A stretch of 64,000 nucleotides of DNA from Escherichia coli (GTDB lineage: Bacteria; Pseudomonadota; Gammaproteobacteria; Enterobacterales; Enterobacteriaceae). The DNA is taken from assembly GCA_902500205.1 (NCBI GenBank), contig GCA_902500205.1_4868.1. The stretch is one strand, 5' to 3'. The position numbers and the translations under genes are program-made. The notes beneath the pieces were generated by a model. It was not told where the DNA came from. It searched no databases and saw nothing but the letters and a program-made list of their open reading frames with translations. Within the stretch, counting starts at the first letter, position 1. Each line of letters begins with the position of its first letter. Shown one piece after another: positions 1 through 64,000 of this stretch.

Positions 1-849
1 GCCGTTATCACGTACAACGAACAACACTTTGAACCAGACATCTACGATCCAACGCAGGTCAGTTTTAAAAACGGGATACTGGCAACTGTCGCTTTGATTG
101 AAGGGGAAGAAGTAATTGAGGACTCCAACGCCATTAGTGAGCGGTTCGCTGCTAAGGCTGAAGCCGATGTTACCAAACTCAAAGAAGTCACAATGACGTT
201 TACCCAGAACCTGTTGGAGATGGTAAAAGAAGGGGACCACGTAGACGTGGATTCAATTCTATGCACCTTCACCGACAACCTGACCGGCGATATGAGCGGG
301 TTCAGTAAAGAAGCAGCGGAAACGCTGCGTGAGTTAAGCTCCTTTGCACCACGCTCTGGTGTTCGTGGGTTTATCGACAAAATCGAAGTGGTTTACCACG
401 GCGAGGTGGAAGATATGACCCCGTCTTTGGCGGAGATGGTTCGTAAATACGACCGTATACGTCGGAAGACTGCGCTGGCTCTCAAACGTGACGAGCCGAA
501 GGACGGTCGAGTCAACGGTGATTTTCGTGTTGAGGGGGTGCCGTTAGCGTACAATAGCCTGTGTGTCCGATTCTACATCACACACCGGGTAGAGATGGCA
601 GCAGCGGATAAGATGGTTATTGCTAACCAGCTGAAAACGACGGTTCAGGAAGTGATGTATGGAACCAACAAAACGGAAGACGGGCAGGAACTCGACATTA
701 TCTTTGGTCGTGATTCCGTCGACGCACGTATCGTAGGTTCTATCATGCGCATCGGAACCACCAACGCTGTCGGGTATCGTGGTGGGGAGAATATCGGACG
801 CATCTTAGATGGTGAAGACGTCCCAGCCTTGCCGGCTAAAATCAACTAA
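1..849 (+). CDS. hypothetical protein, possibly 5'-partial (frame is open from position 1; first in-window start is TTG at 94)
   Basis: ORF track 94..849; no in-frame stop between 1 and 93. Confidence 0.5.
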   Translation, partial: AVITYNEQHFEPDIYDPTQVSFKNGILATVALIEGEEVIEDSNAISERFAAKAEADVTKLKEVTMTFTQNLLEMVKEGDHVDVDSILCTFTDNLTGDMSGFSKEAAETLRELSSFAPRSGVRGFIDKIEVVYHGEVEDMTPSLAEMVRKYDRIRRKTALALKRDEPKDGRVNGDFRVEGVPLAYNSLCVRFYITHRVEMAAADKMVIANQLKTTVQEVMYGTNKTEDGQELDIIFGRDSVDARIVGSIMRIGTTNAVGYRGGENIGRILDGEDVPALPAKIN

Positions 850-896
850 TGTAGGGCGGGTCGCTCCCGCCCGGTAAATAAACTCCGGAGTTAATA

Positions 897-1190
897 ATGG
901 GAATTTTAGATACGCTCAAGCAGCAGCATGGGATTCCGGTGGGCCGTAATAGCACGAATCCGGAAACGGAAGGTTATTCCCCACAGCAACGCATGAACTT
1001 TGTTGTTCTGGGCAATGCGGTTGAATTGGCCACCGAAATTATTCACGGACTGCTGAAGGGCAGCAATGGCCTGTCTGACCGCATGGGCGATCAGCGTTTG
1101 CTGAAACGAGACATCGCTGATATGGTGGGTGCGCGTATTACTGGTCGCATCCAGGATTCTATCAGCACCAAAAACGGGGGTCAGGCATGA
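897..1190 (+). CDS. hypothetical protein (97 aa)
   Basis: ATG preceded by GGAG; stop overlaps next start (ATGA). Confidence 0.6.
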   Translation: MGILDTLKQQHGIPVGRNSTNPETEGYSPQQRMNFVVLGNAVELATEIIHGLLKGSNGLSDRMGDQRLLKRDIADMVGARITGRIQDSISTKNGGQA

Positions 1191-2662
1191 TCAACTTATA
1201 TTCACTTAATGCTGTCACCAACGCAATGAAACTGGCGAAACAACACCAGGTTCGTTTAGAAGCTGACGTTGACAGTCCTGTTGGTCTACTGACAAAAGCG
1301 ACTACGCAGCAGAGCGTTTTCGATACACAGATAACTGACGAAGAGTTCTTCCAGTCTCTGCCGGATATCACTGCACTGAAAACGCCGCAATCTGGCACGG
1401 GCGAAGCGTCTGTAATCGCGGACACGGCAGCGGGTCCAGAAACGCTGAACGTCGAAGACCACGAACCGACACTGTTCGAACTGAAACGTATGGCTATCCA
1501 ACGTTGTCAGGGTATGCTTGACTTTGCCCGTAACGTTATTCAGCCGTTTGTTCAACTGGTTATCCAAAACAACCAGGGTATTGAAAACCAGGCAGTTAGC
1601 GAAGAGTGGGCACTCGTACCTGCAGGTATGGACCCGGCGCTGAACTCCCCGGTGGTACAGGCGTTAATTGATTCGGTAGAAAACCCGCTGGGTAATGGTA
1701 CTACGCATCCCGCAGTTAAAGCCAACGTCCCTGCCGATATCGAACTGCCGGAAACCGGCAGCAAAGCATACGACGATCTGGTTAAAGAACTGTTGAATGC
1801 GCTGGGTTGGAATATCAACGAAGCCGTTCGCAACATGCTCGAAGGGAACATGCTCTCTCCGGTAAGCGACCAGGCACCACACAACCTGAAACGCAACATT
1901 CTGTTTATGCTGCTTTCTGGCTACTACCTGGAAATGCCGTGGAAAGACTCTGGTCTGAATAGCGGGCAGTGGAAAGCACAGATGCTGCCATTACATTACA
2001 GCTATATCGGCTGGGTTTACGCCTACACCCAGAACATCGTTACCCGCATCAAGACCGGTAACATTGTCTTCGGATACGACAACGTTGAGAAGAAAGTGTA
2101 TATCTGTCAGGAAGTGATGGACGACTATCTGGAAAAAGGTGGTAGCGTTGAAGCGTTACTGGGCGCTATCTACCAGCTGGACGAAGGTGACACCAATGTC
2201 TCCACGCGTGTAGCTTCACTGTTGGAAAAACAGAAAGACTACATCGCTGCCTGGGGCCACCGTTCTGCGATTCAGCGTGCTAAGCTCGACAGCAGTTGGG
2301 TAACACGCAATCGCCAGTCACTGAAACAAGCGTTTAACGTGGCCATCGATGCAACCGATCCTGAACTGTTCTGGCGTGGACAGGACGGTCAGGTAGCAAC
2401 GCCGGAGTTCGTTAAGAAATCAACGGCAAGCTTCATCGATTCGTTCTTCACAACCGACACCACAGACATCACTGAGTTCGTTATCAAAGTCTCCGCGACT
2501 GAGGTCTTCGGTGAATACGAACTGTCCAAGCTGATGCTGGATATTCATCGTGGTATGATTGCTAACCGTCAACCTGACGAGGTGGCAACCGACTGGATGA
2601 TTAACTACGTCCTGGATTGGATTTGTGGCGGTGTGGTTATTTCTGTACCGAGCAAAGTTTAA
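1187..2662 (+). CDS. hypothetical protein (491 aa)
   Basis: Long ORF, translationally coupled to upstream gene. Confidence 0.65.
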   Translation: MINLYSLNAVTNAMKLAKQHQVRLEADVDSPVGLLTKATTQQSVFDTQITDEEFFQSLPDITALKTPQSGTGEASVIADTAAGPETLNVEDHEPTLFELKRMAIQRCQGMLDFARNVIQPFVQLVIQNNQGIENQAVSEEWALVPAGMDPALNSPVVQALIDSVENPLGNGTTHPAVKANVPADIELPETGSKAYDDLVKELLNALGWNINEAVRNMLEGNMLSPVSDQAPHNLKRNILFMLLSGYYLEMPWKDSGLNSGQWKAQMLPLHYSYIGWVYAYTQNIVTRIKTGNIVFGYDNVEKKVYICQEVMDDYLEKGGSVEALLGAIYQLDEGDTNVSTRVASLLEKQKDYIAAWGHRSAIQRAKLDSSWVTRNRQSLKQAFNVAIDATDPELFWRGQDGQVATPEFVKKSTASFIDSFFTTDTTDITEFVIKVSATEVFGEYELSKLMLDIHRGMIANRQPDEVATDWMINYVLDWICGGVVISVPSKV

Positions 2663-2671
2663 TAAAGAGAG

Positions 2672-3400
2672 GTGGTCGTGAGCGCCATTGAAACAGCACG
2701 TCGTGACGCGACGAAAATTCATGCAGATTTAGTGGACCAAGGCACGGCCACCATCACCAAAGGGGGATGTTACATTTACATCCCTGTTGGCTTCGTGGCT
2801 AAAGAGCTGGCGGTAATTTCTTCGCAAGTCGAAATCGTCGGTATTTTCGCTATCTCCACTGACCGCAAAACCTACGGGGTATCGAACGTCACGACGTTCA
2901 TTGAAATTACCCCGTCGGCGTTTGAGGAAATTGACGTTCAGGGTGTGCCGTATTACGAGTTCCGTTTTGACCCCGGCACGGTGGTGTTCCCCAACCGAAT
3001 GCTGCAAGTGCTCTCCTCGCCAGTCTACAACATCGCTTCGTACATCTACGACTTCGGAAACCGGCCTTTCTGGTACACCGCAGTAGATGACGCTGAGCTA
3101 TTGTCTGACACTAAGACGTGGAACGGCTTTACGGTCTTTAACGACCAGATCACCGCTGACTGTTATGCTGCCCACACACAGCGTAAGGTTGGCGACCCGC
3201 GGACGTATTTCCGCTACACCCTGAAAAAAGACAGCGATTTGATGAATCGGGTGCAGTTTATTCCGCTGCGTTCAGGTTCATTGAACAAAACTTCCCGGCT
3301 GGCCAAGATTGCAGATGTGGAACTGAAACAGGGTATCCGTTCTGCACTCCAGGTCGATCCGGTACGTGCAGAGCCACTCGAGGATTTGTATATGAGGTAA
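2672..3400 (+). CDS. hypothetical protein (GTG start at 2672 or 2678)
   Basis: ORF track; GAGG Shine-Dalgarno upstream. Confidence 0.55.
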   Translation: MVVSAIETARRDATKIHADLVDQGTATITKGGCYIYIPVGFVAKELAVISSQVEIVGIFAISTDRKTYGVSNVTTFIEITPSAFEEIDVQGVPYYEFRFDPGTVVFPNRMLQVLSSPVYNIASYIYDFGNRPFWYTAVDDAELLSDTKTWNGFTVFNDQITADCYAAHTQRKVGDPRTYFRYTLKKDSDLMNRVQFIPLRSGSLNKTSRLAKIADVELKQGIRSALQVDPVRAEPLEDLYMR

Positions 3401-3462
3401 CTGAGGTAGGGTTATTGTACGTCCCCAATAACCCGCTTCGGTAATAACAACTGGGGAAACCA

Positions 3463-4266
3463 ATGGAAAACTTGTCACTACGTTATAACTGCGTGGCACT
3501 CGCTGGGGTCAATAAAGGGGCAACGCTAAAGAAAGATGCGGACGGATATTACTACGTCCTGTTAGGTGCACTGAATATTTTCAACTCTGAGAATATTTAC
3601 TACGCCTATAACGAGTCAAAACATGTCTTCGAGCGCTCTAACGTTTTCATGCGTAAAGTTTTGGCGGGGAATCTCTTCGGTGAAGAAGACCATCCGCAAT
3701 ACGAACAAGGCATGAGCGAAGCCCAGTGGATCGAACGTAACGAATGGATCGAAACGCGTAACGTGTGTATGCACATTCGCGAAGTAGAAGTGAAGCCGAC
3801 CGACCAGATGTGTAACGGTCTGCCGGTGATGGAAATTTGGGGTTGGATTAAACCTAACCGTGAACGTGGTCCGCTTCTGGCGGAAGCACTAGAGAACCCA
3901 CATCAGAACGTGTGTTTCTCGCTGCGTGCTATCGTTCGTGAAGGTCGTCTGGGTACGACTATCGTACGCCGCATCGATAAACTGGTCACCTTTGACTGGG
4001 TTATTGAAGATGGCCTGCAAATCTGTAACAAATACTCTGCGATTCAACGCGGTAGTAAAGTAGCACAGGAATCTACTCGCACTTACGTCGACCGCCCTAT
4101 CAGTCGTCAAGTGTTGGAAGACATTCTGTACAATCCGACAACGACCAGCGCTGTTGCCACTGAGTCCCGTCGTGGTGCTCTCCAGCAACTCGCGCAGGAA
4201 TACCTGCAGCTGGCTCCGAAAGTGTCCAATCTGCGGGTAATGGGCATGGGTGTAAGGAGCTGGTAA
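3463..4266 (+). CDS. hypothetical protein (267 aa)
   Basis: ORF track, same-strand gene array. Confidence 0.6.
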   Translation: MENLSLRYNCVALAGVNKGATLKKDADGYYYVLLGALNIFNSENIYYAYNESKHVFERSNVFMRKVLAGNLFGEEDHPQYEQGMSEAQWIERNEWIETRNVCMHIREVEVKPTDQMCNGLPVMEIWGWIKPNRERGPLLAEALENPHQNVCFSLRAIVREGRLGTTIVRRIDKLVTFDWVIEDGLQICNKYSAIQRGSKVAQESTRTYVDRPISRQVLEDILYNPTTTSAVATESRRGALQQLAQEYLQLAPKVSNLRVMGMGVRSW

Positions 4267-4269
4267 AAA

Positions 4270-4899
4270 ATGGCAGAACATATCGACCCGTCATTAGAGC
4301 GGTGGTGTGAACGCCAGATGCCGCACGTCGCCAAAAAGTTGACGTTACGTAAACTGACTGAACAGCCGCTGCATTTAAGCAAGTGTAAGATACCGACGTT
4401 TTCGCCGCGTATCCCACTTTCGTGCGCGCCAGATGAAGACAAGACCGTGCCCAGGATTTGCTGCTCGGTAGATTTAGAGCGAGCGATTAAGGGTGCACGT
4501 CACAACTTCTCTGCAATCGAAATACCCACACGATTGTATCTTTACGGTTTTGATGAACGTGATGTAGCGCAGCCTTCGGTCAACCTGACACAGGAACCGA
4601 ATCGGGCGGGTGAAGTATGGATTGTACCACACCGCATGTCGAACTGGGATATCAAACCGATTTACCTGGGCGAGATGCGGTTGTCAGAACTTCGCAACGG
4701 TGGCCATGTTTTTGTCTATCACTTAAGTTTCGGACAAGATGTGCGCCTGTCTACCAGTCAACTGTTGAAAGCCGGCGAATTTTATCGACTGATTATCAGC
4801 GTCAACTGGGAGCGCGGTGAAGTTAAGGTCTCGGAGGCGGTCGCCACTGCGCGTACTGCTTTTGATAACGCACTGAACGAATACGTCGTTTCACCGTAG
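4270..4899 (+). CDS. hypothetical protein (209 aa)
   Basis: AAGGAG upstream of ATG. Confidence 0.6.
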   Translation: MAEHIDPSLERWCERQMPHVAKKLTLRKLTEQPLHLSKCKIPTFSPRIPLSCAPDEDKTVPRICCSVDLERAIKGARHNFSAIEIPTRLYLYGFDERDVAQPSVNLTQEPNRAGEVWIVPHRMSNWDIKPIYLGEMRLSELRNGGHVFVYHLSFGQDVRLSTSQLLKAGEFYRLIISVNWERGEVKVSEAVATARTAFDNALNEYVVSP

Positions 4900-4954
4900 T
4901 GCCTAGTTCGTGGTCTGCAAATCACAACTAAAAACCACTACAGTAGGGGGACGC

Positions 4955-5254
4955 ATGAAGGTCGTTAACATCGCAATACCTCCGACCCTTCGTTGTTTGA
5001 CGCCGGAAGAACTGAAAGCGTTAGCGATCTACGCTATCCAAGGAAAGGCTGGTAAAGAAGTGCTTGCCGAAATCTTATCGGAACGTTTTGATACAAAACG
5101 CAAGGTTAATAACATCATCTCCGGAATCGCGTCGCTAGATATCATGGCACTCTATTGCGACATTAAAGAGGCTGGAGTGACAATCGACTATCGCCGTACT
5201 TACTTTCTACTCACTGAGCCGTATCGTTCGAATATGGCAATAAAGCAGATGTAA
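4955..5254 (+). CDS. hypothetical small protein (start moved to ATG 4955)
   Basis: ATG at 4955 in frame with track ORF 4910..5254. Confidence 0.45.
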   Translation: MKVVNIAIPPTLRCLTPEELKALAIYAIQGKAGKEVLAEILSERFDTKRKVNNIISGIASLDIMALYCDIKEAGVTIDYRRTYFLLTEPYRSNMAIKQM

Positions 5255-5307
5255 TTTTTTACATGACGTTGGTTTCATGTGTTGGGGAACAAAATAAGGA
5301 CAAGAAG

Positions 5308-5856
5308 ATGTTTTATCTGGATAGCGATGGCGTTTTTGCACGCTGGCGTAAATACGTTTTATCCACGCATTTTCCCGGAATGACGATTAAAGAGTTTAAC
5401 GCACTACCTGAACTCCGTCGCCGTAGTTTGGTTCGTTCGATGTATCAGAACGATCCTGACTTGTTTTACAAACTCGAACCAATTGAGGGTGTAGAGCGAA
5501 TCCTGGAAACGGTAGATAGACTTTGCGACAGTTGGGCAATACTCACCTCTGGATCAGAAGATCACTACGACCACCAATTGGTTGTGGATTCAAAACAACG
5601 GTGGTTCATGAAGCACTTTGGGGTACCAGCTGACAAAGTCATCGTCACCGAAAGTTCAGGGCAGAAGAAAGCTTACGCCTCGCGAGGTAATTTGCTTGTC
5701 GACGATTATGGTCGTAACTGTCGAGAATGGATTTTGCAAGGTGGCGCGGCAATATGGTCGCGAACTGAAGAACCGAACATTGATGGCATTTGCCTCCAGT
5801 GTGAAGCGTTCTACAATGACCCGATTACTCACTCGGGGACACTACTGCAAGTCTAA
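5308..5856 (+). CDS. putative HAD-like nucleotidase (weak call)
   Basis: N-terminal MFYLDSDGVF resembles the DxDG nucleophile motif of HAD 5'(3')-deoxyribonucleotidases; AAGGA before ATG 5308. Confidence 0.3.
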   Translation: MFYLDSDGVFARWRKYVLSTHFPGMTIKEFNALPELRRRSLVRSMYQNDPDLFYKLEPIEGVERILETVDRLCDSWAILTSGSEDHYDHQLVVDSKQRWFMKHFGVPADKVIVTESSGQKKAYASRGNLLVDDYGRNCREWILQGGAAIWSRTEEPNIDGICLQCEAFYNDPITHSGTLLQV

Positions 5857-5930
5857 GCTCCACTAGGCTCATCCTATCTTCGGATACGGGTGAGTCTTTT
5901 TATTTTATTAATTGCATTCAAAAAGAACTG

Positions 5931-5951
5931 AGATATATATTACTTAGGTGA
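5931..5951 (+). promoter_or_regulatory. phage promoter-like motif, class 1 (AGATATATATTACTTAGGTGA; contains TATATTAC)
   Basis: One of 8 copies of a conserved oriented motif, about 50 nt upstream of gene 6003. Confidence 0.5.
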
Positions 5952-6002
5952 GCGTTACACGTTAACGCTTTAATCGACTATTACCCAGAAGGAGTATTTA
6001 CA

Positions 6003-6401
6003 ATGACTAACCAACTACGCCAAGACCCGTTTGTTGCCATGATGCTTTGTGCTAAAGCCGAGAGCAACGAAGCCGATTTAATTCGTCTGTTGACTGATGA
6101 CGAATACCTTATCTCCGAGCGCGATAAACGTTTAAAAGAACTCTACAAGCCAGAAACCGGTGAATCGCTCGGCAATCAAGACGCCTGGAAGTTTCTTATT
6201 CTTGTTGCTGATGAAACGTGGCGAGCAAAAAATCCCATCGTCTGTGATATTACAGACCTACCGTACAAATACGGCGGACTCATCACTAGCGACCAGCACC
6301 TTAAAGCGTTCTTTGTTGGTGAAGCAATGCAAGAACTGCAAGATGTTCTTATTACAGCAACGGACACTTTGAAACGTTTGCGCGCCGAGCAGCTAATCTG
6401 A
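6003..6401 (+). CDS. hypothetical protein (132 aa), promoter-proximal
   Basis: Conserved leader AAGGAGTATTTACAATG. Confidence 0.6.
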   Translation: MTNQLRQDPFVAMMLCAKAESNEADLIRLLTDDEYLISERDKRLKELYKPETGESLGNQDAWKFLILVADETWRAKNPIVCDITDLPYKYGGLITSDQHLKAFFVGEAMQELQDVLITATDTLKRLRAEQLI

Positions 6402-6455
6402 TCTCTCAAAAATCACGAATCGTACAAATCCTTTGACTGTGTAGGAAGGAATAAA

Positions 6456-6845
6456 ATGAAAATCGCAGAGGGGTTAGTAGATGCGTGCAGAGACCCATTC
6501 ACGCTGTGGGTTCTTTGTGGCTTGCGCCGAGACGATCGTTTCGGTGAGTTTGTTCGAAATCCAGATGCTTTACTAAGCTTCGTAGAAAGCGAGGAGAAGC
6601 GTTTAGAGGAGATTAAAGAGGAAAGTAGTACCCTTACACCAGATATGGTGGTTTATAGCCGTATGACGTCACACAGGTGGCGTACGACCCATCGGCTGAA
6701 GGGAACCTCAATGAAGGAATTGATTGAAGGGTTATCAAAGGCGCTTTCGTCTGATAACATTATCTGGCCGGTGTTGTATACCAACGAAGACCATTCTGAT
6801 AACGTGAAGGTTACACTGACACGTTGTTATCACACATTCTCGTAG
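6456..6845 (+). CDS. hypothetical protein (129 aa)
   Basis: AGGAAGG upstream of ATG. Confidence 0.55.
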   Translation: MKIAEGLVDACRDPFTLWVLCGLRRDDRFGEFVRNPDALLSFVESEEKRLEEIKEESSTLTPDMVVYSRMTSHRWRTTHRLKGTSMKELIEGLSKALSSDNIIWPVLYTNEDHSDNVKVTLTRCYHTFS

Positions 6846-6879
6846 TAGTTAATCGACCATTACCGTAAGGAATATTTAC

Positions 6880-7551
6880 ATGCAGGGCACTGAACTCAAC
6901 AAACTTTGGGAAAAACTGGTTCGTCAATTCCGCGACTTCTATCGATATACCGATAGCGCGCATCGCATGGATCACATCAACTCAGTTAAATCAAATGCGA
7001 TTCGTATCGCGTATATGCTTGGGCAAACCGAACACCTGAAGCTGATACTGATTGCGGTGGCAGCTCACGATATCTTCTCTACCAAAGAAGACCGCGCGTC
7101 ACACCACATCAAAGGGTATAGCTGGATACTGGATAACAAGCCAGTGCTCAAACGTAAGTATAAACTTACCGATGATGAATGTTTGACGATTGCCCATGCA
7201 GTCTTAGAACACCGCAGTTCTCACAAAGGGAACTACAACGGGATTGTCTCTGAGATAGTTGCCGCAGCTGACCGCGGTATACCGTCTGTAGATGACGTGA
7301 GCAATTACATGCACCGTTCTTATCTGTTTGCCCGTGAACAGGGTAAAAGTAAAGGCGATGCAAAATTCCATGCCGTTGGTCACGTCCAACAGAAGTTCGG
7401 ACGCAACGGTATTAGTAATGTCCCTAGTTGGTACGGTACGCTCTTCGCAGAGCGCATTCTGGAACGCAGGGATTTCGTGGAGCAGCTAGATATTAGCTAT
7501 TTCACAGATACCATTATCGACGACCTCGAAGCTCGTCTTTCACACGATTAA
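6880..7551 (+). CDS. putative HD-domain phosphohydrolase
   Basis: H..HD..H..H..D pattern (SAHRMDH, AAHDIFS, HHIKG, AAADRG); conserved leader AAGGAATATTTACATG. Confidence 0.4.
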   Translation: MQGTELNKLWEKLVRQFRDFYRYTDSAHRMDHINSVKSNAIRIAYMLGQTEHLKLILIAVAAHDIFSTKEDRASHHIKGYSWILDNKPVLKRKYKLTDDECLTIAHAVLEHRSSHKGNYNGIVSEIVAAADRGIPSVDDVSNYMHRSYLFAREQGKSKGDAKFHAVGHVQQKFGRNGISNVPSWYGTLFAERILERRDFVEQLDISYFTDTIIDDLEARLSHD

Positions 7552-7577
7552 TCACACTGACCTTAAGGAATATTAAG

Positions 7578-8066
7578 ATGGCTGAAGTAACTTCAATGAA
7601 AGCACTGCACAAACTGATCGCTGAACTGGACACGCCGGCAGCAACCCTGTCCGAAGACCTGGCGCTGAATGCTGAGCCGCTGGTTAAGATTTACGAAGAA
7701 ACACTCCCCGTAACGAAAGTTGGGGATGTGGACTATCGCTTCACACTGGAAGACGCGGACGCTCTGCGACAGCACGACGCAAACTTCACTGAACTGTTCG
7801 GTGGCATTGCCGGTGGTCTGATTGCTGACCGTGCGAAAGCGGATAGCGAAATCGGTGCACTGGACTTAACGCTGGATATCGGTAACGCAGCATTCTCTAC
7901 CGTGTTCTCTCGCCCGGTTACTGAAAACCCAACTCAGAAAGAATGGGCAGCGTCCATCTCTTACGGTTACGGTTCTCCAAAGTCTAAAGCGTTGGAAGGC
8001 AAGCTGCGTAAAGAGTTTGCCAAGTCCATGATGGCAACTGATGAAGAAGACGAAGACGACGAATAA
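7578..8066 (+). CDS. hypothetical protein with acidic C-terminal tail (DEEDEDDE)
   Basis: Conserved leader AAGGAATATTAAGATG; optimal codons. Confidence 0.6.
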   Translation: MAEVTSMKALHKLIAELDTPAATLSEDLALNAEPLVKIYEETLPVTKVGDVDYRFTLEDADALRQHDANFTELFGGIAGGLIADRAKADSEIGALDLTLDIGNAAFSTVFSRPVTENPTQKEWAASISYGYGSPKSKALEGKLRKEFAKSMMATDEEDEDDE

Positions 8067-8428
8067 TGATTCCGTCCAGCCCAAAGGAACTCGCTGAGCT
8101 ACTCGGGGCTAAAGTGGAATGTCATCCTAATGTGAATCCTGCTACTGGGTTACGTTGGGATGGCACCATTGCGTCACACGAGGAAATCGGTCTCACCGTC
8201 ACCTTCCCTAAACCTATGCCTGCGCCTATTGCGCTTGCTGTTAATCCTAAATTTTATCGAGAGGAATACACCATGTCACAATCAGAAAACGCGAAACAAG
8301 TTATCGTAGACACCTTGCAGGATTTTGACCCGGAAGAGTTCGGGCCTGATGCCGACGGCGGTGAAGCACGTGCTGCGCACATTGCAGAAATCATTGAAGA
8401 AGCCTTGAAAGAAAAAGGCTTCCTCTAA
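8066..8428 (+). CDS. hypothetical protein (120 aa)
   Basis: Start overlaps upstream stop. Confidence 0.55.
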   Translation: MIPSSPKELAELLGAKVECHPNVNPATGLRWDGTIASHEEIGLTVTFPKPMPAPIALAVNPKFYREEYTMSQSENAKQVIVDTLQDFDPEEFGPDADGGEARAAHIAEIIEEALKEKGFL

Positions 8429-8485
8429 AGAAAACATTAGGGTGGTCTTATGACTGCCCTATTTTTTTTTGATTTTGGAGCTACA

Positions 8486-9028
8486 ATGAAGCAACTTAAT
8501 ACTCTCGGTCAGGATGATATCAAACCGATTCCATCTGATATGAAACGTGAAGACATTATTCGCCACATCAATCAGATCGGTGACGTGTTTACGTTGTCCA
8601 TGAAAGCCATATTGGAAGACGCATTCGAAACCATTGCCGAATATCCGGTTGAGATTATTCCGCACACCATCAACGGCTACCAGCGTTTTCTCGACACTAT
8701 TACCAAAGGTAGTAGTGGTCGTATCATCGCAGGCTTTATCATCCGCTTTAAGTGCTTGTTGCAAGTAGAGCTGGGTGACGAGGTACTCCGTCGGCTGGAA
8801 CACGAACTCATTAGCATGTCTGCCAACGACATTCTCGCGGCCGAATCGGGGCAAGGTTATAAAGACGGGATGTCTCTCTGGAAGATTGCCCATCCTGACC
8901 TAGGTGACGTTCAACCACCGTCTGAGTTCGATGTGCTCGTAACTTATCTGTTACTGCTGCAAATTAAGAACCTATTAATTCGTGCTAATGCGCAGCGTGA
9001 AATTGATGCTAGCCAACCGAAAAAATAA
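8486..9028 (+). CDS. hypothetical protein (start moved to ATG 8486)
   Basis: GGAG upstream of ATG 8486. Confidence 0.5.
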   Translation: MKQLNTLGQDDIKPIPSDMKREDIIRHINQIGDVFTLSMKAILEDAFETIAEYPVEIIPHTINGYQRFLDTITKGSSGRIIAGFIIRFKCLLQVELGDEVLRRLEHELISMSANDILAAESGQGYKDGMSLWKIAHPDLGDVQPPSEFDVLVTYLLLLQIKNLLIRANAQREIDASQPKK

Positions 9029-9075
9029 AACGTACCTCTCTCCATCCGGAGAGAGGTAACGCTTGTTTTTTTTGT
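9020..9075. terminator. bidirectional intrinsic terminator between convergent genes
   Basis: Hairpin CTCTCTCC-ATCC-GGAGAGAG flanked by an A-run upstream and a T-run downstream. Confidence 0.7.
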
Positions 9076-9076
9076 C

Positions 9077-9952
9077 TTAGCGCATCTGGTTGGCCATCTG
9101 CTCGTCGGAGACAGAGTTGTAGCCACCTGGGGTTGCGTTGACGTCCGGGTTGATACCATCGGTCTGCTGAGACGGAGTGAGCCACAGTTTGCGTTCGTAA
9201 GGACGCAGACCGTACAGCTTCATACGGTCCAGCTCTTTCGCAGCGGCCTGCATCGGACCCCAACCTGTCCATTGCTGGGAGGTAAAGGCGATTGACAGTT
9301 CGTTAATCTGCGGACCGGTGTTGGTTTCACGCTCACCGATATCCTGGCCAGCGGTTTCCGGAATCATGTTCGTTAACCACCACGCGTTCTGCGGTTTACG
9401 CTGATACGCATCTGGCTCGATGAACAGCACGGTCATGCTGTACATATCCGGCAGGTGGTCAGGAACGTTCGGGTTGATTGCGGCCAGGCCTGGGTGACCA
9501 GTCTGGGGATCACAAACACCGTAAACCAGCCACGCCCACAGCATGTTCTGGTACACCTTCCCGAGTTTATCCGGGGTGGTGAAGGTAACAGAGGACAGTG
9601 CTTCCGTTACCAGACCAGCTTCATACTGGGTACGGTTGTTACGACCCTGCTGAGTTTCAACAGCCGCATGGCTCAGGGTTTTATCCAGGCCAGTAATCTC
9701 GGAGTGAACCTCGATAAAGGACTTGATAGCCTGACGCCACATCTGCGGGTTCGGCATGTAATCCACCCAACGAGGGAATTCCATGACACGCGCAATGACG
9801 TTACGACGCAGACGAGAGGCGTTAGTAACGAACTTGCCAACCTGTCCAACCGGGCCGTTTTGGCCCGAGGAGAACGCGTTGACCATATCGTACTGGCCGC
9901 CGTCGACGTGCAGACCCTGATCAGGCAAAATGAGACGATCTTTGATTGCCAT
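9077..9952 (-). CDS. virion structural protein, candidate tail tube
   Basis: Immediately downstream of and co-oriented with the candidate sheath gene; optimal codons; no motif-level support. Confidence 0.3.
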   Translation of the reverse strand: MAIKDRLILPDQGLHVDGGQYDMVNAFSSGQNGPVGQVGKFVTNASRLRRNVIARVMEFPRWVDYMPNPQMWRQAIKSFIEVHSEITGLDKTLSHAAVETQQGRNNRTQYEAGLVTEALSSVTFTTPDKLGKVYQNMLWAWLVYGVCDPQTGHPGLAAINPNVPDHLPDMYSMTVLFIEPDAYQRKPQNAWWLTNMIPETAGQDIGERETNTGPQINELSIAFTSQQWTGWGPMQAAAKELDRMKLYGLRPYERKLWLTPSQQTDGINPDVNATPGGYNSVSDEQMANQMR

Positions 9953-9955
9953 CTA

Positions 9956-12001
9956 TTAGCTCTCCCGACGGTAAACTTTGATAGTGGTGTTGAACTGGGT
10001 GAGCAGCACACCGCCTTCAGCGATCAGGTCCAGCGTCACAGAGTAACCATTGGATTTATCGTCTGCAGTGAAGTACGCCTTCGGAGTGACGACAGCAACG
10101 TTATCGAGACGGCCTTCCAGACGTTCGATAATTTTGTTCTCAATCATCTTCGCACGTTCATCATCCGTCATGGCCGCTTCGCCAGACATGTCCGCCCATA
10201 CACGGTCGGAAACACGATAGACGTAGGTCATCATGAAGTTGAACAGGGCGTTGTTCAGTACAGAACGATCTTCGCTGTAGATTGACTGAATCGCCGGAAT
10301 GAACAAGCGATAGTAGTCGTAGGAACGGGCAGTGATCAGCGACACATCCCAGTCAGACGCATACACTTCGTTGCCTTTCCACGGCATACTCAGGTCAGTC
10401 AGATCTTCGATAATCGTCAGTTCGCCACGGCTGAAACGATAAGCCGGTTTTGCACGACCGTCGCCTGCACCCAGGTACTTCGAGAAGAAGTTCGCCAGGG
10501 AGTAGTTCATCGGAACAGGCTTCTTGTAGGAAGAGTTCTTGATGAACGCCGATTGGCCGGTGACCATACCACGTGCAGCCGGAGTGCCGTAATAGGCAGA
10601 TTCCGGTACCGCTGTGATCAATTCGATCAGGGCGATTTTTGCACTTTCTTCTGTCTGCTCATCGTTACGACCTTGGTTGTAAACGTGAGTCGCCAGCGTC
10701 AAGAAGGTGTTACGTGAACGACCGATGAAGTTCACGAGCGCAGCTTTAGTATCGAAGCTAAAGCCAGAGTCCCAGAAACAACCCAGCGAGTATTTCAGCT
10801 CGTTGTCGTAACGGACTTTACCGCCATCCGGGAACAGCAGCATTTCACGGCGAACGAGTTCGTCGTAAACGTCGTTGTTCATGGTACCATCGCTACCACC
10901 TTGCAGGTAGTGGATGTTGGATGCGGAGAACACAACTTTACCGGTTTCAGTAGCCGGGTTTACCTGAAGACCATCGTAAGGCTGGCCCAGTAAATCATAG
11001 CCGCCAAAGATGTCAACCATATACGGGTCAGCAGGCGCATCAGTTGTGATAGCGGCCTGAGCCAAGCCCAGTACAGTTTCCAGGTTCTCGCGATACAGAT
11101 AGAACTGCTCGAAAGGACCATAATCTGGCAGCTCGCCAATGTCAGGCATCGTCTGACGATATGCATCCGCAACAACAACTTCGAAGTCGAGTTGCGTTCT
11201 CATCGGCTGATAGTATGCATCGGGCTTAAAGCTAAAATTGATGCTACTCATGCCAGTGAGAGTTTTCCACACTACCGGAGAAGTCACGCCTGCCAGGGTT
11301 TCGAACCATTGCAGGGTGTAAACACGACCACCGACTTCATTTTGATAGGAGGAGGTCAGAGCCGGGCTGGATTTCTCGCTGAGTGGGATCAGTTTGAAAC
11401 CGAAACCGTTGACGTCAGCACCCGCATACGGGCCTGCGATATCGAACAACGGATACAGCTTCGATTTCGTGCCGCCTTCGCCAGTCATCGTCCCCTCGAT
11501 AACCACACCTGCGCCGATGGCCGGGGTAGTTTCGTCGATTACGACAGAACGGAAGACGATTACCAAACCGTCAACTTGTTCTTTGATCTTGGGCTTGCCC
11601 GAGTTGTCGTACTGAACGATCCCGTTGCTGTCGCGTTCGTAGGACGGAACTTTCGTTTCGAGTACGTCGGCGAATACGCGAACACTTGCGGTTTTCGCAT
11701 CTTCAGGGATCAAGCGCTGATACATACACTCGTTTGCGTTAGCGTTGAACATCGCCTGATAGGGCGTGTTGAACGTCGCGTAGGGGCCTCGCAAGTCAAA
11801 GACATTGCGACCAAGCAGAGACAGTGCATTATCCCCGGTTAACGGGAACGCCTCGTTGTCTACCCCGCGCGCGGCAAAGGTGAAGATCAGCGGCTTATGA
11901 ATTGCGTCACCCGTAGGGGTACGCACAAGCTCGGGGACAGAGTTATCCTGCCAACCTTGCTTGTTATTCAACGGCGCGCCGTTTCGTGGAATAAAAGTCA
12001 T
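9956..12001 (-). CDS. abundant virion structural protein, candidate tail sheath (681 aa)
   Basis: Size typical of contractile-tail sheaths; strongly optimised codons; followed by a tube-sized gene and a strong terminator. Confidence 0.4.
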   Translation of the reverse strand: MTFIPRNGAPLNNKQGWQDNSVPELVRTPTGDAIHKPLIFTFAARGVDNEAFPLTGDNALSLLGRNVFDLRGPYATFNTPYQAMFNANANECMYQRLIPEDAKTASVRVFADVLETKVPSYERDSNGIVQYDNSGKPKIKEQVDGLVIVFRSVVIDETTPAIGAGVVIEGTMTGEGGTKSKLYPLFDIAGPYAGADVNGFGFKLIPLSEKSSPALTSSYQNEVGGRVYTLQWFETLAGVTSPVVWKTLTGMSSINFSFKPDAYYQPMRTQLDFEVVVADAYRQTMPDIGELPDYGPFEQFYLYRENLETVLGLAQAAITTDAPADPYMVDIFGGYDLLGQPYDGLQVNPATETGKVVFSASNIHYLQGGSDGTMNNDVYDELVRREMLLFPDGGKVRYDNELKYSLGCFWDSGFSFDTKAALVNFIGRSRNTFLTLATHVYNQGRNDEQTEESAKIALIELITAVPESAYYGTPAARGMVTGQSAFIKNSSYKKPVPMNYSLANFFSKYLGAGDGRAKPAYRFSRGELTIIEDLTDLSMPWKGNEVYASDWDVSLITARSYDYYRLFIPAIQSIYSEDRSVLNNALFNFMMTYVYRVSDRVWADMSGEAAMTDDERAKMIENKIIERLEGRLDNVAVVTPKAYFTADDKSNGYSVTLDLIAEGGVLLTQFNTTIKVYRRES

Positions 12002-12058
12002 GGAACGTCTCCATATATTCGTCTTAAAGACCTGATGGTCATACTAAGGATCATACTC

Positions 12059-12964
12059 ATGGCACTCGAAAACGCTTACAGCGGTAATCCCTTTAATGCA
12101 CTTGACCTTACTCGCACCAAGGCAGACCTGGAATTAGCCCGTAAACTTAACCAAACTGTCTCGCAGTCCGATGAAGTTCATTACGTTGTTGAGACCGCTG
12201 ATGTAAAACCGTTTCCTTTGCCGATTGTTATCGGCGACGACGTTTATGTATACGCAGCCACGTTTACCACGCTGGATAAGACCAACGAGCTAAAAATACG
12301 AAACCCAGTCGAACACGCATTGCGTCTCGACCAGGCTCGCTGGGAATTGGTGTGGAAACGGAGTAATGGTAAGCTTGCTGCACTGATGGCACAGATGCCC
12401 TACCACCATGAGATTTTCAGCAAATGGGTGTCGGATGCGATTACCCACACGTTTGCACTTGCTCCATATCAAAGTGGGCAAATCAAAGCGTTGGCTGCAT
12501 TGTTCTCTGTGGGACAGTTCTATAATCACGTCGAAGATGATGTGAAAGCTTTACGTTTGCAGCAGATGCTGGAGCAACAATTAGGCTTACCTGCGGAACT
12601 GTTTGAATCAGTGACAGGCCACACAGAATATCTTTTCCCGCGTAATATCGCAGAATTCGTCGAAATGGTGCAGGCTGCAGATATCACTCCGCGGGTGCGT
12701 GACCTGAGCATTCTGTCTCTGCAGCAGATGTTGAATACCAGCTTCTTCGGGGTGAGTTATGAAAAACAACTCGCTACCAGCGCCATCGAATATCCGCCTA
12801 GTCTCTTCGTTATGATTAAGGCTTGTCTGGATAATAACATGTTTAACCGCAGTCGGTTAGGTGGGATTGTGAAGAAGTCAGACACCGCTAAGAAACGCGA
12901 TAAGTTTGAATTCACCTACAACCTTCTGATGAATCAAAACACCAAACCACTGAACATCAAGTAA
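12059..12964 (+). CDS. hypothetical protein (start moved to ATG 12059)
   Basis: AAGGA 8 nt upstream of ATG 12059; track start 11897 would overlap the divergent gene. Confidence 0.5.
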   Translation: MALENAYSGNPFNALDLTRTKADLELARKLNQTVSQSDEVHYVVETADVKPFPLPIVIGDDVYVYAATFTTLDKTNELKIRNPVEHALRLDQARWELVWKRSNGKLAALMAQMPYHHEIFSKWVSDAITHTFALAPYQSGQIKALAALFSVGQFYNHVEDDVKALRLQQMLEQQLGLPAELFESVTGHTEYLFPRNIAEFVEMVQAADITPRVRDLSILSLQQMLNTSFFGVSYEKQLATSAIEYPPSLFVMIKACLDNNMFNRSRLGGIVKKSDTAKKRDKFEFTYNLLMNQNTKPLNIK

Positions 12965-12974
12965 GAGGCCCACT

Positions 12975-15488
12975 ATGGAGAACTGGCTGGTCGCTCACGC
13001 CGTTAAAAATGCGTGGCAGCGTCCGTACCTCGATGGGGTGTTGAACATTGCGCCTTTTCGATTAACTGAAAAGACCGGAGCGATCGGGTTTTTCAAGCAC
13101 GGGCGTAATCCGATTCCTTTACCGGGCGAGGGGTGGTGGCACGCGTTTGTAATTGACAAGCTCCACCTCAACTACGGCAACTTGAGCATCCCTCCTGAGC
13201 GCTGGAAGAAACTTACTACGTGTGTAAATAACTTCCATGCGTGGATGCAGGTGTACAACGAAGATGGGACAATTATCCCGTCGAACTCTGTGTATTTCTG
13301 GCGGACACTCTCTGGTCAGATTTACATGGCGATTCCGCAAACGGAACGCTACAAGTGGTTAGACGACACACCATGTTATCTACGCATTTATGCCGGTAAT
13401 GATGGCGGCGAAAACGCTCCTGTTGTTAAACCGACATTCATCGAACCGTATAATCCGCCGAACCCACAACAGATCCAGATCGTCTTAGACCGTTATAATC
13501 TGTTGAAAGGCCAGAAAATCGGCTATGTCGATTTCTGGGTAAACGGAAAGATGATTGCTAATCCTAAGCCCGCGGATATCAAAGCATGGGATGATGTTGA
13601 AATTCGTGTCGATGGGCGTATTCGTCGTGTGATTGAATACCGTTGTGGGGATTTGCAAACGTTCTACTCAACGCTTGACCAAACACGAAAATACCTGCTG
13701 CACATTCCAAAAGGGGATGGCATTTGGATTTTCAACAACGACTGTGAAATTCAGTTGTTGTGGAAAGGCGAAGGGCGTTACTACCACCGCCACCGTCATC
13801 AGGCCGTGCGTCAATTGACGTGGAACGATATATCGATTCCGTCGATGCGGATTTCGAAATACCGCACCGCTTTCACTAACCCAATGAATGATATCGACGA
13901 ACTAACGATTCGTTTATTGATACGCGACGATTTCCTTGACCTGAAGCCGCTGTATAACTCCACCCACACACATGACCTCTATCGTCTTAGCGACGAGCAG
14001 ATCATCGGTGCGATGGTGGGGGCAAACTCCAACGTACCAGAGTGGACCGCAGCAGCGCTCGAGGAATCGGCAGCGAATCGGTTAGCGGCAGCCAAACTCC
14101 GGAACATCACACGCGATCTCTGCACTGATGCGTACGGCTACAATGCCGCCGCACGTTACAGTGCCGACACTCCACAGCGTCTGGAACTTACATCCGGTGG
14201 CTATCGCGGTACTTTGCCCGACTTACTGGCAACGCTGTCAACTGTATACGAGTACGATGCCGATGGGTTGCTGTTAGAACATCACCGTAATGCAGGCTAC
14301 GATGTTTACATCCCTCGCAATCCAGAAGCACGAATCATCGAGGCTATTGCGGGTGAAGTCTCGGATGCGGTGAAGATTGTTGACAACGCTCCCGACTTTG
14401 AAATTGAGCCGGGTTCAAACGTTGGGTTGTGGATTCGAATGGTCATCGGGGAAGTTCCAACCAACGACTACTACAAAGCCGAGGAAGGAACGGATTATAC
14501 TCGCGACGGAAATAAAATCACCTGGACCGTAGATCGGACACGACGTCACCCGACAGTGATTTACGACGACTTCCATCTGTTCTTCGAAGTGGATGTTAAG
14601 GTGTCGGAAGGTCAGATACGTATTCCGATTGTAGCACGCAACCAAGACGGGCAGCAGCGCACGCTGTGGCTACCGATGGAAACGGTTGAAGTGTGGTTGA
14701 ACAACCACCCACTGGTGCACGGTATCGATTACCACACCCGCTGGCCGGAAATTGTGGTGGTTTGTAAAGCGTGGATGGCGGACGGGGATACAAATAAAGT
14801 CTCAGTGCGTTGTCGTGGCGTGACCGGTGAACTCCGTATTCCTAAACATGGTTTCGTGTCAAACGGACTGCTGTCTAATAACAGCCAGTTTGATTGCCGT
14901 GACGACAAAGTGATTCGTGTCGTGGGCGGCGGTTCACTGCTATTGCGTGACGAAGTCGTGTTCCGTGAAGACAACACTGTAGGTGTTGACATCGTGCAAG
15001 ACGGGTTCCCATACTCGGTCGACGATCCGACTATTCCGTTGCGGACGCTGGTAAGCGGCGATACGTACGACTTGCGCGACACTGCCCGTGATTTGGACAC
15101 ACGCGTCGAGGCTTACCTGTCTAACTGGTTCCCGACACCTCCGCCGGTTAACCCGGTACCGTTGCCGTATCTGTATCACCTCTATTCGCCAACCCTGAAC
15201 AAAATCTTGTGGGACTACTTGCAAGGTATTCTGATTCTGCGGGAAGACGATCCGGAGTATCGTATCTCGACGTCACAGCTGGATGACATCATGGAGCGTT
15301 ATAAAGACCTCCTGCCGTTTGACCCGGCCTATATCGGTTACGATAAAGCGTTTGTGAAACTGCATCCGCATGTGAAGTACGAAACGGTAGAAATCAACGA
15401 ACTTGGCTTTGCTTTCTTAGACCGCGTCAATGAACGTTATCTGAATGGCGAAGTGCAGCTTAATCAGTATCTGATAATCAAGGGTTAA
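12975..15488 (+). CDS. large hypothetical protein (837 aa), possible virion protein
   Basis: Long ORF with GAGG upstream, in the same array as the terminase gene. Confidence 0.6.
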   Translation: MENWLVAHAVKNAWQRPYLDGVLNIAPFRLTEKTGAIGFFKHGRNPIPLPGEGWWHAFVIDKLHLNYGNLSIPPERWKKLTTCVNNFHAWMQVYNEDGTIIPSNSVYFWRTLSGQIYMAIPQTERYKWLDDTPCYLRIYAGNDGGENAPVVKPTFIEPYNPPNPQQIQIVLDRYNLLKGQKIGYVDFWVNGKMIANPKPADIKAWDDVEIRVDGRIRRVIEYRCGDLQTFYSTLDQTRKYLLHIPKGDGIWIFNNDCEIQLLWKGEGRYYHRHRHQAVRQLTWNDISIPSMRISKYRTAFTNPMNDIDELTIRLLIRDDFLDLKPLYNSTHTHDLYRLSDEQIIGAMVGANSNVPEWTAAALEESAANRLAAAKLRNITRDLCTDAYGYNAAARYSADTPQRLELTSGGYRGTLPDLLATLSTVYEYDADGLLLEHHRNAGYDVYIPRNPEARIIEAIAGEVSDAVKIVDNAPDFEIEPGSNVGLWIRMVIGEVPTNDYYKAEEGTDYTRDGNKITWTVDRTRRHPTVIYDDFHLFFEVDVKVSEGQIRIPIVARNQDGQQRTLWLPMETVEVWLNNHPLVHGIDYHTRWPEIVVVCKAWMADGDTNKVSVRCRGVTGELRIPKHGFVSNGLLSNNSQFDCRDDKVIRVVGGGSLLLRDEVVFREDNTVGVDIVQDGFPYSVDDPTIPLRTLVSGDTYDLRDTARDLDTRVEAYLSNWFPTPPPVNPVPLPYLYHLYSPTLNKILWDYLQGILILREDDPEYRISTSQLDDIMERYKDLLPFDPAYIGYDKAFVKLHPHVKYETVEINELGFAFLDRVNERYLNGEVQLNQYLIIKG

Positions 15489-15490
15489 TC

Positions 15491-17134
15491 ATGGCGAAGA
15501 TTGCGTCCAAATTAATCGACAAGGATCGCGGGTTCGAAGTCTGGGACCCGAGTGAATTGTACGAACCAAACAAACCAACAGGTTACGTACCTAACCCACG
15601 CGACCTCATCGTGAACGACATGACCTCCGGTTTTGACCGTGTGGTTAGCGTAAACTATTCGGTACCGTCGTGGGAAACAGAACCGTTCGGTGGCGTTGGT
15701 GTGGCAAACCAAGACGGGCGTCTTAATGGTCACTACCCACTACGCTCTGACAGATATCGCGTCTACGTGGACAGCACCAAACTTCCACCGACGATGGTTA
15801 TCGATGATGCCGTCACTTTCAACGGTCCCGATATCGACGGTGTGCGTATCTTGCGTGGCTCATCTGTAAACGATGATGCGGAAATCCTGTCTGGTTATTA
15901 CAAAGACGGGGTTCTGAAAAAGAACTATCTGCCGGTGCAGACTATCAGTGCGGCTGACGCAGAAACCGTGGTGAAGCAAGCGATTCCTGGGAGCTGCCTG
16001 GCCGAAGTCAGTAACGGCGAAGAGTGTACCTTCCTGGTCTACTCCGACGTCGGTAACGTTGTTCAGATCGCTCACGGTCACATCATCAAGACCAATCTGG
16101 TGATGGCGCAAGAGACTCCGTCTCGCACTGTGCTAGGTATTAAACTGGTTTCTCCGTTCCTGGTAGACGACAACGGTACTACGCTGACGCTGCCGATTAA
16201 CATCCCGCTGGAATCTATTCCGCTGTGGTGTGACATCCAGTACAGCGACGGAACCAAACGCCTACCTATTGATGGCTCGCGTGTGAAGTTTAACGGTCTG
16301 CGCAACTCTGGTGCTCACGACACATTCTACATTGCGTCAAACGCCGGTAATGAGTTACCTTGCCAGTTAAGCTATCAGCTGGCCCGTGGTGAAACCTACG
16401 GTGGTACTGACATTGTTAAAGATACAATTGTCAAAGACTACACCGCTGTAACCGAAACAGTCGATGGTGCTTATTCCATGAAGCTGTTTGTGGTTCCGCG
16501 TTGGTTGGATGCGAACCGTGGTTATCGTCTGTCGTTCCTGCTGTACAACCTGACACGCGGCCAAGTCTACGACGCGACCGCAAACATCCAGTACACCACA
16601 GGGACTACTTTCGACCCACTATTGATGGGTGTGAAACAGCGTCTGAACGTGCAGGTGGATATCAGCAAAGTAAATCCACAATTCCGCGCATTCATCCAGG
16701 CGCAGTCTTTCGCCATCACGTTAGTGAACCCAGGTAACGAGTTGAATACCAACTTCCTTATCGAATACCTGCCAGATGGGCTGGTCTACGGTAATGAAAT
16801 TTGGGCGGAGTTCAAATACTCTAACGTCAACTACTCCACGCTGAACCTTCGTTGTGGTTGTGCCTCTAAAGCCGAGTGGCTTAAAGCGTTGTACGAGCCG
16901 ATTTATCCGCTCTACGATCGTCGTAATGAATCTGAGGCTCCCGAGCCTACACACTTTGAGGTGCATGTCGGTGGTAAGGTTTACACCCACAGCATCGATG
17001 AGTGGTTAAATGAGCAAACGGTAGATTATCGTATCGCTCTGGACGATTCGTTAGTTATTCGCTGGATTCGTCGCACTCCTACGGATACGCTTAACCTCGC
17101 GGCTACGCCAATGCTGGCGCACCACATCGAGTAA
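15491..17134 (+). CDS. hypothetical protein (547 aa), possible virion protein
   Basis: Coupled to the upstream gene. Confidence 0.6.
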   Translation: MAKIASKLIDKDRGFEVWDPSELYEPNKPTGYVPNPRDLIVNDMTSGFDRVVSVNYSVPSWETEPFGGVGVANQDGRLNGHYPLRSDRYRVYVDSTKLPPTMVIDDAVTFNGPDIDGVRILRGSSVNDDAEILSGYYKDGVLKKNYLPVQTISAADAETVVKQAIPGSCLAEVSNGEECTFLVYSDVGNVVQIAHGHIIKTNLVMAQETPSRTVLGIKLVSPFLVDDNGTTLTLPINIPLESIPLWCDIQYSDGTKRLPIDGSRVKFNGLRNSGAHDTFYIASNAGNELPCQLSYQLARGETYGGTDIVKDTIVKDYTAVTETVDGAYSMKLFVVPRWLDANRGYRLSFLLYNLTRGQVYDATANIQYTTGTTFDPLLMGVKQRLNVQVDISKVNPQFRAFIQAQSFAITLVNPGNELNTNFLIEYLPDGLVYGNEIWAEFKYSNVNYSTLNLRCGCASKAEWLKALYEPIYPLYDRRNESEAPEPTHFEVHVGGKVYTHSIDEWLNEQTVDYRIALDDSLVIRWIRRTPTDTLNLAATPMLAHHIE

Positions 17135-17178
17135 CAAACCTTCCTCCACCCCTTCGGGGGTGGAGGTATGGAGATTGT

Positions 17179-19290
17179 ATGATACTGCGAAAAAACGATT
17201 GGCGGCACTATCCGGGGGCGATTGTTGACGATGTCACGCCAAACGTGCACTTCCTTCAATTCGCCACAACACTACAGGGATTAGGTGTCCAGCACTGGTA
17301 CGTACACCTGGCGTTACACAATCCTGAGCTACGTGGTGTTGATCCATTCAGTCCGGATTTAACGCTCGAACAAAAAGCGATGATTGTTACGGAGTGCGCG
17401 GAAAACCCATGGTACTTCTTCCGTGAATGTGTCCGTGTCCCTGCGGATGGTGTAAAAAACGGGATGCCGTTTCGTCTAGACCGCGGTAACTTTTCGATGT
17501 ACTGGATTTTCTTCAACAACATCGACGCCGCTATCGAGTTTCTCCGTCAGCATGGTAAAACTGTCGGGATGTCCGCACTGCTATTATGGCTGATGCGCTT
17601 CCTGGAGAACTCACGTACGATTCTTATCACGAAGGGTCCTGCCCTGCGTGAAGAAACTATCAACAAGATGAAGCAACTGCGTAACGCGTTACCGGATTAC
17701 CTCTGGCCTCATCATCCGGACGATCCTGATAACCGTGAGACATTTGCTTGTCTAGCACAGGGTAACAAACTTATCACCGGCATCGGCCAGAACGATAAGG
17801 AAGCCGCGAACGGGGTAGGCCGTGGACTCACAGCCGGACGCCTGTTCTCGGACGAAGGACCGTTTACCAACAACATCCACCATATCCTCCCTGCTGCACT
17901 AGCATCGGGTACCGCGGCGCGTCGTATTAACGAAGCCGAAGGTGTTCCATACGGCAACGTCTTCGCAACAACGCCTGGGGATTTGGCGACAGAAGAAGGC
18001 GAGTACATGTACAGCCTGATGACGTCGGGGATTTCGTGGGATGAACGGTATATCGACATTCCGACTCGTGCACAACTGATTGACATGATTCGCAAAGGCT
18101 CTACTGCGAAGATTCCACGTATCATGTTCTACGTGAAATACAACCACCGCCAACTCGGTACCACGGACGAAGAACTCGCAGATATGATTGCGAACGCCCC
18201 AGGTACACTAGACCAAATCCGCCGTGACTTCGGTGGTGAATGGACAACCGGTGGTTACAACAAACCGTTCTCAGGCGATGATGCAAGACGTATGAACGCC
18301 TCGCGTATTCGTGCGGCGCAGAAAATTATTTCTGCTTCCAACTACGTAACGGATTGGTATTACACTGAAGAACAGATGCTGGTTAAAATGCAAGACCGCC
18401 ACATCATCGGTTTGGATACTTCCGAAGCCGTTGGACGTGACGCCATTGCCATGTCAATCGTCAACTCTGTCACTGCCGAATATGCCGGCAAGCTCACCGT
18501 GAACGAAACAAACGTCATCGGGTTTGCGATTCACTTAGCAGACTTCATGATCGAATATCCGAACACGGTACTCATTCTGGAACGACGGTCTACCGGCTCC
18601 TCGGTAGCAGATGCCATTATACTGCAGCTGCAATCTAAGGTTCGCGATTTGCATCGTCGTTTGTACGTGAAAGTGACCCAGGATTACTCAAGGAACGATG
18701 AACTTTACAAAGAGTTCCATCGTGGCCCTGTGGGCAGTCCAGAGCGCTTCTGGGACAAATTCCGTAAATACATCGGTTTCTCAACCGACCAGGATAAACG
18801 CCGTAAGTTGTATGGTGAAGTATTTACCACGGCGTTGCGTCTTTCTGCGGACTTACTGCGGTCAGGCGAATTGATCGACCAAATCCTCGGTCTCGTCGAA
18901 CGAAACGGGCGCATAGACCACCGTGCATCCGGTCACGATGACCTGGTAATATCCTGGCTTCTGGCAATGTGGTTACTTCTGTTCGGCAACAACTTAGGCC
19001 ACTACGGTATAAGTAACAGCCGACTGATGATGCGCAACCGCAATATGCTCGGGGGCATGGCAGGTGAATTCGATGAAGAGGCTGCAGTCGAGGAAGAAGA
19101 AAAGCAACAACAACTGATGGGGCAAATTGAAACGATGATTAGACAGAGTCAAGTTGTAGCCGACCCGGTACAACAGCTCATGTACAAGAATCGTATTCAA
19201 GCGCTCGTCTCTCAACTCAACACTGACGTTCGTAACGTCGCATCGATGGAAAGCTTGAAAGAGCTAATCCAACGACAGAGGATGAAGTGA
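17179..19290 (+). CDS. terminase large subunit (ATPase plus nuclease)
   Basis: Walker A LRQHGKT close to T4 gp17 SRQLGKT; C-terminal nuclease-type motif RASGHDDLVISWLLA. Confidence 0.7.
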   Translation: MILRKNDWRHYPGAIVDDVTPNVHFLQFATTLQGLGVQHWYVHLALHNPELRGVDPFSPDLTLEQKAMIVTECAENPWYFFRECVRVPADGVKNGMPFRLDRGNFSMYWIFFNNIDAAIEFLRQHGKTVGMSALLLWLMRFLENSRTILITKGPALREETINKMKQLRNALPDYLWPHHPDDPDNRETFACLAQGNKLITGIGQNDKEAANGVGRGLTAGRLFSDEGPFTNNIHHILPAALASGTAARRINEAEGVPYGNVFATTPGDLATEEGEYMYSLMTSGISWDERYIDIPTRAQLIDMIRKGSTAKIPRIMFYVKYNHRQLGTTDEELADMIANAPGTLDQIRRDFGGEWTTGGYNKPFSGDDARRMNASRIRAAQKIISASNYVTDWYYTEEQMLVKMQDRHIIGLDTSEAVGRDAIAMSIVNSVTAEYAGKLTVNETNVIGFAIHLADFMIEYPNTVLILERRSTGSSVADAIILQLQSKVRDLHRRLYVKVTQDYSRNDELYKEFHRGPVGSPERFWDKFRKYIGFSTDQDKRRKLYGEVFTTALRLSADLLRSGELIDQILGLVERNGRIDHRASGHDDLVISWLLAMWLLLFGNNLGHYGISNSRLMMRNRNMLGGMAGEFDEEAAVEEEEKQQQLMGQIETMIRQSQVVADPVQQLMYKNRIQALVSQLNTDVRNVASMESLKELIQRQRMK

Positions 19291-19529
19291 TGACTCAACT
19301 CTACTATGCAATCGTGATGGTAATGTGGATTTGCCTGTACTTTGGCTTACGCCACACCATCGAAGTAATACGCATCCACGCACAAAGCCACGATGTCTGC
19401 ACACGCACAATGCGGCTCGGACAGATCACCTGTAGCTTTGGCGTATTGCTTATCGGTGGACTATCGACCGCGGGGCTACACGTTGTGTATACCCTACATC
19501 AAGTTGCCGTATCGGGAGCACTCGCCTGA
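19287..19529 (+). CDS. small hydrophobic protein, probably membrane
   Basis: Two hydrophobic stretches; start overlaps the terminase stop. Confidence 0.45.
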   Translation: MMTQLYYAIVMVMWICLYFGLRHTIEVIRIHAQSHDVCTRTMRLGQITCSFGVLLIGGLSTAGLHVVYTLHQVAVSGALA

Positions 19530-19544
19530 ATCAACTTTAACTCG

Positions 19545-19600
19545 AAAAAATACGACGTAGCCACCTCTCCGAAACTGGAGAGGTGGCATTTTATTTTATT
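19545..19600. terminator. bidirectional intrinsic terminator
   Basis: Hairpin CCACCTCTCC-GAAA-CTGGAGAGGTGG with A-run before and T-run after. Confidence 0.7.
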
Positions 19601-20972
19601 TCTGCAAAGAGCGGATCAAGAAGTACAACAACAACGCATTACGCAAAGCGGCCAATGCGGCTTCATGGCGGATATGTGTTTCTCGTGCAGCCAGTTTCTC
19701 AATCCGTTCACGCAACGATAACACGTATGGGTTAGGGGACTTCGAAGCCTGGTACAACGAACGCATACGCAGTAGAACCGTACTCGCATCGTTAAAGTTC
19801 AGACGAGAAGTAACAATTTCGTCGAACGCGTGCGATAGCGTGTCCTCCATGATAGCGTTAATCTCATCACGCTTTTTGCCAAGTGGTAGACTTGCAATAT
19901 ACGCCAGCAAAGTTTTCAGTGCCGCGGGAGATGCTTTGGGTACTAGCTCCAACACCACTTTTGCTAATTGCTCTTTGTAAAGATTGTTGATATCGTAAGA
20001 CGCATCAAACAGATTCTGCTTAGCGATATCCAGTGCACCCACTTTGTCACGGATAATCGACTCGCCATCTAACTCAATTCGGGTTGACTGCGTAATCACA
20101 CGACTGTTATCACGACGCACTTTGTCAAGCACCGCGTAATAGTCCTTCACGGTTTGTTTGGTACGGGTGTTCAGGTCGGTGATAAAACGCAATACCAGGT
20201 CTGGCGTATCAAAACGTTTAACCGCGTCGTAGTTTGGGTACTCCGGAGAACAGAAGTATTCTGAACGCTCCTGCATGTGCAGACCCCAGTTGCCTAAACG
20301 ACGGATATCGAACTTTAACGACAACATCGAGTATGCGGCGTCGGCGGCGGCCATATCGACCGGCTTGGGGAAGAAGTGATAATATATACTGGAGTAGAAT
20401 TTGAATTGCAGAAGCGTTACTAACGATACCGCCGCGGCGTGGATTTCACGATCGGCGAATTTCGGCATCATTCGATGTAGAGTATACACCGTAGAGAGGT
20501 TATACGGATCACCCGCCACTGCCCAGTCGGTGTTAATCGTACCCGATTCTTTAATCATCTCGAACAGATAATCTTCATCCACTTTCAAGACATCTTCAAA
20601 AAAGCGGTTACGGTCAGAATCGTAGAAACGAATGGTGTGGACGCCTAATAGATTAGACCCTAGCCACTCCACATTGCCTTCACGTTTAAGAATGTTATCC
20701 ACGTGAAGTTGAATTTGCTTTGCAAAACGACGATCGATAACGACGTGTTTAAAACATTCGTCAAACACTTTACGTAATCGGTCATTCTTCATGGCTTCTG
20801 CAGCAACTACCAGCCCCATCGGAACGTAGCCGCCAAAACCGTAGTCGTAATACAAGCCCGTAGAATACGTGTCATCGTCGAAGAATGGGTCACGTCCGAA
20901 TGATTCGACGGCAACCTTCACTCCGGTATCACGATAACAACCGGCACTGAAATCATAAACCAATTCAGACAT
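19596..20972 (-). CDS. hypothetical protein (458 aa)
   Basis: Long minus-strand ORF followed by a terminator. Confidence 0.6.
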   Translation of the reverse strand: MSELVYDFSAGCYRDTGVKVAVESFGRDPFFDDDTYSTGLYYDYGFGGYVPMGLVVAAEAMKNDRLRKVFDECFKHVVIDRRFAKQIQLHVDNILKREGNVEWLGSNLLGVHTIRFYDSDRNRFFEDVLKVDEDYLFEMIKESGTINTDWAVAGDPYNLSTVYTLHRMMPKFADREIHAAAVSLVTLLQFKFYSSIYYHFFPKPVDMAAADAAYSMLSLKFDIRRLGNWGLHMQERSEYFCSPEYPNYDAVKRFDTPDLVLRFITDLNTRTKQTVKDYYAVLDKVRRDNSRVITQSTRIELDGESIIRDKVGALDIAKQNLFDASYDINNLYKEQLAKVVLELVPKASPAALKTLLAYIASLPLGKKRDEINAIMEDTLSHAFDEIVTSRLNFNDASTVLLRMRSLYQASKSPNPYVLSLRERIEKLAARETHIRHEAALAALRNALLLYFLIRSLQK

Positions 20973-21044
20973 GGCGCTAAACCTCTAAAAATTTACGGAT
21001 ATATGTTATCATACTGAGAGTATACCTGAAGGAGATTTTACCCA

Positions 21045-22178
21045 ATGATGAACTATGAACGTAAGCACGCGTGGCAAGAAAAGCTACGCACGGGACAGAT
21101 ACATTCTGCCCAACAAGTGAAGATGTGGGTGCTGCCGCACGGCGTCATCTGCGAAATGGTCCAGGTCGGAGGATTACCTATTCTTCGAAATGGTAAATAC
21201 GATTCGATGAACACGGTACTCGCGCGCTTGCTGGCCGATGCAGGCATAATGGGTACCGTGATTTTATATTCAACCGCAACGATTCCCCAGAATCTTTCTC
21301 GCTGGTTAACGCATTGGCTTTCCAATGACCCTGGCGAGGACGATCCGTGGCTACGTTCGATGACAGTGACAACAATGGGTCAACGGCCGACGAAACCCCT
21401 CCCATTCCAGGTCAATGTAATTGAACCAGCTATTCTGGAAGCGGGTGAAGTGTTTGAAGCAATCAAACATCGATCTCGCGATGTTAGCATCAGTCAGTTT
21501 CTTATCGAAGCGAATGATGTGACTTACCGGCTGGAACCTGTACGACGTATGGACGCTCGTATCGTCGACTGCACAGAGTTCGGTTATGTCTTGCGTACAC
21601 AGGGCAACCATACCTTCCTGGCATCGATGCTCTCTCGCCGCGTGCAGGGACAGTTAGCACACTACAAAGTGTCCCCTGCTGACCTCGTCGGTACCGACGT
21701 TAAGGTCGAATACACAATGTTTACCGAAGGGAATCGACTGTGTAATTTTAAGTCTCCGGTAGTCTATCGGAGTAAGGCACTTGATGCCTTAGGCGACCAG
21801 AATGTCCCGACATACGATGGCCCCTATCCGTTTAAATCGCAAGCATCTGCAAACCGTGCGCTCCTTACGGTAACTCGGTGTAAACGCGCAGCGATCACAC
21901 TGACCGACGGGGAAATTTATGGTAAGGACACTGAGTCTGACGCAAAACTCTTTTCGTTCCGGCGTGGTGTGAAACCTGGATTGTATGCCGCGACGTTTGA
22001 AAAGGGGGATGACGTCGAGTTCTGGCAGTTCGACAGCGATTTCGCAGTAGATGCGATTGACCCAGATGCGTTAGTGAGTGTCATCACAGACCAAATCTTT
22101 TACGCGACGGGTATGAACCTGCTGGAAATCTTTTTAATGTACGATGCCAGATTACCTTCACAGTCAGTCAAAACGTAA
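21045..22178 (+). CDS. hypothetical protein (377 aa)
   Basis: GAAGGAG upstream of ATG. Confidence 0.6.
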   Translation: MMNYERKHAWQEKLRTGQIHSAQQVKMWVLPHGVICEMVQVGGLPILRNGKYDSMNTVLARLLADAGIMGTVILYSTATIPQNLSRWLTHWLSNDPGEDDPWLRSMTVTTMGQRPTKPLPFQVNVIEPAILEAGEVFEAIKHRSRDVSISQFLIEANDVTYRLEPVRRMDARIVDCTEFGYVLRTQGNHTFLASMLSRRVQGQLAHYKVSPADLVGTDVKVEYTMFTEGNRLCNFKSPVVYRSKALDALGDQNVPTYDGPYPFKSQASANRALLTVTRCKRAAITLTDGEIYGKDTESDAKLFSFRRGVKPGLYAATFEKGDDVEFWQFDSDFAVDAIDPDALVSVITDQIFYATGMNLLEIFLMYDARLPSQSVKT

Positions 22179-22188
22179 GGAGCCTCCT

Positions 22189-22698
22189 ATGTTTACTGCG
22201 CCAACCATGCGGGTGGAGCAAGGTCTTAACCTGGTGGTACACGACCAGCGGTTAATCGACCTCTGCGACACAAGCATAATTACTGCGATGATGGACCATA
22301 ACCCTTTAGGTGACTACGGAAATACCAGCGAGATTTTGGCTGTTGCTGCCGTCCTCCGTCGTATTTACGGTCAAATAACCATCGTAGATCTCTGTAACTT
22401 CATTGACAACCACAGAGATTTAACTAAAGGGTTGGTCGCACTTACTCAAGATGGGGTGTCAAGTTTTGACAGTTCTCTTGGTAATTTCCTAGACATCGGT
22501 TCCGGGTTCGACTCCGGGCTAATGTTCATCACTCGTGAACGCTACGTCGCCGTCTGGGAATTTCTGCAACGCATGGGTGTGCATGTTCCTGCAAAGATCA
22601 TGCATTACCAAACTTACGACCTGAATATTTTCGGGGAGCCAGGGTTATGGATAAAACCAGTACACCTTGGCCTTGATGGCTACACCATCAAGTGTTAA
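22189..22698 (+). CDS. hypothetical protein (start at ATG 22189)
   Basis: AAGGAG upstream of ATG 22189. Confidence 0.55.
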   Translation: MFTAPTMRVEQGLNLVVHDQRLIDLCDTSIITAMMDHNPLGDYGNTSEILAVAAVLRRIYGQITIVDLCNFIDNHRDLTKGLVALTQDGVSSFDSSLGNFLDIGSGFDSGLMFITRERYVAVWEFLQRMGVHVPAKIMHYQTYDLNIFGEPGLWIKPVHLGLDGYTIKC

Positions 22699-22705
22699 GT
22701 CACTA

Positions 22706-22756
22706 GGCGTACTCTCTTCGGGGAGTACGCCAATCTTATTTTTTTTATTTTTTTGG
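22706..22756 (+). terminator. intrinsic terminator
   Basis: Hairpin GGCGTACTC-TCTTCGG-GGAGTACGCC followed by a long T-run. Confidence 0.7.
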
Positions 22757-23289
22757 TTACTTTTTAACCAACCGGTTAAAGGGGTCTGGGAAGCATCAGA
22801 AAACGATTAGGTGGTATCGACGTAGGGTAGCTCGTTTTTGGCAGTTTATCGTTTTCTAGGGTCTGTTACGTGCGTTTTAGAGGGGGTTATGTATCGAGAC
22901 AGAGAATTTATTTTTGTCGGGGCGAGGAAATTCAGGGAATGGGGATTCAGGATTGTATGTTTTTTAACCAGTTATTAAAAACGCTCTAGAAAGCGCTAGA
23001 ACGAGATTTAACTCAGACCCAGTACACTTGGGTTCCCTATACCGGAAAATCGCGCCAGCGGGCCGCTGAGAGCGCGAGAGAGCCATTCCCGTTTCGGTTC
23101 CGAGGTGACGGTCGCGGCCGGCGACGACGATCACACGTTGGGTAGCACTTCGTGCCATGTCTGGGTGAAAACTGGATCGTTCTGTAACCGACACACACTG
23201 TCGGTTACTTACGAGTTCTTTGGGTTGTTTAATTCACTCTAAAATCCCCCTTAGGGGATAATTTAATCTAATTCTCAAAATTTCTTTTT

Positions 23290-23560
23290 AAAACAATCAC
23301 TTAGATTGTTTTTTAGATTGATCCTGTGGATCGGGTCGAAGACCCTTTCCTTATACGCGTGCGCGTGCGCGCACCCGTATCCTCCAGGATCTTTTAAAAT
23401 ATATAATAATATTAAATATAATAATACCTTTAGGTATTATATTTAATTATTATAATTATTTATATAAATAAATATATTAATATATTAAGATCTTAAAACG
23501 CGTGCGGGCGCGCGCGTGATCCTTATTAAGAGATCGTGATCGGACGGAAGACCGAGATCG
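23290..23560. promoter_or_regulatory. GATC-rich AT island flanked by alternating CG tracts; candidate origin-like or unwinding element
   Basis: 8 GATC sites within 239 bp; a roughly 105-bp almost pure A/T core (23392..23497); flanking tracts ACGCGTGCGCGTGCGCGCAC and ACGCGTGCGGGCGCGCGCGTG; inverted repeat AAAACAATC..GATTGTTTT at 23290..23312. Confidence 0.4.
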
Positions 23561-24467
23561 GGTACCCTGTGTATTTTTTACGTGGTTTCCCTATCGTGTG
23601 TTCAGACCACCACTCGATGTCCAAAAACCCATAGCTTCGGTGGTCGCCTCCCTGGTCGGTAGACTCTGACAAGTCGACCCACACCACCAACCCGTCCGGG
23701 GACGGATTTTTATTCCAACGACAAGCTCCACGAAAATCCCCGCAGAGGGACTCACTGCTGTGTGACTCACCGGCTCCTGGACGCCTACGCCTCGAGCCGG
23801 TAATTTTTTGATTACGTGAGTTTGTTGTTATATGCGAATAGCGATTGACCGCGCCAATGGTCCAATCACTTTTTAAACCCTGCACGCTAGGGCTCCAAGT
23901 CCTGGGATTGATACCCAGGACGCTTTTTCGAAAATACCTGCCGTGGTGTCTTCGACAAAGCGCAATCTAACACTGCGTGATTTATTATGTTCTGGAAAAC
24001 TTTCGCCGTGGAACAGAACCGGTGAGCGTCGGCGGGGATTCCGACAATCACCACCCATTCAGGTACTCGGTAGATAACCGACCTGCCGACGGTGCTACGT
24101 CGGGCGTAGTTCGGTTTGCGAGAGTGTCGAGAAAGTCGACTGCGCACCCATGACAAAATCCGAGTTGACCGTGGCAGCGCCAGAGGACTGGGCAGCGGAG
24201 AGACGTCGTTGAACTTACCTCCGATAGTTATCGCTGATTCCGCTCTGGCGTCGGGCCAAAACTGATTCGAATTCGGCGTTGCGTCGAAAAGGGGTCTGCG
24301 TGTAGAACCGCAGACTTGGGGGATAACTCCAAAGTGGGGTGATCGGATCTTGACGGCTCGGAATAGACGAGAGGGGTGGGTACTCCCGTTGAGAAACGAC
24401 GGTACCTGGCTGATTAAAATTTACAGATTCTGCGTGAGGTATGATAAACCAAACGGAGAATTAAACC

Positions 24468-25043
24468 ATGAACTTGTATCGCGTCGGGTTTTACCGAAAC
24501 GAGATGCCTGAATCGGTTTTGGTTGTCTTAGCCGAAAACGAGGAGCAGGCCAAATCCTTCTGGCCGGTTAGCGCAGAGCGTCCAGCGGTTGCGTGCTGCT
24601 ACGACGGCGCTGTGTCTACCCCGATGGTTACGCCTGGGGTGGTTCTGAAGCAAGGCCGATGGGAAGATTACTCCCATCCCGGTTTGGAGTTTGTTTCCGA
24701 ACCTGCCAGACATTCCTGGGAATTTCCCTCAGGCAACACCGAGACGTATTTCGGATTTCAGGTTAAACAACCTTCGACGCTCAAACTGTACCTGGTGTAC
24801 AGCGACGCCGCTACCGAAGACTACGTCGATTCCGGAATCATCGTCGGGGCAACAACCCCTGCTGCGGCATTCGCACATTGGGACGGTGATAAACCCGGAA
24901 TCGTTTCGGTCTGTGAGCTACCACTTGAAGCCGGTTTGGTTACGAACATCAAGTGTGAGCAAGGCCAGGAGCTGACTTGGATGCGCCAGGATTACCTGAC
25001 GGAAACGACATTCGAATACACACCGAGGAGGGTGACCCAATGA
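24468..25043 (+). CDS. hypothetical protein, translationally coupled to the HslV-like peptidase; N-terminus paralogous to gene 25766
   Basis: ATGA overlap with the next gene; shares MNLY...VV.A..EEQA N-terminal pattern with 25766..26008. Confidence 0.55.
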   Translation: MNLYRVGFYRNEMPESVLVVLAENEEQAKSFWPVSAERPAVACCYDGAVSTPMVTPGVVLKQGRWEDYSHPGLEFVSEPARHSWEFPSGNTETYFGFQVKQPSTLKLYLVYSDAATEDYVDSGIIVGATTPAAAFAHWDGDKPGIVSVCELPLEAGLVTNIKCEQGQELTWMRQDYLTETTFEYTPRRVTQ

Positions 25044-25531
25044 CGACGATAGCGTTCGACGGAAAAGTCTTAGCTGCTGACGGTCAGCTGACCCGCGGGT
25101 CGAATATCTGCAACCTGAACACCCAGAAGTTATTCATCTGCCCTTCTGACGAGGAATGGTGGATTACTGGTGAACGGATTGTGGCGTTCGGAGTAAGCGG
25201 TGACATCACAGGACAGTTGGCCCTGCTGGAAACGGTCCGCTTGAGACCCGGCTACAAGGGATTAACACAAAGCTCGCAGTTACCTACGAAGATGGATTTT
25301 ACTTTCCTGATGCTTTTGGCCTCAGGAAAAGCGATAGTCGGCGGAAAACGTGAAGACGACGTGACGTTGTGGTGGAGTGAAGCCACACCACCTCTGGCAA
25401 CCGGAAGCGGTTACGAGTATGCGTTGGGTGCGATGAAGATGGGCGCGAATGCGGTTCGTGCTGTTGAGATTGCGTCCGAATGCGATATCTACACCGGTGG
25501 TGAGATTAGCACTTACGAATTACGGAGGTGA
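25040..25531 (+). CDS. HslV-like Ntn-hydrolase peptidase (proteasome beta-type fold)
   Basis: Begins MTTIAFDGKVLAADGQ (Thr1 nucleophile exposed after Met removal, as in HslV MTTIVSV..GDGQ); GSGYEYALGAM and CDIYTGGEI match HslV GSGG..A.AA and ICIYTNH regions; GAGGAGG upstream. Confidence 0.75.
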   Translation: MTTIAFDGKVLAADGQLTRGSNICNLNTQKLFICPSDEEWWITGERIVAFGVSGDITGQLALLETVRLRPGYKGLTQSSQLPTKMDFTFLMLLASGKAIVGGKREDDVTLWWSEATPPLATGSGYEYALGAMKMGANAVRAVEIASECDIYTGGEISTYELRR

Positions 25532-25623
25532 ATCATGCGGGAGTCAGAAGCACGCAAGCTTGACCCCATCAATCGCCTGCGATAACGGGGTAGCGCATCC
25601 GTATAAACACGTTCAAGAATTCT

Positions 25624-25699
25624 AGGAAAGTGACGCAATTGGTAGCGTACCGGTCTCCAAAACCGGCTGTTTAGAGTTCGAGTCTCTACTTTCCTGCCA
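25624..25699 (+). tRNA. tRNA-Trp (anticodon CCA), 3' CCA encoded
   Basis: Manual cloverleaf: acceptor AGGAAAG/CTTTCCT, D-stem ACGC/GCGT with GG in loop, anticodon stem CCGGT/ACCGG with loop CTCCAAA, T-arm TAGAG-TTCGAGT-CTCTA. Confidence 0.85.
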
Positions 25700-25765
25700 C
25701 ATTTAGCCAACAAGGCCATGATTCAAAGCAGAATGACACCGAATGTCTAACTGCGGAGAATAATC

Positions 25766-26008
25766 ATGAACTTGTATTTGCTAGAACGAACTGACGATAT
25801 CGGGTATGATGAATTTGATTCCATAATCGTGGCGGCTCCTACGGAGCAAGCCGCGTGTGCAATTCCTCCCGACCGTGGTCATTGGATGGACTGCCGCTGG
25901 TTACCGAAAGAGCGCTGGGATGAAGGGCTTACCCTGACCGTTACCCTTATCGGCACTACGCACTATCCTGCTGGGACCGTCGTTCATGAATCGTTCAATG
26001 CTGGCTAA
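25766..26008 (+). CDS. hypothetical small protein, N-terminal paralog of gene 24468
   Basis: Same leader and MNLY start as 24468; followed by a UUCG-loop hairpin at about 26012..26030. Confidence 0.5.
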   Translation: MNLYLLERTDDIGYDEFDSIIVAAPTEQAACAIPPDRGHWMDCRWLPKERWDEGLTLTVTLIGTTHYPAGTVVHESFNAG

Positions 26009-27047
26009 ACAGTGGGCTTCGGCCCACTAACCCTATTCGAGCCATGATACTTACTCAGATTGTGCGGGTTGATGTCCCGCATGAGCCGGTAGCAGCTCAG
26101 ACCTACGGTAAACCGATAAATCCGTAGCAGCCAGGTACACAAAGCACCAGGTCGCTTGTACAGGATGCTGGGTATCTGACCGGTCATAACCTCATTCGAT
26201 ACGAGACACGTTTATGCATGAAATATTCCAGTACATCAGGATGTTGATTTCAAACGTCCGGTTCTGGGTATTCAATCATGTTTGGTTTACAGGCGATGGG
26301 TTTTCCCGCAAGGGCCCCACTTACAGACTGGCGTCTCCACGACAACCGTCCCTAGGGGACAGGCAAGCACCGGCCCATTAAGCCGCCATGCTACGCCTGT
26401 AAATCCACAATCTGATAACCGAATGGGATTGAGTTCCCAGTGTTAGGGTGACTGTGTGTCACCGTAGGCGCGGTACCTCATACGGCCGGTACGCCACGAA
26501 TGTACGTGATAGCAGGTGGTGCTTGGAGACGCTAAGACCTGACCTTACGGCCAGGCTCAGAAGAAGAAGTTCATCACCCGCATTCAGAAATGAATTTAGG
26601 TTAATTATTGGAAGTGGTGAAATCGTTTACGTGATAACTTAGTAGTATGCAACGAACAATACCAGAGTGACTTTACGAGGTTACTGTGGTATATGTCGGT
26701 GCGCCGGGCAACGTGTTGCCGCAGATAAGCCCGAGGGAGCTGAATGCACTAACACACGCCGGGATGCACCGGCACCTTACAATGGGAGCGCTGTCACCAT
26801 CAGTGATGACAGGAGTGAAGGATTCGTACCTCACTCGACTGGGCGGAAGCCTGGGCGTTCCCCCATCTTCACATCATGGCCGGCTTGCCGGTTCAACGTA
26901 GACGTCTCGTAAGAGATTTCCAGTCAGGCAACTGATAACACACCTAAGCGTCGACCTTGGACGTATGGTGTCTGGTTAAGTCCCCCGAAACGGAAACCAG
27001 TAGGGGTGTGGTACGTTGAGTGTAACTATCATGATGCCATGAACAAT

Positions 27048-27117
27048 GGCTTTGTAGCTCAGGTAGGTAGAGCAGCCTCTTCGAGGAAGGTCGCCGGTTC
27101 GAGACCGGTCAAAGCAA
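27048..27117 (+). pseudogene. tRNA-like element with truncated anticodon arm (degenerate tRNA?)
   Basis: Good acceptor (6 of 7 bp), D-arm GCTC-AGGTAGGTA-GAGC and T-arm GCCGG-TTCGAGA-CCGGT, but the anticodon arm is only CCTC-TTC-GAGG. Confidence 0.3.
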
Positions 27118-27119
27118 GA

Positions 27120-27189
27120 GCAGTGAAGTTAGAGGAATTAACACCCGACTCATAATCGGATATTTCGCGGGTTCGAATCCCTGCCACTT
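27120..27189 (+). pseudogene. tRNA-like element with CAU anticodon loop (degenerate tRNA-Met/Ile-like?)
   Basis: D-arm GTTA-GAGGAAT-TAAC and anticodon arm CCGA-CTCATAA-TCGG are fine, T-loop GGGTTCGAATCCC present, but T-stem and acceptor pair poorly. Confidence 0.3.
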
Positions 27190-27572
27190 GCTCGCCCCAT
27201 TTGTGTTATCCTTATCCCGAAGGCATTCGAAATAAGACGCGTATCCACACACGGGTCAAGGGTAACACGAACCACTTCCGCGGTCACCGTGTCCATTGCC
27301 GCCTACCTGCATGGGCTGTCCTCCGACACGGTGACTTCGGGCCAACTTACAGGCCAGGGCTGTTTGGGTTTTTCTTACGCATCCATCCAGAGCCACCTCG
27401 CGCCCTAGTCTGTATACCCCTTTTCTGTTCCTGGTTTGCCAACTAAATCAATTAAGCCTGGTGCGTTGCCCTGGGAACAGAAAAACTTATTCGGTTACAC
27501 ACCGAACCCACCCACGAGGGATATGTCGTGGACCACCAATAGAAGCAGCAATAGTAGTAAGAAGGAAGCAAC

Positions 27573-28394
27573 ATGTTTACAGTTAAACGTGTAATTGATG
27601 GTGACCGCATTATTACCGAGCATGAAAAGGTTCGTATCGGTGACCGTAAGTCTCGTGTATTCCGCGAGGCATTAAAAATGCTCGAGAACGAGCGCTTCGA
27701 CATCGTTGTCGATGATGAAAAGTTAGCCCTTAATCCGGGGTTAAAACGCGTTGCCCCTGATGTGCCTGATCCGAACACCATGCATTTGTCTGACTACTGC
27801 AGCTGGTCGCACAGATTATATAAAAGTCAGGTTTATGCACACACGTATTTGCGGCAGCTTTTCCCCAACCTTATTATCCCCGATTTGGAAACGGTCGAGG
27901 TGTTTAACTGCAACGCACGCGAGTTTATTAGCTACGTGCTAGATAATAAGGGCAATGCTATCTTGGTACTGGACACAAATTCCAGTATACCTGATGCTGT
28001 GGCTAGCATACGTGGTGAAATCGTCGGTTACGGTACTCCCCCAGAGAAATTAGGCTGGTACAAACCATCTCCTGATAGCGACATGGCGATCATTGTCTAC
28101 ACTCAGGAAGAACTGCAACAAGTCGAATTAGAGCCTGGTCCATCTATCGAGTTCACTGATGTCCAGGAGCAAACGCAGTGGGTTAACGGTGAGTGCGTTG
28201 TTACTGTTTTAAAAGGCGCTCGCCCTGGCGACCGGTCAGTCGATGAACTGATTGGCGCAATGTGCATCGAAGAAGAATCTGGGTACGATCCTGATAACCA
28301 GATCAGTGCCGGTGCGTTGTACGAACTGTTTTATAAAGGCGACGAAGTCTACGTGGTTAACTCTCACGGTAAGACTACCGACGCCCTTCGCTGA
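27573..28394 (+). CDS. hypothetical protein (273 aa)
   Basis: AAGGAAG upstream of ATG; terminator downstream. Confidence 0.6.
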   Translation: MFTVKRVIDGDRIITEHEKVRIGDRKSRVFREALKMLENERFDIVVDDEKLALNPGLKRVAPDVPDPNTMHLSDYCSWSHRLYKSQVYAHTYLRQLFPNLIIPDLETVEVFNCNAREFISYVLDNKGNAILVLDTNSSIPDAVASIRGEIVGYGTPPEKLGWYKPSPDSDMAIIVYTQEELQQVELEPGPSIEFTDVQEQTQWVNGECVVTVLKGARPGDRSVDELIGAMCIEEESGYDPDNQISAGALYELFYKGDEVYVVNSHGKTTDALR

Positions 28395-28484
28395 ATTAGC
28401 TAACGCCCAGTAGCTATGTTCCTGACGATTAGCCCTCGTCTGACCTTGTAAGACCTTGTAGATTTACATGCCAACACCAGGGAA

Positions 28485-28527
28485 GTCCTCACTCTTCGGA
28501 GTGAGGACAACTCTTTTATTTTTTTTG
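28485..28527 (+). terminator. intrinsic terminator
   Basis: Hairpin GTCCTCACTC-TTCG-GAGTGAGGAC plus T-run. Confidence 0.75.
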
Positions 28528-28543
28528 TATTCCAAATATACAC

Positions 28544-28564
28544 AGATAGATATTACCTAAGTGA
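28544..28564 (+). promoter_or_regulatory. phage promoter-like motif, class 1 (AGATAGATATTACCTAAGTGA)
   Basis: Conserved motif copy directly after a terminator and upstream of gene 28618. Confidence 0.5.
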
Positions 28565-28617
28565 GATGAGAAAGCCTCATCTGAATTCTCCCAACTCGAC
28601 TATAAAAGGTATGCATC

Positions 28618-29568
28618 ATGTACAGACCAAGTAATCCTAGCGCTATCGAAGGATTAAACCAGGATGGCTTCAGCCTCGCAGAAGCAACCCGCATTCGACC
28701 TTTCTTACCTCGCAGATTCTTCCCTTTCGGTTCGTTATACAGAACGAACTTTGACGCCTGGGAAGCGATACGTGCTGTAAAAGATGCACTACAGTACAAG
28801 AACTTCGAATTCCGATTTGTGTTCAAATGGGGCAACGGCGAATTGCTCCACTACTTCGGATTCCAACAGAACGAGTTTATTGAGTATACCTCACCTACGT
28901 ACCACACCAGGTTCTTAAGTATCGAATTCGTTCGCCATTTCGGCGATGCACTCTTTACGGAACGTGCGGCAGATGAAAACCATGGACGTAGGCTGGTGTT
29001 AACGAACGGTGGATTACGCATCAAGATGAATCGTTTACGGGAAGCGTATAACCAGCTCATCAATCCTGAACCGGTAATGTTTCCAACAGTCGCAGATTTG
29101 AACGTTACACCACTCCAGCTACCTGTGGATATAGACAAACCGATCCTGGCAATCAGAGCACTGCAGGCAGGTTACGCAAACTGGTATAAAGGGCACAGTC
29201 TCCCGAACACCAGATTGAACATCGAACCGTATGAGTTGTGTTTATTCTTAACTCTACGCAAGCGGTTTGAGCCAGATAACTTAGACTTACGTTATCTGGC
29301 TAAAACAGATAGCGGTAGTTACTACCCAACGACCTGGATGCTAGCGGCTGTACTACCCGGCGGTGAAATTATCGGTAACCCTGTCACCGATGTTCAACAG
29401 TTACCATCACCGTTAGCACCACCGAAGGATTCAATCTATCCATACGCTTCGTGGTACGCGAGTAGTATTGGCGTGAGGTGGTTGATGTTACACGTTCCCG
29501 AAGAGGTCTATAATTTATTCCCGCATGAGCAATGGCTCCGTGCGTATGAAATTCGGTTTGGTTGGTAG
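28618..29568 (+). CDS. hypothetical protein (316 aa)
   Basis: Promoter motif upstream, terminator downstream. Confidence 0.6.
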   Translation: MYRPSNPSAIEGLNQDGFSLAEATRIRPFLPRRFFPFGSLYRTNFDAWEAIRAVKDALQYKNFEFRFVFKWGNGELLHYFGFQQNEFIEYTSPTYHTRFLSIEFVRHFGDALFTERAADENHGRRLVLTNGGLRIKMNRLREAYNQLINPEPVMFPTVADLNVTPLQLPVDIDKPILAIRALQAGYANWYKGHSLPNTRLNIEPYELCLFLTLRKRFEPDNLDLRYLAKTDSGSYYPTTWMLAAVLPGGEIIGNPVTDVQQLPSPLAPPKDSIYPYASWYASSIGVRWLMLHVPEEVYNLFPHEQWLRAYEIRFGW

Positions 29569-29579
29569 TCGATGCTTTT

Positions 29580-29613
29580 GAGGGAACTTCGGTTCCCTCT
29601 TTTTTTCTTTTTT
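29580..29613 (+). terminator. intrinsic terminator
   Basis: Hairpin GAGGGAAC-TTCG-GTTCCCTC plus T-run. Confidence 0.75.
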
Positions 29614-29637
29614 CACGACTGCCTCAGAATCTTATAG
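29610..29637 (+). promoter_or_regulatory. promoter-like motif, class 2 (TTTTCACG..CTTATAG)
   Basis: Near-identical arrangement recurs at 35611..35637, both just after a terminator and 15-25 nt before a start codon. Confidence 0.35.
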
Positions 29638-29649
29638 GAGGAAGTTACC

Positions 29650-30066
29650 ATGATTACGCAGTGCTATTACCAGACGCAAGATTTATTTAAAGCATTGGAA
29701 GAAAATAAGTTACCCACGACTTTAAGACCGCAGTGCAGTTATTCAAGAATGCTTGCAAGTGAGGTCTTTCCGGTGCTAATGCAGTTGCCTCAATTCCAAC
29801 CGTGGCTCGACTCGCTAGATGTGGTAGATGTTGTGGCTATCTACACTGGGTCAGACACACCAACAATAAATACAAGCGAGTGTTTATCCCGTAGCGAATC
29901 GTCGGTGTTAAATGAAATGCCGCAGCTAATGCCTTCTTTATTCGATTCGATGTGCGCTGCAGTTATGCAGAAACGACTACCTTATGAGGAAGTATTCGCC
30001 ATTGTGTTAGACAGCATCCACGCAATGAATTATAAACACTATAAAACCCTCGGAACTTTACACTGA
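29650..30066 (+). CDS. hypothetical protein (138 aa)
   Basis: AGGAGG upstream of ATG. Confidence 0.55.
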   Translation: MITQCYYQTQDLFKALEENKLPTTLRPQCSYSRMLASEVFPVLMQLPQFQPWLDSLDVVDVVAIYTGSDTPTINTSECLSRSESSVLNEMPQLMPSLFDSMCAAVMQKRLPYEEVFAIVLDSIHAMNYKHYKTLGTLH

Positions 30067-30133
30067 CTTTTTTACGGCAGGCACCTATCTTGTAGGGAGT
30101 CTGTGCTGTAATAGATTCCAAAGGAGATGCTCG

Positions 30134-30523
30134 ATGAAAAACAAACTGCGTCCGCTGGACGTGATTATGGCGCATCCGGATACCCTCAAGAAAATTAAAG
30201 TGGTCAACGAACTTGACCGTGGTCTCCTGGATACTATTCAATGGGGTTTTACTTTCCACCCCGATGAAGAGAACAACACGCGTCAATTAGATGTCTGCGA
30301 CGGCGTAGAAATCGATTGGTCTTCTAACGAAGGCTTTGATGATGTCGTCGATTATGTTAAACAAGCCACCGTTCCGCCTGTGTTCCCAGTAGCGGGTTTA
30401 GCGGAACACACAATTTCTCTCCGCCGACTGGTTAACGCTCAACCAGAAATCGTGCGTGAAGGTGAAGCGTGGACGTCAGGCATTACCCACCATCTTAAGG
30501 ATGTGTTGGGTGTTGCCGGTTAA
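30134..30523 (+). CDS. hypothetical protein (129 aa)
   Basis: AAGGAG upstream of ATG. Confidence 0.55.
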   Translation: MKNKLRPLDVIMAHPDTLKKIKVVNELDRGLLDTIQWGFTFHPDEENNTRQLDVCDGVEIDWSSNEGFDDVVDYVKQATVPPVFPVAGLAEHTISLRRLVNAQPEIVREGEAWTSGITHHLKDVLGVAG

Positions 30524-30575
30524 AAAAGAAGAAGTACCTCTACGCGAGTAGAGGTACGGAATCTTTCTTTTTTTT
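30521..30575. terminator. bidirectional intrinsic terminator
   Basis: Hairpin GTACCTCTAC-GCGA-GTAGAGGTAC between A-run and T-run. Confidence 0.7.
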
Positions 30576-30576
30576 G

Positions 30577-31389
30577 TTACGACTTGAAGCGTCCACCGTT
30601 CATGTAGTTCCAACGGTTTCCGATGTTGTCGTTGTGGACCAGACAACGTTGCATTTTCGGCAAGGTGTCTTCGAACATTTGACCCGCGTCCGAGTAACCT
30701 TCAATAACGTTTCTGAAGGCACCGAACTCCATACCATTTTCCAGTTTACCGGAGTCCATGTCGAAGATCATGGTGTTGTAGATATATTGCTTAACAGCCA
30801 TAACTGCCAGCTCACCTACAACCGGATAGAAGGCCGGCTTGATTTCGTTCATCTCCTGGGATAGTTCGTACTTCACCACGAGTTTGGTAGAGTAAACGAA
30901 CATGCCTGGGTCTTTGATACGGATGGTATTCGGACCGAGCACTTCAACTTCTGGTGAGGCGATACGCGGCATCGCGGATTGACTATCAACCACTTGCTGG
31001 GTGGATGCTAATACGCCAGAGGTGGCACCGTCCAGATATGAACCTGCGGGAGGCATGGTGTACGCCTGTCCGGCAACGGGTGTTACAGAGATATGGGCGT
31101 CCAGAATTGGGCGACCACCTGTTTTGATGTCGTCGAGATAATACACGCGACTGAAATAATCTTGCGTGTCGTTATCCCAAGGAACACCTTGCAAATCTAC
31201 TTCTTGATACTGCCCCATTCTGGAGATTTCAGGGACCAGAATTTCACGAATAACGCGTTGTTGAATTTCGTTATCTACAGAGCTTGCAATTCCCAGTAAC
31301 TTGAGGTTTTCTGGAACAAAAGCCGCCTGTAGAATCGGGGCAGGGATATGCTGTCTGATTTTACGCAGACAGTAGTCGATAACATTCAT
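30577..31389 (-). CDS. hypothetical protein (start moved to ATG 31389)
   Basis: AGGAG upstream of the minus-strand ATG at 31389; optimal codons. Confidence 0.6.
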   Translation of the reverse strand: MNVIDYCLRKIRQHIPAPILQAAFVPENLKLLGIASSVDNEIQQRVIREILVPEISRMGQYQEVDLQGVPWDNDTQDYFSRVYYLDDIKTGGRPILDAHISVTPVAGQAYTMPPAGSYLDGATSGVLASTQQVVDSQSAMPRIASPEVEVLGPNTIRIKDPGMFVYSTKLVVKYELSQEMNEIKPAFYPVVGELAVMAVKQYIYNTMIFDMDSGKLENGMEFGAFRNVIEGYSDAGQMFEDTLPKMQRCLVHNDNIGNRWNYMNGGRFKS

Positions 31390-31508
31390 TCTAAGGCTCC
31401 TATGAAGCTCGTAGGACAACTCATACCATCGGGTAATGCTATCCCATTACCTGACATTAAAATACGTTTTACGACCTTTATGTGCGCACCATACTCGAAG
31501 AAATTTTG

Positions 31509-31528
31509 CATAGATATTATCTTCGTGA
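31509..31528 (+). promoter_or_regulatory. phage promoter-like motif, class 1 (CATAGATATTATCTTCGTGA)
   Basis: Conserved motif copy upstream of the 31553..35571 gene array. Confidence 0.5.
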
Positions 31529-31552
31529 ATTATCCTTAAGGAGCATTTCTCG

Positions 31553-31873
31553 ATGACGCGCATGTTCTTTAATTTCTCTCCAGGGACAAATGAACAGATT
31601 GTGCCTGCGGACATGTTACTGTGCGCGATACAAGAAGTTATTTATCCCGGCACGCATGAGTTTCCACGTGAGTGGACACGCATTGCCGAAAGTTATTTTG
31701 GCACGGAAGCGTGGTTTGTTATTTCGGCGTTGGGCCGAAACCATCGCTATCCCTTTCATTACAAAAATGGAGTTGTGCAAACGTGGTCAGAATATACCTC
31801 GAACCAGCTGCGGTTCATTCTAGCTTCTGGGGGCCTGTCGATGCTTCCCAGTACGCTACCGCTCTGCGGATGA
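31553..31873 (+). CDS. hypothetical protein (106 aa), first gene of a tightly coupled array
   Basis: Conserved leader TAAGGAGCATTTCTCGATG. Confidence 0.55.
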   Translation: MTRMFFNFSPGTNEQIVPADMLLCAIQEVIYPGTHEFPREWTRIAESYFGTEAWFVISALGRNHRYPFHYKNGVVQTWSEYTSNQLRFILASGGLSMLPSTLPLCG

Positions 31874-32433
31874 GCCAAAAAGAACGCGAGATGTTAACTG
31901 TACAACTGTTACACACTGCGCTCGAAGATATCTTTTACTCCGTTCCGGAAATGCCTAATGCACGTATGGAACCTTTGCTGGAACCTTATACTGACGCTTT
32001 TAATCTCACGATGATGTTGGTGGCTGACCAGATCATACTCCCACCGAAAACAGTTCCTGTGGAACGTACATATGTTTCCAGTGGCGGTTTGGGTGCCCCG
32101 GTTAATAAGACGAAAGAGACCGTAGCGATTTTACGTTCTACCGAATATCTTATCGGATTGGCATTCGAAGACTGTTACAACAGTTTCCTGGACAGTATCC
32201 ATGCACTTGTGGAGAATGCTGTGAAGGCCACCAACCAGCCGTTTAATCGTTATGCGACGATTAAACTGGAACCACACATAACCCATCGTGGGCAGGTGCA
32301 ATCTCTGGAGTTGCAAATTGGAGAAGACATCAGATTCATCCACTACCGCCAGTGCTTCCCAAACAAACGATATCGTCCGTCTGGTACTGATCGATCACAT
32401 CGCCTCGACGGCATACGTCAGGATATTGAATGA
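31870..32433 (+). CDS. hypothetical protein (start moved to ATG 31870, overlapping the upstream stop)
   Basis: ATGA overlap; the track's earlier start would overlap the upstream gene for 200 nt. Confidence 0.5.
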   Translation: MSQKEREMLTVQLLHTALEDIFYSVPEMPNARMEPLLEPYTDAFNLTMMLVADQIILPPKTVPVERTYVSSGGLGAPVNKTKETVAILRSTEYLIGLAFEDCYNSFLDSIHALVENAVKATNQPFNRYATIKLEPHITHRGQVQSLELQIGEDIRFIHYRQCFPNKRYRPSGTDRSHRLDGIRQDIE

Positions 32434-32755
32434 CCCCAGCGACATCATGTTCAGCATGTATGATGTTAATACGGGGTTGAAGCATATCATTCTCTGTATG
32501 CTCGAATACATGATTCCGACATTTACAGAACACGGTACGTGGGACGTAGAAACAGTCTCACTGATTGTTAGGTGCTATCGTCCCAGAAGTCATTCGCGGG
32601 AAATCCACACCATCGCGTCTCACGTTCATCGTGCTATCTGTGAGGAAATGGGCATTCCTCCGAAAGGGTATCGGTATCATTATAATCAAGCAGACAGAAT
32701 TCTCCGTTTCATTCCACGTAAGGTAACAGATGTCTATGATGACGGTTTATACTGA
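32426..32755 (+). CDS. hypothetical protein (start uncertain: TTG 32426 or ATG 32447)
   Basis: Frame of track ORF 32288..32755 trimmed to avoid the upstream gene. Confidence 0.35.
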   Translation: MNDPSDIMFSMYDVNTGLKHIILCMLEYMIPTFTEHGTWDVETVSLIVRCYRPRSHSREIHTIASHVHRAICEEMGIPPKGYRYHYNQADRILRFIPRKVTDVYDDGLY

Positions 32756-33137
32756 GTTCGTGCGATTGACTTGCCGACTCACCGCACTCGTCAAAGAGAA
32801 TCTCGGCATCGATTACCAGGATGCTGCGGTAGAGCTTGACGACTATATCGAGCAAATTGTTCGGTTGCATGTTCTGCGGAAAAAATATGGCGTTATCGAT
32901 AGCATGATACGCCAGTTCTTTATGGAGTATGTTCACGATAACCCAATCATTACTCCAACCACGTCGGCAAAATACTGGGCTCTTTGTCGATTTGAGTTGT
33001 TGATACGGGACACCGATTGCATCTGGCAAGCAATCGACGAGGACATGACTTATTTACCACAATCCGACTTCCTCCTTTGGCATGTAGGAGATGGTGTCTG
33101 GAAAATGTTAACTACAGGGGTTACTTACAATGATTGA
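32730..33137 (+). CDS. hypothetical protein (135 aa)
   Basis: AAGG upstream of ATG. Confidence 0.5.
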   Translation: MSMMTVYTEFVRLTCRLTALVKENLGIDYQDAAVELDDYIEQIVRLHVLRKKYGVIDSMIRQFFMEYVHDNPIITPTTSAKYWALCRFELLIRDTDCIWQAIDEDMTYLPQSDFLLWHVGDGVWKMLTTGVTYND

Positions 33138-33639
33138 GCGATCTCATTTTTATATCCCCGGCTATCAGTTATTGGCTGGGCCGTTAACGGAGTTTTCGCC
33201 AAACGATGTGCTCCGCGAAGTGAATGACGATTTGAACTCGATAATCAATACCGCCATGAGCTTCGTGGAACGTGGAACCATTGGTAGTGAGTTAAAGTTT
33301 ATGATGAACAATACCTTTGGGTTTGTTTCTCGTACACTGAATGCGCACGGCGTTGTGTTGGAAAATGAGCAAGTAATCACTTACGGCACCGCAATTCAAA
33401 ACATCGGTCGTGCGTATATGACCGCCGTATCGCAGTCTCCTTATTGGTTTACTCACTACGGTCGTTGGGTCGGTGCACAATACACAACGCGCAATCCGGC
33501 GGATGTCGAATTCTTATTAGACTATAACGGTGGTGATAAATTCCCACAGTTTGCCAGCCAGGAAGCGTACGAGCGAATCACCCCACAACTTCTGCCTGTT
33601 ATCGATTTGCTTATCGGTAATCTCGGAGGTCGTGTATGA
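33130..33639 (+). CDS. hypothetical protein (169 aa)
   Basis: Overlapping start/stop with neighbours. Confidence 0.55.
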   Translation: MIERSHFYIPGYQLLAGPLTEFSPNDVLREVNDDLNSIINTAMSFVERGTIGSELKFMMNNTFGFVSRTLNAHGVVLENEQVITYGTAIQNIGRAYMTAVSQSPYWFTHYGRWVGAQYTTRNPADVEFLLDYNGGDKFPQFASQEAYERITPQLLPVIDLLIGNLGGRV

Positions 33640-34124
33640 GCGTTCTGTTTGATGTGGCGGATATTGCGAACCAATATAGCGCGACTCGGTTTTACGAGCA
33701 TGTTCGTGAAGCGGCATTGCGTGTACTGGAAGCCAGTAACCTGGAGATTGATGAAACACAGATACGTGATTTTTATCAACGTTTTGCGTTTGCGTATATC
33801 ATCGGTGTGAAAACTCGTGACCCTTCGACGATGGTTGATTTGTTACAGGAAGACACGCTTGAACCTCTGGGCAATTGGGAGTTGGTGTCCGATGGTCTGT
33901 CCGTTGACCAGTTCGCTAAGGAAACGTCTGTCGATACGACGTTTCTGGCAGCACAAGGTTCGCCCGAACAACATCAAGCCGCCTTCGGCGCTGCGGTAAG
34001 TTTGCTGGCCGAAGAGTTAACAAACTTAACTGGTTTTGCTGGGCTGATAGAGTCGCTGTATCCGGGGCGATATCAAACGTATGTGGGTGATAGTTTTAAC
34101 GATGTGGTGTTAATCTGCGAATGA
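33636..34124 (+). CDS. hypothetical protein (162 aa)
   Basis: GGAGG upstream; ATGA overlap. Confidence 0.55.
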   Translation: MSVLFDVADIANQYSATRFYEHVREAALRVLEASNLEIDETQIRDFYQRFAFAYIIGVKTRDPSTMVDLLQEDTLEPLGNWELVSDGLSVDQFAKETSVDTTFLAAQGSPEQHQAAFGAAVSLLAEELTNLTGFAGLIESLYPGRYQTYVGDSFNDVVLICE

Positions 34125-34552
34125 AACTGTACATGACCATAGGCGAAGTCTTCAAATATGAGTCGTTGTTGGCACGGGCCGAGATTGCTGATACTAGCGA
34201 GATCGAGCCCGCTGTCGCTTATTTGTTTCTGGCCAGTTACGCCGAATTAACGGTACGTTCTATTGTTAATGGGCTAGGTAAGGGTAAGAACTTTCTTACT
34301 TTTATTCCCCCAGACCCTGCGTTGATACTGGAACAGTTGCGCGGGATGTGGGGTACTGAAAAGGTGCTGCCTCTAAACTGCTACAGCATGAGCAGTGGGA
34401 TTAAGGATGATGTTCGGTTCTATGAAATCCTTTCCGTGATAGAACGTGTGTGGGGCATGGCTGGCTTGACTCCAGAAGACGGAGCAAAAAAGACAAAGGT
34501 TTCACTCCTTATGAATGAAATTGGCAACGCACTCATCTGTGTTGAATGTTAA
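34121..34552 (+). CDS. hypothetical protein (143 aa)
   Basis: ATGA overlap with upstream gene. Confidence 0.55.
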   Translation: MKLYMTIGEVFKYESLLARAEIADTSEIEPAVAYLFLASYAELTVRSIVNGLGKGKNFLTFIPPDPALILEQLRGMWGTEKVLPLNCYSMSSGIKDDVRFYEILSVIERVWGMAGLTPEDGAKKTKVSLLMNEIGNALICVEC

Positions 34553-34561
34553 GGAGTACGA

Positions 34562-35161
34562 ATGATCTACAAGGTGATCGCCAACCACTTGATTAATGTG
34601 GACTTGGGGGTCGTGGGGTATCTTCCGGACGGTATGCGGTTTTTGGATTTGGTGGTTGACACCGTAGTCCGCCTACCGCGTATCACCGTGGAGATACCCG
34701 TAAAAGAATTGGACCAGGACGAGATACACGAACTTATACGTGAAACGCTGACTAGCTATACGTACGAGTTTCGTTGCATGTTGCCTCGCACCGACCTTAC
34801 GTTCTTGCACGACTTCTTTACGTTACTGACTGACGAGTACCGTCGGTGGAAGTTTAATGTTGCAATGGAAGCCAGCACTGAGTCACATTTTAACGGGCTG
34901 ACACCATTGTTAGATTTAGCGTTGGTGTACAAAGAGCAAGACAGTTCACACTGGGCCACGCTCAAGCACTACACGTTGGATCTAATGGCGACCGCCGTAA
35001 CGGAGGCAGTTATGGCGCATTATGTTGAGCCGGTGAAGATGTTCTTAGAGGCGCATAATGGCGCTATCCGTACGTTGGTTCTCAAGGTGGACTTCCCGAA
35101 AACACCAGTGACCAATGCTTTGGATATGAGGCTGCTTATTGATGTTCCTGAGGAGGAATAA
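34562..35161 (+). CDS. hypothetical protein (199 aa)
   Basis: AAGGAG upstream of ATG. Confidence 0.55.
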   Translation: MIYKVIANHLINVDLGVVGYLPDGMRFLDLVVDTVVRLPRITVEIPVKELDQDEIHELIRETLTSYTYEFRCMLPRTDLTFLHDFFTLLTDEYRRWKFNVAMEASTESHFNGLTPLLDLALVYKEQDSSHWATLKHYTLDLMATAVTEAVMAHYVEPVKMFLEAHNGAIRTLVLKVDFPKTPVTNALDMRLLIDVPEEE

Positions 35162-35571
35162 TGTTCGATTTACGCACACTGGTCGCTGGGCAAAAAGTTA
35201 ACATTGTTTACGACACCCCTTTGAAAGGGCAAGAGACGCGTGTAATTATTCTGGCAACCGGCGTTGGCTATGAAATGGCCAAAAGCTATATGGATGTGAT
35301 GGCGGAGCAGAAGAATATCTACTCATCCATCGTCTCTCAGCCAGAAGATAACGTGAACAAATACACGTATCTGATTTTCAAAGGTGTTGACGGCAAACCA
35401 AAAGTCGCTGCCGATGCCTGGATTCGTGATGTTCAGATTATCGAAAACACGAAGGTGCGCTTCACCGTCACCCTGGATAACAAACAGGAGATTGACGACC
35501 TTAAACGCGCCCTGGCTGCCAATGGTTTCAATGATGTCGATTTTGAAATCGTTGAGAGCATTGCCGGTTAA
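35161..35571 (+). CDS. hypothetical protein (136 aa), last gene of the array
   Basis: AGGAGG upstream; terminator downstream. Confidence 0.55.
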   Translation: MFDLRTLVAGQKVNIVYDTPLKGQETRVIILATGVGYEMAKSYMDVMAEQKNIYSSIVSQPEDNVNKYTYLIFKGVDGKPKVAADAWIRDVQIIENTKVRFTVTLDNKQEIDDLKRALAANGFNDVDFEIVESIAG

Positions 35572-35577
35572 AGTAAT

Positions 35578-35615
35578 CCCACTCTTCGGAGTGGGTTATT
35601 TTTTTTTCTTTTTTC
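35578..35615 (+). terminator. intrinsic terminator
   Basis: Hairpin CCCACTC-TTCG-GAGTGGG plus long T-run. Confidence 0.75.
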
Positions 35616-35637
35616 ACGTATCCCGCAAGTCTTATAG
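35611..35637 (+). promoter_or_regulatory. promoter-like motif, class 2 (TTTTCACG..CTTATAG)
   Basis: Second copy of the motif seen at 29610..29637. Confidence 0.35.
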
Positions 35638-35662
35638 CTGAGTAAAAACCAAGGGGCCAGAC

Positions 35663-37942
35663 GTGGACTACAATTCACCATTTCGTCTTAGTCAAGACGA
35701 GTATCATCGCGACATTGACGTTATCGATGCGTACTACGAACAACTGGCGCTCTACATTCATACCGTCACCAACGGGAAATATTCTTTGGAGTTCTGTCGA
35801 CAGCAGGTCGAAGAAATGTTCCAACCTGGTGGTGAGTTAGTACACGAATTCCCCGTGTGTAAGATGTGGGTGCGCAATCAAAAGACCGGCGATCGCGAAG
35901 AAAAATACACCACGGTAGATAAACTGTTCCGTACAGTGATTGATAAGCAGATCATTTCTGCACCGTCGTTGACTTTCTATTTGCCGGAACACGTAAAGCG
36001 TTCTAAGCTTGCCGAATTTACCGCAGAGAACGTGCGTAAGCGTGCGGTGGTTAAGAAAGAGATGTATGCGGCCGGTGCTGCAGGCAACGAAGTTTTACGT
36101 ATTAACAAAAAGAACGAACAGAACGCTGTTAAAACGCTGAACAACGGGATGTCTGGTGCATTCTCATCACCGTACACGGTAATCTTTAACCAGTCTTCGC
36201 ACTCTGTATTGACGTCAACCTGCCGTACGGCTACATCGTTCGGTAACGCGGGCAACGAACGTCTACTGGGCGGTAATCGTCACTACGACACGCCGTCCCG
36301 TGTTATCGACCACTTACTGTCTATTGGTACACTGACTAACTTTGCGGAGTTCAAGAAGTGTATGGAACTCTATAACCTCCACTACCCAACAGTGGACGAG
36401 GTTATGGAAGTGGTTATGTACTCTGCAGAGTTTTACTTCCGTAACGACGAAGGGCTGGAGTTCATTCGTCACTACGTCGGTAATTGTAGCCCGCTGGTAC
36501 GTGCAGCGTTTGTCTACATGGGTGACTTCTACCACCTGGCGAAATACAACGATGAATTCATGCGCGGATTTATCGGTGCGCTGATTGCCGAGGAGATGGA
36601 AGACGAGATCACCGATTGGGATGCTGCTGAGCGCTCTATCGACGGTGACATGCAGATCATTATCTCGCAGTTCCGTACTGATATCGTGCCGTTAGGTAAG
36701 TCGTTCTCTGACGTTAAACTCAAAGACGAAAACACGAACAAAGCGGAACCGTGGGATAAGCAGGAAAAATACAAAGAGCTGATTCGCTCAGCTGTGTATC
36801 TGCAGAAAACCATCGGTAAGTACGCGTGCTTGATTCGTAATATCCTGACCACCAAAAACCTGCCAATCAACATTGCCAGGATGCCTGATGTGGTTCGTCG
36901 TGTTGGCGTGGTGTCTGATACCGACTCCACGATGATGACTGCACAGTGGTGGGCGCAGTGGTATACCGGTCAACATTACGGTCGTGAAGCTACGCGCGTA
37001 TCGGATGCGATGATTTATATCGCAACCCAGCACTTACGTCATCTGATGGCGAGTATGTCGGCGAATATCGGTGTGGCGAAAGAGCGTCTGTTTTTGTACG
37101 CAATGAAGAACGAATTTAAGTTCGACTCCTTTGCGTTAACCACGAAAGCAAAACACTATTTCTCCATCATCACTGGCCAGGAAGGGCAGTTGAAGTCTGA
37201 CCCTGAGTTAGAAGTTAAGGGCGTGTCTTTACGTACGTCGAACATTCCTCCGGTGGTCATGAAAGAGTTCAAACGCACGATCAAAGAACTCTGTGAGATC
37301 GTGGCACGTGGTGACAAGATTAAGATTCTGCCTCTGCTGGAAAAGGTTGCTGCAATTGAGCACGTTGTGGTGGACTCTATTCGTGCTGGTAAAGCAGGCT
37401 ACCTGAAAACAACCAACGTCAAAGACCGTAGTGCGTACTCTGAAGATGATGAAAAGAGTTACCACTACCACCGCATGTACAACGCTATCTTTGGACCGAA
37501 GTACGGCTACCTGGACGAACCGCCTTATGACGCCGTGAAGCTTCCGGTAAACCTGGAGAACAAAACAGCCGTTAAAGAGTGGCTGGAAAACATTAAAGAC
37601 CCGATGATTAAGACCACCGCAACACGGTGGTTCGAAGAAAACAACTATCGTACCTATCGTACTCTGATACTGCCAGAGTTCCTGGTGGAAAACTTCGGTA
37701 TTCCGCCGGAGCTGATTGATGCTGCAGACACACGTCGAAGCGCATTCTCCACAGTAGAACCTTACTATCACATTCTGGAATGTCTGGGTGTGTTCATGAT
37801 GGACAAGAATAGAACTCGTCTGCTTTCGGATTACTACGGTGAGTCTGTAGATTCCGTCAAGGAAGAATTAGGTAGTGGTGAGTACGTTAAGAAATCTGAA
37901 CGTGATGGAGAGGAAGAAGATGGGGAAGAAGCGGAGGAGTAA
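35663..37942 (+). CDS. large protein with family-B DNA polymerase-like motifs (putative polymerase catalytic subunit); GTG start
   Basis: KTLNNGMSGAF resembles PolB motif B (K...NS.YG) and VGVVSDTDS resembles motif C (YGDTDS); no exonuclease motifs seen and motif spacing is atypical. Confidence 0.35.
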   Translation: MDYNSPFRLSQDEYHRDIDVIDAYYEQLALYIHTVTNGKYSLEFCRQQVEEMFQPGGELVHEFPVCKMWVRNQKTGDREEKYTTVDKLFRTVIDKQIISAPSLTFYLPEHVKRSKLAEFTAENVRKRAVVKKEMYAAGAAGNEVLRINKKNEQNAVKTLNNGMSGAFSSPYTVIFNQSSHSVLTSTCRTATSFGNAGNERLLGGNRHYDTPSRVIDHLLSIGTLTNFAEFKKCMELYNLHYPTVDEVMEVVMYSAEFYFRNDEGLEFIRHYVGNCSPLVRAAFVYMGDFYHLAKYNDEFMRGFIGALIAEEMEDEITDWDAAERSIDGDMQIIISQFRTDIVPLGKSFSDVKLKDENTNKAEPWDKQEKYKELIRSAVYLQKTIGKYACLIRNILTTKNLPINIARMPDVVRRVGVVSDTDSTMMTAQWWAQWYTGQHYGREATRVSDAMIYIATQHLRHLMASMSANIGVAKERLFLYAMKNEFKFDSFALTTKAKHYFSIITGQEGQLKSDPELEVKGVSLRTSNIPPVVMKEFKRTIKELCEIVARGDKIKILPLLEKVAAIEHVVVDSIRAGKAGYLKTTNVKDRSAYSEDDEKSYHYHRMYNAIFGPKYGYLDEPPYDAVKLPVNLENKTAVKEWLENIKDPMIKTTATRWFEENNYRTYRTLILPEFLVENFGIPPELIDAADTRRSAFSTVEPYYHILECLGVFMMDKNRTRLLSDYYGESVDSVKEELGSGEYVKKSERDGEEEDGEEAEE

Positions 37943-38046
37943 GAATAAGTCACGATCGTGTGTACCACAAACAATAACCGTTACGTGGGTGGACCCAGCA
38001 CCGGTACCGACGGCGCTACTCAATCTTTGGTTATCTTATCTAAAGG

Positions 38047-38328
38047 ATGAACATTGTGTCGAAACGAAACAGTAAAGCAAATAACTGGGGCTGGCGACAG
38101 CTCTATTTGCACAGCCAGCCTAACCTGGTACGGCAGCATGTGTTGTCTTTGCCGACGCAGTTTCAAACAATGGCATCGTGTGAAGGTTCAGTATCGCCAC
38201 GCGATGATCGTTGGAAAACCGTGAAACCGGTTGTGTCTATTGACAAGCAATTTGACAATCCTCTCGACGGTTGGTTTGCAGCAATAGGCGGTTTAAACGT
38301 ACGGGTGGAAGGGTATGTATCGAAATAG
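38047..38328 (+). CDS. hypothetical small protein
   Basis: AAAGGA upstream of ATG. Confidence 0.4.
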   Translation: MNIVSKRNSKANNWGWRQLYLHSQPNLVRQHVLSLPTQFQTMASCEGSVSPRDDRWKTVKPVVSIDKQFDNPLDGWFAAIGGLNVRVEGYVSK

Positions 38329-38512
38329 TGGGAAGTCCACAGAGATGATAACCGCAATCCGTCGCGACCTCGAAGAACGAGGTTGTGTGGATATTGAGTT
38401 GCATCAGGCAGGCGAAACGGTGCATATCACGGCATTGGATGCCAAACGGAAACGTAGCATCACTGTGTGGGGTAAACCGTACGCAAGTGATCTCACGGAG
38501 ACGATAAAATAG
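38315..38512 (+). CDS. hypothetical small protein
   Basis: GGAAGGG upstream of ATG; terminator downstream. Confidence 0.4.
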   Translation: MYRNSGKSTEMITAIRRDLEERGCVDIELHQAGETVHITALDAKRKRSITVWGKPYASDLTETIK

Positions 38513-38520
38513 TAGACAGA

Positions 38521-38568
38521 CAAAAAAAATAAAAAAAAGAACTACACACCGAAGTGTGTAGTTTTTGT
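38521..38568. terminator. bidirectional intrinsic terminator
   Basis: Hairpin ACTACACAC-CGAA-GTGTGTAGT between a long A-run and a T-run. Confidence 0.7.
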
Positions 38569-38615
38569 ATATAGTATGAATACTCGAAAGAGTGTTCGCG
38601 AGGAGAGAGTAAGTC

Positions 38616-39683
38616 TTATTTTTCTTCTAGCTCTGTCATCAACGGGATAATCAAATCGCGTTGGATGAAGTTATAGAAGGATTTGGTCAAACGTGTGAGG
38701 ACTTTAGAGTCCACATAACGCGCCAAATCAACCAACATCGTACGTTTGTGTTTCTCCATATTCCCCTGGTTGTATTGAAGACAAAACAGTGCCCAGTACC
38801 AGTTCACCATGTTCTGGTGCCAGGTGTTCTGCAGTGTTTGACCTGGTTCTCGAAAGACAATCAGTTCCAGTGCAGTGTGGCCTTCTTCATCAGGGTGTTG
38901 GAAGAACAATGGGATGTTGTTTAAGACTTGTCCCGGTAACGGGTTGGCAGCCAGTAGTTTACTACGGATGCCTTTTGCGTGCTTCACAGCTAAAGCTTGA
39001 AGCGGCGGAACAGGAATGACACGTAATGTTTCATCCGGTTCAATCTCTTTCCCGAAGGCTATCGCACGATGTATATTTACAAAGGCGATATCCATGTAGC
39101 TCGGCAACATGCGAGAGATCACATGTCGTTGGAGATACACAGGTGTGGCAATAGGTTCGGTACCGCGACTGTAGTGCTGCTGGCCTTTGACATATTGCCA
39201 AAGCAAAGCAACCAGGTTGATTTCGATCACCGTAACACCTCGGGGCCGTCCGTCACCGAACTTCCAATTGAGGTTGGTATACTCATGGTAGAGGTAACGG
39301 GCGGGGGTGTAGTCGCGGAACGAAAGGTCTGGATTTACTGGGCGGGCTACGAGAGAGATTACCTCATCTTGGCCCTGGATAAACTTGCTATTAAAGATTT
39401 GACCGTACTCACCAACAGACGTCAAGCGTAAGGCGTTACCGATCTGAACAAGCTTGCGACGGCAAGCCCATTCGATGTCTTCGTACTCTGGTTCACCGGC
39501 ATAGCCGATGGCAGACAACACCTGTTGCAACAAATGGCCATTACCAGCACTGCGATTAAGCTGTTCGAAGTAGTTGCGTATACGCTGGCTGTTGTTTTTT
39601 ACGTGAGCCGCTAATGTTATAGCGGAGGGGTCCGTGCTGTGACCCTTTATGGCCACTTGGTTTAACTCGGCTTGGCTGAACAT
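38616..39683 (-). CDS. hypothetical protein (start moved to ATG 39683)
   Basis: AAGGAG upstream of the minus-strand ATG. Confidence 0.6.
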   Translation of the reverse strand: MFSQAELNQVAIKGHSTDPSAITLAAHVKNNSQRIRNYFEQLNRSAGNGHLLQQVLSAIGYAGEPEYEDIEWACRRKLVQIGNALRLTSVGEYGQIFNSKFIQGQDEVISLVARPVNPDLSFRDYTPARYLYHEYTNLNWKFGDGRPRGVTVIEINLVALLWQYVKGQQHYSRGTEPIATPVYLQRHVISRMLPSYMDIAFVNIHRAIAFGKEIEPDETLRVIPVPPLQALAVKHAKGIRSKLLAANPLPGQVLNNIPLFFQHPDEEGHTALELIVFREPGQTLQNTWHQNMVNWYWALFCLQYNQGNMEKHKRTMLVDLARYVDSKVLTRLTKSFYNFIQRDLIIPLMTELEEK

Positions 39684-39735
39684 GGCAGACTCCTTAGATT
39701 CCACATAGGAAGTCAGTCACAGTCAAAAATATCTC

Positions 39736-39756
39736 AGATTGATATTATCTATGTGA
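39736..39756 (+). promoter_or_regulatory. phage promoter-like motif, class 1 (AGATTGATATTATCTATGTGA)
   Basis: First of two tandem motif copies upstream of gene 39890. Confidence 0.5.
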
Positions 39757-39831
39757 CAGTTCCTGAGAAATGTCTGGACTATGTGCCTTGTAAGTAAGCG
39801 ACGGCGTACTTGCATTCCATGGAATTACAGG

Positions 39832-39849
39832 CAGATATTATCTCTGCGA
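39832..39849 (+). promoter_or_regulatory. phage promoter-like motif, class 1 (CAGATATTATCTCTGCGA)
   Basis: Second tandem copy, about 40 nt upstream of ATG 39890. Confidence 0.45.
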
Positions 39850-39889
39850 ACCGAACTATGATTGCAATCACTATTAAGGAATATTTAAA

Positions 39890-41743
39890 ATGGTAAAAAT
39901 CGTTGACTCTAACAACAACGCTCAGCAGAACAACACTCAGACTCAAGACACCGCACCACTGGGCGGTCTGGGCAACGAGACTGTAAAAGTGCAAACTGCT
40001 GTGCCGGGTACTTCTACTGTCAGCCAATTCGATAACGCATTTGGCATCCGCAACATCAGCACCTATGCAATGCACTTCGTCAACCTCCTGGACGAGCTGA
40101 AGAAAAGCAACGAATACCTCAACGCGTTCCGCTGGGGCACCATCGCCGGCGTGGGTAACGAAATGGGTTCCGCGGCGTATGTCGCAGGCCAGTGGCAGGG
40201 CCACTGGCTGTATGGTATCATCTTCTTTGAACGCGGTCAGTCTCTGCGTCTGAAAGAAACTACCAACAACGGCCAGGAAGACTACTACACCATCACTGAA
40301 CTGTTCAACAAAGACGTGCTGGCAGTAGTACAGAAAAACATCATGGAAGCGCATGGTCTGACCAATGCGAACTTCATGATCATCAACTCCGTACCAGACC
40401 TGGGTAAAGTTCTGGATGCTGAGTGGGCACGTACTCTGATGGGTCAGATGATGATGGGCATCTTCGGTCGTATCGCAGGCTACCTGGGTACGCTGAACCT
40501 GCGTAAGCATGACCGTTATCAGGCTGCAGTAATGCCGCTGGAAGATGGTGCGGTTGTGGATGCTAACGGCCACGCACAGCGTGCTGATTTCGCAATCACC
40601 GTTGAACACAGCCCAAGCAACGTAACCGACGCCACTCCGACTCTGCTGGACACCAATCAGGTACAGGTGTATCCGCGTGTATCCGGTACTGGTTTCGTCA
40701 ATATGCGTTTCACCGGTCAGAAGCCTGTCGTTAACGGCGTCTACGACCTGAAACAGCTGCAGGCTGAAATCGTAGTAAGTCTGATCGATTCTCAAACTGA
40801 AGGTGCAATGGCACCGTATGAACGTCAACTGCTGCTGCTGGCTGCATTTGCAGAAATCGCGGCAATCGGTGGCTGGCGTGACCTGTTTGTGAAACGTCTG
40901 AACAAACAAGATCGCAAGTTCTCCCGTGTGGCAGAATACCTGTCCTGGGGCGCTGACGCTCGTCCTGACGTATCCAAAATCGACGGTAGCCGTGAAGCTA
41001 TCGAAGGTTGCCTGGATATGTTCGCACCGCGTGAAGCAGCACTGGTAGTTAGCCATCGTGCCGGTAACGGCCTGGGTGGTCTGTCTACTTTGCTGTCTGA
41101 AATTGCGGTCGGTTACGACAACTCTCTGAAACAGCTGCTCGCTATTCTGAATTCCATGTCCCCGCGTGATCAGAACGGCGAAGTTGTTGCAGCGACCAGC
41201 TTCACTGCAGTATTTGCTTCTGCACTGAAAGCACAGCTGGGCGATGCCTTCAATGGTACCATCCATTGCAGCCACATCGTGAAAGCAGCCGTACCGACTG
41301 TTTCCGGTGTTTACACCGGTACTGCACAGAAACGTAGCTTCCAGGATATGGACCTGATTTCCGTTGTTACCAAACTGGGTGATAACGCGAACGACGTCTA
41401 TAGCTACCTGAACGCACAGTCCTACAGCCACCGTGAACTGAACGAGCGTCAACAGCGTATCTACATGCTGAAACTGGCCGCTTCTCTGTTCGCATCCAAA
41501 GCACCGCAAGCTACCGGTGAATCTCTGGATATGGCTATCAACCCGATCTTCGGTAAATGCCTGCTGGACTTCGTCCGTAACAACTGCACCTGGTCTATGA
41601 CTGGTGTAAATGCCTACAACACGATGGCGACCTCTCTGTTCTTCAACAACGGTGGGGAAGACTTCACGCTGTCTGGCAACGGCCTGTCTGCAAGCGGTTC
41701 CGATTTCGGTCTGGGCGTGACTCTGAGCAACTTCAAACTGTAA
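39890..41743 (+). CDS. abundant protein; candidate phage-nucleus shell protein (chimallin) or major capsid protein (617 aa)
   Basis: Strongest codon optimisation in the window; two tandem promoter motifs and conserved leader AAGGAATATTTAAAATG upstream; strong terminator downstream; size fits chimallins (about 600-630 aa). Confidence 0.45.
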   Translation: MVKIVDSNNNAQQNNTQTQDTAPLGGLGNETVKVQTAVPGTSTVSQFDNAFGIRNISTYAMHFVNLLDELKKSNEYLNAFRWGTIAGVGNEMGSAAYVAGQWQGHWLYGIIFFERGQSLRLKETTNNGQEDYYTITELFNKDVLAVVQKNIMEAHGLTNANFMIINSVPDLGKVLDAEWARTLMGQMMMGIFGRIAGYLGTLNLRKHDRYQAAVMPLEDGAVVDANGHAQRADFAITVEHSPSNVTDATPTLLDTNQVQVYPRVSGTGFVNMRFTGQKPVVNGVYDLKQLQAEIVVSLIDSQTEGAMAPYERQLLLLAAFAEIAAIGGWRDLFVKRLNKQDRKFSRVAEYLSWGADARPDVSKIDGSREAIEGCLDMFAPREAALVVSHRAGNGLGGLSTLLSEIAVGYDNSLKQLLAILNSMSPRDQNGEVVAATSFTAVFASALKAQLGDAFNGTIHCSHIVKAAVPTVSGVYTGTAQKRSFQDMDLISVVTKLGDNANDVYSYLNAQSYSHRELNERQQRIYMLKLAASLFASKAPQATGESLDMAINPIFGKCLLDFVRNNCTWSMTGVNAYNTMATSLFFNNGGEDFTLSGNGLSASGSDFGLGVTLSNFKL

Positions 41744-41770
41744 TCGAATCGGTTACTGAGTAGTTAGGAA

Positions 41771-41810
41771 ACGGACGGGGGCTAACGCCTCCGTCCTTCC
41801 CTCTTTTTTT
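41771..41810 (+). terminator. intrinsic terminator
   Basis: GC-rich hairpin GGACGGGGG-CTAA-CGCCTCCGTCC plus T-run. Confidence 0.7.
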
Positions 41811-41825
41811 GTTGAGGTTGACAGT

Positions 41826-43777
41826 GTGAGAAAGGTACCAAAATTCTACGGAATATCCGGCCGGTTGGTTAGTCAGGATAACTATTTGTCCGATTTGCAA
41901 ATAGAAGCTGCTGCCAAAGGTATTAAACCACCCACTATTATTAACGATGTCGCCGTTAACGGGGATGCGATCGAGGTTGCTGAACTTATCGATCGCATGG
42001 TACAGAACAGAATCGTTGACGAAGAACTGAACTCTGCACCGATTTGTAGTTTGGATTGTCCGGCACCGATCGCGCATCGTTACAATCTCGGTTGTAAGTG
42101 TCCGACGTGTGGCTATGTTGTAACTGAACATCGAATTGAATCCGATGTCTGGTTACGTGCACCCGATGAAATGGGTAACTTCGTCAACCCACGATTCTGG
42201 GCAATGTTCAATGCTTTCTTTAATAGCAAGTTGAAGAAGTTTGAACGTAACAAGGTCACTATCGAACGCGGTAATGACTTGATGATGTGGATGATTGACC
42301 CGTATTACCGTATAGAAGAACCAGACGGTAAACGCGCACATGCTGTGAAACGTGTATTGGAAGAACATGGTTTCGTTCGTGGCTTGCGCAATCTGGTTGA
42401 TAACCACGTTAGTATCTTTAACATCCTTACCACGCCAGAAGCCTGGAAGGAAATCTTCGCACCTAATCGGCATAACGCCGCTGAAGGTGAACGCTTACGT
42501 TTACAATGGAAGGAGCTATTCGAAACGCAACGCCATGCATTCTTCCCAAGACACTTACCGCTAATCTCCTCTAAGCTTATCGTTACTGAGGAAGGTCGTC
42601 GTGGTGTCATGGTAGACCCAGTGTTCACGGGTGCTATCGATGCGGTGAAAAATATCGCGTTACTTTATACGCGGCGTAAAGCGATCGAACCACGTTTTCT
42701 GATTAGTCGCGCTTTGAAAGCCAACCGTCAGTTAACGTACTTCCACATGGACTTCCGTCGTGAGTCTATGGAAGGTAAACCGGGTGACTATCGTGCGAAA
42801 TTGGGTTCTACCCATATCCCATTCGGTGGTCGTGCAACCATCTCACCTATCTCAGAACCACACGATGCCTGGAAGTTAAAAGCACCATGGCGTTGGATGG
42901 TTGGGTTGATGTCGACCCACATCGAGAACAAACTGCTACGACGGGGTTATTCGTCACGGCAATGTGAACGTATCGTTGCAAAAGCGGCAATGCAGTATGA
43001 CCCGCTTGTAGATGAAATCTTTAAAGAACTGATTCGTGAATCCCCAGGCGGTCTTGGGATCATGGTCATACCGCTACGTAACCCAACGCTGGTACAGTTG
43101 TCTATTCAAACGCTGTACATCGATGAAGTTGTTACCGATGTTAACCAGTGTTCGCTGCGTATCTCTGACCGTGTGATCAAGATGGCTAACGGTTCGAAAA
43201 GAGCCCCATCGGACGGGAAACCTCTGATGCGTATTCTCCTGAAATGCTGGGAAACCCTAAAGCGTATCTACCAGAAATGGGGACGAAAGTCTGAAACAAC
43301 AGATACGATGGCCTACGCTAAACAATACTGCTAACGGTTGTGATAATGGGTAATCAGCAGCGAAGCCTCGTGAGAGGAACGTTCAACGACTATCGCTGAA
43401 ATGCGAGTAGGGGTCCCAGTGGACTTCGAAGTGGGAGAACACCTAAGGCGATAGCTATGGTGAAGATATAGTCTGTGCCTTATCGAGAGATAAGGAGGGT
43501 GTCTTAGCACACCTGCTGTATACGGAAACGGTATACGGTGGACAAACAGGATTTCGATGGCGACCAGTTCCAGGTACGTTTGCCAGTCGATGAAACTGAG
43601 ATGAAGTTGGCGCTCCAATTCCGTCCAGATAACGGCTTTATGTCTTCTACTGATGTGGACCGCGTAGAACACGGCATGGTTTTACATAACGAGCTAATCA
43701 GTATGCAGAACCAGTTCCTTATTGAAGCAGATGAGGATGATGAAGAAGGCATTCCGTTGGAAGCGGTGATGGGCTAA
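41826..43777 (+). CDS. RNA polymerase beta-prime subunit, N-terminal fragment, interrupted by a group I intron (exon 1 from 41826 to about 43166, exon 2 from about 43532 to 43777)
   Basis: Zn-finger-like CSLDC..CKCPTC; NPTLVQLSIQ matches beta-prime APTLHRLGIQ; exon 2 carries DFDGDQFQVRLP (catalytic NADFDGDQ); GTG start with GAGG upstream. Confidence 0.7.
43167..43531 (+). ncRNA. group I self-splicing intron (boundaries approximate)
   Basis: Canonical core elements: Q-like AATCAGCAGC (43351), R GTTCAACGACTA (43381..43392), S AAGATATAGTC (43463..43473, identical to the Tetrahymena S element), P9 hairpin CCTTATC..GATAAGG; 5' exon can end in T and intron in G with frame restored. Confidence 0.7.
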
Positions 43778-43790
43778 TAGGAGTATTGTA

Positions 43791-44372
43791 ATGTGGCTAC
43801 AAGGTAGCACGGTGTGGACGAAACAGACCGAAGGTAGCGGGGCACTCAGCGTATTCAAAGAATCGTTTTCGCTGTCTAGCCTGGCACCCGATCTCGTTGA
43901 CCGTGTAAAAGAACATTGTCAGGACTTAATCTCACTGGAGCGTTTCCGTGAAACATTCAGTACCGCACGTAAATTACGTTATAGCGATGCGGTAGAGATG
44001 GTAAGACAGATCGAAGAGTTGGGTGAATTCCAGTTCGCCAATGCTGCTTTACAGCCATTCCTCGTTGCCATGCCGGAATATCGTAAGTTGTATAATGACG
44101 GTATGGCGACTGGCTATGAGAACGGCTTTTCGCGGTTGGATGTGTTCAAAGGCAATGCGTATATGCGTACCGATGACCACTTCCGCGAAGCAACATCGGG
44201 CATTTCGACGAAGTACGATGAAGATAAGATTTGGCAATGGGCTACCAATGAAGATCGTGCAGTACGACTGAGTCGAATCGATAAAGTGGATATTCAACTT
44301 AACTGGGCACGCATGTCAGCTTTCGACTGGGAAGATGGTGATCCCTGTTCGGAACTTGGCGCGACGTGTTAA
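43791..44372 (+). CDS. hypothetical protein (193 aa)
   Basis: AGGAG upstream of ATG; terminator downstream. Confidence 0.55.
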   Translation: MWLQGSTVWTKQTEGSGALSVFKESFSLSSLAPDLVDRVKEHCQDLISLERFRETFSTARKLRYSDAVEMVRQIEELGEFQFANAALQPFLVAMPEYRKLYNDGMATGYENGFSRLDVFKGNAYMRTDDHFREATSGISTKYDEDKIWQWATNEDRAVRLSRIDKVDIQLNWARMSAFDWEDGDPCSELGATC

Positions 44373-44380
44373 AAAAAGAT

Positions 44381-44407
44381 GGGGCTTCGGCCCCTCTTTT
44401 TTTCTTC
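44381..44407 (+). terminator. intrinsic terminator
   Basis: Hairpin GGGGC-TTCG-GCCCC plus T-run. Confidence 0.7.
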
Positions 44408-44455
44408 ACTGGGGGCTGTATGCAGCATCCTACCTTGAATTTGACAGGAGCTAAC

Positions 44456-44842
44456 ATGATTGCGGTAGGAACCTTATCCACACGTGGCTGGGCACGTACA
44501 CCCCAGGAAAAGGCGCGTGAGTTGATGAACCATTACACCGAGTCTGGCTATAGCCAATCGGTGGTTTATCGTGGGAACATTAAATCACTTGCGTATACGC
44601 AAGCTGTGTTTGCACAAGATCCCGACGGGATGGTTGCCCAGATTAAAATGGATTTGGAGAACCTCTACGGGAACGTATTTCCTGCTGGCGTTGAAGTTGA
44701 AACCAGCTGGGAGTTTTTAAAAGATTCAGATGTGCGTTACCGCATCTTCATTAGTGTCCGTGTGCAAGAAGTTGTAGACGGTGAATGGTACGATGTTGAG
44801 CGGTACGTGGATACCGAGTCGAGTGCGATTGAGGATATGTAA
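44456..44842 (+). CDS. hypothetical protein (start moved to ATG 44456)
   Basis: AGGAG upstream of ATG 44456. Confidence 0.5.
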   Translation: MIAVGTLSTRGWARTPQEKARELMNHYTESGYSQSVVYRGNIKSLAYTQAVFAQDPDGMVAQIKMDLENLYGNVFPAGVEVETSWEFLKDSDVRYRIFISVRVQEVVDGEWYDVERYVDTESSAIEDM

Positions 44843-45516
44843 TGAGCCAGGAACCTACATTTAACGGTGTACCGTTAAGTCAGATGAATGAGCAGATGCG
44901 CTTTGAGTATAACAAACTCAAAGAGATTGAAAAGGATTTGGCGGAAAGCCAGAACGTCTGTAGCGTCTTCACCGAAGCACAGTTCCGACGTCAGGGCTTA
45001 CCACTGTTGTCCGGGATGCTTGATGGTACTTTTAACGAAGAGACCTGGACGGCTTACGTAGGAAGTCCATTTGTACCCCTACAGATTGTGGACGATGCTG
45101 ATAATAGCAAACTGCTATTTACCATCCCCGCTCTGCTGAACACCGGCCGCTCGTTAATCACCGTTGACGGCGAACCTTCCCTCTCTGATGAGACTGAGTA
45201 CATCCGTCGTCAGGTTGATGTGATTGCAACCGTCGGTGAAACCCAGATGTACAAGATGATCGATTACACCCTAACCGGGATCGAAAATATGTCTCTGGCT
45301 GAAAATTCAGTTCGTGCGAAGTACATTATTGACTTGCTGAACTGGATTTTCCGACGCTACGGTGTGGGTGGTCAATTGCCATATCCGGAAGGGTTGGTTG
45401 AATACGTCGATAAAATTACTGGCGGTAAAAACACGGCGACAGCTGCAGAGACTTCGGTGCAAGCCCCAGCTCAAACGCAGCCAATCGTAGGGATCGGTGA
45501 TGGAGAAGATTACTAA
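44842..45516 (+). CDS. hypothetical protein (224 aa)
   Basis: ATGA overlap with the upstream gene. Confidence 0.55.
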   Translation: MSQEPTFNGVPLSQMNEQMRFEYNKLKEIEKDLAESQNVCSVFTEAQFRRQGLPLLSGMLDGTFNEETWTAYVGSPFVPLQIVDDADNSKLLFTIPALLNTGRSLITVDGEPSLSDETEYIRRQVDVIATVGETQMYKMIDYTLTGIENMSLAENSVRAKYIIDLLNWIFRRYGVGGQLPYPEGLVEYVDKITGGKNTATAAETSVQAPAQTQPIVGIGDGEDY

Positions 45517-46648
45517 ACCTCCCAAGAAACCAGAAGGCGTTAAGCGCCTTTTGAACACTAATGATATCCATTTGTTGCATAAACGTGTGCCCACATGGCA
45601 CATCGTGGATGTGATACGTGAGATACTCATTAGCTGCGAAAATACGCTTGACGCCTTTTATATAGCAGGGGATTTATTTGATGATTCCCGACATCTTCGC
45701 CAGGAAGATTCTCAAGAAGCTGTGGGCTTCTTGACGTGGTTGCTCCAGTGGTCTAAGGCCACTAATACCGCCGTTCGCATCGTTGAGGGAACACCGTCCC
45801 ATGACCACGGCCAGTCCAAAATAGTTGAGTCGCTGAACATCAGTATAGGCGCAGACTGTTTGTATTTGGCAGGGATCGGGATATTTTACGATCCGGCTCT
45901 CGATGCGATGGTAGGTTGGGTGCAGGACGAATATAAAGCTGCTGGCGTCGATGAAATTAATGCTGCTGCCACTGAGGCAGAAATGGCAGAACTGATGGCG
46001 ACACGAGGCCTGGAGAAGTTAGACTTTATCTTCATGCACGGCTGCTTCCAGTTTCAACTCCCTGTCGAGTCCCCTCGTTCTTTCCACGAGGAGTTCTGGT
46101 TGCCGAGAGTCAAGCACCTGATATTTATCGGGCATGACCATCGACCCAAGGAATTAGACAAGATAAGAGTTGTAGGTAGTCCTGAGCGACTATCTCAAGG
46201 TGAAGAGGAGGACAAAGGCGTAGCTCTTGTCGATTTCACCGATACGGTTGCCAGGGATTATTTCCTGGTTAACCCACGCGCGTGCCCGCAGAAAAAGATT
46301 CGGGCACAGGAAGACTTTGATGCGCAGTTAGCAGCTTGTCTTTCTGCATTAGAATACATCGACAATCATCCTTCGTCCGCTATTGGACGATTTGAAGTCG
46401 AGTATTACGCAGGTTCACCGATGGCCGAATATGTTAGTCGGTGGAAAAAAGAATACACGTTCCACATTTCTGGAGAACGTGTGCGCTCCTCTGAAGAAGA
46501 GGAGTTGTTAGTGAAGAGTTTTTCGAACGAAGCCCCAGTGTACGAAAAACCTACTCCTGAGAACTTCGAACGGTTGGTTCTCGAAGAGCTAACATCAGTG
46601 AAGTACGACCCTGATGTTGTTACTGCAATCATTAGGAAAATAGAATGA
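45500..46648 (+). CDS. SbcD/Mre11-like calcineurin-type phosphoesterase (recombination/repair nuclease)
   Basis: Ordered metallophosphatase motifs: NDIHL (D.H), GDLFDD (GD..D), GTPSHD (GNHD-like), FMHGC, GHDHRP. Confidence 0.65.
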   Translation: MEKITKPPKKPEGVKRLLNTNDIHLLHKRVPTWHIVDVIREILISCENTLDAFYIAGDLFDDSRHLRQEDSQEAVGFLTWLLQWSKATNTAVRIVEGTPSHDHGQSKIVESLNISIGADCLYLAGIGIFYDPALDAMVGWVQDEYKAAGVDEINAAATEAEMAELMATRGLEKLDFIFMHGCFQFQLPVESPRSFHEEFWLPRVKHLIFIGHDHRPKELDKIRVVGSPERLSQGEEEDKGVALVDFTDTVARDYFLVNPRACPQKKIRAQEDFDAQLAACLSALEYIDNHPSSAIGRFEVEYYAGSPMAEYVSRWKKEYTFHISGERVRSSEEEELLVKSFSNEAPVYEKPTPENFERLVLEELTSVKYDPDVVTAIIRKIE

Positions 46649-47481
46649 ATCCAATCAGTGTTGATCGCACTTTCGGGTTCTATTCAGTGTCAATCGCCAG
46701 TTCGCTGGCGTTTGAAGGTCTGCTGCATACCGGCGAATACGCCGACTGGAAAGGCGAATTGCCTATCCATTCCTATCAGGAAATATACCTGAATCTCCGG
46801 ACATTGTTCCGTAACGCCTTCTATGCGTTTGAAGAGAATAGAGAACGGTTAACACCCGACGTGATGCTAACATCGATTGAAGAAGATATTAATAATCTTA
46901 CGGCTACCGCGAGAGCGGTAGCCCCTTCGGTGTTATGCGTTCCGTACCTTTGTAGCTATCGTAGCGCTAACAAAGTGTTTCCCGAAGCCTCGTTCAAAAA
47001 CATCGCAGGCGGGCAGGATAAGATGACGCCAAACCAGCTGCACTATAATGCACTGGAACACGACACCTTAAAAATGTACGGTGAGAAACACGAAAATGAC
47101 TTCCGTCAATTCGATGTTTTCCCAGAGGGTAGCCGCGACACACTGTTACTGACCCACATGCCAGCTGATCTCCTGGCACGTAAAGATTTCCCTAAACTGG
47201 GTTTGTTGGAATCACACACCGGTAAAGTGAAAACGCAACTGGAGTGGTACACCAAACTTAACGGGAAACCCCAACATATTCCGTTTAACAAAGCGTTCCT
47301 GACGTTGTTTGGCGACGGGATAATGTTTTCACCCCTCGATCGCAAAACGCGTGGGGTGGTGTTAAAAACCGCAGAGAAGTACAGCTGGAAACAGGATACC
47401 ACAATGGACCGTATTTATAACTGTCTAAAACTGGTGAATGAGCCATTTGTAATTGAACTGCTCCGCAGGCTTATGAAGTAA
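46645..47481 (+). CDS. hypothetical protein (278 aa)
   Basis: ATGA overlap with the nuclease gene. Confidence 0.55.
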   Translation: MNPISVDRTFGFYSVSIASSLAFEGLLHTGEYADWKGELPIHSYQEIYLNLRTLFRNAFYAFEENRERLTPDVMLTSIEEDINNLTATARAVAPSVLCVPYLCSYRSANKVFPEASFKNIAGGQDKMTPNQLHYNALEHDTLKMYGEKHENDFRQFDVFPEGSRDTLLLTHMPADLLARKDFPKLGLLESHTGKVKTQLEWYTKLNGKPQHIPFNKAFLTLFGDGIMFSPLDRKTRGVVLKTAEKYSWKQDTTMDRIYNCLKLVNEPFVIELLRRLMK

Positions 47482-47546
47482 GTTAAAATTTACGTTAGTG
47501 GGACATCATGTGTGAACCACTAGACTGCTTTTCCGAAAAGGATGAA

Positions 47547-48206
47547 ATGATGATTAACCAAGAAATTTTCAAAGACAAATGGCTTTACCCGCAGACCGAA
47601 CCGGATCAGCAAAACCGTACGCGTAAACTCAACATCGAACCGAATGATTTCAACGGCGATGTTGAAACTTTGAAGTTTAGCTACTCCTTTGGTAAGGGCG
47701 AAGGTCTCTATTTCTCTGCGCCGATTACGGTTTGCCGTACCATTATCGAAGCTCTGCAGGATTGTCTGCGTAAGAGCGAAAAGAGTATGCTGAAGTTTAC
47801 TAACGAAAACGGCAACAAACCGCCCGTTAGTCTGATTGTTGGCCGTGAAGACAACCTGGTACCGTTCATCGCTATTGCCGGTGAAATCCAGGGCGTTGGT
47901 GCCCGCCAGAAGAAGTTCTACTTCTCCTACCCGAAAGGTTTCCGTATTTTCCGCGACGGCCAGCAGGTTTCTGATTTAGAACTTGCCGAGCGCTGCGCAC
48001 GTGCGTTTATCACTAACTTCGAGAAGTTCTTACAGAACCTGGAAGAGAAATATAAGCCGCGTGAATTCCAGCAAGGTGGTGGTAGCTTCGGTCGTGGCGG
48101 ATACGGCGGTGGCCAGGGTGGTGGTCAGCGTAGCGGCGGCGGTTATCAACAGCAGCAACAATCTGCACCTCCAGCAACCACTGATTCTTACGACGAATTC
48201 CTCTAA
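47547..48206 (+). CDS. possible single-stranded DNA-binding protein (Gly/Gln-rich tail ending DSYDEFL)
   Basis: C-terminal GGGSFGRGGYGGGQGGGQRSGGGYQQQQQ tract followed by an acidic/aromatic tip, as in SSB-type proteins; AAAGGA upstream; beside the nuclease gene. Confidence 0.3.
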   Translation: MMINQEIFKDKWLYPQTEPDQQNRTRKLNIEPNDFNGDVETLKFSYSFGKGEGLYFSAPITVCRTIIEALQDCLRKSEKSMLKFTNENGNKPPVSLIVGREDNLVPFIAIAGEIQGVGARQKKFYFSYPKGFRIFRDGQQVSDLELAERCARAFITNFEKFLQNLEEKYKPREFQQGGGSFGRGGYGGGQGGGQRSGGGYQQQQQSAPPATTDSYDEFL

Positions 48207-48292
48207 GAAACAAAATAAAAAATACGCCCAAGGGAAACCTTGGGCTATTAACGCTTATGCGTGGTCCTGCAACACACACTGTAAGAAGATTT

Positions 48293-48313
48293 AGATAGAT
48301 ATTATCTCAGTGC
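48293..48313 (+). promoter_or_regulatory. phage promoter-like motif, class 1 (TAGATAGATATTATCTCAGTG)
   Basis: Conserved motif copy about 30 nt upstream of ATG 48342. Confidence 0.5.
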
Positions 48314-48341
48314 AATCGACTATTCGCGGAGTTCAACTATA

Positions 48342-49976
48342 ATGAAAATTATGAAGATTAAAGACCGGATGACAATCGAGCATCGTGGTCAAGAGGTCAC
48401 ATTTATTGGCTTACGTTATCGGAAGGATAACAACGCACCCGACTACATCACTGTTAAAGGTAAACAGATTGCACGCGACAACATTCTCTTCATGGAATTA
48501 CAACGCGTGTGGGATTATTTAACGCCAGACGAACAAGATGAACTGTTCATGGCGTATCTGATGCTGGACGAGCTGGCAAACGAATCGACGGAAACGCAGC
48601 GTAAGCACATGCCGAAGATTGTGCAGACGATTGCGAAGTTCCACAAGGCCGAAGTGTATCGTAAGCTGTATCCCATCGATAAGCTGTGGATTCCGCAGAA
48701 CATGGAAGATACGCACGATGAAATGAACAGTAATTATCCGGAAGCGATGACGTACATTCGTCCGGACTATTACGAGTTGTTGATACTGGTCCTGATGATT
48801 AAACCGTATATTCCGGTGTTCCTCACCATGGGGACGTTCCCGATAGGTAAGAACTTGCCAATCGAAACACATCGGAAAATGGTGTACAATCTGACATACT
48901 GTCTGGAGATGCTTCAAGACACAGAAGTCATGTCTTTACCTGCTATTCCGAAACTGCGTGGGTTCCTACAGACAGTGATGGAAAAGGTAGAAAAAGAACT
49001 GGCAAACAAAGGTACGAACAGCACCAGTTTGTCGGTACTGGCTACGGTGCGGGGCTATGGCACGGATATGATGGAAGATTATATCCTGGCGTATGCTATT
49101 ATTAAATTGTTGGCTGTCCGTGAAGTCGGTGGTGAATTACCGATTGAAATCATGGTTAACAACAATATCGTCACCGGCATGTATTTTCTGGTTAAACAAG
49201 AGATTGAAACAGGTTTTGCAAACAAAATCTCTAACCAGCCGGTGCTGTTAAAAGCGCATCCGGAAAGTGTGGTATTCAATGGCGAAAAGGGTAAGATAAA
49301 CGCCATGGATTTGGTGCAGGCACGTTCTCCTGCACAGATGAAAGAATACGTCCGTACCGAGTACGTATTTAAAGAATACCGCTCTTTCTTGAAAACAATG
49401 CGTCTGGATAATGCCGCTCCAGCAGATGTTAAGTTATTGATTGATTCGCAACTGGCAACACATGACGGTCCTGTCTATACGTTGCACGAATGGTTAGTCG
49501 CATTAGCACTCCATCGTAGCGTGCATTATAAGACGTATACTGAATGTGGACCAGAAGCGTTTCGCTACGGTATGGCGTTGGCACAGGCAACTTATCTCAA
49601 TTATGGAATGTATGACGTTGCGCAACTGTTAAGTTGCAATATGGTGCGTTCTGAGATGTCTGCCGGTTATGCAGCCGACCCAATTCGATCTGAACTCAAA
49701 GCAGATTTAGATAGATATTATCTTCAGGAGTATCGCAACCCGCGTAATCTCGAACCGCAATCTACACCACGGGAATCACTGACCTTGTTACACAAGGATC
49801 ACATCAACCCGTATCTGTTCCATCTCAGGGCTACACCAGAAGCAGCTGCGCTGCTGAAGTGTGAGACGGATCAGCCAAACTATATACCTCACTTGTCACT
49901 GCACAATAGCCTGGCGGAGTTTATGGTGTTGAATGCACGTCGCAAGTTAGAAGAAGTTGAATGGTTTAATTCTTAA
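48342..49976 (+). CDS. hypothetical protein (544 aa)
   Basis: Promoter motif upstream; long ORF. Confidence 0.6.
   Translation: MKIMKIKDRMTIEHRGQEVTFIGLRYRKDNNAPDYITVKGKQIARDNILFMELQRVWDYLTPDEQDELFMAYLMLDELANESTETQRKHMPKIVQTIAKFHKAEVYRKLYPIDKLWIPQNMEDTHDEMNSNYPEAMTYIRPDYYELLILVLMIKPYIPVFLTMGTFPIGKNLPIETHRKMVYNLTYCLEMLQDTEVMSLPAIPKLRGFLQTVMEKVEKELANKGTNSTSLSVLATVRGYGTDMMEDYILAYAIIKLLAVREVGGELPIEIMVNNNIVTGMYFLVKQEIETGFANKISNQPVLLKAHPESVVFNGEKGKINAMDLVQARSPAQMKEYVRTEYVFKEYRSFLKTMRLDNAAPADVKLLIDSQLATHDGPVYTLHEWLVALALHRSVHYKTYTECGPEAFRYGMALAQATYLNYGMYDVAQLLSCNMVRSEMSAGYAADPIRSELKADLDRYYLQEYRNPRNLEPQSTPRESLTLLHKDHINPYLFHLRATPEAAALLKCETDQPNYIPHLSLHNSLAEFMVLNARRKLEEVEWFNS
49709..49729 (+). promoter_or_regulatory. 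phage promoter-like motif, class 1, intragenic (TAGATAGATATTATCTTCAGG)
   Basis: Full-length motif copy inside the 3' end of CDS 48342..49976, about 260 nt upstream of gene 49989. Confidence 0.4.
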
Positions 49977-49988
49977 GGAGTATTTAAA

Positions 49989-51689
49989 ATGCAGCTTGTA
50001 AATCTACTGATGTATCCGGTCTACGATGTTCCAGAGCAAGTTCGTCGCCGCATCGGCTTTAACGCATCGACGGGTGCACTGGATGACTTAGCAGCAGCGG
50101 TTGAACTGGGCGGGGAAAAAGCTGTGGGAACACAGCAGTATCAAGAAGCATTATCTGCCATCGTGGGCTTCGATGGCACCCAGAATGGTTTTGAGCGTCC
50201 ATTCATCAACGTGTCCGATGATGACAATCGTCCTGTACAGTTCCAATGGGAATCACGTGATACCGGTATCTTTAACTTCGTGGCGGTGTTTATTGCTAAA
50301 CCTCTGAATGCAACACGCACTCAGGAAACGCAATACATCGTCTCCGGTTATACCAGTCAGGCAGAAACCAGCCTGGGTAGCTTGCTGCCGGACGATATGG
50401 TGTTGTACATTAACGACATCTACGGCTTACAGGCAACGTATACACACGATGCCCTGGGCGGCAAAACATTGAACCCAGACTCATTCCGTCTACTGGATAA
50501 CTACGTTTTATCGAAAGCGTTGTCTGTTGAAGGTCAAACAGAAAGTACGGTAGATATCATTTCGATCGCGAAAGCGGCGGACATGGTAAAACGTATTGAA
50601 ATGAATAGCGGTGAGAAGTTCGTCCCAACGAGCGACTCTGTGCTATCCGCAACCAGTAGCTCTGCACCACAGTTGATGGTATCCCAACTCCAGCGTCCAG
50701 AAAACTACGTATCTGCCATCAGTAATGCGTATCTGGCAAGCTCTGGGGTAGATACCGAACTCGGTAGCGTGGAAAGCTTCTTTGCAGGTAATAACTCCAT
50801 CGGCGTTGAATCTGAATTGAAGCAACGTGGTGTTATCCGTAACTACAGCAACCACGAACTGATTGCTGCGATGCGTCAAGCACTCCAGAACGGGATGTCT
50901 GATGTATCTGGCGGCTGGAAAGCAACCAGTAAGGCGACGTTCCGTTTGGCTGATTTGCGTAATGCGATTGTCAACCCAATGCGGTTGGATGAATGTATCC
51001 GTGAATCGCTGGCGCTGGCAAGTCGCCGTGGGTTGGGTGCAGGGCTGGTTAACCAAACCGACCACTGGATTGGACGTAATGGCTTCTCCACGCAGGGTAG
51101 TCTAGTTGCGTATGATCTGGCTATGTCTATCGGGCCGATTATGTCACGTAACCTGATTGGTGAAGTGAGCTTTGTCTTTGATAACCGCAACACAGATATC
51201 ATGATAGAGCCTACGCTGGAAGTTATTCCTAACTCAGTCAGCAGCATCACGCACCATCAGTTACCTGCTGCTTTAGGTCGTCGTTTCTTGCAGAACATGA
51301 AAGAAGCGATGGTTCAGGTTACTAAACATAACCATATTCGCTGCCACATGCTGGTCACCGCATTGTTGGGGACCGTTACTCGTATTGAAATCCGTGTCGA
51401 CGACGAACCGCTGGAATATTACACCTACGCGTCGTTTATGCAATTCCGTCTCCATACCGGCAACACCACCGATCTCAAATACGTTGGTGAGCTGGCACAG
51501 AACACCGCAACGCTGTTGAAAGCCGTGGAAGAAGGTTATACAGAATTCGAGAAAGGCCAAGGCCGGGGTCGAATGCTATCTAACATTCCAACTAACACAG
51601 GTGGCTTAGATCCTCTTGGAGGTCTTGACCTGGGTGGTGGCTTAGGCGGTATAGGCGGAAACGGACTCGGCAACGGTCTCATTGATTAA
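49989..51689 (+). CDS. hypothetical protein with Gly-rich low-complexity C-terminal tail (566 aa)
   Basis: Conserved leader TAAGGAGTATTTAAAATG; C-terminus GGLDPLGGLDLGGGLGGIGGNGLGNGL. Confidence 0.6.
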   Translation: MQLVNLLMYPVYDVPEQVRRRIGFNASTGALDDLAAAVELGGEKAVGTQQYQEALSAIVGFDGTQNGFERPFINVSDDDNRPVQFQWESRDTGIFNFVAVFIAKPLNATRTQETQYIVSGYTSQAETSLGSLLPDDMVLYINDIYGLQATYTHDALGGKTLNPDSFRLLDNYVLSKALSVEGQTESTVDIISIAKAADMVKRIEMNSGEKFVPTSDSVLSATSSSAPQLMVSQLQRPENYVSAISNAYLASSGVDTELGSVESFFAGNNSIGVESELKQRGVIRNYSNHELIAAMRQALQNGMSDVSGGWKATSKATFRLADLRNAIVNPMRLDECIRESLALASRRGLGAGLVNQTDHWIGRNGFSTQGSLVAYDLAMSIGPIMSRNLIGEVSFVFDNRNTDIMIEPTLEVIPNSVSSITHHQLPAALGRRFLQNMKEAMVQVTKHNHIRCHMLVTALLGTVTRIEIRVDDEPLEYYTYASFMQFRLHTGNTTDLKYVGELAQNTATLLKAVEEGYTEFEKGQGRGRMLSNIPTNTGGLDPLGGLDLGGGLGGIGGNGLGNGLID

Positions 51690-51701
51690 GGATTATTAAC
51701 C

Positions 51702-53069
51702 ATGAAATTGATTGAATTCTACCGTTCGTTTCTGACCTCGCTCGGATACGGATTCGAAGGTGACATGTTGACCATCGATGATGGTCATCCGGCAATGTTC
51801 ACCTACAACAAAGTGAAGCGCCGCTTGGTGCTTCCAACTGCAGCGATGATTAAGCGTGGGTTGGAAGATGACGAAGGTAGTGAATGTCATGCGTTCCACC
51901 CACTGTGTGAATCGGTACTGGCTGGCGAATCTGGAACGATTCGTTTCCTGAAGAAAGCCATCAGCGCGAACCTCTTCCTGAAAAGCTTCGAGTTAATCGA
52001 TGCGATTTTGGAAACAGCAGCCGAAGGAAAAAATATCCGTCTGGCATCGTACAAGAAGTTTTTAAGCGATGTGGTTTGTGCTGACCTGAAAGATCCAACG
52101 ATGGATAAGAAACTGGTTCAGAGCTGGCACGCAGTGAAGAACTACGTTTACGGGTTGCTGGAAGAAGATAAAAAGACAAAGATCACCAGTATCTTCATCT
52201 CCAGCGATATGACCATTGAAGGTATCAAATATATCCGCGTGGCGAACTACAAACACATGTTTGAAGAAGAGTCACTGGATGGTACGGCAACATTCTTCGG
52301 TGCCAAGCTCCAGCGTAAGCAGGATAAGGTCATTATCTTTAACCTGCTAACTGCAGTGTTTGGTTGGTATCCTTCGGTTACGGGTTCTAACGATCCGCGT
52401 CCGTACTTCGGTTCTTTGGCACGCGGTTGGGCACAATACGTGACCAACTACAATCAAGTGGTTCGTGGTCTGCGTGACCACACTCCACTGCGTCCGTTAG
52501 AAGAAGAATGGATTGGCCAACTGGATAACATGAGCGTTTATGATAACGTTATCCAAACTCTGCCGTATAATACCGGCCCACGTAACGATCAGGCAACAGA
52601 CACCACCGCAACGGATTTCCGTATCGGGCGTACACCTGCCGGTACAAAGCCGGTCGTTGCTTTAGCTTCTCAACAAGCTCCGCAGGAAAATCTTGATCTC
52701 AACGATCCGGTAAACTATTTCCGTGCGAAGAAAGCGCAACAGGCGTCTTCAGCTAATAGCTTCAATGCGTTAGCACCGAAGATTCAGGAAGCGCTGCGTG
52801 AGAACAACGGCCATTTACCGAAAGGGACAATTAAAGAACTGTCTCTCGGTGAAGCGCTGCGTGGTAATGCGGTGACGAAAGAAAGTGGTCTGGGTTCTGG
52901 TTTGCTGGGAAGTAGTAATAATCTCTTGGGGGGTAGCACGCAGTTGGGCGGCGGTAGCACCAACCTCTTAGGAGGGAGTAGTGACGTGTTAGGTGGTCTG
53001 GGTGGTTTAGGTGGCGGAAGTAGCAGCATTTTAGGCAACCTACCATTCTCATCAGCTAATTTACGTTAA
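51702..53069 (+). CDS. hypothetical protein with Gly/Ser/Leu-rich low-complexity C-terminal tail (455 aa)
   Basis: C-terminal repeats of LLGG/LGG over the last 80 residues or so; terminator downstream. Confidence 0.6.
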   Translation: MKLIEFYRSFLTSLGYGFEGDMLTIDDGHPAMFTYNKVKRRLVLPTAAMIKRGLEDDEGSECHAFHPLCESVLAGESGTIRFLKKAISANLFLKSFELIDAILETAAEGKNIRLASYKKFLSDVVCADLKDPTMDKKLVQSWHAVKNYVYGLLEEDKKTKITSIFISSDMTIEGIKYIRVANYKHMFEEESLDGTATFFGAKLQRKQDKVIIFNLLTAVFGWYPSVTGSNDPRPYFGSLARGWAQYVTNYNQVVRGLRDHTPLRPLEEEWIGQLDNMSVYDNVIQTLPYNTGPRNDQATDTTATDFRIGRTPAGTKPVVALASQQAPQENLDLNDPVNYFRAKKAQQASSANSFNALAPKIQEALRENNGHLPKGTIKELSLGEALRGNAVTKESGLGSGLLGSSNNLLGGSTQLGGGSTNLLGGSSDVLGGLGGLGGGSSSILGNLPFSSANLR

Positions 53070-53079
53070 GCGTTAGAAA

Positions 53080-53107
53080 GAAGGGACTGGGCGTCCCTTC
53101 TTTTTTT
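53080..53107. terminator. intrinsic terminator (probably bidirectional)
   Basis: Hairpin GAAGGGAC-TGGG-CGTCCCTTC plus T-run. Confidence 0.7.
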
Positions 53108-53430
53108 CAAGATTCTACGATAGTCGATAAGATGTTACTTACCACACCGACACTAGGAACCAATAAGGTTCTTATCTCTGGCGTGAAATCAAACGGAGTA
53201 GAAATTCCGTTCATTAACATCATCGGATAAATAATACTATTATCGTACTGTTTGAGACGACAGTACGCGTAGAAACTGTGTACCTCTGGGTAGGCATATT
53301 TTGGGTCAACAACTTCTTCTGTAGTATCTGGGTGTTTGCGAAGGAAGTCTGTATAGTCATGCAACACCTTATACTTGGTCGAATCAGGCGAAGGTATTAT
53401 TTCGGATAAGGTAGCAAATTTATCTAGCAT
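53107..53430 (-). CDS. hypothetical protein (107 aa)
   Basis: AGGAGA upstream of the minus-strand ATG 53430. Confidence 0.55.
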   Translation of the reverse strand: MLDKFATLSEIIPSPDSTKYKVLHDYTDFLRKHPDTTEEVVDPKYAYPEVHSFYAYCRLKQYDNSIIYPMMLMNGISTPFDFTPEIRTLLVPSVGVVSNILSTIVES

Positions 53431-53450
53431 CGTCTCTCCTTAAAATAAAA

Positions 53451-53474
53451 CAGATAGATATTATCTTACCGAGG
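53451..53474 (+). promoter_or_regulatory. phage promoter-like motif, class 1 (CAGATAGATATTATCTTACCGAGG)
   Basis: Conserved motif copy about 25 nt upstream of the RNAP beta gene start. Confidence 0.5.
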
Positions 53475-53496
53475 TAACCAAAAGGAGCATTTACGA

Positions 53497-55734
53497 ATGA
53501 AAACACCAGTCGAACTCATGTCAAGCGTTGCTGACCGTGAGGTGAATATCACTGGCGTATCTGGGGCACGTGCCTCAATGGTGGGTGGACATATGAAGTC
53601 GGCGGTACCACTGGACAATCCAGATCCGACTATCCATTTTACCGGCGCTGATGTGAACTACCACGATTATTGTTTTAACGATATCGTGGAAGATAGTGGT
53701 ACTGTGTGCAGTTACACAACCAAAGAAGGTGTTACTCGTGCAGCTGTTTTTGCACGCTATGGTCGTGAAGGGGATCACGATCCGCTCCAGCATGTTATCT
53801 TCTTCACGCGCGCAGATTTAACCAACCAGCGCAAAGTGATGATTGATGTAATCGATATTAAGTATTACACCAACCACGATAACATTTTCTCGTCTAAGAA
53901 AGAGGCTACTGGGAAACTTCAGGCGTTGCTGCGCGGACAGACGCAGCACCTGGAAAAAGATGAAATGCTTACCGTACTGCCGGCACAGAAAGACGGTGAG
54001 TTTGTCGATGGGGTCAATCTGCACACTGTGACAATGTCGCACCCAGACATTATCGAGGACTCGTACACCATCTCCGAAACTGCAGCGAAGGCGATGCACG
54101 CTTATGGTTTGCGTGCAATCGACTTTACCTTGCGCGACGACGAGTACCTGCTTGATACGTATGGGACAACGGGTATTGATGGCGTTCGTCGGCCACAGTA
54201 CCTGCCCAATAAAGGACAGGCAATTCGCGATGATGGGTTGGTTATAGCCGCGCGTCGTTTCGATAAGCTGTGGGCGGCTATTGACTCGCACGTGGGCGAA
54301 ACACAACATATCTCTCCGCACTTCGACCGTTGTGAGTATGTTGACGCTGACCCTGAGCATTACAAAGCGCGTCAGGCCGGCGACTTTGAAAAGATGGAAC
54401 GTACTGGTTCTCGTGTCGTTGATATTCAGGTATGGCGGGACGAAACCAAATGCGATCGTGGTGTTAACAATATCGCATGTACCGAAGAGAACAAACGCGA
54501 GTTAGATCACTACGCGAACGCTTTGAAACGTTTTTACAATGATATCGTGCGGTTCTATTTTGCGATGTCCAAAGACAAGAACATTGTCTGGTCACCGAAA
54601 GCGTTTGAGATCCTTGACAAGGCGTTCTGTTCTGAGACGTATGAAGTCTATAACGACTTCCGTGAAGAGATTGGTCGTGAATACGATGAAGCCATGCGCA
54701 AAGGCGAGTATAACCGTTCTGCTGATAAGAACGTGTTAAACAAACTGGCGCAGCCGGTTCAGCGTGGTCTCTGGGACCCAATTGGTAGTTACACGATACG
54801 CATCGTGGTACGTTATCCAATCCCAGTTACCGTCTCATCGAAAATCACCGACCGTTCAGGTACAAAAGGTATCGTGGGTGCAGTGCGGCCTGATGAAGAA
54901 ATGCCGATTAACGAGTTCGGAGAACGTGTGCATGTCATTCGTTCCATGAACGCCGTAATTCGTCGTTCGACTTATGCTGCGCTGTTCCACATGTATTGGT
55001 CTGCTGCATCCGAGCAGTTGAAGATGCGGTTGAAACCTTTACTTGCCGCCAACCAGGTTGACGAAGCCTGGGAAATCCTGATGGACTATATCGATCGCTA
55101 TAACCCACGCTGGACATTCTATCTCAATGCCAGTCACCCGGATACTGGGTCACGTCTGGAACTCTTTAAAGAGATTTACGACTTCACGATTCGTATCTGG
55201 CTTCCCCACGAATTGAATGCTACCCAGGTAGAAATCTGCCGTGCTCTAGGCGAGTATGCACCACGCAAGTCTAAGCTACTGATTACTAACTATCAGGGTG
55301 AGAAAGAGTGGACGAAGAACCAGTTCTACGTCGGCATGGTAGAGACTCTGCGCCTGGATAAAACCGGTCGTGAGTTCTCCAGTATCTCGTCGATGTACAC
55401 GAACTATTTGGGTTGTATTGATGCATCCAACCAAGGACGTGGTTCATATCCGATTAACCTGAAAGGGTTGAAGTGGGGTGGTCCTTCCGAGCAGCGTCTT
55501 ACCGACGGCTTTGGTCCGGGCAACTTCCCCGAAACTCATGACCGCGCTAATAACCCTGCGGTACACCGTGCGATCGTAACGGGGCTGTATAACTCGCCAA
55601 CACCAACCAATCCGGGGGTGCTGGTCGATCGTAAGAAACTGCCAATGGGTGATTCGCAGATTGACAGGATGATACGTAACATCCATCGCTGTGAAGGTTT
55701 TGAATTAGTGCGTCCAATTCGGGAGGATAAATAA
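53497..55734 (+). CDS. RNA polymerase beta subunit, C-terminal portion (split-gene form)
   Basis: DRSGTKGIVGAVRPDEEMPINEFGERVHVIRSMN matches bacterial beta GRHGNKGVISKI.PIEDMPYDENG..PSRMN; EDSYTISE and LDKTGREFSSIS match further beta blocks. Confidence 0.75.
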   Translation: MKTPVELMSSVADREVNITGVSGARASMVGGHMKSAVPLDNPDPTIHFTGADVNYHDYCFNDIVEDSGTVCSYTTKEGVTRAAVFARYGREGDHDPLQHVIFFTRADLTNQRKVMIDVIDIKYYTNHDNIFSSKKEATGKLQALLRGQTQHLEKDEMLTVLPAQKDGEFVDGVNLHTVTMSHPDIIEDSYTISETAAKAMHAYGLRAIDFTLRDDEYLLDTYGTTGIDGVRRPQYLPNKGQAIRDDGLVIAARRFDKLWAAIDSHVGETQHISPHFDRCEYVDADPEHYKARQAGDFEKMERTGSRVVDIQVWRDETKCDRGVNNIACTEENKRELDHYANALKRFYNDIVRFYFAMSKDKNIVWSPKAFEILDKAFCSETYEVYNDFREEIGREYDEAMRKGEYNRSADKNVLNKLAQPVQRGLWDPIGSYTIRIVVRYPIPVTVSSKITDRSGTKGIVGAVRPDEEMPINEFGERVHVIRSMNAVIRRSTYAALFHMYWSAASEQLKMRLKPLLAANQVDEAWEILMDYIDRYNPRWTFYLNASHPDTGSRLELFKEIYDFTIRIWLPHELNATQVEICRALGEYAPRKSKLLITNYQGEKEWTKNQFYVGMVETLRLDKTGREFSSISSMYTNYLGCIDASNQGRGSYPINLKGLKWGGPSEQRLTDGFGPGNFPETHDRANNPAVHRAIVTGLYNSPTPTNPGVLVDRKKLPMGDSQIDRMIRNIHRCEGFELVRPIREDK

Positions 55735-57839
55735 TGGCGGGTCGTTCTGTACACGTACGTGATTTGCGTATGCTTAACTCTGATCAGGTGTGGAAACTAC
55801 GCGGGCGTTATTACGTGACGTTTGACGATGGTAAGTCGTTGGAAATGTCTAGTCGCCACATCAAACTCAGCTGGCCGTATTGGGGTGTGTCGCGTCTGTA
55901 TCCGCAGGTGCCCACTCCATCGACCATGGCGTATCGTCCAGGTCAGGTAGCAACAGATGACCTGCATCTGGACTTTATGTCGGAAGCAGCGGTACTGGCC
56001 CGTAAAGCAGGTGTCGACCTTGCTGAAACGCGTTATATCTTGAGTCAACATGTCTACGCCGATGCGTTCAACATGACAGTGAAGAACTTGCTGTCCTATT
56101 GTACGACAATCGACTTTGATACGATGATGGAGATCTACGACCACCCGAACTTCGAACTCATCCGTCAGTGGGAAGTGCAATACCCTACTGGCTACGATGA
56201 AGATGGTCGGGATATGGTTGAAGAAGCGTACAAGCTTATCGAGAAAATCTTCAAAGACCCTGCGCTACGGTATAACCCGGTCGTGATGTCGGTACTGGAC
56301 GGTACTGTGAAGATGAACCAGGTACTGCAAGCCTTCGTGCGTGGTAAAACGTCAGAAATTGACTCACGTGTATACACCAATCAGGTGTGGGAAGGCTTCT
56401 TTACCGGAATGCACTCGGTTATTTCGCGTTTGAAAGAATCCGGTGCAACTTCACGTTCCCACTTGTACAACACTGACAAGATTGCCGAAGCAGAATACGC
56501 CTCACGTAAACTGCAGTTGGCAGCAAACGTACTGATGTATTTCACGTACGACGACTGCGGTACAACTCACGCACACCGCTACACGTTTAAGGATACGCAG
56601 CTGGATGAGCGTGCCTATAAAGCGATGGTGGGGATGCGTTATCGTTTAGAAGGCGATAATGGTCCGTGGTTGAGATTTGAGAAAGGTGGATACGCAGACC
56701 TGGTTGGCAAACCGCTGGTCTTCCGTAGTGCCATGACCTGTAAAGAGATGGCGAATCAGTCCATCTGTGCGACCTGTATGGGGGATTTGATTTATAACCT
56801 CTCTGAAGGTACGTCACCAGGTCACCTGGCGTCCACGTCCATCTCGGAAAAGGGTACACAGGGAATTCTCTCTACCAAGCACCTTGACTTCTTGCGTTAT
56901 CTGCTCAACCTGGTACTCACCCCACGTATGCGTGAGTATATGACCGAATACAAACATAACTCTCTGAAAGGGTTGTGCTTGCTACCAAAACCACAGCGTG
57001 GTAATTGGTCAGAATACGAGTTGGTTGTTACCGACAAAGTTTATTCGGAGCTGAGCCAGATTGCGTACCATGAAGATCTCGATGCAATTGATGAAACGGC
57101 ATTACCAGAAATCACCGACTTAACTTTCCAACGTCGTTTAGAAGATGGGCAGATAATCGCTGCGGATTCTATCGATGTGCGAATGGGTGTTTGTGGGAAC
57201 TTCTCTAAACCGTTCCTGCACTACTTCTTGAAACAACGAGCGAACATTCGTATCGAGAAGAAGACGGTAGAAATCCCCTTAAAAGGATGGAACCCGAAAC
57301 ACCCGGTCCTGGTCTACACCAACCGTTCTGAATCGATGGCAGAATTCGTAGCCGGCTTAGAAACCAAGCTCCGTTCGATTGCAGCTGATAAGAACGAAGA
57401 CATTGTGGAAATCATCAACACAGCCTCGACTGTGAAGCTGAACAAGAAACAAGGTCGTGTGAAACCGGTGACGTTGGTTGAAATGGGTGGTGCTACAGAG
57501 AAACAGTGTACTTATGCGTTGATGGACACGTTTAAGTATATCCAGCGTAAGCTGAGTGGTATACCGATGACGCACATTGCGATTATGTTGGCGATATCTC
57601 GCGTAGAGTCACCAACCAATCCGTTCCCGGCGGTAGGATTTGACAGTGAAGATTCTACTAATGCTACAGGGAAACGGTTTGTCGATCACAACACGCTCAT
57701 TAGTTTGCGCTCGGCAATTCCGATGTTGTTGTTTGAAGGACAGCAGGGGAACATCGATCGCGTTGGTTTTTATACCGAGTACAAAATCCCGGCATCGTTG
57801 TACGATGACCTAGGAGCCGCTGTGGTAATTGAGTTGTAA
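55734..57839 (+). CDS. RNA polymerase beta-prime subunit, C-terminal portion (split-gene form)
   Basis: ICATCMGDLIYNLSEGTSPGHLASTSISEKGTQGILSTKHL matches beta-prime CAHCYGRDL...SIGEPGTQLTMRTFH; ATGG overlap with the beta gene. Confidence 0.7.
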   Translation: MAGRSVHVRDLRMLNSDQVWKLRGRYYVTFDDGKSLEMSSRHIKLSWPYWGVSRLYPQVPTPSTMAYRPGQVATDDLHLDFMSEAAVLARKAGVDLAETRYILSQHVYADAFNMTVKNLLSYCTTIDFDTMMEIYDHPNFELIRQWEVQYPTGYDEDGRDMVEEAYKLIEKIFKDPALRYNPVVMSVLDGTVKMNQVLQAFVRGKTSEIDSRVYTNQVWEGFFTGMHSVISRLKESGATSRSHLYNTDKIAEAEYASRKLQLAANVLMYFTYDDCGTTHAHRYTFKDTQLDERAYKAMVGMRYRLEGDNGPWLRFEKGGYADLVGKPLVFRSAMTCKEMANQSICATCMGDLIYNLSEGTSPGHLASTSISEKGTQGILSTKHLDFLRYLLNLVLTPRMREYMTEYKHNSLKGLCLLPKPQRGNWSEYELVVTDKVYSELSQIAYHEDLDAIDETALPEITDLTFQRRLEDGQIIAADSIDVRMGVCGNFSKPFLHYFLKQRANIRIEKKTVEIPLKGWNPKHPVLVYTNRSESMAEFVAGLETKLRSIAADKNEDIVEIINTASTVKLNKKQGRVKPVTLVEMGGATEKQCTYALMDTFKYIQRKLSGIPMTHIAIMLAISRVESPTNPFPAVGFDSEDSTNATGKRFVDHNTLISLRSAIPMLLFEGQQGNIDRVGFYTEYKIPASLYDDLGAAVVIEL

Positions 57840-57842
57840 ACC

Positions 57843-57869
57843 GAGGGGCCTTGCGCCCCTCTTTTTTTG
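57843..57869 (+). terminator. intrinsic terminator
   Basis: Hairpin GAGGGGC-CTTGC-GCCCCTC plus T-run. Confidence 0.7.
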
Positions 57870-57885
57870 TGCGAAGAGGGGTAGC

Positions 57886-60630
57886 ATGGTAGAAATTCAA
57901 ATGACTTACACGAGTATGGGGGTACGGGTTGAAGTCCCTATCCGCCAGGCTGAAAGGGCCATACTCGCGTGGGCCGAAGAGAATATGCACGCCCCAAAGA
58001 TGGGCAAGCAACATGGACGAATAACTACGGAACGCGGTGACGCGTACTACGCCCACATTCCGTCTTTAAGGACGTTCATTTTCCATAAAGTGTTCGCTGA
58101 GAAGATTAAACATATCCTCCAACGAGCAGCAATTGAATATGCTTTTCAGTACAAGCTGACAGAGCACCATCCTGAGCGAGGAACACCTTACTGCTGTACA
58201 TTTGATAACTACGGCTTCTCGATGGTAGAAAGCGATCCGGAGTCGCGTTTCTACTATCAGAACGAGGTTGTGGATGCAGCGTCCGATCCAAACCGACCAC
58301 AGACAATCTTTGCCATTCAGACAGGAAGAGGAAAATGCTGTGCTCATGGTACACGTGTGCGTGTACCGGGTGGTTGGAAGAACATTGAGGATATACAGCT
58401 AGGTGATTACGTTACGGGGCGTGACGGAAAACCAGCAATGGTCTCTGGAGTGTTCCCACAGGGTGTGGTTGACCTGTATCAGGTGACGTTTTGGGATGGT
58501 AGGAGTGTTGATGTATGCGGTGAGCATTTGTGGCAAAGCTACTACGTTAATACCACCGAGAACCGTCGCTGGGGTGTACGCGATACTCTAGAGATGAAAC
58601 GTTTAATCTCGATGCCTAATCCGCGTGTGTATATTCCGTTGCCTGAACCGGAGGAGACTCCAGAAAAGGATTTCCCGGTTAGTCCATATCTGTTGGGTGT
58701 GTTATTGGGCGACGGTAGTTTAACCGGTGGCTCCGTTGTTTATCACAAACACGATGTGGAAATAATGGAGAAGGTATTATCGGAACTGCCAGAAGGTTAT
58801 ACAATCCACGTTTCCAAGTATCGTGATGGTCTTACAAAGACTATCAATAGCCCAGGTCACGACCATTGTATTCGTGACGGACTGAAAGAACTGGGAATCT
58901 GGGGTTGTGCTGCTTGGGAGAAATATATACCGGCGGAGTATTTTGAAGGGTCTATTGAACAGCGTTGGGAACTCTTACGTGGTTTGATGGATACCGACGG
59001 GACGGTAAATAAGGATGGGGGGCAACCCTCATTCTGTTCTACCAGCAAGGCGCTGGCGTTGGGCGTCCAGGAATTAGTTCGTTCTCTGGGCGGAATAGCC
59101 ACTATCTCCGAGAAAAAGCCGAAGTATACTTATCTCGGTGAAAAGAAAGATGGCCGTTTAGCTTACATTGTATTTATTCGCCACAAAACACCATCGAAAC
59201 TGTTCCATCTTCCAAGGAAGAAAGAACTGTGTCGTGATAACGGTCAATACAACGATATACTGAAACTTCGTGTTAAGTCTATCGAACCTATTGGGCGTGA
59301 CCTTGGCACGTGTATTCGTGTCGAGAACGCCGATGCGTTGTTTGTGGTGGACAAATGGATTGTTACGCACAACACCAAGACTTGCATGAAAACAATGGTG
59401 AAACGTGGTACCAGAACTGCGTTAATCCATAGACCTTCATACGTCCCTAAATGGTTGTTTGATGTGTGCGACGACGAGACCGGTTTACGCATTACGCGTG
59501 ACGACGTCTTAGTCTGTACCGGCGTACAAGCCATCTACGACGCTCTGGAGATGGGTAAGTCGGGAGAGCTGGATAGACGGGGCATTAAGGTAATAATCCT
59601 CCCCACAGTCTCTCTACAGCGTTTCCTGAAGGAATACATTAACACCGCTGCGACTAACCCTGTGGATCTGGATACGTTTTATGATGTTCTGGGCGTGGGT
59701 CTGGTAGCGATGGATGAGGTGCACGAGCATTTTCACCTCGTTTACATGGCAGGTATAATGTTGAACCCGCCAGCATCGATAGAAATGTCTGCAACTCTTA
59801 AACCGGGTAGCAGCAAAGCGTTTATCGCGGAGCGGTATTTAGAACGGTTCCCAATGGAGTACCGAATCAGTATTCCAATCATTCCGGTGGTTGATGTGAA
59901 AGCGTTGTACTATCGACTGGATGATAAGAAGTTTGCGTGGTGGGCATCGAAGATGACGCCGTATAACCACAAACTCTTCGAAGGGAAGCTGATTAAAGAG
60001 AACTTGCATTTAGAATACGCGAACATGATCTGGGATGTGGTTGAGAAATCGTTCCTTAAACGGTATCAACCCGGCCAGAAGTGTTTGCTGCTATTTGCCA
60101 CGGTTGCAATGTGTGAGTTCTTTACCGAGTATGTGAAAGATAAGTTGTCGCGTGACCCTGTATTCCATCCACTCATGGTGGCGAAATATAATGCAGGCGA
60201 TTCGTATGACGACTTTATCCAAGCAGACTTCTCTATCTCCACACCGGGGAAAGCGGGGACTGCGGTCGATAAACCTGGGTTGGTACACATGTACATTTCA
60301 ACCCCGGTAGAAGACCAGCAACTGAACGAACAGATGGCCGGTCGTCCACGTAAGATTCTCCACAACGAATGGGGTGAAATAGACCCAACGGTGTGGTTAT
60401 TCCATGCGTATAACGTACCGAAGCATTGCAATTACCTGAATGCCCGCCAGAAATCACTCAAGGATGTCGTATTGTCGTTCCGTATCGCGACATCCCCCTA
60501 CGTTGTAAGGAAATCACATGCTCACTCCGCCGCGTCCAGCAGAGCCACTGCCACCCTACATCGGAATGACTTTAGCAAGTTTTCTCGAAAACGTTCTAAA
60601 GGCGTATCCCGGCGTAGAAGACGTCGCTAA
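57886..60630 (+). CDS. DExH-box helicase/ATPase precursor containing an intein in the P-loop
   Basis: Extein junction gives Walker A GRGK|T; Walker B/DExH AMDEVHEH downstream; ATG 57886 lies after the terminator (the track's earlier start does not). Confidence 0.65.
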   Translation: MVEIQMTYTSMGVRVEVPIRQAERAILAWAEENMHAPKMGKQHGRITTERGDAYYAHIPSLRTFIFHKVFAEKIKHILQRAAIEYAFQYKLTEHHPERGTPYCCTFDNYGFSMVESDPESRFYYQNEVVDAASDPNRPQTIFAIQTGRGKCCAHGTRVRVPGGWKNIEDIQLGDYVTGRDGKPAMVSGVFPQGVVDLYQVTFWDGRSVDVCGEHLWQSYYVNTTENRRWGVRDTLEMKRLISMPNPRVYIPLPEPEETPEKDFPVSPYLLGVLLGDGSLTGGSVVYHKHDVEIMEKVLSELPEGYTIHVSKYRDGLTKTINSPGHDHCIRDGLKELGIWGCAAWEKYIPAEYFEGSIEQRWELLRGLMDTDGTVNKDGGQPSFCSTSKALALGVQELVRSLGGIATISEKKPKYTYLGEKKDGRLAYIVFIRHKTPSKLFHLPRKKELCRDNGQYNDILKLRVKSIEPIGRDLGTCIRVENADALFVVDKWIVTHNTKTCMKTMVKRGTRTALIHRPSYVPKWLFDVCDDETGLRITRDDVLVCTGVQAIYDALEMGKSGELDRRGIKVIILPTVSLQRFLKEYINTAATNPVDLDTFYDVLGVGLVAMDEVHEHFHLVYMAGIMLNPPASIEMSATLKPGSSKAFIAERYLERFPMEYRISIPIIPVVDVKALYYRLDDKKFAWWASKMTPYNHKLFEGKLIKENLHLEYANMIWDVVEKSFLKRYQPGQKCLLLFATVAMCEFFTEYVKDKLSRDPVFHPLMVAKYNAGDSYDDFIQADFSISTPGKAGTAVDKPGLVHMYISTPVEDQQLNEQMAGRPRKILHNEWGEIDPTVWLFHAYNVPKHCNYLNARQKSLKDVVLSFRIATSPYVVRKSHAHSAASSRATATLHRNDFSKFSRKRSKGVSRRRRRR
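58336..59373 (+). mobile_element. intein (346 aa) with LAGLIDADG homing-endonuclease domain
   Basis: Starts with Cys directly after GRGK, ends VTHN followed by Thr; Hint blocks (GDYV..DG, GEHLW); LAGLIDADG motifs LLGVLLGDGSL and LLRGLMDTDGTV. Confidence 0.75.
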
Positions 60631-60901
60631 GAAACTCTGCACCGACGCCACTATCAACCAGGCGTTTCACTACTACATGGTCACTGAACATTACAGCGGC
60701 CTGTTCCTTAACCAACGCGGGTTGACGTATTACGTCACCCGCACGTCAAGTATCCGTAACACTTCGTCGTACGAGTTATATACGTACGTGTTGTGGAATG
60801 AGAACCCGGCCGGTAGTGTCGATCAGAATCCAAAGATGGCTTATCGTCTTTACTCTGAAAAATGGCACGATTGGGTGACTGTTCCACACGATGCAAGTTA
60901 A
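60518..60901 (+). CDS. hypothetical protein (127 aa); start overlaps the helicase 3' end in another frame
   Basis: AAGGA 6 nt upstream of ATG 60518. Confidence 0.45.
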   Translation: MLTPPRPAEPLPPYIGMTLASFLENVLKAYPGVEDVAKKLCTDATINQAFHYYMVTEHYSGLFLNQRGLTYYVTRTSSIRNTSSYELYTYVLWNENPAGSVDQNPKMAYRLYSEKWHDWVTVPHDAS

Positions 60902-60910
60902 TCACGTTTT

Positions 60911-60933
60911 GGGTGTATATTGTGTATACACCC
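60911..60933. repeat. perfect inverted repeat GGGTGTATA-TTGTG-TATACACCC (operator-like)
   Basis: 9-bp arms with 5-bp spacer, 30 nt upstream of gene 60962. Confidence 0.5.
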
Positions 60934-60961
60934 AACCCCTAATTTCAAAAGGATTATTACG

Positions 60962-61582
60962 ATGAGTCGTCGCAAAAAGAAACCCGCTTATAACCCACGT
61001 AAAGACGCCCGCGATTTCGTCAAGGCGATGATGCAGTCTGTGTTGAAAAAACAAGCTGTGTTTATCGAAAGTACCGAATTCCTGTCAGGCAGAATTGATC
61101 GGGAGCGTGAAGTAACTGAAGCCATTACGCACGAAGAGCTGAAAGCTTTCACATTGAAAGCGCTGGATGAAGCACAGGCGGCTTTCCTTGGCATGTGCCA
61201 ACAGGGCAAAGAGCTGTTCGGTAAACTGATTGTTGAGGCAGACGCTAAGGCGGTGCCGGTGTTTGACATGCTGAACGATAACAGCAAAACGTGGAAAGAA
61301 ATCAAAGACCAGTTCCACGTCGACCACACCGAACTGTCCCTGATTGACCAGCGGGCAAACATGCTTGCGATGGATATTCAGGGCACCAGTATCGAAATCT
61401 TCTCCACGTATAACGCGAAAGTGAAGTTCGTGAAGCAGGCGCTGAATAACGGTCATACCGTGGAACAAGCCGAAGTTCTGTTGGCCGAAGCTTTGGCTAA
61501 TAATTCGAAAGAACTCCCTAAAAACGCCATCGTCGATCACAACGACGTTGTAGTAGAAACCGAGGAAGCGGCTAATGTCTGA
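60962..61582 (+). CDS. hypothetical protein with basic N-terminus (MSRRKKKP)
   Basis: AAAGGA upstream of ATG 60962. Confidence 0.55.
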   Translation: MSRRKKKPAYNPRKDARDFVKAMMQSVLKKQAVFIESTEFLSGRIDREREVTEAITHEELKAFTLKALDEAQAAFLGMCQQGKELFGKLIVEADAKAVPVFDMLNDNSKTWKEIKDQFHVDHTELSLIDQRANMLAMDIQGTSIEIFSTYNAKVKFVKQALNNGHTVEQAEVLLAEALANNSKELPKNAIVDHNDVVVETEEAANV

Positions 61583-63545
61583 GATCCAAGATCAGCGTCC
61601 GGGTAATGCCCGTCGCCCTAATCCCGACCAGCCAGCCCCTGTGGCGGCTGCTACCCAACAAGAGATGATTCTTCCGACCGTGCCTGATGACGCGACCTCG
61701 GATGCAATCATCATGGCTATTAAACAAGCCAATCCCGATTTTTCTTTTGCCCGTGCAGAAGAAGTTTATCACCAACACTATCATCGTCCTGAGCCTAAGC
61801 TTGAGCGTCCGACGTTTGTAGAAGAGGCGTTGCCTGAACCTGCTGCGCCTGTACCACCGGCACCTCAGACTTTTGCTGAACAGGTGCAGGAGCACCTACA
61901 TCGTGCCCCGGAACCGGTAGTAGAGAAAGCGCCTGCGGTAGAACCTGCTCCGCAGCCAAAAGCTCCGGAAGCGGTTGCACCGGCCCAGCCGGCTGTAAAA
62001 GAAATGGAAGATGCAGCACCGAAGGTTCCGGAACAACAACAGGTGCGTGAGATTAACTTCGGTAATACCCATTTAGCTGAAACTGCCGAAATGGGTGAAG
62101 ACGAAGCTGATCGTATTCTGACACAGTCGAAGATGTTGATTGGTCTGAAACAAGACCCTAACATCATTGCAGACTCCCTGCAAAAGTTCCTCGGTAATAT
62201 TAAACGTTCACCGAAAGACGGCCGGCTGCTATTCGAAAGCCCTGAACAGCAACAGGTATACGATGACATCTATCGCGCTTTGAACATGACCCCGCCACGT
62301 CTACAGGACGGCGTACCGGCATTCGCGGGTGCACTGGACCGTGGCGACACCGCTTGGGAACAGCGTGTGATGTTGCCGGACGGTAAGGCATCTGGTGCTA
62401 TTGCACCGCGTGACAATATGCACACCGGTGCCCTGGCTGCTTTGCGTCGTGTACGTAAGTCGGGTATTCCGAACATGGTTTGGTTGCCGGCCACAGGTAT
62501 CTACGTGGGCTTCCGCGCACCGCATGAACGTGACCTTTGTGACTTCGACATGCGCCTCACACTGGAAACTGCGACCATCGGTATGCAGACCTACGGTTTG
62601 ATGCTGTCGTCGTCTTCTGGTGTGTACATGCGTCACATGGTTGAATTCGCACTTCAGTTTGTTACTGAAGCAACCATCGACTGCGCGGGTAACGATCTGC
62701 GTACTGTGCTGTTGGATACCATTGATCTGGCTGACTACTGGCTGGTTATTCTGGGTCCGTTGCAGGCGAAGTGGCCGTCTGGTATTCCATGGACGCTGAT
62801 GTGCGGTGAGGACGGTTGTACTCAGCAGGAAGATGTGAAGCTGAATATCGCGCGTTGTATCCGTTTCGGTTCCGGTCTGTTTAGCGACCTGCAGAAACAA
62901 CTGTGGGCACGTCAACGCGGTACTGAGCGTCCAGTGATTTCTATTGCAGAACAGCGCGAATATATCGCGGCGCATCAGGTTGACCCATCTTCGGTATTTG
63001 AATACCACGACGTGCGTGTTGAATTTGGCCGTTCTACCCTGGGTAGCTTCTTTGACTCCACCGAGAAGTGGATTGAAGACGTTAACGCGTCAACTACGGC
63101 AGCGCTGTCTGAATTTGCTACCGAGCGTGAACGTGAATCCCATATGCGTTTAACTGCAGAAGCCCGTCGCTTAACGCGCTACGCTCACATGGTGAAATCT
63201 ATCACCGTTAATGAGCAACGTGAAGTAAACGGTGAAATGCAGGTTATCCCACAAACTGAAACCGACACAGCGAAAATCGTTGAGATGCTGGAAGAGCTGT
63301 CTTCCGACCGTATCTACGTTGGTCAGTTTGAAAACGCGATTGCTGAATACAACGAACGTACACGTTTAGCGGTATTCGGTTACATGGGTAAACGCTGCCC
63401 GGCGTGTGGTAAAACACACGGCGAGAAAGACGGTCTGTATCGTGGTATTGTTACCATCTCACCGGACAGGGTTTTTTTCGTGCTCTCTCGAGTGGTGTCC
63501 GAGATTCAGAAATTCTTGCTGGATCAATACGCCGATATTGGCTAG
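61575..63545 (+). CDS. hypothetical protein with Pro/Ala-rich low-complexity N-terminal region (656 aa)
   Basis: GAGGAAG upstream of ATG; residues 90-150 or so are PA-rich repeats. Confidence 0.6.
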   Translation: MSEIQDQRPGNARRPNPDQPAPVAAATQQEMILPTVPDDATSDAIIMAIKQANPDFSFARAEEVYHQHYHRPEPKLERPTFVEEALPEPAAPVPPAPQTFAEQVQEHLHRAPEPVVEKAPAVEPAPQPKAPEAVAPAQPAVKEMEDAAPKVPEQQQVREINFGNTHLAETAEMGEDEADRILTQSKMLIGLKQDPNIIADSLQKFLGNIKRSPKDGRLLFESPEQQQVYDDIYRALNMTPPRLQDGVPAFAGALDRGDTAWEQRVMLPDGKASGAIAPRDNMHTGALAALRRVRKSGIPNMVWLPATGIYVGFRAPHERDLCDFDMRLTLETATIGMQTYGLMLSSSSGVYMRHMVEFALQFVTEATIDCAGNDLRTVLLDTIDLADYWLVILGPLQAKWPSGIPWTLMCGEDGCTQQEDVKLNIARCIRFGSGLFSDLQKQLWARQRGTERPVISIAEQREYIAAHQVDPSSVFEYHDVRVEFGRSTLGSFFDSTEKWIEDVNASTTAALSEFATERERESHMRLTAEARRLTRYAHMVKSITVNEQREVNGEMQVIPQTETDTAKIVEMLEELSSDRIYVGQFENAIAEYNERTRLAVFGYMGKRCPACGKTHGEKDGLYRGIVTISPDRVFFVLSRVVSEIQKFLLDQYADIG

Positions 63546-63589
63546 ACCAGGAAGACGTTCCGTCCGAGCAAATCATTACAACGCTCAAG

Positions 63590-63961
63590 ATGGATACCAC
63601 CTCTCTCTTCAAGCAGCGTAGCACACGTCCTATTACGTATCAGGAAGCCCATAACGAGCTTCTGGAAGCGTATGACCGTACACTGGCTCTTAATACCGGC
63701 GACCATCAGGTAGGGTTGTCGGATTTTGAAAACCCGGTATACGGTAGTCTTTACGATATCTGGTACGCCACTTACTTACGTGAAGAGGTCGGTGAAAACT
63801 ACCGGATGTCGATAGACGAGTTCCTCGACCGCCCCCGCTGGCAGATACTGCTGATGCTCGACAATATCCGTCGTCGCAAAGCGATTATCGCCAAAGCCGG
63901 CGAGCAGGTGGCAGGTGAACGTGCGTTAAAGGAGCTGGAGAAAGATCTGACGGGACATTAA
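63590..63961 (+). CDS. hypothetical protein (123 aa)
   Basis: ORF followed by a terminator. Confidence 0.5.
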   Translation: MDTTSLFKQRSTRPITYQEAHNELLEAYDRTLALNTGDHQVGLSDFENPVYGSLYDIWYATYLREEVGENYRMSIDEFLDRPRWQILLMLDNIRRRKAIIAKAGEQVAGERALKELEKDLTGH

Positions 63962-63969
63962 TAGAAATT

Positions 63970-64000
63970 CGGGGCTTCGGCCCCGTTTTCTTTTTTTTTT
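63970..64000 (+). terminator. intrinsic terminator
   Basis: Hairpin CGGGGC-TTCG-GCCCCG plus T-run at the window end. Confidence 0.7.

Follow-up and report, generated by a model that had tools for sequence, protein, structure and literature searches.

The closest described counterparts of the two genes considered here belong to phages that build a nucleus-like compartment. PicA/Imp1, as described for the proteins of phiKZ, PhiPA3 and Goslar only, appears as puncta on the nuclear shell and carries cargo-specific surfaces; it is essential, and selective import of cargo depends on it. One punctum is seen per nucleus, and PicA of phiKZ and Goslar has been localised to the phage nuclear shell. The neighbouring PhiPA3 gp64 is also found at the shell and co-purifies with ChmB; PhiPA3 gp61, gp63, and gp64 are all shell-localised, expressed early, and absent from virion mass spectrometry. 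Its counterpart gp70 was not recovered in an Imp1 pull-down after co-expression in E. coli, an EcoRI-gp70 fusion was inactive, and the phiKZ transposon-insertion table, with its columns as read here, lists no insertion site for gp69 and one for gp70. Three flexible systems serve for comparison. During assembly of the shell protein ChmA (chimallin), flexible NTS and CTS1/CTS2 arms dock on adjacent protomers; the disordered tail of ChmC drives condensates, and its deletion abolishes RNA-protein condensates; and FG-like repeats built on Leu are able to give rise to selective phases in vitro.

The stretch of DNA analysed here (64,000 nucleotides, termed the window) shares 99.5% identity with Escherichia phage EC001 and 98.7% with SPN3US. 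Homology and synteny assign it to an SPN3US-like member of the Chimalliviridae, i.e., the nucleus-forming jumbo phages. The genes that matter for the present discussion are the following:

39890..41743, + strand, ChmA (chimallin, nuclear shell protein; SPN3US "gp244" of Laughlin et al.), full-length match to phrog_8316
47553..48206, + strand, ChmC/Imp6 orthologue (phiKZ gp67; SPN3US gp29), RNA-binding Whirly-fold protein, phrog_3284
[quoted passage not shown]
49989..51689, + strand, ORF1, PicA/Imp1 orthologue (phiKZ gp69, PhiPA3 gp63, SPN3US gp31), 566 amino acids, by phrog_3141 and synteny
51702..53069, + strand, ORF2, orthologue of phiKZ gp70/PhiPA3 gp64 (SPN3US gp32), 455 amino acids, by phrog_3520 and BLASTP/tblastn
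53107..53430, - strand, small conserved gene of the phrog_3455/201phi2-1 gp127 family (E 2.7e-35), context only
53497-55734, nvRNAP beta gene

ChmA of the window has exactly the length and position of SPN3US 15768-17621, the product of which was named as a diverged chimallin by Laughlin et al. The ChmC orthologue matches phrog_3284 with an E value of 1.1e-66 (phiKZ gp67, 6.1e-80); its program-made ORF begins at 47508, about 15 codons ahead of the start in both the SPN3US annotation and the profile match. The gp68 orthologue matches phrog_3209 at 1e-159 (phiKZ gp68, 5e-183), and its role as an nvRNAP subunit is taken from published work. Five consecutive genes (46645-53069) share PHROG families with phiKZ gp66-gp70 in full-length matches, and the annotated SbcD, nvRNAP beta/beta' and helicase genes on the flanks complete the match in order to phiKZ gp65-gp75. 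Gene for gene, the order SbcD, gp66, ChmC, gp68, PicA, gp70, nvRNAP is that of phiKZ, and the order from ChmC through gp68, PicA, and gp70 to nvRNAP beta/beta' is kept in phiKZ, PhiPA3, 201phi2-1, and 12 other phages. By these comparisons, PicA, gp70, ChmC/Imp6, and the nvRNAP subunit gp68 are assigned to a conserved block between the ChmA and nvRNAP beta/beta' genes. An opposite-strand gene of the same size as the small gene downstream of ORF2 occupies the equivalent position in many chimalliviruses.

The coordinates of ORF1 agree with the SPN3US annotation 25506-27206. Its residues 1-535 match phrog_3141 (E 6.6e-157), which is also matched by phiKZ gp69 (2.7e-179) and PhiPA3 gp63 (4.2e-170). 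ORF1 is very diverged, with about 16% identity in the alignment, and pairwise BLASTP against phiKZ gp69 gave no significant match; its assignment as an orthologue of the nuclear import factor PicA/Imp1 is made from profile matches and synteny. [quoted passage not shown] This extension is Gly/Leu-rich in ORF1, whereas it is Q/P/N/A-rich in PicA of phiKZ-like phages. ORF2, in agreement with the SPN3US annotation 27219-28586, matches phrog_3520 at 8.5e-135 (phiKZ gp70, 4.1e-122), phiKZ gp70 in BLASTP at 3e-13 (25% identity over 310 residues), and PhiPA3 gp064 in tblastn at 1e-15. Homology and synteny identify it as the orthologue of phiKZ gp70/PhiPA3 gp64, a shell-localised protein. Like these two and 201phi2-1 gp126, it combines the conserved position with an N-domain of about 290 residues, a linker, and a low-complexity tail, the last being Met/Gln/Pro-rich in phiKZ gp70 and PhiPA3 gp64 but composed of LLGG with S/N spacers in ORF2.

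Both genes had been described in the original prediction as lying between two promoter motifs, and this is borne out by exact copies of a 15-mer on either side. The copies and the hairpin that concern the locus are:

48293..48307, + strand, promoter-like 15-mer AGATAGATATTATCT (exact match), upstream of the gp68 orthologue
49709..49723, + strand, the same 15-mer (exact match), within the 3' end of the gp68 gene and 266 nt ahead of ORF1
53452..53466, + strand, the same 15-mer (exact match), upstream of the nvRNAP beta gene
53075..53108, no strand assigned, strong hairpin with a T-run behind it, in the gap that separates ORF2 from the small convergent gene (-19.3 kcal/mol, z-score -3.4)

The window holds eight exact copies of this 15-mer, all on the + strand, where 0.04 are expected; two of them lie upstream of ChmA, at 39736 and 39829. 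The hairpin is likely a two-way terminator that closes the PicA-gp70 transcription unit. PicA and gp70 form a two-gene unit, with a phage promoter-like motif and the terminator hairpin as its limits.

The Gly-rich, low-complexity C-terminal tails reported for the two ORFs are real: the reading frames are exactly as given, the quoted strings are present, and their Gly content far exceeds chance. Across the 67 ORFs of the window the background frequency of Gly is 6.4%, the probability of at least 14 Gly in 30 residues is 1.1e-9, and 2e-5 such segments are expected over 19,332 residues. Only ORF1, ORF2, and the ChmC orthologue reach this density, and the next best ORF has 8. Structure prediction, which had been proposed as a check, was run with AlphaFold2 and gave pLDDT values below 50 for residues 529-566 of ORF1 and for residues 288-330 and 387-455 of ORF2. 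The parts of the two proteins are:

51573..51686, + strand, disordered tail of ORF1, residues 529-566 (pLDDT 32-40 and composition)
51702-52577, + strand, folded N-domain of ORF2, residues 1-292 (AlphaFold2 pLDDT about 90)
52860..53066, + strand, disordered tail of ORF2, residues 387-455 (pLDDT 26-31 and composition)

In ORF1 the folded part comprises residues 1-528 (pTM 0.74), and the tail, ending ...TNTGGLDPLGGLDLGGGLGGIGGNGLGNGLID, contains 14 Gly, 8 Leu, and 3 Ile, no R/K and no aromatic residues; it is net acidic, with GLID as its last residues. In ORF2 a linker with short weak helices (residues 293-386) leads to a tail, ...GLGSGLLGSSNNLLGGSTQLGGGSTNLLGGSSDVLGGLGGLGGGSSSILGNLPFSSANLR, in which LLGG/LGG units are separated by S/N/T/Q spacers and which terminates ...ILGNLPFSSANLR; it holds 20 Gly, 14 Leu, 13 Ser, 2 R, 1 K, and 1 F. 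Charged residues number 3/38 and 5/69, respectively. By sequence analysis, both C-termini are intrinsically disordered and charge-poor, with Leu/Ile "stickers" alternating with Gly and polar spacers. The repeats exist at the protein level; Gly and Leu codons are mixed in both tails, only one tandem DNA repeat (9 nt x 2.8) is detectable in them, and no DNA repeat common to the two was found.

At E <= 1e-10 and with clustering at 50% identity, the gp70 family numbers 372 clusters, and the best 148 were tested. Among these diverse relatives, 140 of 148 possess a complete N-domain of about 290 residues followed by a low-complexity tail of 78-279 residues (median 158), with an entropy of 3.41 bits in the tail vs. 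3.97 in the domain. From this retention and lower entropy, together with the mixed codons and the lack of repeats at the DNA level, we claim that the gp70 tail is probably maintained by selection. Its sequence is alignable only among close relatives, and at least six classes exist, including LG, FG (nucleoporin-like), Q/P/M/Y, GW, and R/D. Charged residues make up at most 12% in 87/140 tails, and about a quarter (36/140) consist of highly charged R/D repeats. The final residue is hydrophobic in 89/140 (background 21%, p=5e-27) and R/K in 43/140. In phiKZ-like phages the C-termini of PicA and gp70 are mostly alike, with a short Leu-rich motif, and in PhiPA3 both end exactly in ...LGLL.

Composition was further compared within phages, by the mean-centred cosine of amino-acid composition for tails of the same phage vs. 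permuted ones in 16 phages. The cosine was 0.43 for PicA tail and gp70 tail (p=5e-5), 0.41 for the ChmA C-terminal arm and gp70 tail (p=5e-5), and 0.25 for the ChmA arm and PicA tail (p=0.002), whereby the permutation tests take phages as independent and some of the signal stems from lineage. The co-variation remains without the Vibrio phage, with the core composition of each phage subtracted (0.40, 0.37, and 0.25), and in the six SPN3US-like relatives only (0.46, 0.47, and 0.41; p=0.008-0.02). Two controls were null, namely ChmC tail vs. gp70 tail (-0.18) and gp70 core vs. gp70 tail (0.02). The dominant sticker in ChmA arm, PicA tail, and gp70 tail is L/L/L in the window as in EaH2, Caitlin, and Kwan, F/F/F in the metagenomic relative L024, where PicA ends ...GSFGSFGG...GFGAFGE and gp70 has six FG, and F/F/W in FLC9, with W present in all three tails. 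In the Vibrio phage, the ChmA arm and gp70 tail are Arg-rich and the PicA tail is R/D/S-rich. The ChmC tail is G/N/Q/Y-rich in all these genomes, outside the lineage trend. In sum, PicA tail, gp70 tail, and ChmA arm co-vary within phages, whereas the ChmC tail does not. The domain-plus-tail architecture of gp70, this co-variation, and the hydrophobic or basic tip of gp70 appear to be new; the gene families are already known, and no description of what the tails do was found in the literature searched.

On balance, we lean slightly toward the tails of ORF1 and ORF2 being cohesive flexible tethers directed to the chimallin shell. They would act at the shell. Their composition matches that of the flexible arms at the C-terminus of ChmA, with which its protomers grip one another. 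In the window, this arm (...SLFFNNGGEDFTLSGNGLSASGSDFGLGVTLSNFKL) is G/L/S/F-rich like both tails, and ChmA arms, too, are flexible terminal segments with disordered linkers; an alignable motif common to the ChmA CTS and the window tails was not found. The tails may mix with or dock among the ChmA arms, helped by the hydrophobic or basic extreme C-terminus, and such docking could hold the import machinery in place and gather it into the discrete PicA puncta. They may also add a sticky mesh at the import site, and specific functions, e.g., the cargo-recognition surfaces of PicA, would reside in the folded domains. A shell-directed role is made plausible by the presence of the gp70 tail, its co-variation with ChmA arms, and the conserved tip. 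The original prediction had proposed attachment to a larger assembly, and this holds in spirit, the orthologues PhiPA3 gp63/gp64 and phiKZ/Goslar PicA being at the nuclear shell, although the proteins themselves had gone unrecognised there, and the proposed check by virion proteomics and the tail-fibre alternative belong to a virion setting that does not apply. Condensate formation, likewise proposed there, is an experimental result for the neighbouring ChmC tail only. Some findings, among them the negative pull-down of gp70 with Imp1, speak against the tethers. The PicA tail of ORF1 is short (38 residues), and a PicA tail is not universally required, because it is absent or vestigial (0-9 residues) in Ea35-70, pEa_SNUABM_48, and Eowyn. 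PicA-sfGFP, a C-terminal fusion by its name in the paper, still forms shell puncta, and therefore a free C-terminal tip is unnecessary for PicA localisation, at least with wild-type phage PicA present. Also, the R/D-repeat tails of gp70 fit a model of hydrophobic stickers poorly; in the one such phage examined, the ChmA arm is Arg-rich as well.

A rather unlikely alternative is that the tails are passive disordered appendages, i.e., entropic spacers, solubility bristles, or tolerated junk devoid of a specific partner, and that their likeness within a phage reflects shared lineage-specific mutational or compositional drift on unconstrained sequence. The extreme freedom of composition, alignability restricted to close relatives, and the loss of the PicA tail in some lineages would all agree with this, and the raw compositions of ChmA core and PicA core likewise correlate with that of the gp70 tail (about 0.3), and only background correction brings this down to about 0.1. 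Drift would, however, hardly keep the gp70 tail within a bounded length range across very deep divergence, nor make its extreme C-terminus non-randomly hydrophobic or basic. In addition, the ChmC tail of the same genomes departs from the lineage trend, the co-variation survives core-composition subtraction and holds inside one superclade, and slippage-type DNA repeats were not found in the window tails.

Many PicA and gp70 tails at the import punctum might instead condense into a cohesive selective mesh that plugs an opening of the chimallin lattice, shuts out inert proteins, and lets in surface-"philic" cargo, as a convergent analogue of the nuclear-pore FG phase. We regard such a gate as doubtful. 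The resemblance to nucleoporin FG domains of the Nup98/GLFG type, which is one of analogy only, lies in disorder (pLDDT about 30), charge depletion, hydrophobic-plus-Gly motifs within N/S/T/Q/G spacers, as in cohesive FG domains, and anchoring, through a folded part, at the entrance to a nucleus-like compartment. Literal FG, SLFG, or GLFG motifs occur in some gp70 and PicA relatives, and FG, SLFG, or NPF repeats are present in some relatives (P0078, ...SLFGTSNNGGLFGSSGGGGSLFGNTGSNNLFSV; P0081-P0084 similar). FG repeats are found in L024, P0078, P0081-84, P0086, and P0139, and eight gp70 tails have at least four FG. Leu-only FG-like phases still keep mCherry out and admit engineered clients, import into the phage nucleus relies on surface patches of folded cargo and not on terminal signals, which resembles surface-driven partitioning, and PicA forms a single punctum. 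Neither window tail contains FG, however, Leu-Gly standing in its place, there is no homology to nucleoporins, and no transport receptors are known. With 38 and 69 residues, the window tails are 5-10 times shorter than Nup98-type domains, which have hundreds of residues and about 50 repeats, and carry far fewer motifs; even the gp70 family, with its maximum of 279 residues, stays below the valency of 52 x 12-residue repeats. If GLFG is simply changed to GLLG, phase separation is lost, except where other positions of the repeat make up for the missing hydrophobicity. A gate of this kind also accords badly with the lineages that lack a PicA tail and with the R/D-rich quarter of gp70 tails, which is not hydrophobic, genetics places selectivity on the folded surface of Imp1, and no pore has been visualised.

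That the tails handle RNA as the ChmC tail does, by binding it or by co-condensing with ChmC-RNA at export hubs, is very improbable. One might expect it from the need for the disordered ChmC tail in RNA-protein condensates, the direct binding of Imp1 to ChmC/Imp6, and the likeness of R/D-rich gp70 tails in some lineages to mixed-charge, RS-like domains; moreover, ChmC is encoded in the same block and is a shell-associated protein with a disordered Gly-rich C-terminal tail. The ChmC tail, however, is G/N/Q/Y/R-rich with an acidic tip and of constant composition across phages, whereas the PicA and gp70 tails change class between lineages without following ChmC and, in the window, are almost devoid of Arg, Lys, and aromatic residues. 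Neither window tail belongs to the RGG or YGG type, the combination of Arg with aromatic or Asn-rich Gly repeats on an RNA-binding domain is not seen in either ORF, and no recognised RNA-binding fold was found in ORF1 or ORF2.

Finally, Gly-rich segments do occur in fibres and both ORFs are annotated only as "hypothetical protein", but their being ordinary virion structural proteins with Gly-rich linkers, such as the tail fibres that the original prediction had named as its undoing, is effectively refuted and has next to no probability: the PhiPA3 homologues are early, shell-bound, and non-virion proteins, the genes sit in the nvRNAP/ChmA block and not in a structural module, the Gly-rich part is the C-terminal end and not an inter-domain linker, Pfam and NCBIfam gave no structural-protein match for ORF1 or ORF2, and homology to fibre-like or other structural proteins was not found.

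The third Gly-rich tail of the window, that of the ChmC orthologue encoded two genes upstream of ORF1, had been overlooked in the original prediction; it spans about 48063-48203, reads GGGSFGRGGYGGGQGGGQRSGGGYQQQQQ...DSYDEFL, and has 15 Gly in 30 residues.

The two adjacent ORFs with Gly-rich C-terminal ends noticed in the original prediction lie exactly where they had been placed, 12 nt apart, and the Gly-rich strings quoted for them are found at both ends.

49989-51689, + strand: ORF1, 566 aa, assigned to PicA/Imp1 (phiKZ gp69, PhiPA3 gp63, SPN3US gp31)
51702-53069, + strand: ORF2, 455 aa, assigned to the family of phiKZ gp70 and PhiPA3 gp64 (SPN3US gp32)

The tail of ORF1 (residues 529-566) contains 14 Gly, 11 Leu/Ile, and 3 charged residues, and that of ORF2 (residues 387-455) contains 20 Gly, 14 Leu, 13 Ser, and 5 charged residues. 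At the background Gly frequency of 6.4%, calculated over 67 putative ORFs of the window, stretches with at least 14 Gly per 30 residues have an expected count of 2e-5 over the entire window. Since only three of the 67 ORFs (ORF1, ORF2, and 47508-48206) reach this level and the runner-up has 8, the Gly-rich tails are real, non-random, and clustered; the original prediction listed the first two and missed the third, which is located two genes upstream. Disorder and structure prediction had been proposed for the tails, and AlphaFold2, run with family alignments, leaves both at low pLDDT. Residues 1-528 of ORF1 form a confident fold (pTM 0.74) followed by a tail with pLDDT values of 32-40, and ORF2 consists of a domain predicted at a pLDDT of about 90 (residues 1-285), a disordered segment (288-330), weak helices (336-386), and the tail (387-455, pLDDT 26-31). 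The linker of ORF2 (residues 293-386, window 52578-52859) carries two semi-conserved elements, DPxxFF at about 336-342 and SLxxAxGG at about 381-388, which AlphaFold2 models as weak helices (pLDDT 55-70) and which could serve as short motifs for binding. The repeats are a feature of the protein alone, with Gly and Leu encoded by mixed codons; Tandem Repeats Finder reports a 9-nt x 2.8 array as the sole array in the tail DNA, and searches for a DNA repeat common to both tails, for replication slippage, or for sequence exchange between them found none. Two Pro/Leu-rich minus-strand ORFs opposite the gp70 tail, 52784-53038 (84 aa) and 52831-53052 (73 aa), are mirror translations of GGN/CTN codons and not genes.

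[quoted passage not shown] Five consecutive proteins (46645-53069) each match, over their full length, the PHROG family to which the counterpart in phiKZ and PhiPA3 belongs:

46645-47481: phrog_3229, E 3.9e-107; phiKZ gp66, E 1.4e-103
47508-48206, 232 aa: phrog_3284, E 1.1e-66; phiKZ gp67, E 6.1e-80
48342-49976, 544 aa: phrog_3209, E 1e-159; phiKZ gp68, E 5e-183
ORF1: phrog_3141, E 6.6e-157; phiKZ gp69, E 2.7e-179
ORF2: phrog_3520, E 8.5e-135; phiKZ gp70, E 4.1e-122

Pairwise comparison links ORF2 to phiKZ gp70 (BLASTP, 3e-13) and PhiPA3 gp064 (tblastn, 1e-15). ORF1 is too diverged for a significant pairwise BLASTP match to phiKZ gp69, so that its assignment rests on the PHROG profile and synteny, and its tblastn matches are confined to enterobacterial phages. 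Scanned against Pfam and NCBIfam, neither protein gave a match, paralogy between PicA and gp70 was rejected (hhalign probability 0.3%), and a search for related loci with a gp68 alignment returned 4 loci only. Identical protein sequences are already in databases, labeled "hypothetical protein," as are the SPN3US counterparts gp31 and gp32. The gene families are not new ones, and ORF1, judged by orthology, gains a published function. The gene for ChmA (chimallin, the shell protein) is located at 39890-41743, about 8 kb upstream of the two ORFs, and is the counterpart of the diverged SPN3US chimallin identified by Laughlin et al. From the end of ChmA to the start of PicA the window (41744-49988) is longer by 361 nt than SPN3US (17622-25505), the coordinate offset being 24122 at ChmA and 24483 at PicA, and this block, 99% identical apart from that, contains an insertion or deletion. 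In GenBank entries LR535901-LR535913 (Salmonella phages SPFM1, 5-10, 12, 14, 15, and 20) both genes are scrambled mosaics of 4-8 BLAST pieces, and the proteins labeled P0029-P0034, P0063, P0064, P0067, P0075, and P0076 are gp31 and gp32 in shuffled form; these mosaics look like an artifact of assembly or deposition, not biology.

A gp70 profile search over 1.84 billion cluster representatives identified 372 clusters at E ≤ 1e-10, of which the best 148 were tested. In 140 of these 148, a complete N-domain precedes a C-terminal stretch without a profile match, 78-279 residues in length (median 158), which is of low complexity in every case, the entropy of the last 100 residues being 3.41 ± 0.35 bits vs. 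3.97 ± 0.07 bits for the folded domain. Tail chemistry differs completely from lineage to lineage (P numbers denote gp70 relatives):

Leu-Gly with S/N spacers: this window
Phe-Gly, SLFG, or NPF repeats, nucleoporin-like: P0078 (...SLFGTSNNGGLFGSSGGGGSLFGNTGSNNLFSV); P0081-84, P0086, and P0139 are similar
Q/P/M/Y-rich: Ea35-70
Met-rich: phiKZ, PhiPA3
Gly-Trp: FLC9, P0100, P0218
Arg/Asp repeats: 36 of the 140 tails

Charged residues account for at most 12% in 87 of the 140 tails. The final residue is hydrophobic in 89 of the 140, compared with 21% in the tail body (p = 5e-27), and is R/K in another 43. As a bounded tail length has been kept across deep divergence and the extreme C-terminus (tip) is non-random, these sequences argue for selection on the presence and general character of the tail, not on its sequence. 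Within the Arg/Asp class (P0085, P0087, P0090, P0091, P0095, P0097, P0107, and others) a tip of the form S-[LI]-x-D-[LI]-G...RR is recurrent, for example SVSDIIGAGRRR, LRLSDLGVGRRY, and TSLADLGRNRRR, and the end of the gp70 tail in the window, SSSILGNLPFSSANLR, is loosely similar to it. PicA tails were surveyed in 16 phages and 28 close relatives, a homolog search with a diverse PicA alignment having given only the SPN3US-like subfamily again. They comprise 23-59 residues of LG-, NSLLD-, or FG-type in the 28 close relatives and 24-39 Q/P/N/A-rich residues in phiKZ-like phages, and because Ea35-70, pEa_SNUABM_48, and Eowyn have essentially none, the PicA tail is common but not universal.

ChmA, ChmC (Imp6, the phiKZ gp67 ortholog), PicA, and gp70 were then taken from 15 phages across the family and one metagenomic relative, amino acid compositions were centered on the class mean, and same-phage cosines were compared with permuted pairings:

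PicA tail with gp70 tail: cosine 0.43, permuted 0.00 ± 0.10, p = 5e-5
ChmA C-terminal arm with gp70 tail: cosine 0.41, p = 5e-5
ChmA C-terminal arm with PicA tail: cosine 0.25, p = 0.002

Controls in these 16 phages were null (ChmC tail with gp70 tail, -0.18; gp70 core with gp70 tail, 0.02). The co-variation persists when the Vibrio phage is left out, after subtraction of the per-phage core composition (0.40, 0.37, and 0.25), and in six SPN3US-like relatives alone (0.46, 0.47, and 0.41; p = 0.008-0.02). The dominant hydrophobic residues of ChmA arm, PicA tail, and gp70 tail are L/L/L in the window, EaH2, Caitlin, and Kwan, F/F/F in the metagenomic relative L024 (PicA end ...GSFGSFGGSDMSTPAPVSGFGAFGE, six FG in gp70, and ...AFGSDFGMSF in ChmA), and F/F/W in FLC9, each of whose three tails contains W. 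The Vibrio phage combines an Arg-rich ChmA arm and an Arg-rich gp70 tail with an R/D/S-rich PicA tail, and in phiKZ-like phages PicA and gp70 mostly share a short Leu-rich end, both ending exactly in ...LGLL in PhiPA3. Raw compositions of the ChmA and PicA cores also correlate with that of the gp70 tail (about 0.3, and about 0.1 after background correction) and the permutation test ignores phylogeny, so that part of the effect is lineage-wide. Such a share would also be displayed by passive spacers drifting with their lineage, but next to the selection for which tail length and tip argue, we regard mere spacers as an unlikely explanation.

L024 (ENA scaffold VALL22-1_SAMEA10739771_METAG-scaffold_8, 199 kb, region 1-13085), whose PicA is 55% identical to ORF1, represents a natural "sticker swap" of hydrophobic tail residues inside one clade, the PicA and gp70 tails being Phe-Gly instead of Leu-Gly and the ChmA arm Phe-rich. 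A terminal motif common to the ChmA C-terminal arm and the window tails was looked for, and the resemblances obtained are only suggestive of shared docking motifs and are not relied on: ChmA ends in ...SNFKL and PicA in ...NFKL (Kwan) or ...GFKL (CR5), and APLGGLGNE in the disordered N-tail of ChmA (39953-39979, residues 22-30) resembles DPLGGLDLGG in the PicA tail (51612-51641, ORF1 residues 542-551).

Published work places phiKZ gp69, i.e., PicA/Imp1, in the chimallivirus core genome and in 1-2 puncta on the nuclear shell, and shows that missense mutations affecting distinct surfaces of its fold lead to loss of import of specific cargos. Knock-down of picA in Goslar blocks nucleus maturation, and the escape mutations tolerated are missense only. 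Imp1 binds gp67 (ChmC/Imp6) with a stoichiometry of 1:2. PhiPA3 gp61, gp63, and gp64, the homologs of ChmC, PicA, and gp70, were found via ChmA proximity labeling, are expressed early, localize to the shell, and went undetected by virion mass spectrometry, and gp63 and gp64 co-purify with ChmB. ChmA protomers hold together through flexible arms at both termini, which contain disordered linkers and dock on adjacent protomers. According to our own reading of the columns of the phiKZ transposon-insertion table, gp68 and gp69 have 0 sites and gp70 has 1. Two reviews from 2025-2026 give no function for gp70, and no description of the PicA/gp70 tails, or of FG/nucleoporin analogies in phage nuclei, was found in the searchable literature.

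We lean, with reservations, toward the PicA and gp70 tails being cohesive tethers matched to the ChmA arms, which would help to integrate and cluster the import machinery within the ChmA lattice and would leave the choice of cargo to the folded PicA surface. The suggestion that the tails mediate multimerization, condensate formation, or attachment to a larger assembly is supported in part, as the PhiPA3 homologs are shell-localized. Counting against such tethers, puncta still form with PicA-sfGFP, which by the naming used in the paper is a C-terminal fusion, gp70 is not pulled down by Imp1, and phiKZ was restricted by EcoRI-Imp1 but not by EcoRI fused to gp70. This last difference could mean that the N-termini of Imp1 and gp70 are located on different shell faces, or just that the gp70 fusion has no activity.

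It has also been considered, and seems to us quite unlikely, that the tails are an equivalent of FG-nucleoporins, i.e., that clustered PicA and gp70 tails and ChmA arms condense at the import punctum into a lineage-specific selective phase that gates a hole in the shell. LG tails here, and FG-, Met/Gln-, GW-, or Arg/Asp-tails in other chimalliviruses, would then co-condense with the ChmA arms, and cargo would be admitted by partitioning of its folded surface into the cohesive phase, which would account for import signals being species-specific and taking the form of surface patches. Leu-only FG-like repeats can form phases excluding inert protein, and phage nuclear import does depend on surface patches of folded cargo (both published). 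However, a plain GLFG-to-GLLG change is published to abolish phase separation unless hydrophobicity is compensated, the window tails are short and devoid of FG, some lineages do without the PicA tail, and a quarter of the gp70 tails are R/D-rich.

ChmC is a Whirly-fold RNA-binding protein whose RNA-protein condensates need a disordered, N/G-rich C-terminal region. Its ortholog in the window (47553-48206, the mechanical ORF starting at 47508) bears the third Gly-rich disordered tail at about 48063-48203, with 15 Gly in 30 residues. In contrast to the PicA and gp70 tails, the ChmC tail has a constant G/N/Q/Y/R make-up in every phage examined, and RNA handling of the ChmC type by the former appears very improbable. 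The ChmC tip is always acidic-hydrophobic (DSYDEFL in the window, DEDMPSF in phiKZ, DDEIPNF in PhiPA3, ADDLPF in Ea35-70, and EDLPF in FLC9) and resembles the C-terminal tips of bacterial SSB proteins. That ORF1 and ORF2 encode tail fibers or other ordinary structural proteins, the alternative allowed for in the original prediction, retains practically no probability, because their PhiPA3 orthologs are early, shell-localized, and absent from virion mass spectrometry; both ORFs are accordingly placed among the non-virion proteins of the phage-nucleus shell.

Three features appear to be undescribed so far: the family-wide low-complexity gp70 tail and its division into discrete chemical classes, true FG repeats among them, its conserved hydrophobic or basic tip, and the matching of PicA, gp70, and ChmA tails within a phage. 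The main open question on the phage nucleus is the route of folded proteins across the closed chimallin shell; PicA/Imp1 licenses import, and a pore, a flippase, or an unfoldase are candidate physical routes. If functional, the tails would provide a short, deletable, and swappable handle on import and might set the position of the machinery and the type of barrier surrounding it. A tail chemistry that is particular to each lineage and fits its ChmA arms could then help to account for species-specific import and for why co-infecting chimalliviruses are incompatible, and the fact that some relatives of gp70 and PicA carry literal FG, SLFG, and NPF repeats would point to a possible convergence with eukaryotic nuclear pores. 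Even if the tails are merely passive, two "hypothetical proteins" of about 40 Salmonella, E. coli, and Proteus jumbo-phage genomes gain an annotation.

Both promoter motifs said to flank the two ORFs were recovered, as the exact 15-mer AGATAGATATTATCT at 49709-49723 and 53452-53466. With up to 2 mismatches, it occurs in 8 copies in the window, all on the + strand, vs. 0.04 expected (start positions):

7484, + strand: 15-mer match
28544, + strand: 15-mer match
31508, + strand: 15-mer match
39736, + strand: 15-mer match, before ChmA
39829, + strand: 15-mer match, before ChmA
48293, + strand: 15-mer match, before the gp68 ortholog (nvRNAP subunit)
49709, + strand: 15-mer match, before PicA, inside the gp68 coding sequence
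53452, + strand: 15-mer match, before nvRNAP β

Given these positions, it is probable that shell and nvRNAP genes are served by a single promoter class. Immediately 3′ of ORF2 lies a hairpin (-19.3 kcal/mol) with a T-run behind it. A sigma-70 promoter scan found 14 candidates vs. 10.0 ± 2.4 in shuffled sequence, not above expectation, and such promoters were deemed irrelevant as the phage encodes its own RNA polymerases.

Between gp70 and nvRNAP β, a minus-strand gene (53107-53430) encodes a 107-aa protein of phrog_3455 (E 2.7e-35), the family of 201phi2-1 gp127, and a minus-strand gene of similar size occupies this position in most other chimalliviruses examined; its phiKZ counterpart, PHIKZ070.01, has 0 transposon insertions in the published table. 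Two further + strand ORFs contain low-complexity segments unlike the Gly-rich tails in kind, a Pro/Ala/Glu-rich stretch APEPVVEKAPAVEPAPQPKAPEAVAPAQPA in the 656-aa ORF at 61575-63545 and an acidic C-terminal end, …GEEEDGEE, in the 759-aa ORF at 35663-37942.

Follow-up and report, generated by a model that had tools for sequence, protein, structure and literature searches.

The window, by which we mean the whole 64,000-nucleotide stretch of DNA that was analysed, carries a helicase gene whose ATP-binding loop is interrupted by a long in-frame insertion, and the locus raises the question of what this insertion is, how it would leave the protein and whether it can still move between genomes. The reading frame is open for 914 codons plus a stop (Table 1). 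A program-made list of open reading frames contains an upstream alternative start, TTG 57829; we prefer ATG 57886, which has a terminator-like hairpin (57844-57869) and, as ribosome-binding site, AGAGGGG upstream of it and is the annotated start in all relatives. The computed mass of the 914-residue precursor is 104.4 kDa, and removal of the insertion is predicted to leave a product of 568 residues and 65.4 kDa.

A preliminary description of this DNA had proposed a 346-residue intein that follows GRGK and ends in VTHN before a Thr. Translation of 58336..59373 gives 346 residues, running from CCAHGTRV to WIVTHN, with IQTGRGK before and TKTC after; the 1038-nt insertion is in frame and separates Lys150 from the Thr of the Walker A motif (IQTGRGK/TKT, the slash marking the junction). 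Among 42 related jumbo-phage records found by Megablast, the allele is 2745 nt long in five and 1707 nt long in the rest, a difference of 1038 nt, and exactly this length is missing from SPN3US, SEGD1, SaP7 and about 35 more Seoulvirus records. In the DNA alignment the gap falls exactly between the Lys codon and the Thr or Ser codon (GRGK/TKS, or GAGK/SKS in SPN3US), a placement that is unambiguous because a shift by one residue fails to give GRGKTK. Translation and allele alignment together bear out the proposed boundaries to the base, and the uninterrupted alleles of the relatives, which read GRGK/TKS (GAGK/SKS in SPN3US) at the junction, support the proposal that removal restores a canonical Walker A motif. 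The claim that the K/T position of a P-loop is a classic intein site likewise has a precedent in the TerL1-a site of mycobacteriophage terminases, where the insertion also lies between the Walker A Lys and the Thr that acts as the +1 nucleophile, in a different host protein (PMC5050341). The insertion is in frame within a conserved protein, precisely missing from orthologues and matched by Pfam domains, which points to an intein and not an ordinary domain, and we consider it likely that the element is a mobile intein, of class 3 (Trp-Cys-Thr, WCT) lineage, lodged in the ATP-binding loop of a helicase.

Table 1. Features of the intein-containing helicase gene; positions are those of the window.
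Feature	Coordinates	Strand	Basis or remarks
Precursor gene, intein-containing SF2 (DEVH) helicase	57886..60630	+	Open reading frame; start and stop identical in Lh1B, SPLA3 and JN03 annotation
N-extein, aa 1-150	57886..58335	+	C-terminal end is IQTGRGK (58315-58335), with which Walker A / SF2 motif I starts
Intein, 346 aa (39.0 kDa): Hint splicing domain split by LAGLIDADG homing endonuclease	58336..59373	+	1038 nt missing from 1707-nt alleles; Pfam, PDB, PHROG and NCBIfam matches
Block A (CCAHGTRVRVPGG), Cys1 and Cys2	58336..58374	+	Aligned with PI-SceI CFAKGTNVLMADG from residue 1
Block B (GRSVDVCGEHLWQS): Cys61 (B:7), His64 (B:10), Trp66 (B:12, the class 3 'W')	58498..58539	+	Aligned with HQW of Msm and Mch DnaB1
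Block C, first LAGLIDADG motif (PYLLGVLLGDGSL) with catalytic Asp	58684..58722	+	Aligned with PI-SceI YLLGLWIGDG; in the region of the Pfam Hom_end match
Block D region (WEKYIPAEYF) with conserved Lys	58915..58944	+	Aligned with PI-SceI VKNIPSFL, Lys301 position
Block E, second LAGLIDADG motif (WELLRGLMDTDGTV) with catalytic Asp	58966..59007	+	Aligned with PI-SceI FLAGLIDSDGYV
Block F (DLGTCIRVENADALFVV); Cys326 (F:4) at 59311-59313, proposed initiating nucleophile	59299..59349	+	Aligned with RCVEVDNPEHLYL of Msm DnaB1
Block G (DKWIVTHN) and Thr+1: Thr344 (G:5), His345 (G:6), Asn346 (G:7), Thr+1 (G:8)	59350..59376	+	Aligned with vpTHN of DnaB1 class 3 inteins
C-extein, 418 aa	59374..60630	+	Motif Ia 59590-59616; DEVH 59713-59724; SAT 59788-59796; motif VI 60331-60354; disordered Arg-rich tail
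Recoded tract, ~55 codons directly 3' of the intein	59374..59540	+	Nearly every synonymous site unlike all other Seoulvirus alleles, protein kept

The host had been described as a DExH helicase with a downstream DEVH box, and sequence motifs, family profiles and structural comparison agree on this. Motifs I, Ia (ILPTVSL), II (DEVH, inside MDEVHEH), III (SAT) and VI (QMAGRPR) of SF2 helicases were located on two RecA-like domains. The extein alone matched PHROG 16, 'DNA helicase' (E=3e-58), and the AF2 model of an intein-less orthologue (pLDDT 85.8) found its best Foldseek matches in XPB/Ssl2, HsdR, RecQ and Snf2 (E 2e-12 to 1e-9, probability 1.00); residues 533-568 of the spliced model had a pLDDT below 50. 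Curated Pfam helicase models stayed below cut-off for the extein (ResIII, 17.6 vs 22.5 bits; DEAD, 12.8 vs 26), and a PDB search with the helicase extein, profile included, returned zero sequence relatives. Within SF2 the host protein is very divergent; it is a DEVH helicase, and its predicted fold is XPB-like. It is retained in SPN3US-like and in Erwinia jumbo phages, where identity drops to about 40%; the gene had also been called essential, an assumption for which a literature search found no test of helicase essentiality.

The proposed Hint domain and two LAGLIDADG motifs were recovered by a Pfam search. LAGLIDADG_3 (E=1.3e-11; 45 bits vs a cut-off of 22.5; intein residues 211-265) and Hom_end (22.9 vs 21.1 bits; residues 198-283 in profile terms, the endonuclease core) scored over their cut-offs, and Hom_end_hint reached 30 bits (E=6.5e-07), slightly under its cut-off of 32.1; all three scores are far beyond chance. 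The insertion also matched intein-containing PHROG and NCBIfam families, and a phmmer search of the PDB returned PI-SceI, the gp41-1 intein and the Msm and Mch DnaB1 class 3 inteins. For the endonuclease part the top PDB hit was PI-SceI, the yeast VMA1 intein (E=1e-7), with block A and both LAGLIDADG motifs aligning; it differs from the window intein in being class 1 (Cys1, Cys+1), in having an extra DNA-recognition region and in its eukaryotic V-ATPase host. The acidic residues of both motifs are kept, GDG and DTDG aligning to their PI-SceI counterparts, and the block D Lys falls at the position of Lys301, which is catalytic in PI-SceI. Among orthologous alleles the block E Asp is present in 26 of 29. 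AF2 modelling of the intein from its single sequence gave a poor result (pLDDT 36).

As for the splicing domain, blocks A, B, F and G are present, including His B:10; the intein ends in His-Asn, and the Thr at +1 doubles as the Walker A Thr. Alignment to Msm DnaB1 (PDB 6bs8) and Mch DnaB1 (6rix) placed EHLW on (Q/A)HQW, TCIRVEN on RCVEVDN and VTHN on pTHN, and Trp66, Cys326 and Thr344 match the triplet of both proteins. This triplet is the class 3 WCT signature (PMC3196547, PMC5222942, PMC5050341), in which Cys F:4 is the proven initiating nucleophile of Msm DnaBi1 (Cys118 in Msm DnaB1; PMC5222942). Ser or Thr, not Cys, at +1 is a further class 3 feature (PMC5222942), and all 29 alleles have Thr there. 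The triplet alone is no proof of mechanism, since grafting WCT onto a class 1 intein was not by itself followed by class 3 splicing (PMC7664689). The window intein also belongs to a wider group of about 100 detectable homologues that share the signature; these are 30-43% identical, reside in PhoH, TerL, DnaB and SNF2 proteins and nearly all follow a Walker A GK. They carry THN, with Ala1 in 60 of 79, the block B Trp in 96 of 105 (His and Trp together in about 92% of the 105), Cys F:4 in 93 of 99 and Thr or Ser at +1 in 89 of 90. The nearest Hint domains include solved class 3 inteins, with the class 1 gp41-1 intein scoring slightly higher.

Residue 1 required closer attention, as the preliminary description had implied that the leading Cys is the nucleophile. 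The Cys-Cys start of the window allele departs from the original 2010 definition of class 3 (no Cys, Ser or Thr at residue 1), which SPLA3, SPLA5c and JN03 (Ala1) and 17 of the 29 orthologous clusters follow; in later wording a residue-1 nucleophile is 'not required' (PMC5222942). Among the 37 WCT inteins catalogued in 2009, most of them in helicase P-loops, three start with Ser or Cys (Tori et al.; PMC2807308) and show the same pairing of the full triplet with a standard N-terminal nucleophile. Across the 29 intein-bearing clusters His B:10, Trp B:12, Cys F:4, His-Asn and Thr+1 are each found in 29/29 and Thr G:5 in 27/29, while residue 1 is Ala in nine, Cys in seven, Val in six, Ser in five and Met or Gly in one each. 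With residues 1-3 left out of tree building, at least 12 changes map to residue 1, including at least nine switches between nucleophilic and non-nucleophilic residues. WCT inteins with Ser1 or Cys1, tested by Tori and Perler in 2011, reportedly still required Cys F:4. The window allele does have Cys1, but the comparative data favour Cys326 over it: as residue 1 varies while Cys F:4 is invariant, Cys1 is probably not a required nucleophile and Cys326 probably starts splicing. That the window allele splices by the class 3 route is, on these comparisons, likely.

The window allele is a mosaic, combining a divergent endonuclease domain with the synonymously recoded stretch at the start of the C-extein (Table 1). 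By the Nei-Gojobori method, the first 150 nt of the C-extein compared with Lh1B, SPLA3, JN03 and SEGD1 gave pS of 0.95-1.00 and pN of 0.06-0.07, vs a pS of about 0.11-0.15 in the remaining C-extein. The recoded tract was probably copied in from a divergent donor by co-conversion, and a mosaic of this kind is what homing and recombination would be expected to leave. Similarity between inteins does not track similarity between exteins: in P0160 the extein is 97% identical and the intein 59%, and in P0206 an extein identity of 58% goes with intein identities of 81% and 73%.

Several readings compete with an active class 3 intein. Were the insertion to stay in place, as a dead relic or an ordinary domain in a helicase that works with it or is dispensable, it would still split the GK/T of the P-loop, and nucleotide binding should then be lost; RadA, for instance, lost its ATPase activity with a P-loop intein (cited in PMC6195587). 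This reading also sits poorly with splicing residues that are invariant across 29 diverged alleles, with very strong purifying selection on the extein (dN/dS ~0.02) and with the presence of the insertion in at least five independently isolated lytic phages. We regard it as extremely improbable, and the 346-residue element as almost certainly a splicing-competent intein. Such an intein could nevertheless splice by the class 1 route, or by both routes, in its Cys1-Cys2 window form; Cys1 would then make the linear thioester, with Cys326 merely supporting, like Asp F:4 of ordinary inteins. Cys1 is present, a class 1 start is chemically possible, and block A (CCAHGT) aligns to CFAKGT of PI-SceI from residue 1. 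Cys1 or Ser1 occurs in 12 of the 29 orthologous clusters, gp41-1, the top-scoring solved Hint domain, is class 1, and Cys at F:4 is known in some class 1 inteins (PMC3196547). F:2, moreover, is usually Gly in Cys1 alleles and Ala in Ala1 alleles, which could mean an active site retuned around a working Cys1. Against this, the sister alleles of the cultured, plaque-forming phages SPLA3, SPLA5c and JN03, with Hint domains more than 95% identical, start Ala-Leu; wider orthologues start with Val (as in the cultured Kwan), Ser, Gly or Met. Because residue 1 flips at least nine times while the catalytic set (W, C, T, H, N and +1 T, with the two G:5 exceptions given above) stays fixed, repeated switching of mechanism is hard to accept. 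B:7 is Cys or Gly, vs the Thr used by class 1 inteins (PMC2807308), and the Thr at +1 is typical of class 3. A class 1 or dual route in the window allele thus appears unlikely.

Mobility is a separate matter, since the intein might splice with a dead endonuclease and be passed on vertically or by general phage recombination, the mosaic flanks then being ordinary recombination. Decay does occur within the family: of the 27 orthologous alleles aligned there, 10 have Asn in place of the catalytic Asp of the first LAGLIDADG motif. The two N-terminal dipeptides, CC and AL, assort independently of the two endonuclease-domain types, as general recombination would give, and the divergent tracts on the 5' and 3' sides are of very unequal length between alleles. 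In the window allele, however, neither catalytic Asp has been lost and the block D Lys is also in place, and the endonuclease domain is under purifying selection (pN 0.24 vs a saturated pS of 0.86), as are the Hint parts (dN/dS at most 0.13). Distant phages, such as P0206, P0182 and P0185, have inteins that are closer than their exteins, and the last ~10 nt of the N-extein (GGA AGA GGA AAA) use synonymous codons that are common to all intein-bearing alleles and missing from the intein-less SEGD1 and SaP7 (GGT CGT GGG AAG). A dead endonuclease is a possible but less favoured account, and we lean towards an enzyme that is currently active.

From these data we infer splicing itself, its start at Cys326 and the endonuclease activity, in the following scheme. 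Translation would give a 104-kDa precursor that should be ATPase-inactive because its ATP-binding loop is split. Once the Hint domain has folded, Cys326, aided by His64 and Trp66 of block B, would attack the Lys150-Cys1 peptide bond, moving the N-extein to the Cys326 thiol as a block-F branched intermediate; the N-extein would then be transferred to the Thr+1 hydroxyl. Cyclisation of Asn346 with the help of His345 would release the 39-kDa intein, and an O-to-N acyl shift would leave a native GRGK-TKT P-loop in a 65-kDa helicase. The LAGLIDADG enzyme would in turn cut intein-less alleles of co-infecting relatives between GGTCGTGGGAAG and ACGAAGTCG, and repair of the cut allele would copy the intein together with flanking donor sequence.

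The closest known parallels are the experimentally proven class 3 helicase P-loop inteins Msm DnaBi1 and M. chimaera DnaB1, which are alike in WCT, His B:10, THN and a hydroxyl residue at +1; Msm DnaBi1 likewise sits in a helicase Walker A loop with the P-loop Ser/Thr as its +1 nucleophile (PMC6195587). Both are remote in sequence (E ~1e-6 over ~80 residues) and are mini-inteins without an endonuclease that start with Ala in a bacterial SF4 DnaB, whereas the window intein has a full LAGLIDADG domain, a Cys-Cys start and a phage SF2 helicase as host. By their published descriptions, the Bethlehem DnaB intein (MP-Be, the class 3 prototype), Catera gp206, TerL1, RecB and Dra Snf2 share with it a full length of ~340 residues, LAGLIDADG, WCT, +1 Thr and phage carriage. 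Unlike the natural Cys1 of the window intein, MP-Be has Pro1, and changing this residue to Cys (P1C) gives mostly cleavage in place of splicing (PMC2807308); host gene and phage group also differ, the window intein belonging to an enterobacterial jumbo phage (Chimalliviridae) and not to a mycobacteriophage. Phage class 3 inteins are hosted by helicase and ATPase proteins, mostly at P-loops (PMC2807308; PMC5050341), and a phage origin followed by spread among helicase genes has been proposed (PMC3196547; PMC4031507).

On a bolder reading, Seoul-like and Erwinia jumbo phages would share one class 3 intein as a natural series of alleles at this helicase P-loop, with residue 1 toggling, F:2 compensating and the Cys1-Cys2 alleles functionally distinct, either dual-pathway (Cys1 or Cys326) or redox-gated; we think this improbable. 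In the redox version, a disulfide of Cys1, Cys2 or Cys61 with Cys326 could keep the helicase precursor inactive until reducing conditions arise, as shown for Msm DnaBi1. If so, this would be a post-translational control of the helicase, which might be of consequence in the persistent, carrier-state infections that Seoul-like phages are reported to establish.

Public records name the same protein "terminase large subunit", "Recombinase A", "LAGLIDADG family homing endonuclease", "hypothetical protein" and "helicase", and the first of these is a mislabelling in SPLA3 and SPLA5c, because the intein resembles inteins in TerL PHROGs. The literature searched yielded no description of the Seoulvirus helicase intein. 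Its recognition gives the true 568-residue helicase and averts a false terminase call in jumbo-phage genomes. With some 30 diverged natural alleles at one orthologous site, the class 3 catalytic set fixed and residue 1 variable, the series lends itself readily to comparative testing of the class 3 mechanism and of the tolerance of its active site for Cys at position 1. The group I intron reported in the same window is likewise upheld (Rfam RF00028, 43174-43495; 69 bits vs a gathering score of 50) and lies in an RNA polymerase subunit gene, at the DFDGD catalytic motif. Homing elements have a known role as mediators of competition among jumbo phages that infect the same cell (reviewed in PMC13282480). 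The intein leaves current understanding unchanged and extends the known pattern of phage class 3 inteins to a new host gene and phage group; together with the intron, it means that Seoul-like phages bear homing elements at catalytic motifs of nucleic-acid enzymes.

Translation of ORF 57886..60630 gives 914 open codons, in which GRGK runs into a 346-residue insertion that opens with Cys, ends in VTHN and is followed by Thr, just as the preliminary description had read it. A mechanical ORF lister places the start at TTG 57829, upstream of ATG 57886; this ATG is preceded by a terminator-like hairpin with a T-run and an AGAGGGG ribosome-binding site, and is the annotated start in every related record. 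Excision of the insertion yields IQTGRGKTKT, the canonical SF2 motif I, and the Walker A sequence GRGKT that was expected to be restored indeed matches that of the intein-less SEGD1 and SaP7. When the gene was searched by megablast against GenBank phages, 42 jumbo phages of the SPN3US group (genus Seoulvirus and Erwinia relatives) were matched, none of them identical. The full 2745 nt were present in five records, E. coli phages Lh1B and EC001 and Salmonella phages SPLA3, SPLA5c and JN03, while all remaining records matched over 1707 nt, which is 2745 minus 1038. In protein and DNA alignments the gap falls exactly between the Lys codon and the Thr or Ser codon (GRGK/TKS in SEGD1 and SaP7, GAGK/SKS in SPN3US), and in the intein-less SEGD1 the junction DNA consists of CAGACAGGTCGTGGGAAG before the insertion point and ACGAAGTCGTGTATGAAG after it. 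As this gap is exact in relatives, the segment is a self-contained in-frame insert that some alleles carry and others lack, in a gene that is collinear elsewhere, with boundaries identical to those first proposed. An intein start at the second Cys was rejected, since it would leave GRGKC-KT and mismatch the intein-less alleles. Removal at the RNA level by an intron was also rejected, as the reading frame is continuous and the sole Rfam intron match in the window lies elsewhere.

Coordinates of the intein, its host gene and other features of the window
Feature	Position	Strand	Remark
tRNA gene	25624-25696	+	Rfam, 63.6 bits
tRNA gene	27048-27117	+	Rfam, 36.4 bits
Frame before the intron	41826-43334		RNA polymerase subunit gene
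Group I intron	43174-43495	+	Rfam RF00028, 69 bits
Frame after the intron	43538-43777		starts ...DKQDFDGDQ
DFDGD motif	43550-43564		catalytic
Helicase gene with the region upstream of it	55734-60630		hairpin between the helicase gene and the second RNA polymerase subunit gene
Terminator-like hairpin	57844-57869		with T-run
Helicase gene with intein	57886-60630	+	914 codons
Intein	58336-59373	+	346 residues, CCAHGTRV…DKWIVTHN; IQTGRGK before, TKTC after
Asp of first LAGLIDADG motif	58711-58713
Recoded tract	59374-59540		first ~55 C-extein codons
DEVH box (MDEVHEH)	59710-59730	+	motifs Ia, III and VI also present downstream of the intein
Overlapping 127-aa ORF	60518-60901	+	PHROG 9835
Overlapped helicase tail	60518-60630		ends SRRRRRR

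The preliminary description had also proposed Hint blocks and two LAGLIDADG motifs within the insertion, and both domains were recovered. Pfam searches with the intein returned LAGLIDADG_3 (E = 1.3e-11, 45 bits, cut-off 22.5) and Hom_end (22.9 bits, cut-off 21.1) above their cut-offs, and Hom_end_hint over residues 1–52 (E = 6.5e-07) at 30 bits, under its cut-off of 32.1. In a PDB sequence search the endonuclease part matched PI-SceI (E = 1e-7), with block A aligned from residue 1 (CCAHGTRV on CFAKGTNV), the catalytic Asp kept in both aligned LAGLIDADG motifs (LLGDG, MDTDG) and the block D Lys position kept as well (EKYIP). The splicing domain matched the phage gp41-1 intein (1e-7) and the DnaB1 inteins of M. 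smegmatis (6bs8; 1e-6) and M. chimaera (6rix; 3.5e-5). On the latter two, which are proven class 3 inteins, GEHLW aligned with (Q/A)HQW, GTCIRVEN with (V)RCVEVDN and IVTHN with vpTHN. This alignment assigns Trp66 (intein numbering) to block position B:12, Cys326 to F:4 and Thr344 to G:5, together with His64 to B:10, His345-Asn346 to G:6-7 and Thr to +1, the first C-extein residue. On these assignments, the intein carries the WCT triplet, the hallmark of class 3. A bacterial intein-like (BIL) domain was rejected, because the element has both a +1 nucleophile and His-Asn. When the intein was modelled by AlphaFold from its single sequence with flanks of 10 residues, the mean pLDDT was 36, too poor for use.

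Class 3 inteins are defined by the WCT triplet and typically have Ser or Thr at +1 (PMC3196547, PMC5222942, PMC5050341, PMC7664689, PMC4031507). They are monophyletic, have a proposed phage origin and are concentrated in helicase genes (PMC3196547, PMC4031507, PMC2807308); the founding paper places WCT inteins in helicase-type ATPases, mostly in P-loops, and lists 37 of them, 34 without an N-terminal nucleophile and three that start with Ser or Cys (PMC2807308). The K/T position of Walker A has been called the "classic" P-loop intein site (PMC5050341), in agreement with the earlier remark that P-loops are classic homing sites. Msm DnaBi1, itself a class 3 intein in the P-loop of a helicase, is well characterized, and its redox control via Cys F:4 has been described (PMC6195587).

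Two sets of homologues were then compared at the splicing positions. The first, tabulated on the query, comprised the general intein homologues from a search with the intein (~130 proteins); apart from P0001, a 97%-identical fragment, these are 30–43% identical inteins in PhoH, TerL, DnaB, SNF2 and other P-loop proteins. Position -1 is Lys in 70/78 and residue 1 is Ala in 60/79 (Gly 8, Ser 4, Cys 2), and the catalytic positions are highly conserved: His at B:10 (97/105), Trp at B:12 (96/105), Cys at F:4 (93/99), Thr-His-Asn at G:5-7 (~95%) and Thr or Ser at +1 (89/90). The second set comprised same-site orthologues from SPN3US-like, Erwinia and marine jumbo phages, found in a search with the extein. 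Among the 120 clusters listed, 29 are intein-bearing alleles, mostly of ~910 aa and all split at GRGK/TK. His B:10, Trp B:12, Cys F:4, His G:6, Asn G:7 and Thr +1 are invariant across all 29, and Thr is found at G:5 in 27, whereas residue 1 varies between Ala (9), Cys (7), Val (6), Ser (5), Met (1) and Gly (1). When the splicing domain, minus residues 1–3 and F:2-4, was used for a neighbour-joining tree, residue 1 was seen to change at least 12 times, with at least nine switches between nucleophilic and non-nucleophilic residues. The Hint regions of SPLA3, SPLA5c and JN03 are >95% identical to that of the window allele, and start with Ala-Leu (GCT CTC) rather than Cys-Cys (TGC TGT). These three phages, like Erwinia phage Kwan (Val1), are lytic and have been cultured. 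Since working alleles carry Ala or Val at residue 1, this residue is not an obligatory nucleophile, and the invariant Cys F:4 can be.

From a variable residue 1 alongside an invariant Cys F:4 we infer a class 3 route, with high confidence for the intein family as judged from its sequences, and as the likely route for the window's own Cys1 allele. The presence of Cys1 makes a class 1 or dual route possible in this particular allele, which we consider improbable given the same allelic series. Tori and Perler reportedly described, in 2011, WCT inteins with Cys1 that use Cys F:4. That the insertion is a non-splicing domain or a dead relic is very unlikely: it splits the GK/T of the P-loop, the catalytic residues are all invariant over 29 diverged alleles, and the extein is under strong purifying selection. 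A Pro1-to-Cys mutant of the prototype MP-Be intein gave mainly cleavage rather than splicing (PMC2807308), so a natural Cys1 probably needs accommodation in the active site. Among the orthologues P0160-P0239, residue 1 co-varies with F:2 (58336-58341 versus 59305-59313 in the window) as Ala/Ala, Cys/Gly, Val/Gly and Ser/Ser, and the switch from Ala/Ala to Cys/Gly recurs in several independent sister pairs; the exceptions are Lh1B (Cys with Ala) and P0212 (Cys with Ser). This pattern, uncorrected for phylogeny, suggests packing compensation beside the catalytic Cys F:4.

Several features point to mobility of the intein, the first being that intein similarity is decoupled from extein similarity. 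Orthologue P0160 (Val1) has an extein 97% identical to that of the window and an intein 59% identical, a separate lineage at the same site (V-x-x-H-D-V…GSCITVD), while P0206, P0182 and P0185 have exteins 58–63% identical and inteins 71–83% identical. The codons at the junction are common to every intein-bearing Seoulvirus allele, GGA/GGG AGA GGA AAA before the intein and ACC AAG AC(T/C) after it; the intein-less SEGD1 and SaP7 have GGT CGT GGG AAG and ACG AAG TCG. The window allele itself is a mosaic. Its N-extein is SEGD1-like up to ~10 nt from the junction, the first ~300 intein nt are nearly identical to Lh1B, the endonuclease domain is strongly divergent (37–78% nt identity in 60-nt windows; pS 0.86, pN 0.24), and the C-terminal Hint part returns to 92–97% nt identity. 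In the adjoining recoded tract hardly any synonymous site agrees with any other Seoulvirus allele (pS 0.95–1.00, above simple saturation at roughly 0.75; pN ~0.06), with the protein ~94% conserved. With a dN/dS of ~0.02 for the helicase gene, such a pattern is what one would expect of co-conversion from a donor whose synonymous sites had diverged to saturation. When the window allele was compared with the phage records L001 and L003 (the latter SPLA3) and with the members P0241-P0254 of one 90% protein cluster, two highly dissimilar types of endonuclease domain were seen to combine with the Cys-Cys or Ala-Leu N-terminus in three of four possible ways within the cluster, which indicates recombination break-points inside the intein.

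The Asp of the first LAGLIDADG motif is replaced by Asn in 10 of 27 aligned orthologous alleles, including P0160 (LMGAFLGNG), and that of the second motif is kept in 26 of 29; endonucleases bearing Asn may be decaying or acting as nickases. Both catalytic Asp residues are retained in the window allele, whose endonuclease is presumably active in homing. It is less likely that this endonuclease is inactive and that the intein spread by general recombination only, a history that would leave the nature of the element unaffected.

The host protein had been described as a DExH helicase with a DEVH box downstream of the insertion, and both points hold for what is a very divergent member of SF2. The extein-only sequence matched PHROG 16 "DNA helicase" (E = 3e-58); Pfam searches with the extein gave only ResIII and DEAD, both sub-threshold, and PDB sequence searches with the extein alone and with a 34-sequence profile gave nothing meaningful. 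A confident AlphaFold model of the intein-less orthologue P0121 (99% identical; 34-sequence alignment; mean pLDDT 85.8) was placed by Foldseek among the SF2 translocases, closest to XPB/Ssl2 of TFIIH and archaeal XPB (E = 2e-12 to 1e-10), with HsdR, RecQ/BLM/WRN, Snf2, Chd1 and Rad54 behind them. The PHROG match, the motifs and the fold matches together support a DExH SF2 helicase. XPB/Ssl2 is the promoter-opening translocase of TFIIH, and the helicase gene comes immediately after two RNA polymerase subunit genes, with the terminator-like hairpin between it and the second one; a transcription-related role of the spliced helicase is conceivable on the basis of the model. The SPN3US essential-gene study makes no mention of the helicase and so gives no backing to the earlier description of the gene as essential. 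The last 113 nt of the gene are overlapped in another frame by a 127-aa ORF of unknown function (PHROG 9835, E = 6e-67). Here the tail of the helicase, a predicted disordered region, hardly varies among relatives, which is what constraint on both reading frames would produce.

A second self-splicing element in the window, also anticipated by the preliminary description, was identified as the group I intron. It interrupts an RNA polymerase subunit gene (PHROG 2987), of which profile positions 1–417 of 478 are matched before the intron. The downstream exon frame places the intron just upstream of the catalytic DFDGD motif, which we take to be a beta-prime signature, whereas PHROG names the gene "beta subunit". 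Two tRNA genes were also found by Rfam.

The exact 914-aa protein, identical to window 57886-60627, is present in NCBI on a 240,589-nt contig of an "Escherichia coli" assembly as "Recombinase A" (VVZ87795.1) and "LAGLIDADG family homing endonuclease" (WP_210761323.1). In SPLA3 (L003 3001-5745) and SPLA5c (L004 1001-3745) the same intein-bearing helicase is labelled "terminase large subunit". The insertion matches only intein-containing PHROG and NCBIfam families (TerL, primase, DnaB, RecA, RNAP A''), and those that mislead, TerL PHROGs 19299, 36964 and 15, RecA PRK09519 and DnaB PRK07773, are matched by the intein part only. The labels "terminase large subunit" and "Recombinase A" therefore arise because the matched families themselves contain inteins, and a TerL identity was rejected as the PHROG TerL matches are confined to the intein. 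Many near-identical copies of the protein lie on ~240 kb contigs in Salmonella assemblies, and this Seoul-like virulent phage and many close relatives occur as contigs of that size in Salmonella and E. coli isolate assemblies; nothing identical to the window is in the GenBank phage set, and complete E. coli genomes and PLSDB plasmids gave no match. Such contigs are in keeping with the reported persistence of virulent Seoul-like jumbo phages in bacterial isolates (bioRxiv 10.1101/2024.12.31.630880).

A literature search on "TOPRIM intein" found nothing, and searches combining intein with SPN3US, jumbo phage or helicase returned passing mentions only, with no paper describing an intein in SPN3US-like phages. 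The insertion is confirmed, and the reading of it as an intein is supported and can be narrowed to class 3. The K/T P-loop site, class 3 inteins in phages and helicases, WCT inteins with Ser1 or Cys1 and Msm DnaBi1 are known already; mildly new are the dense natural allelic series at one site, its hypervariable residue 1 and a possible compensating position. For the SPN3US-like phages, the finding means that public annotations miss or mislabel an intein in their helicase gene.
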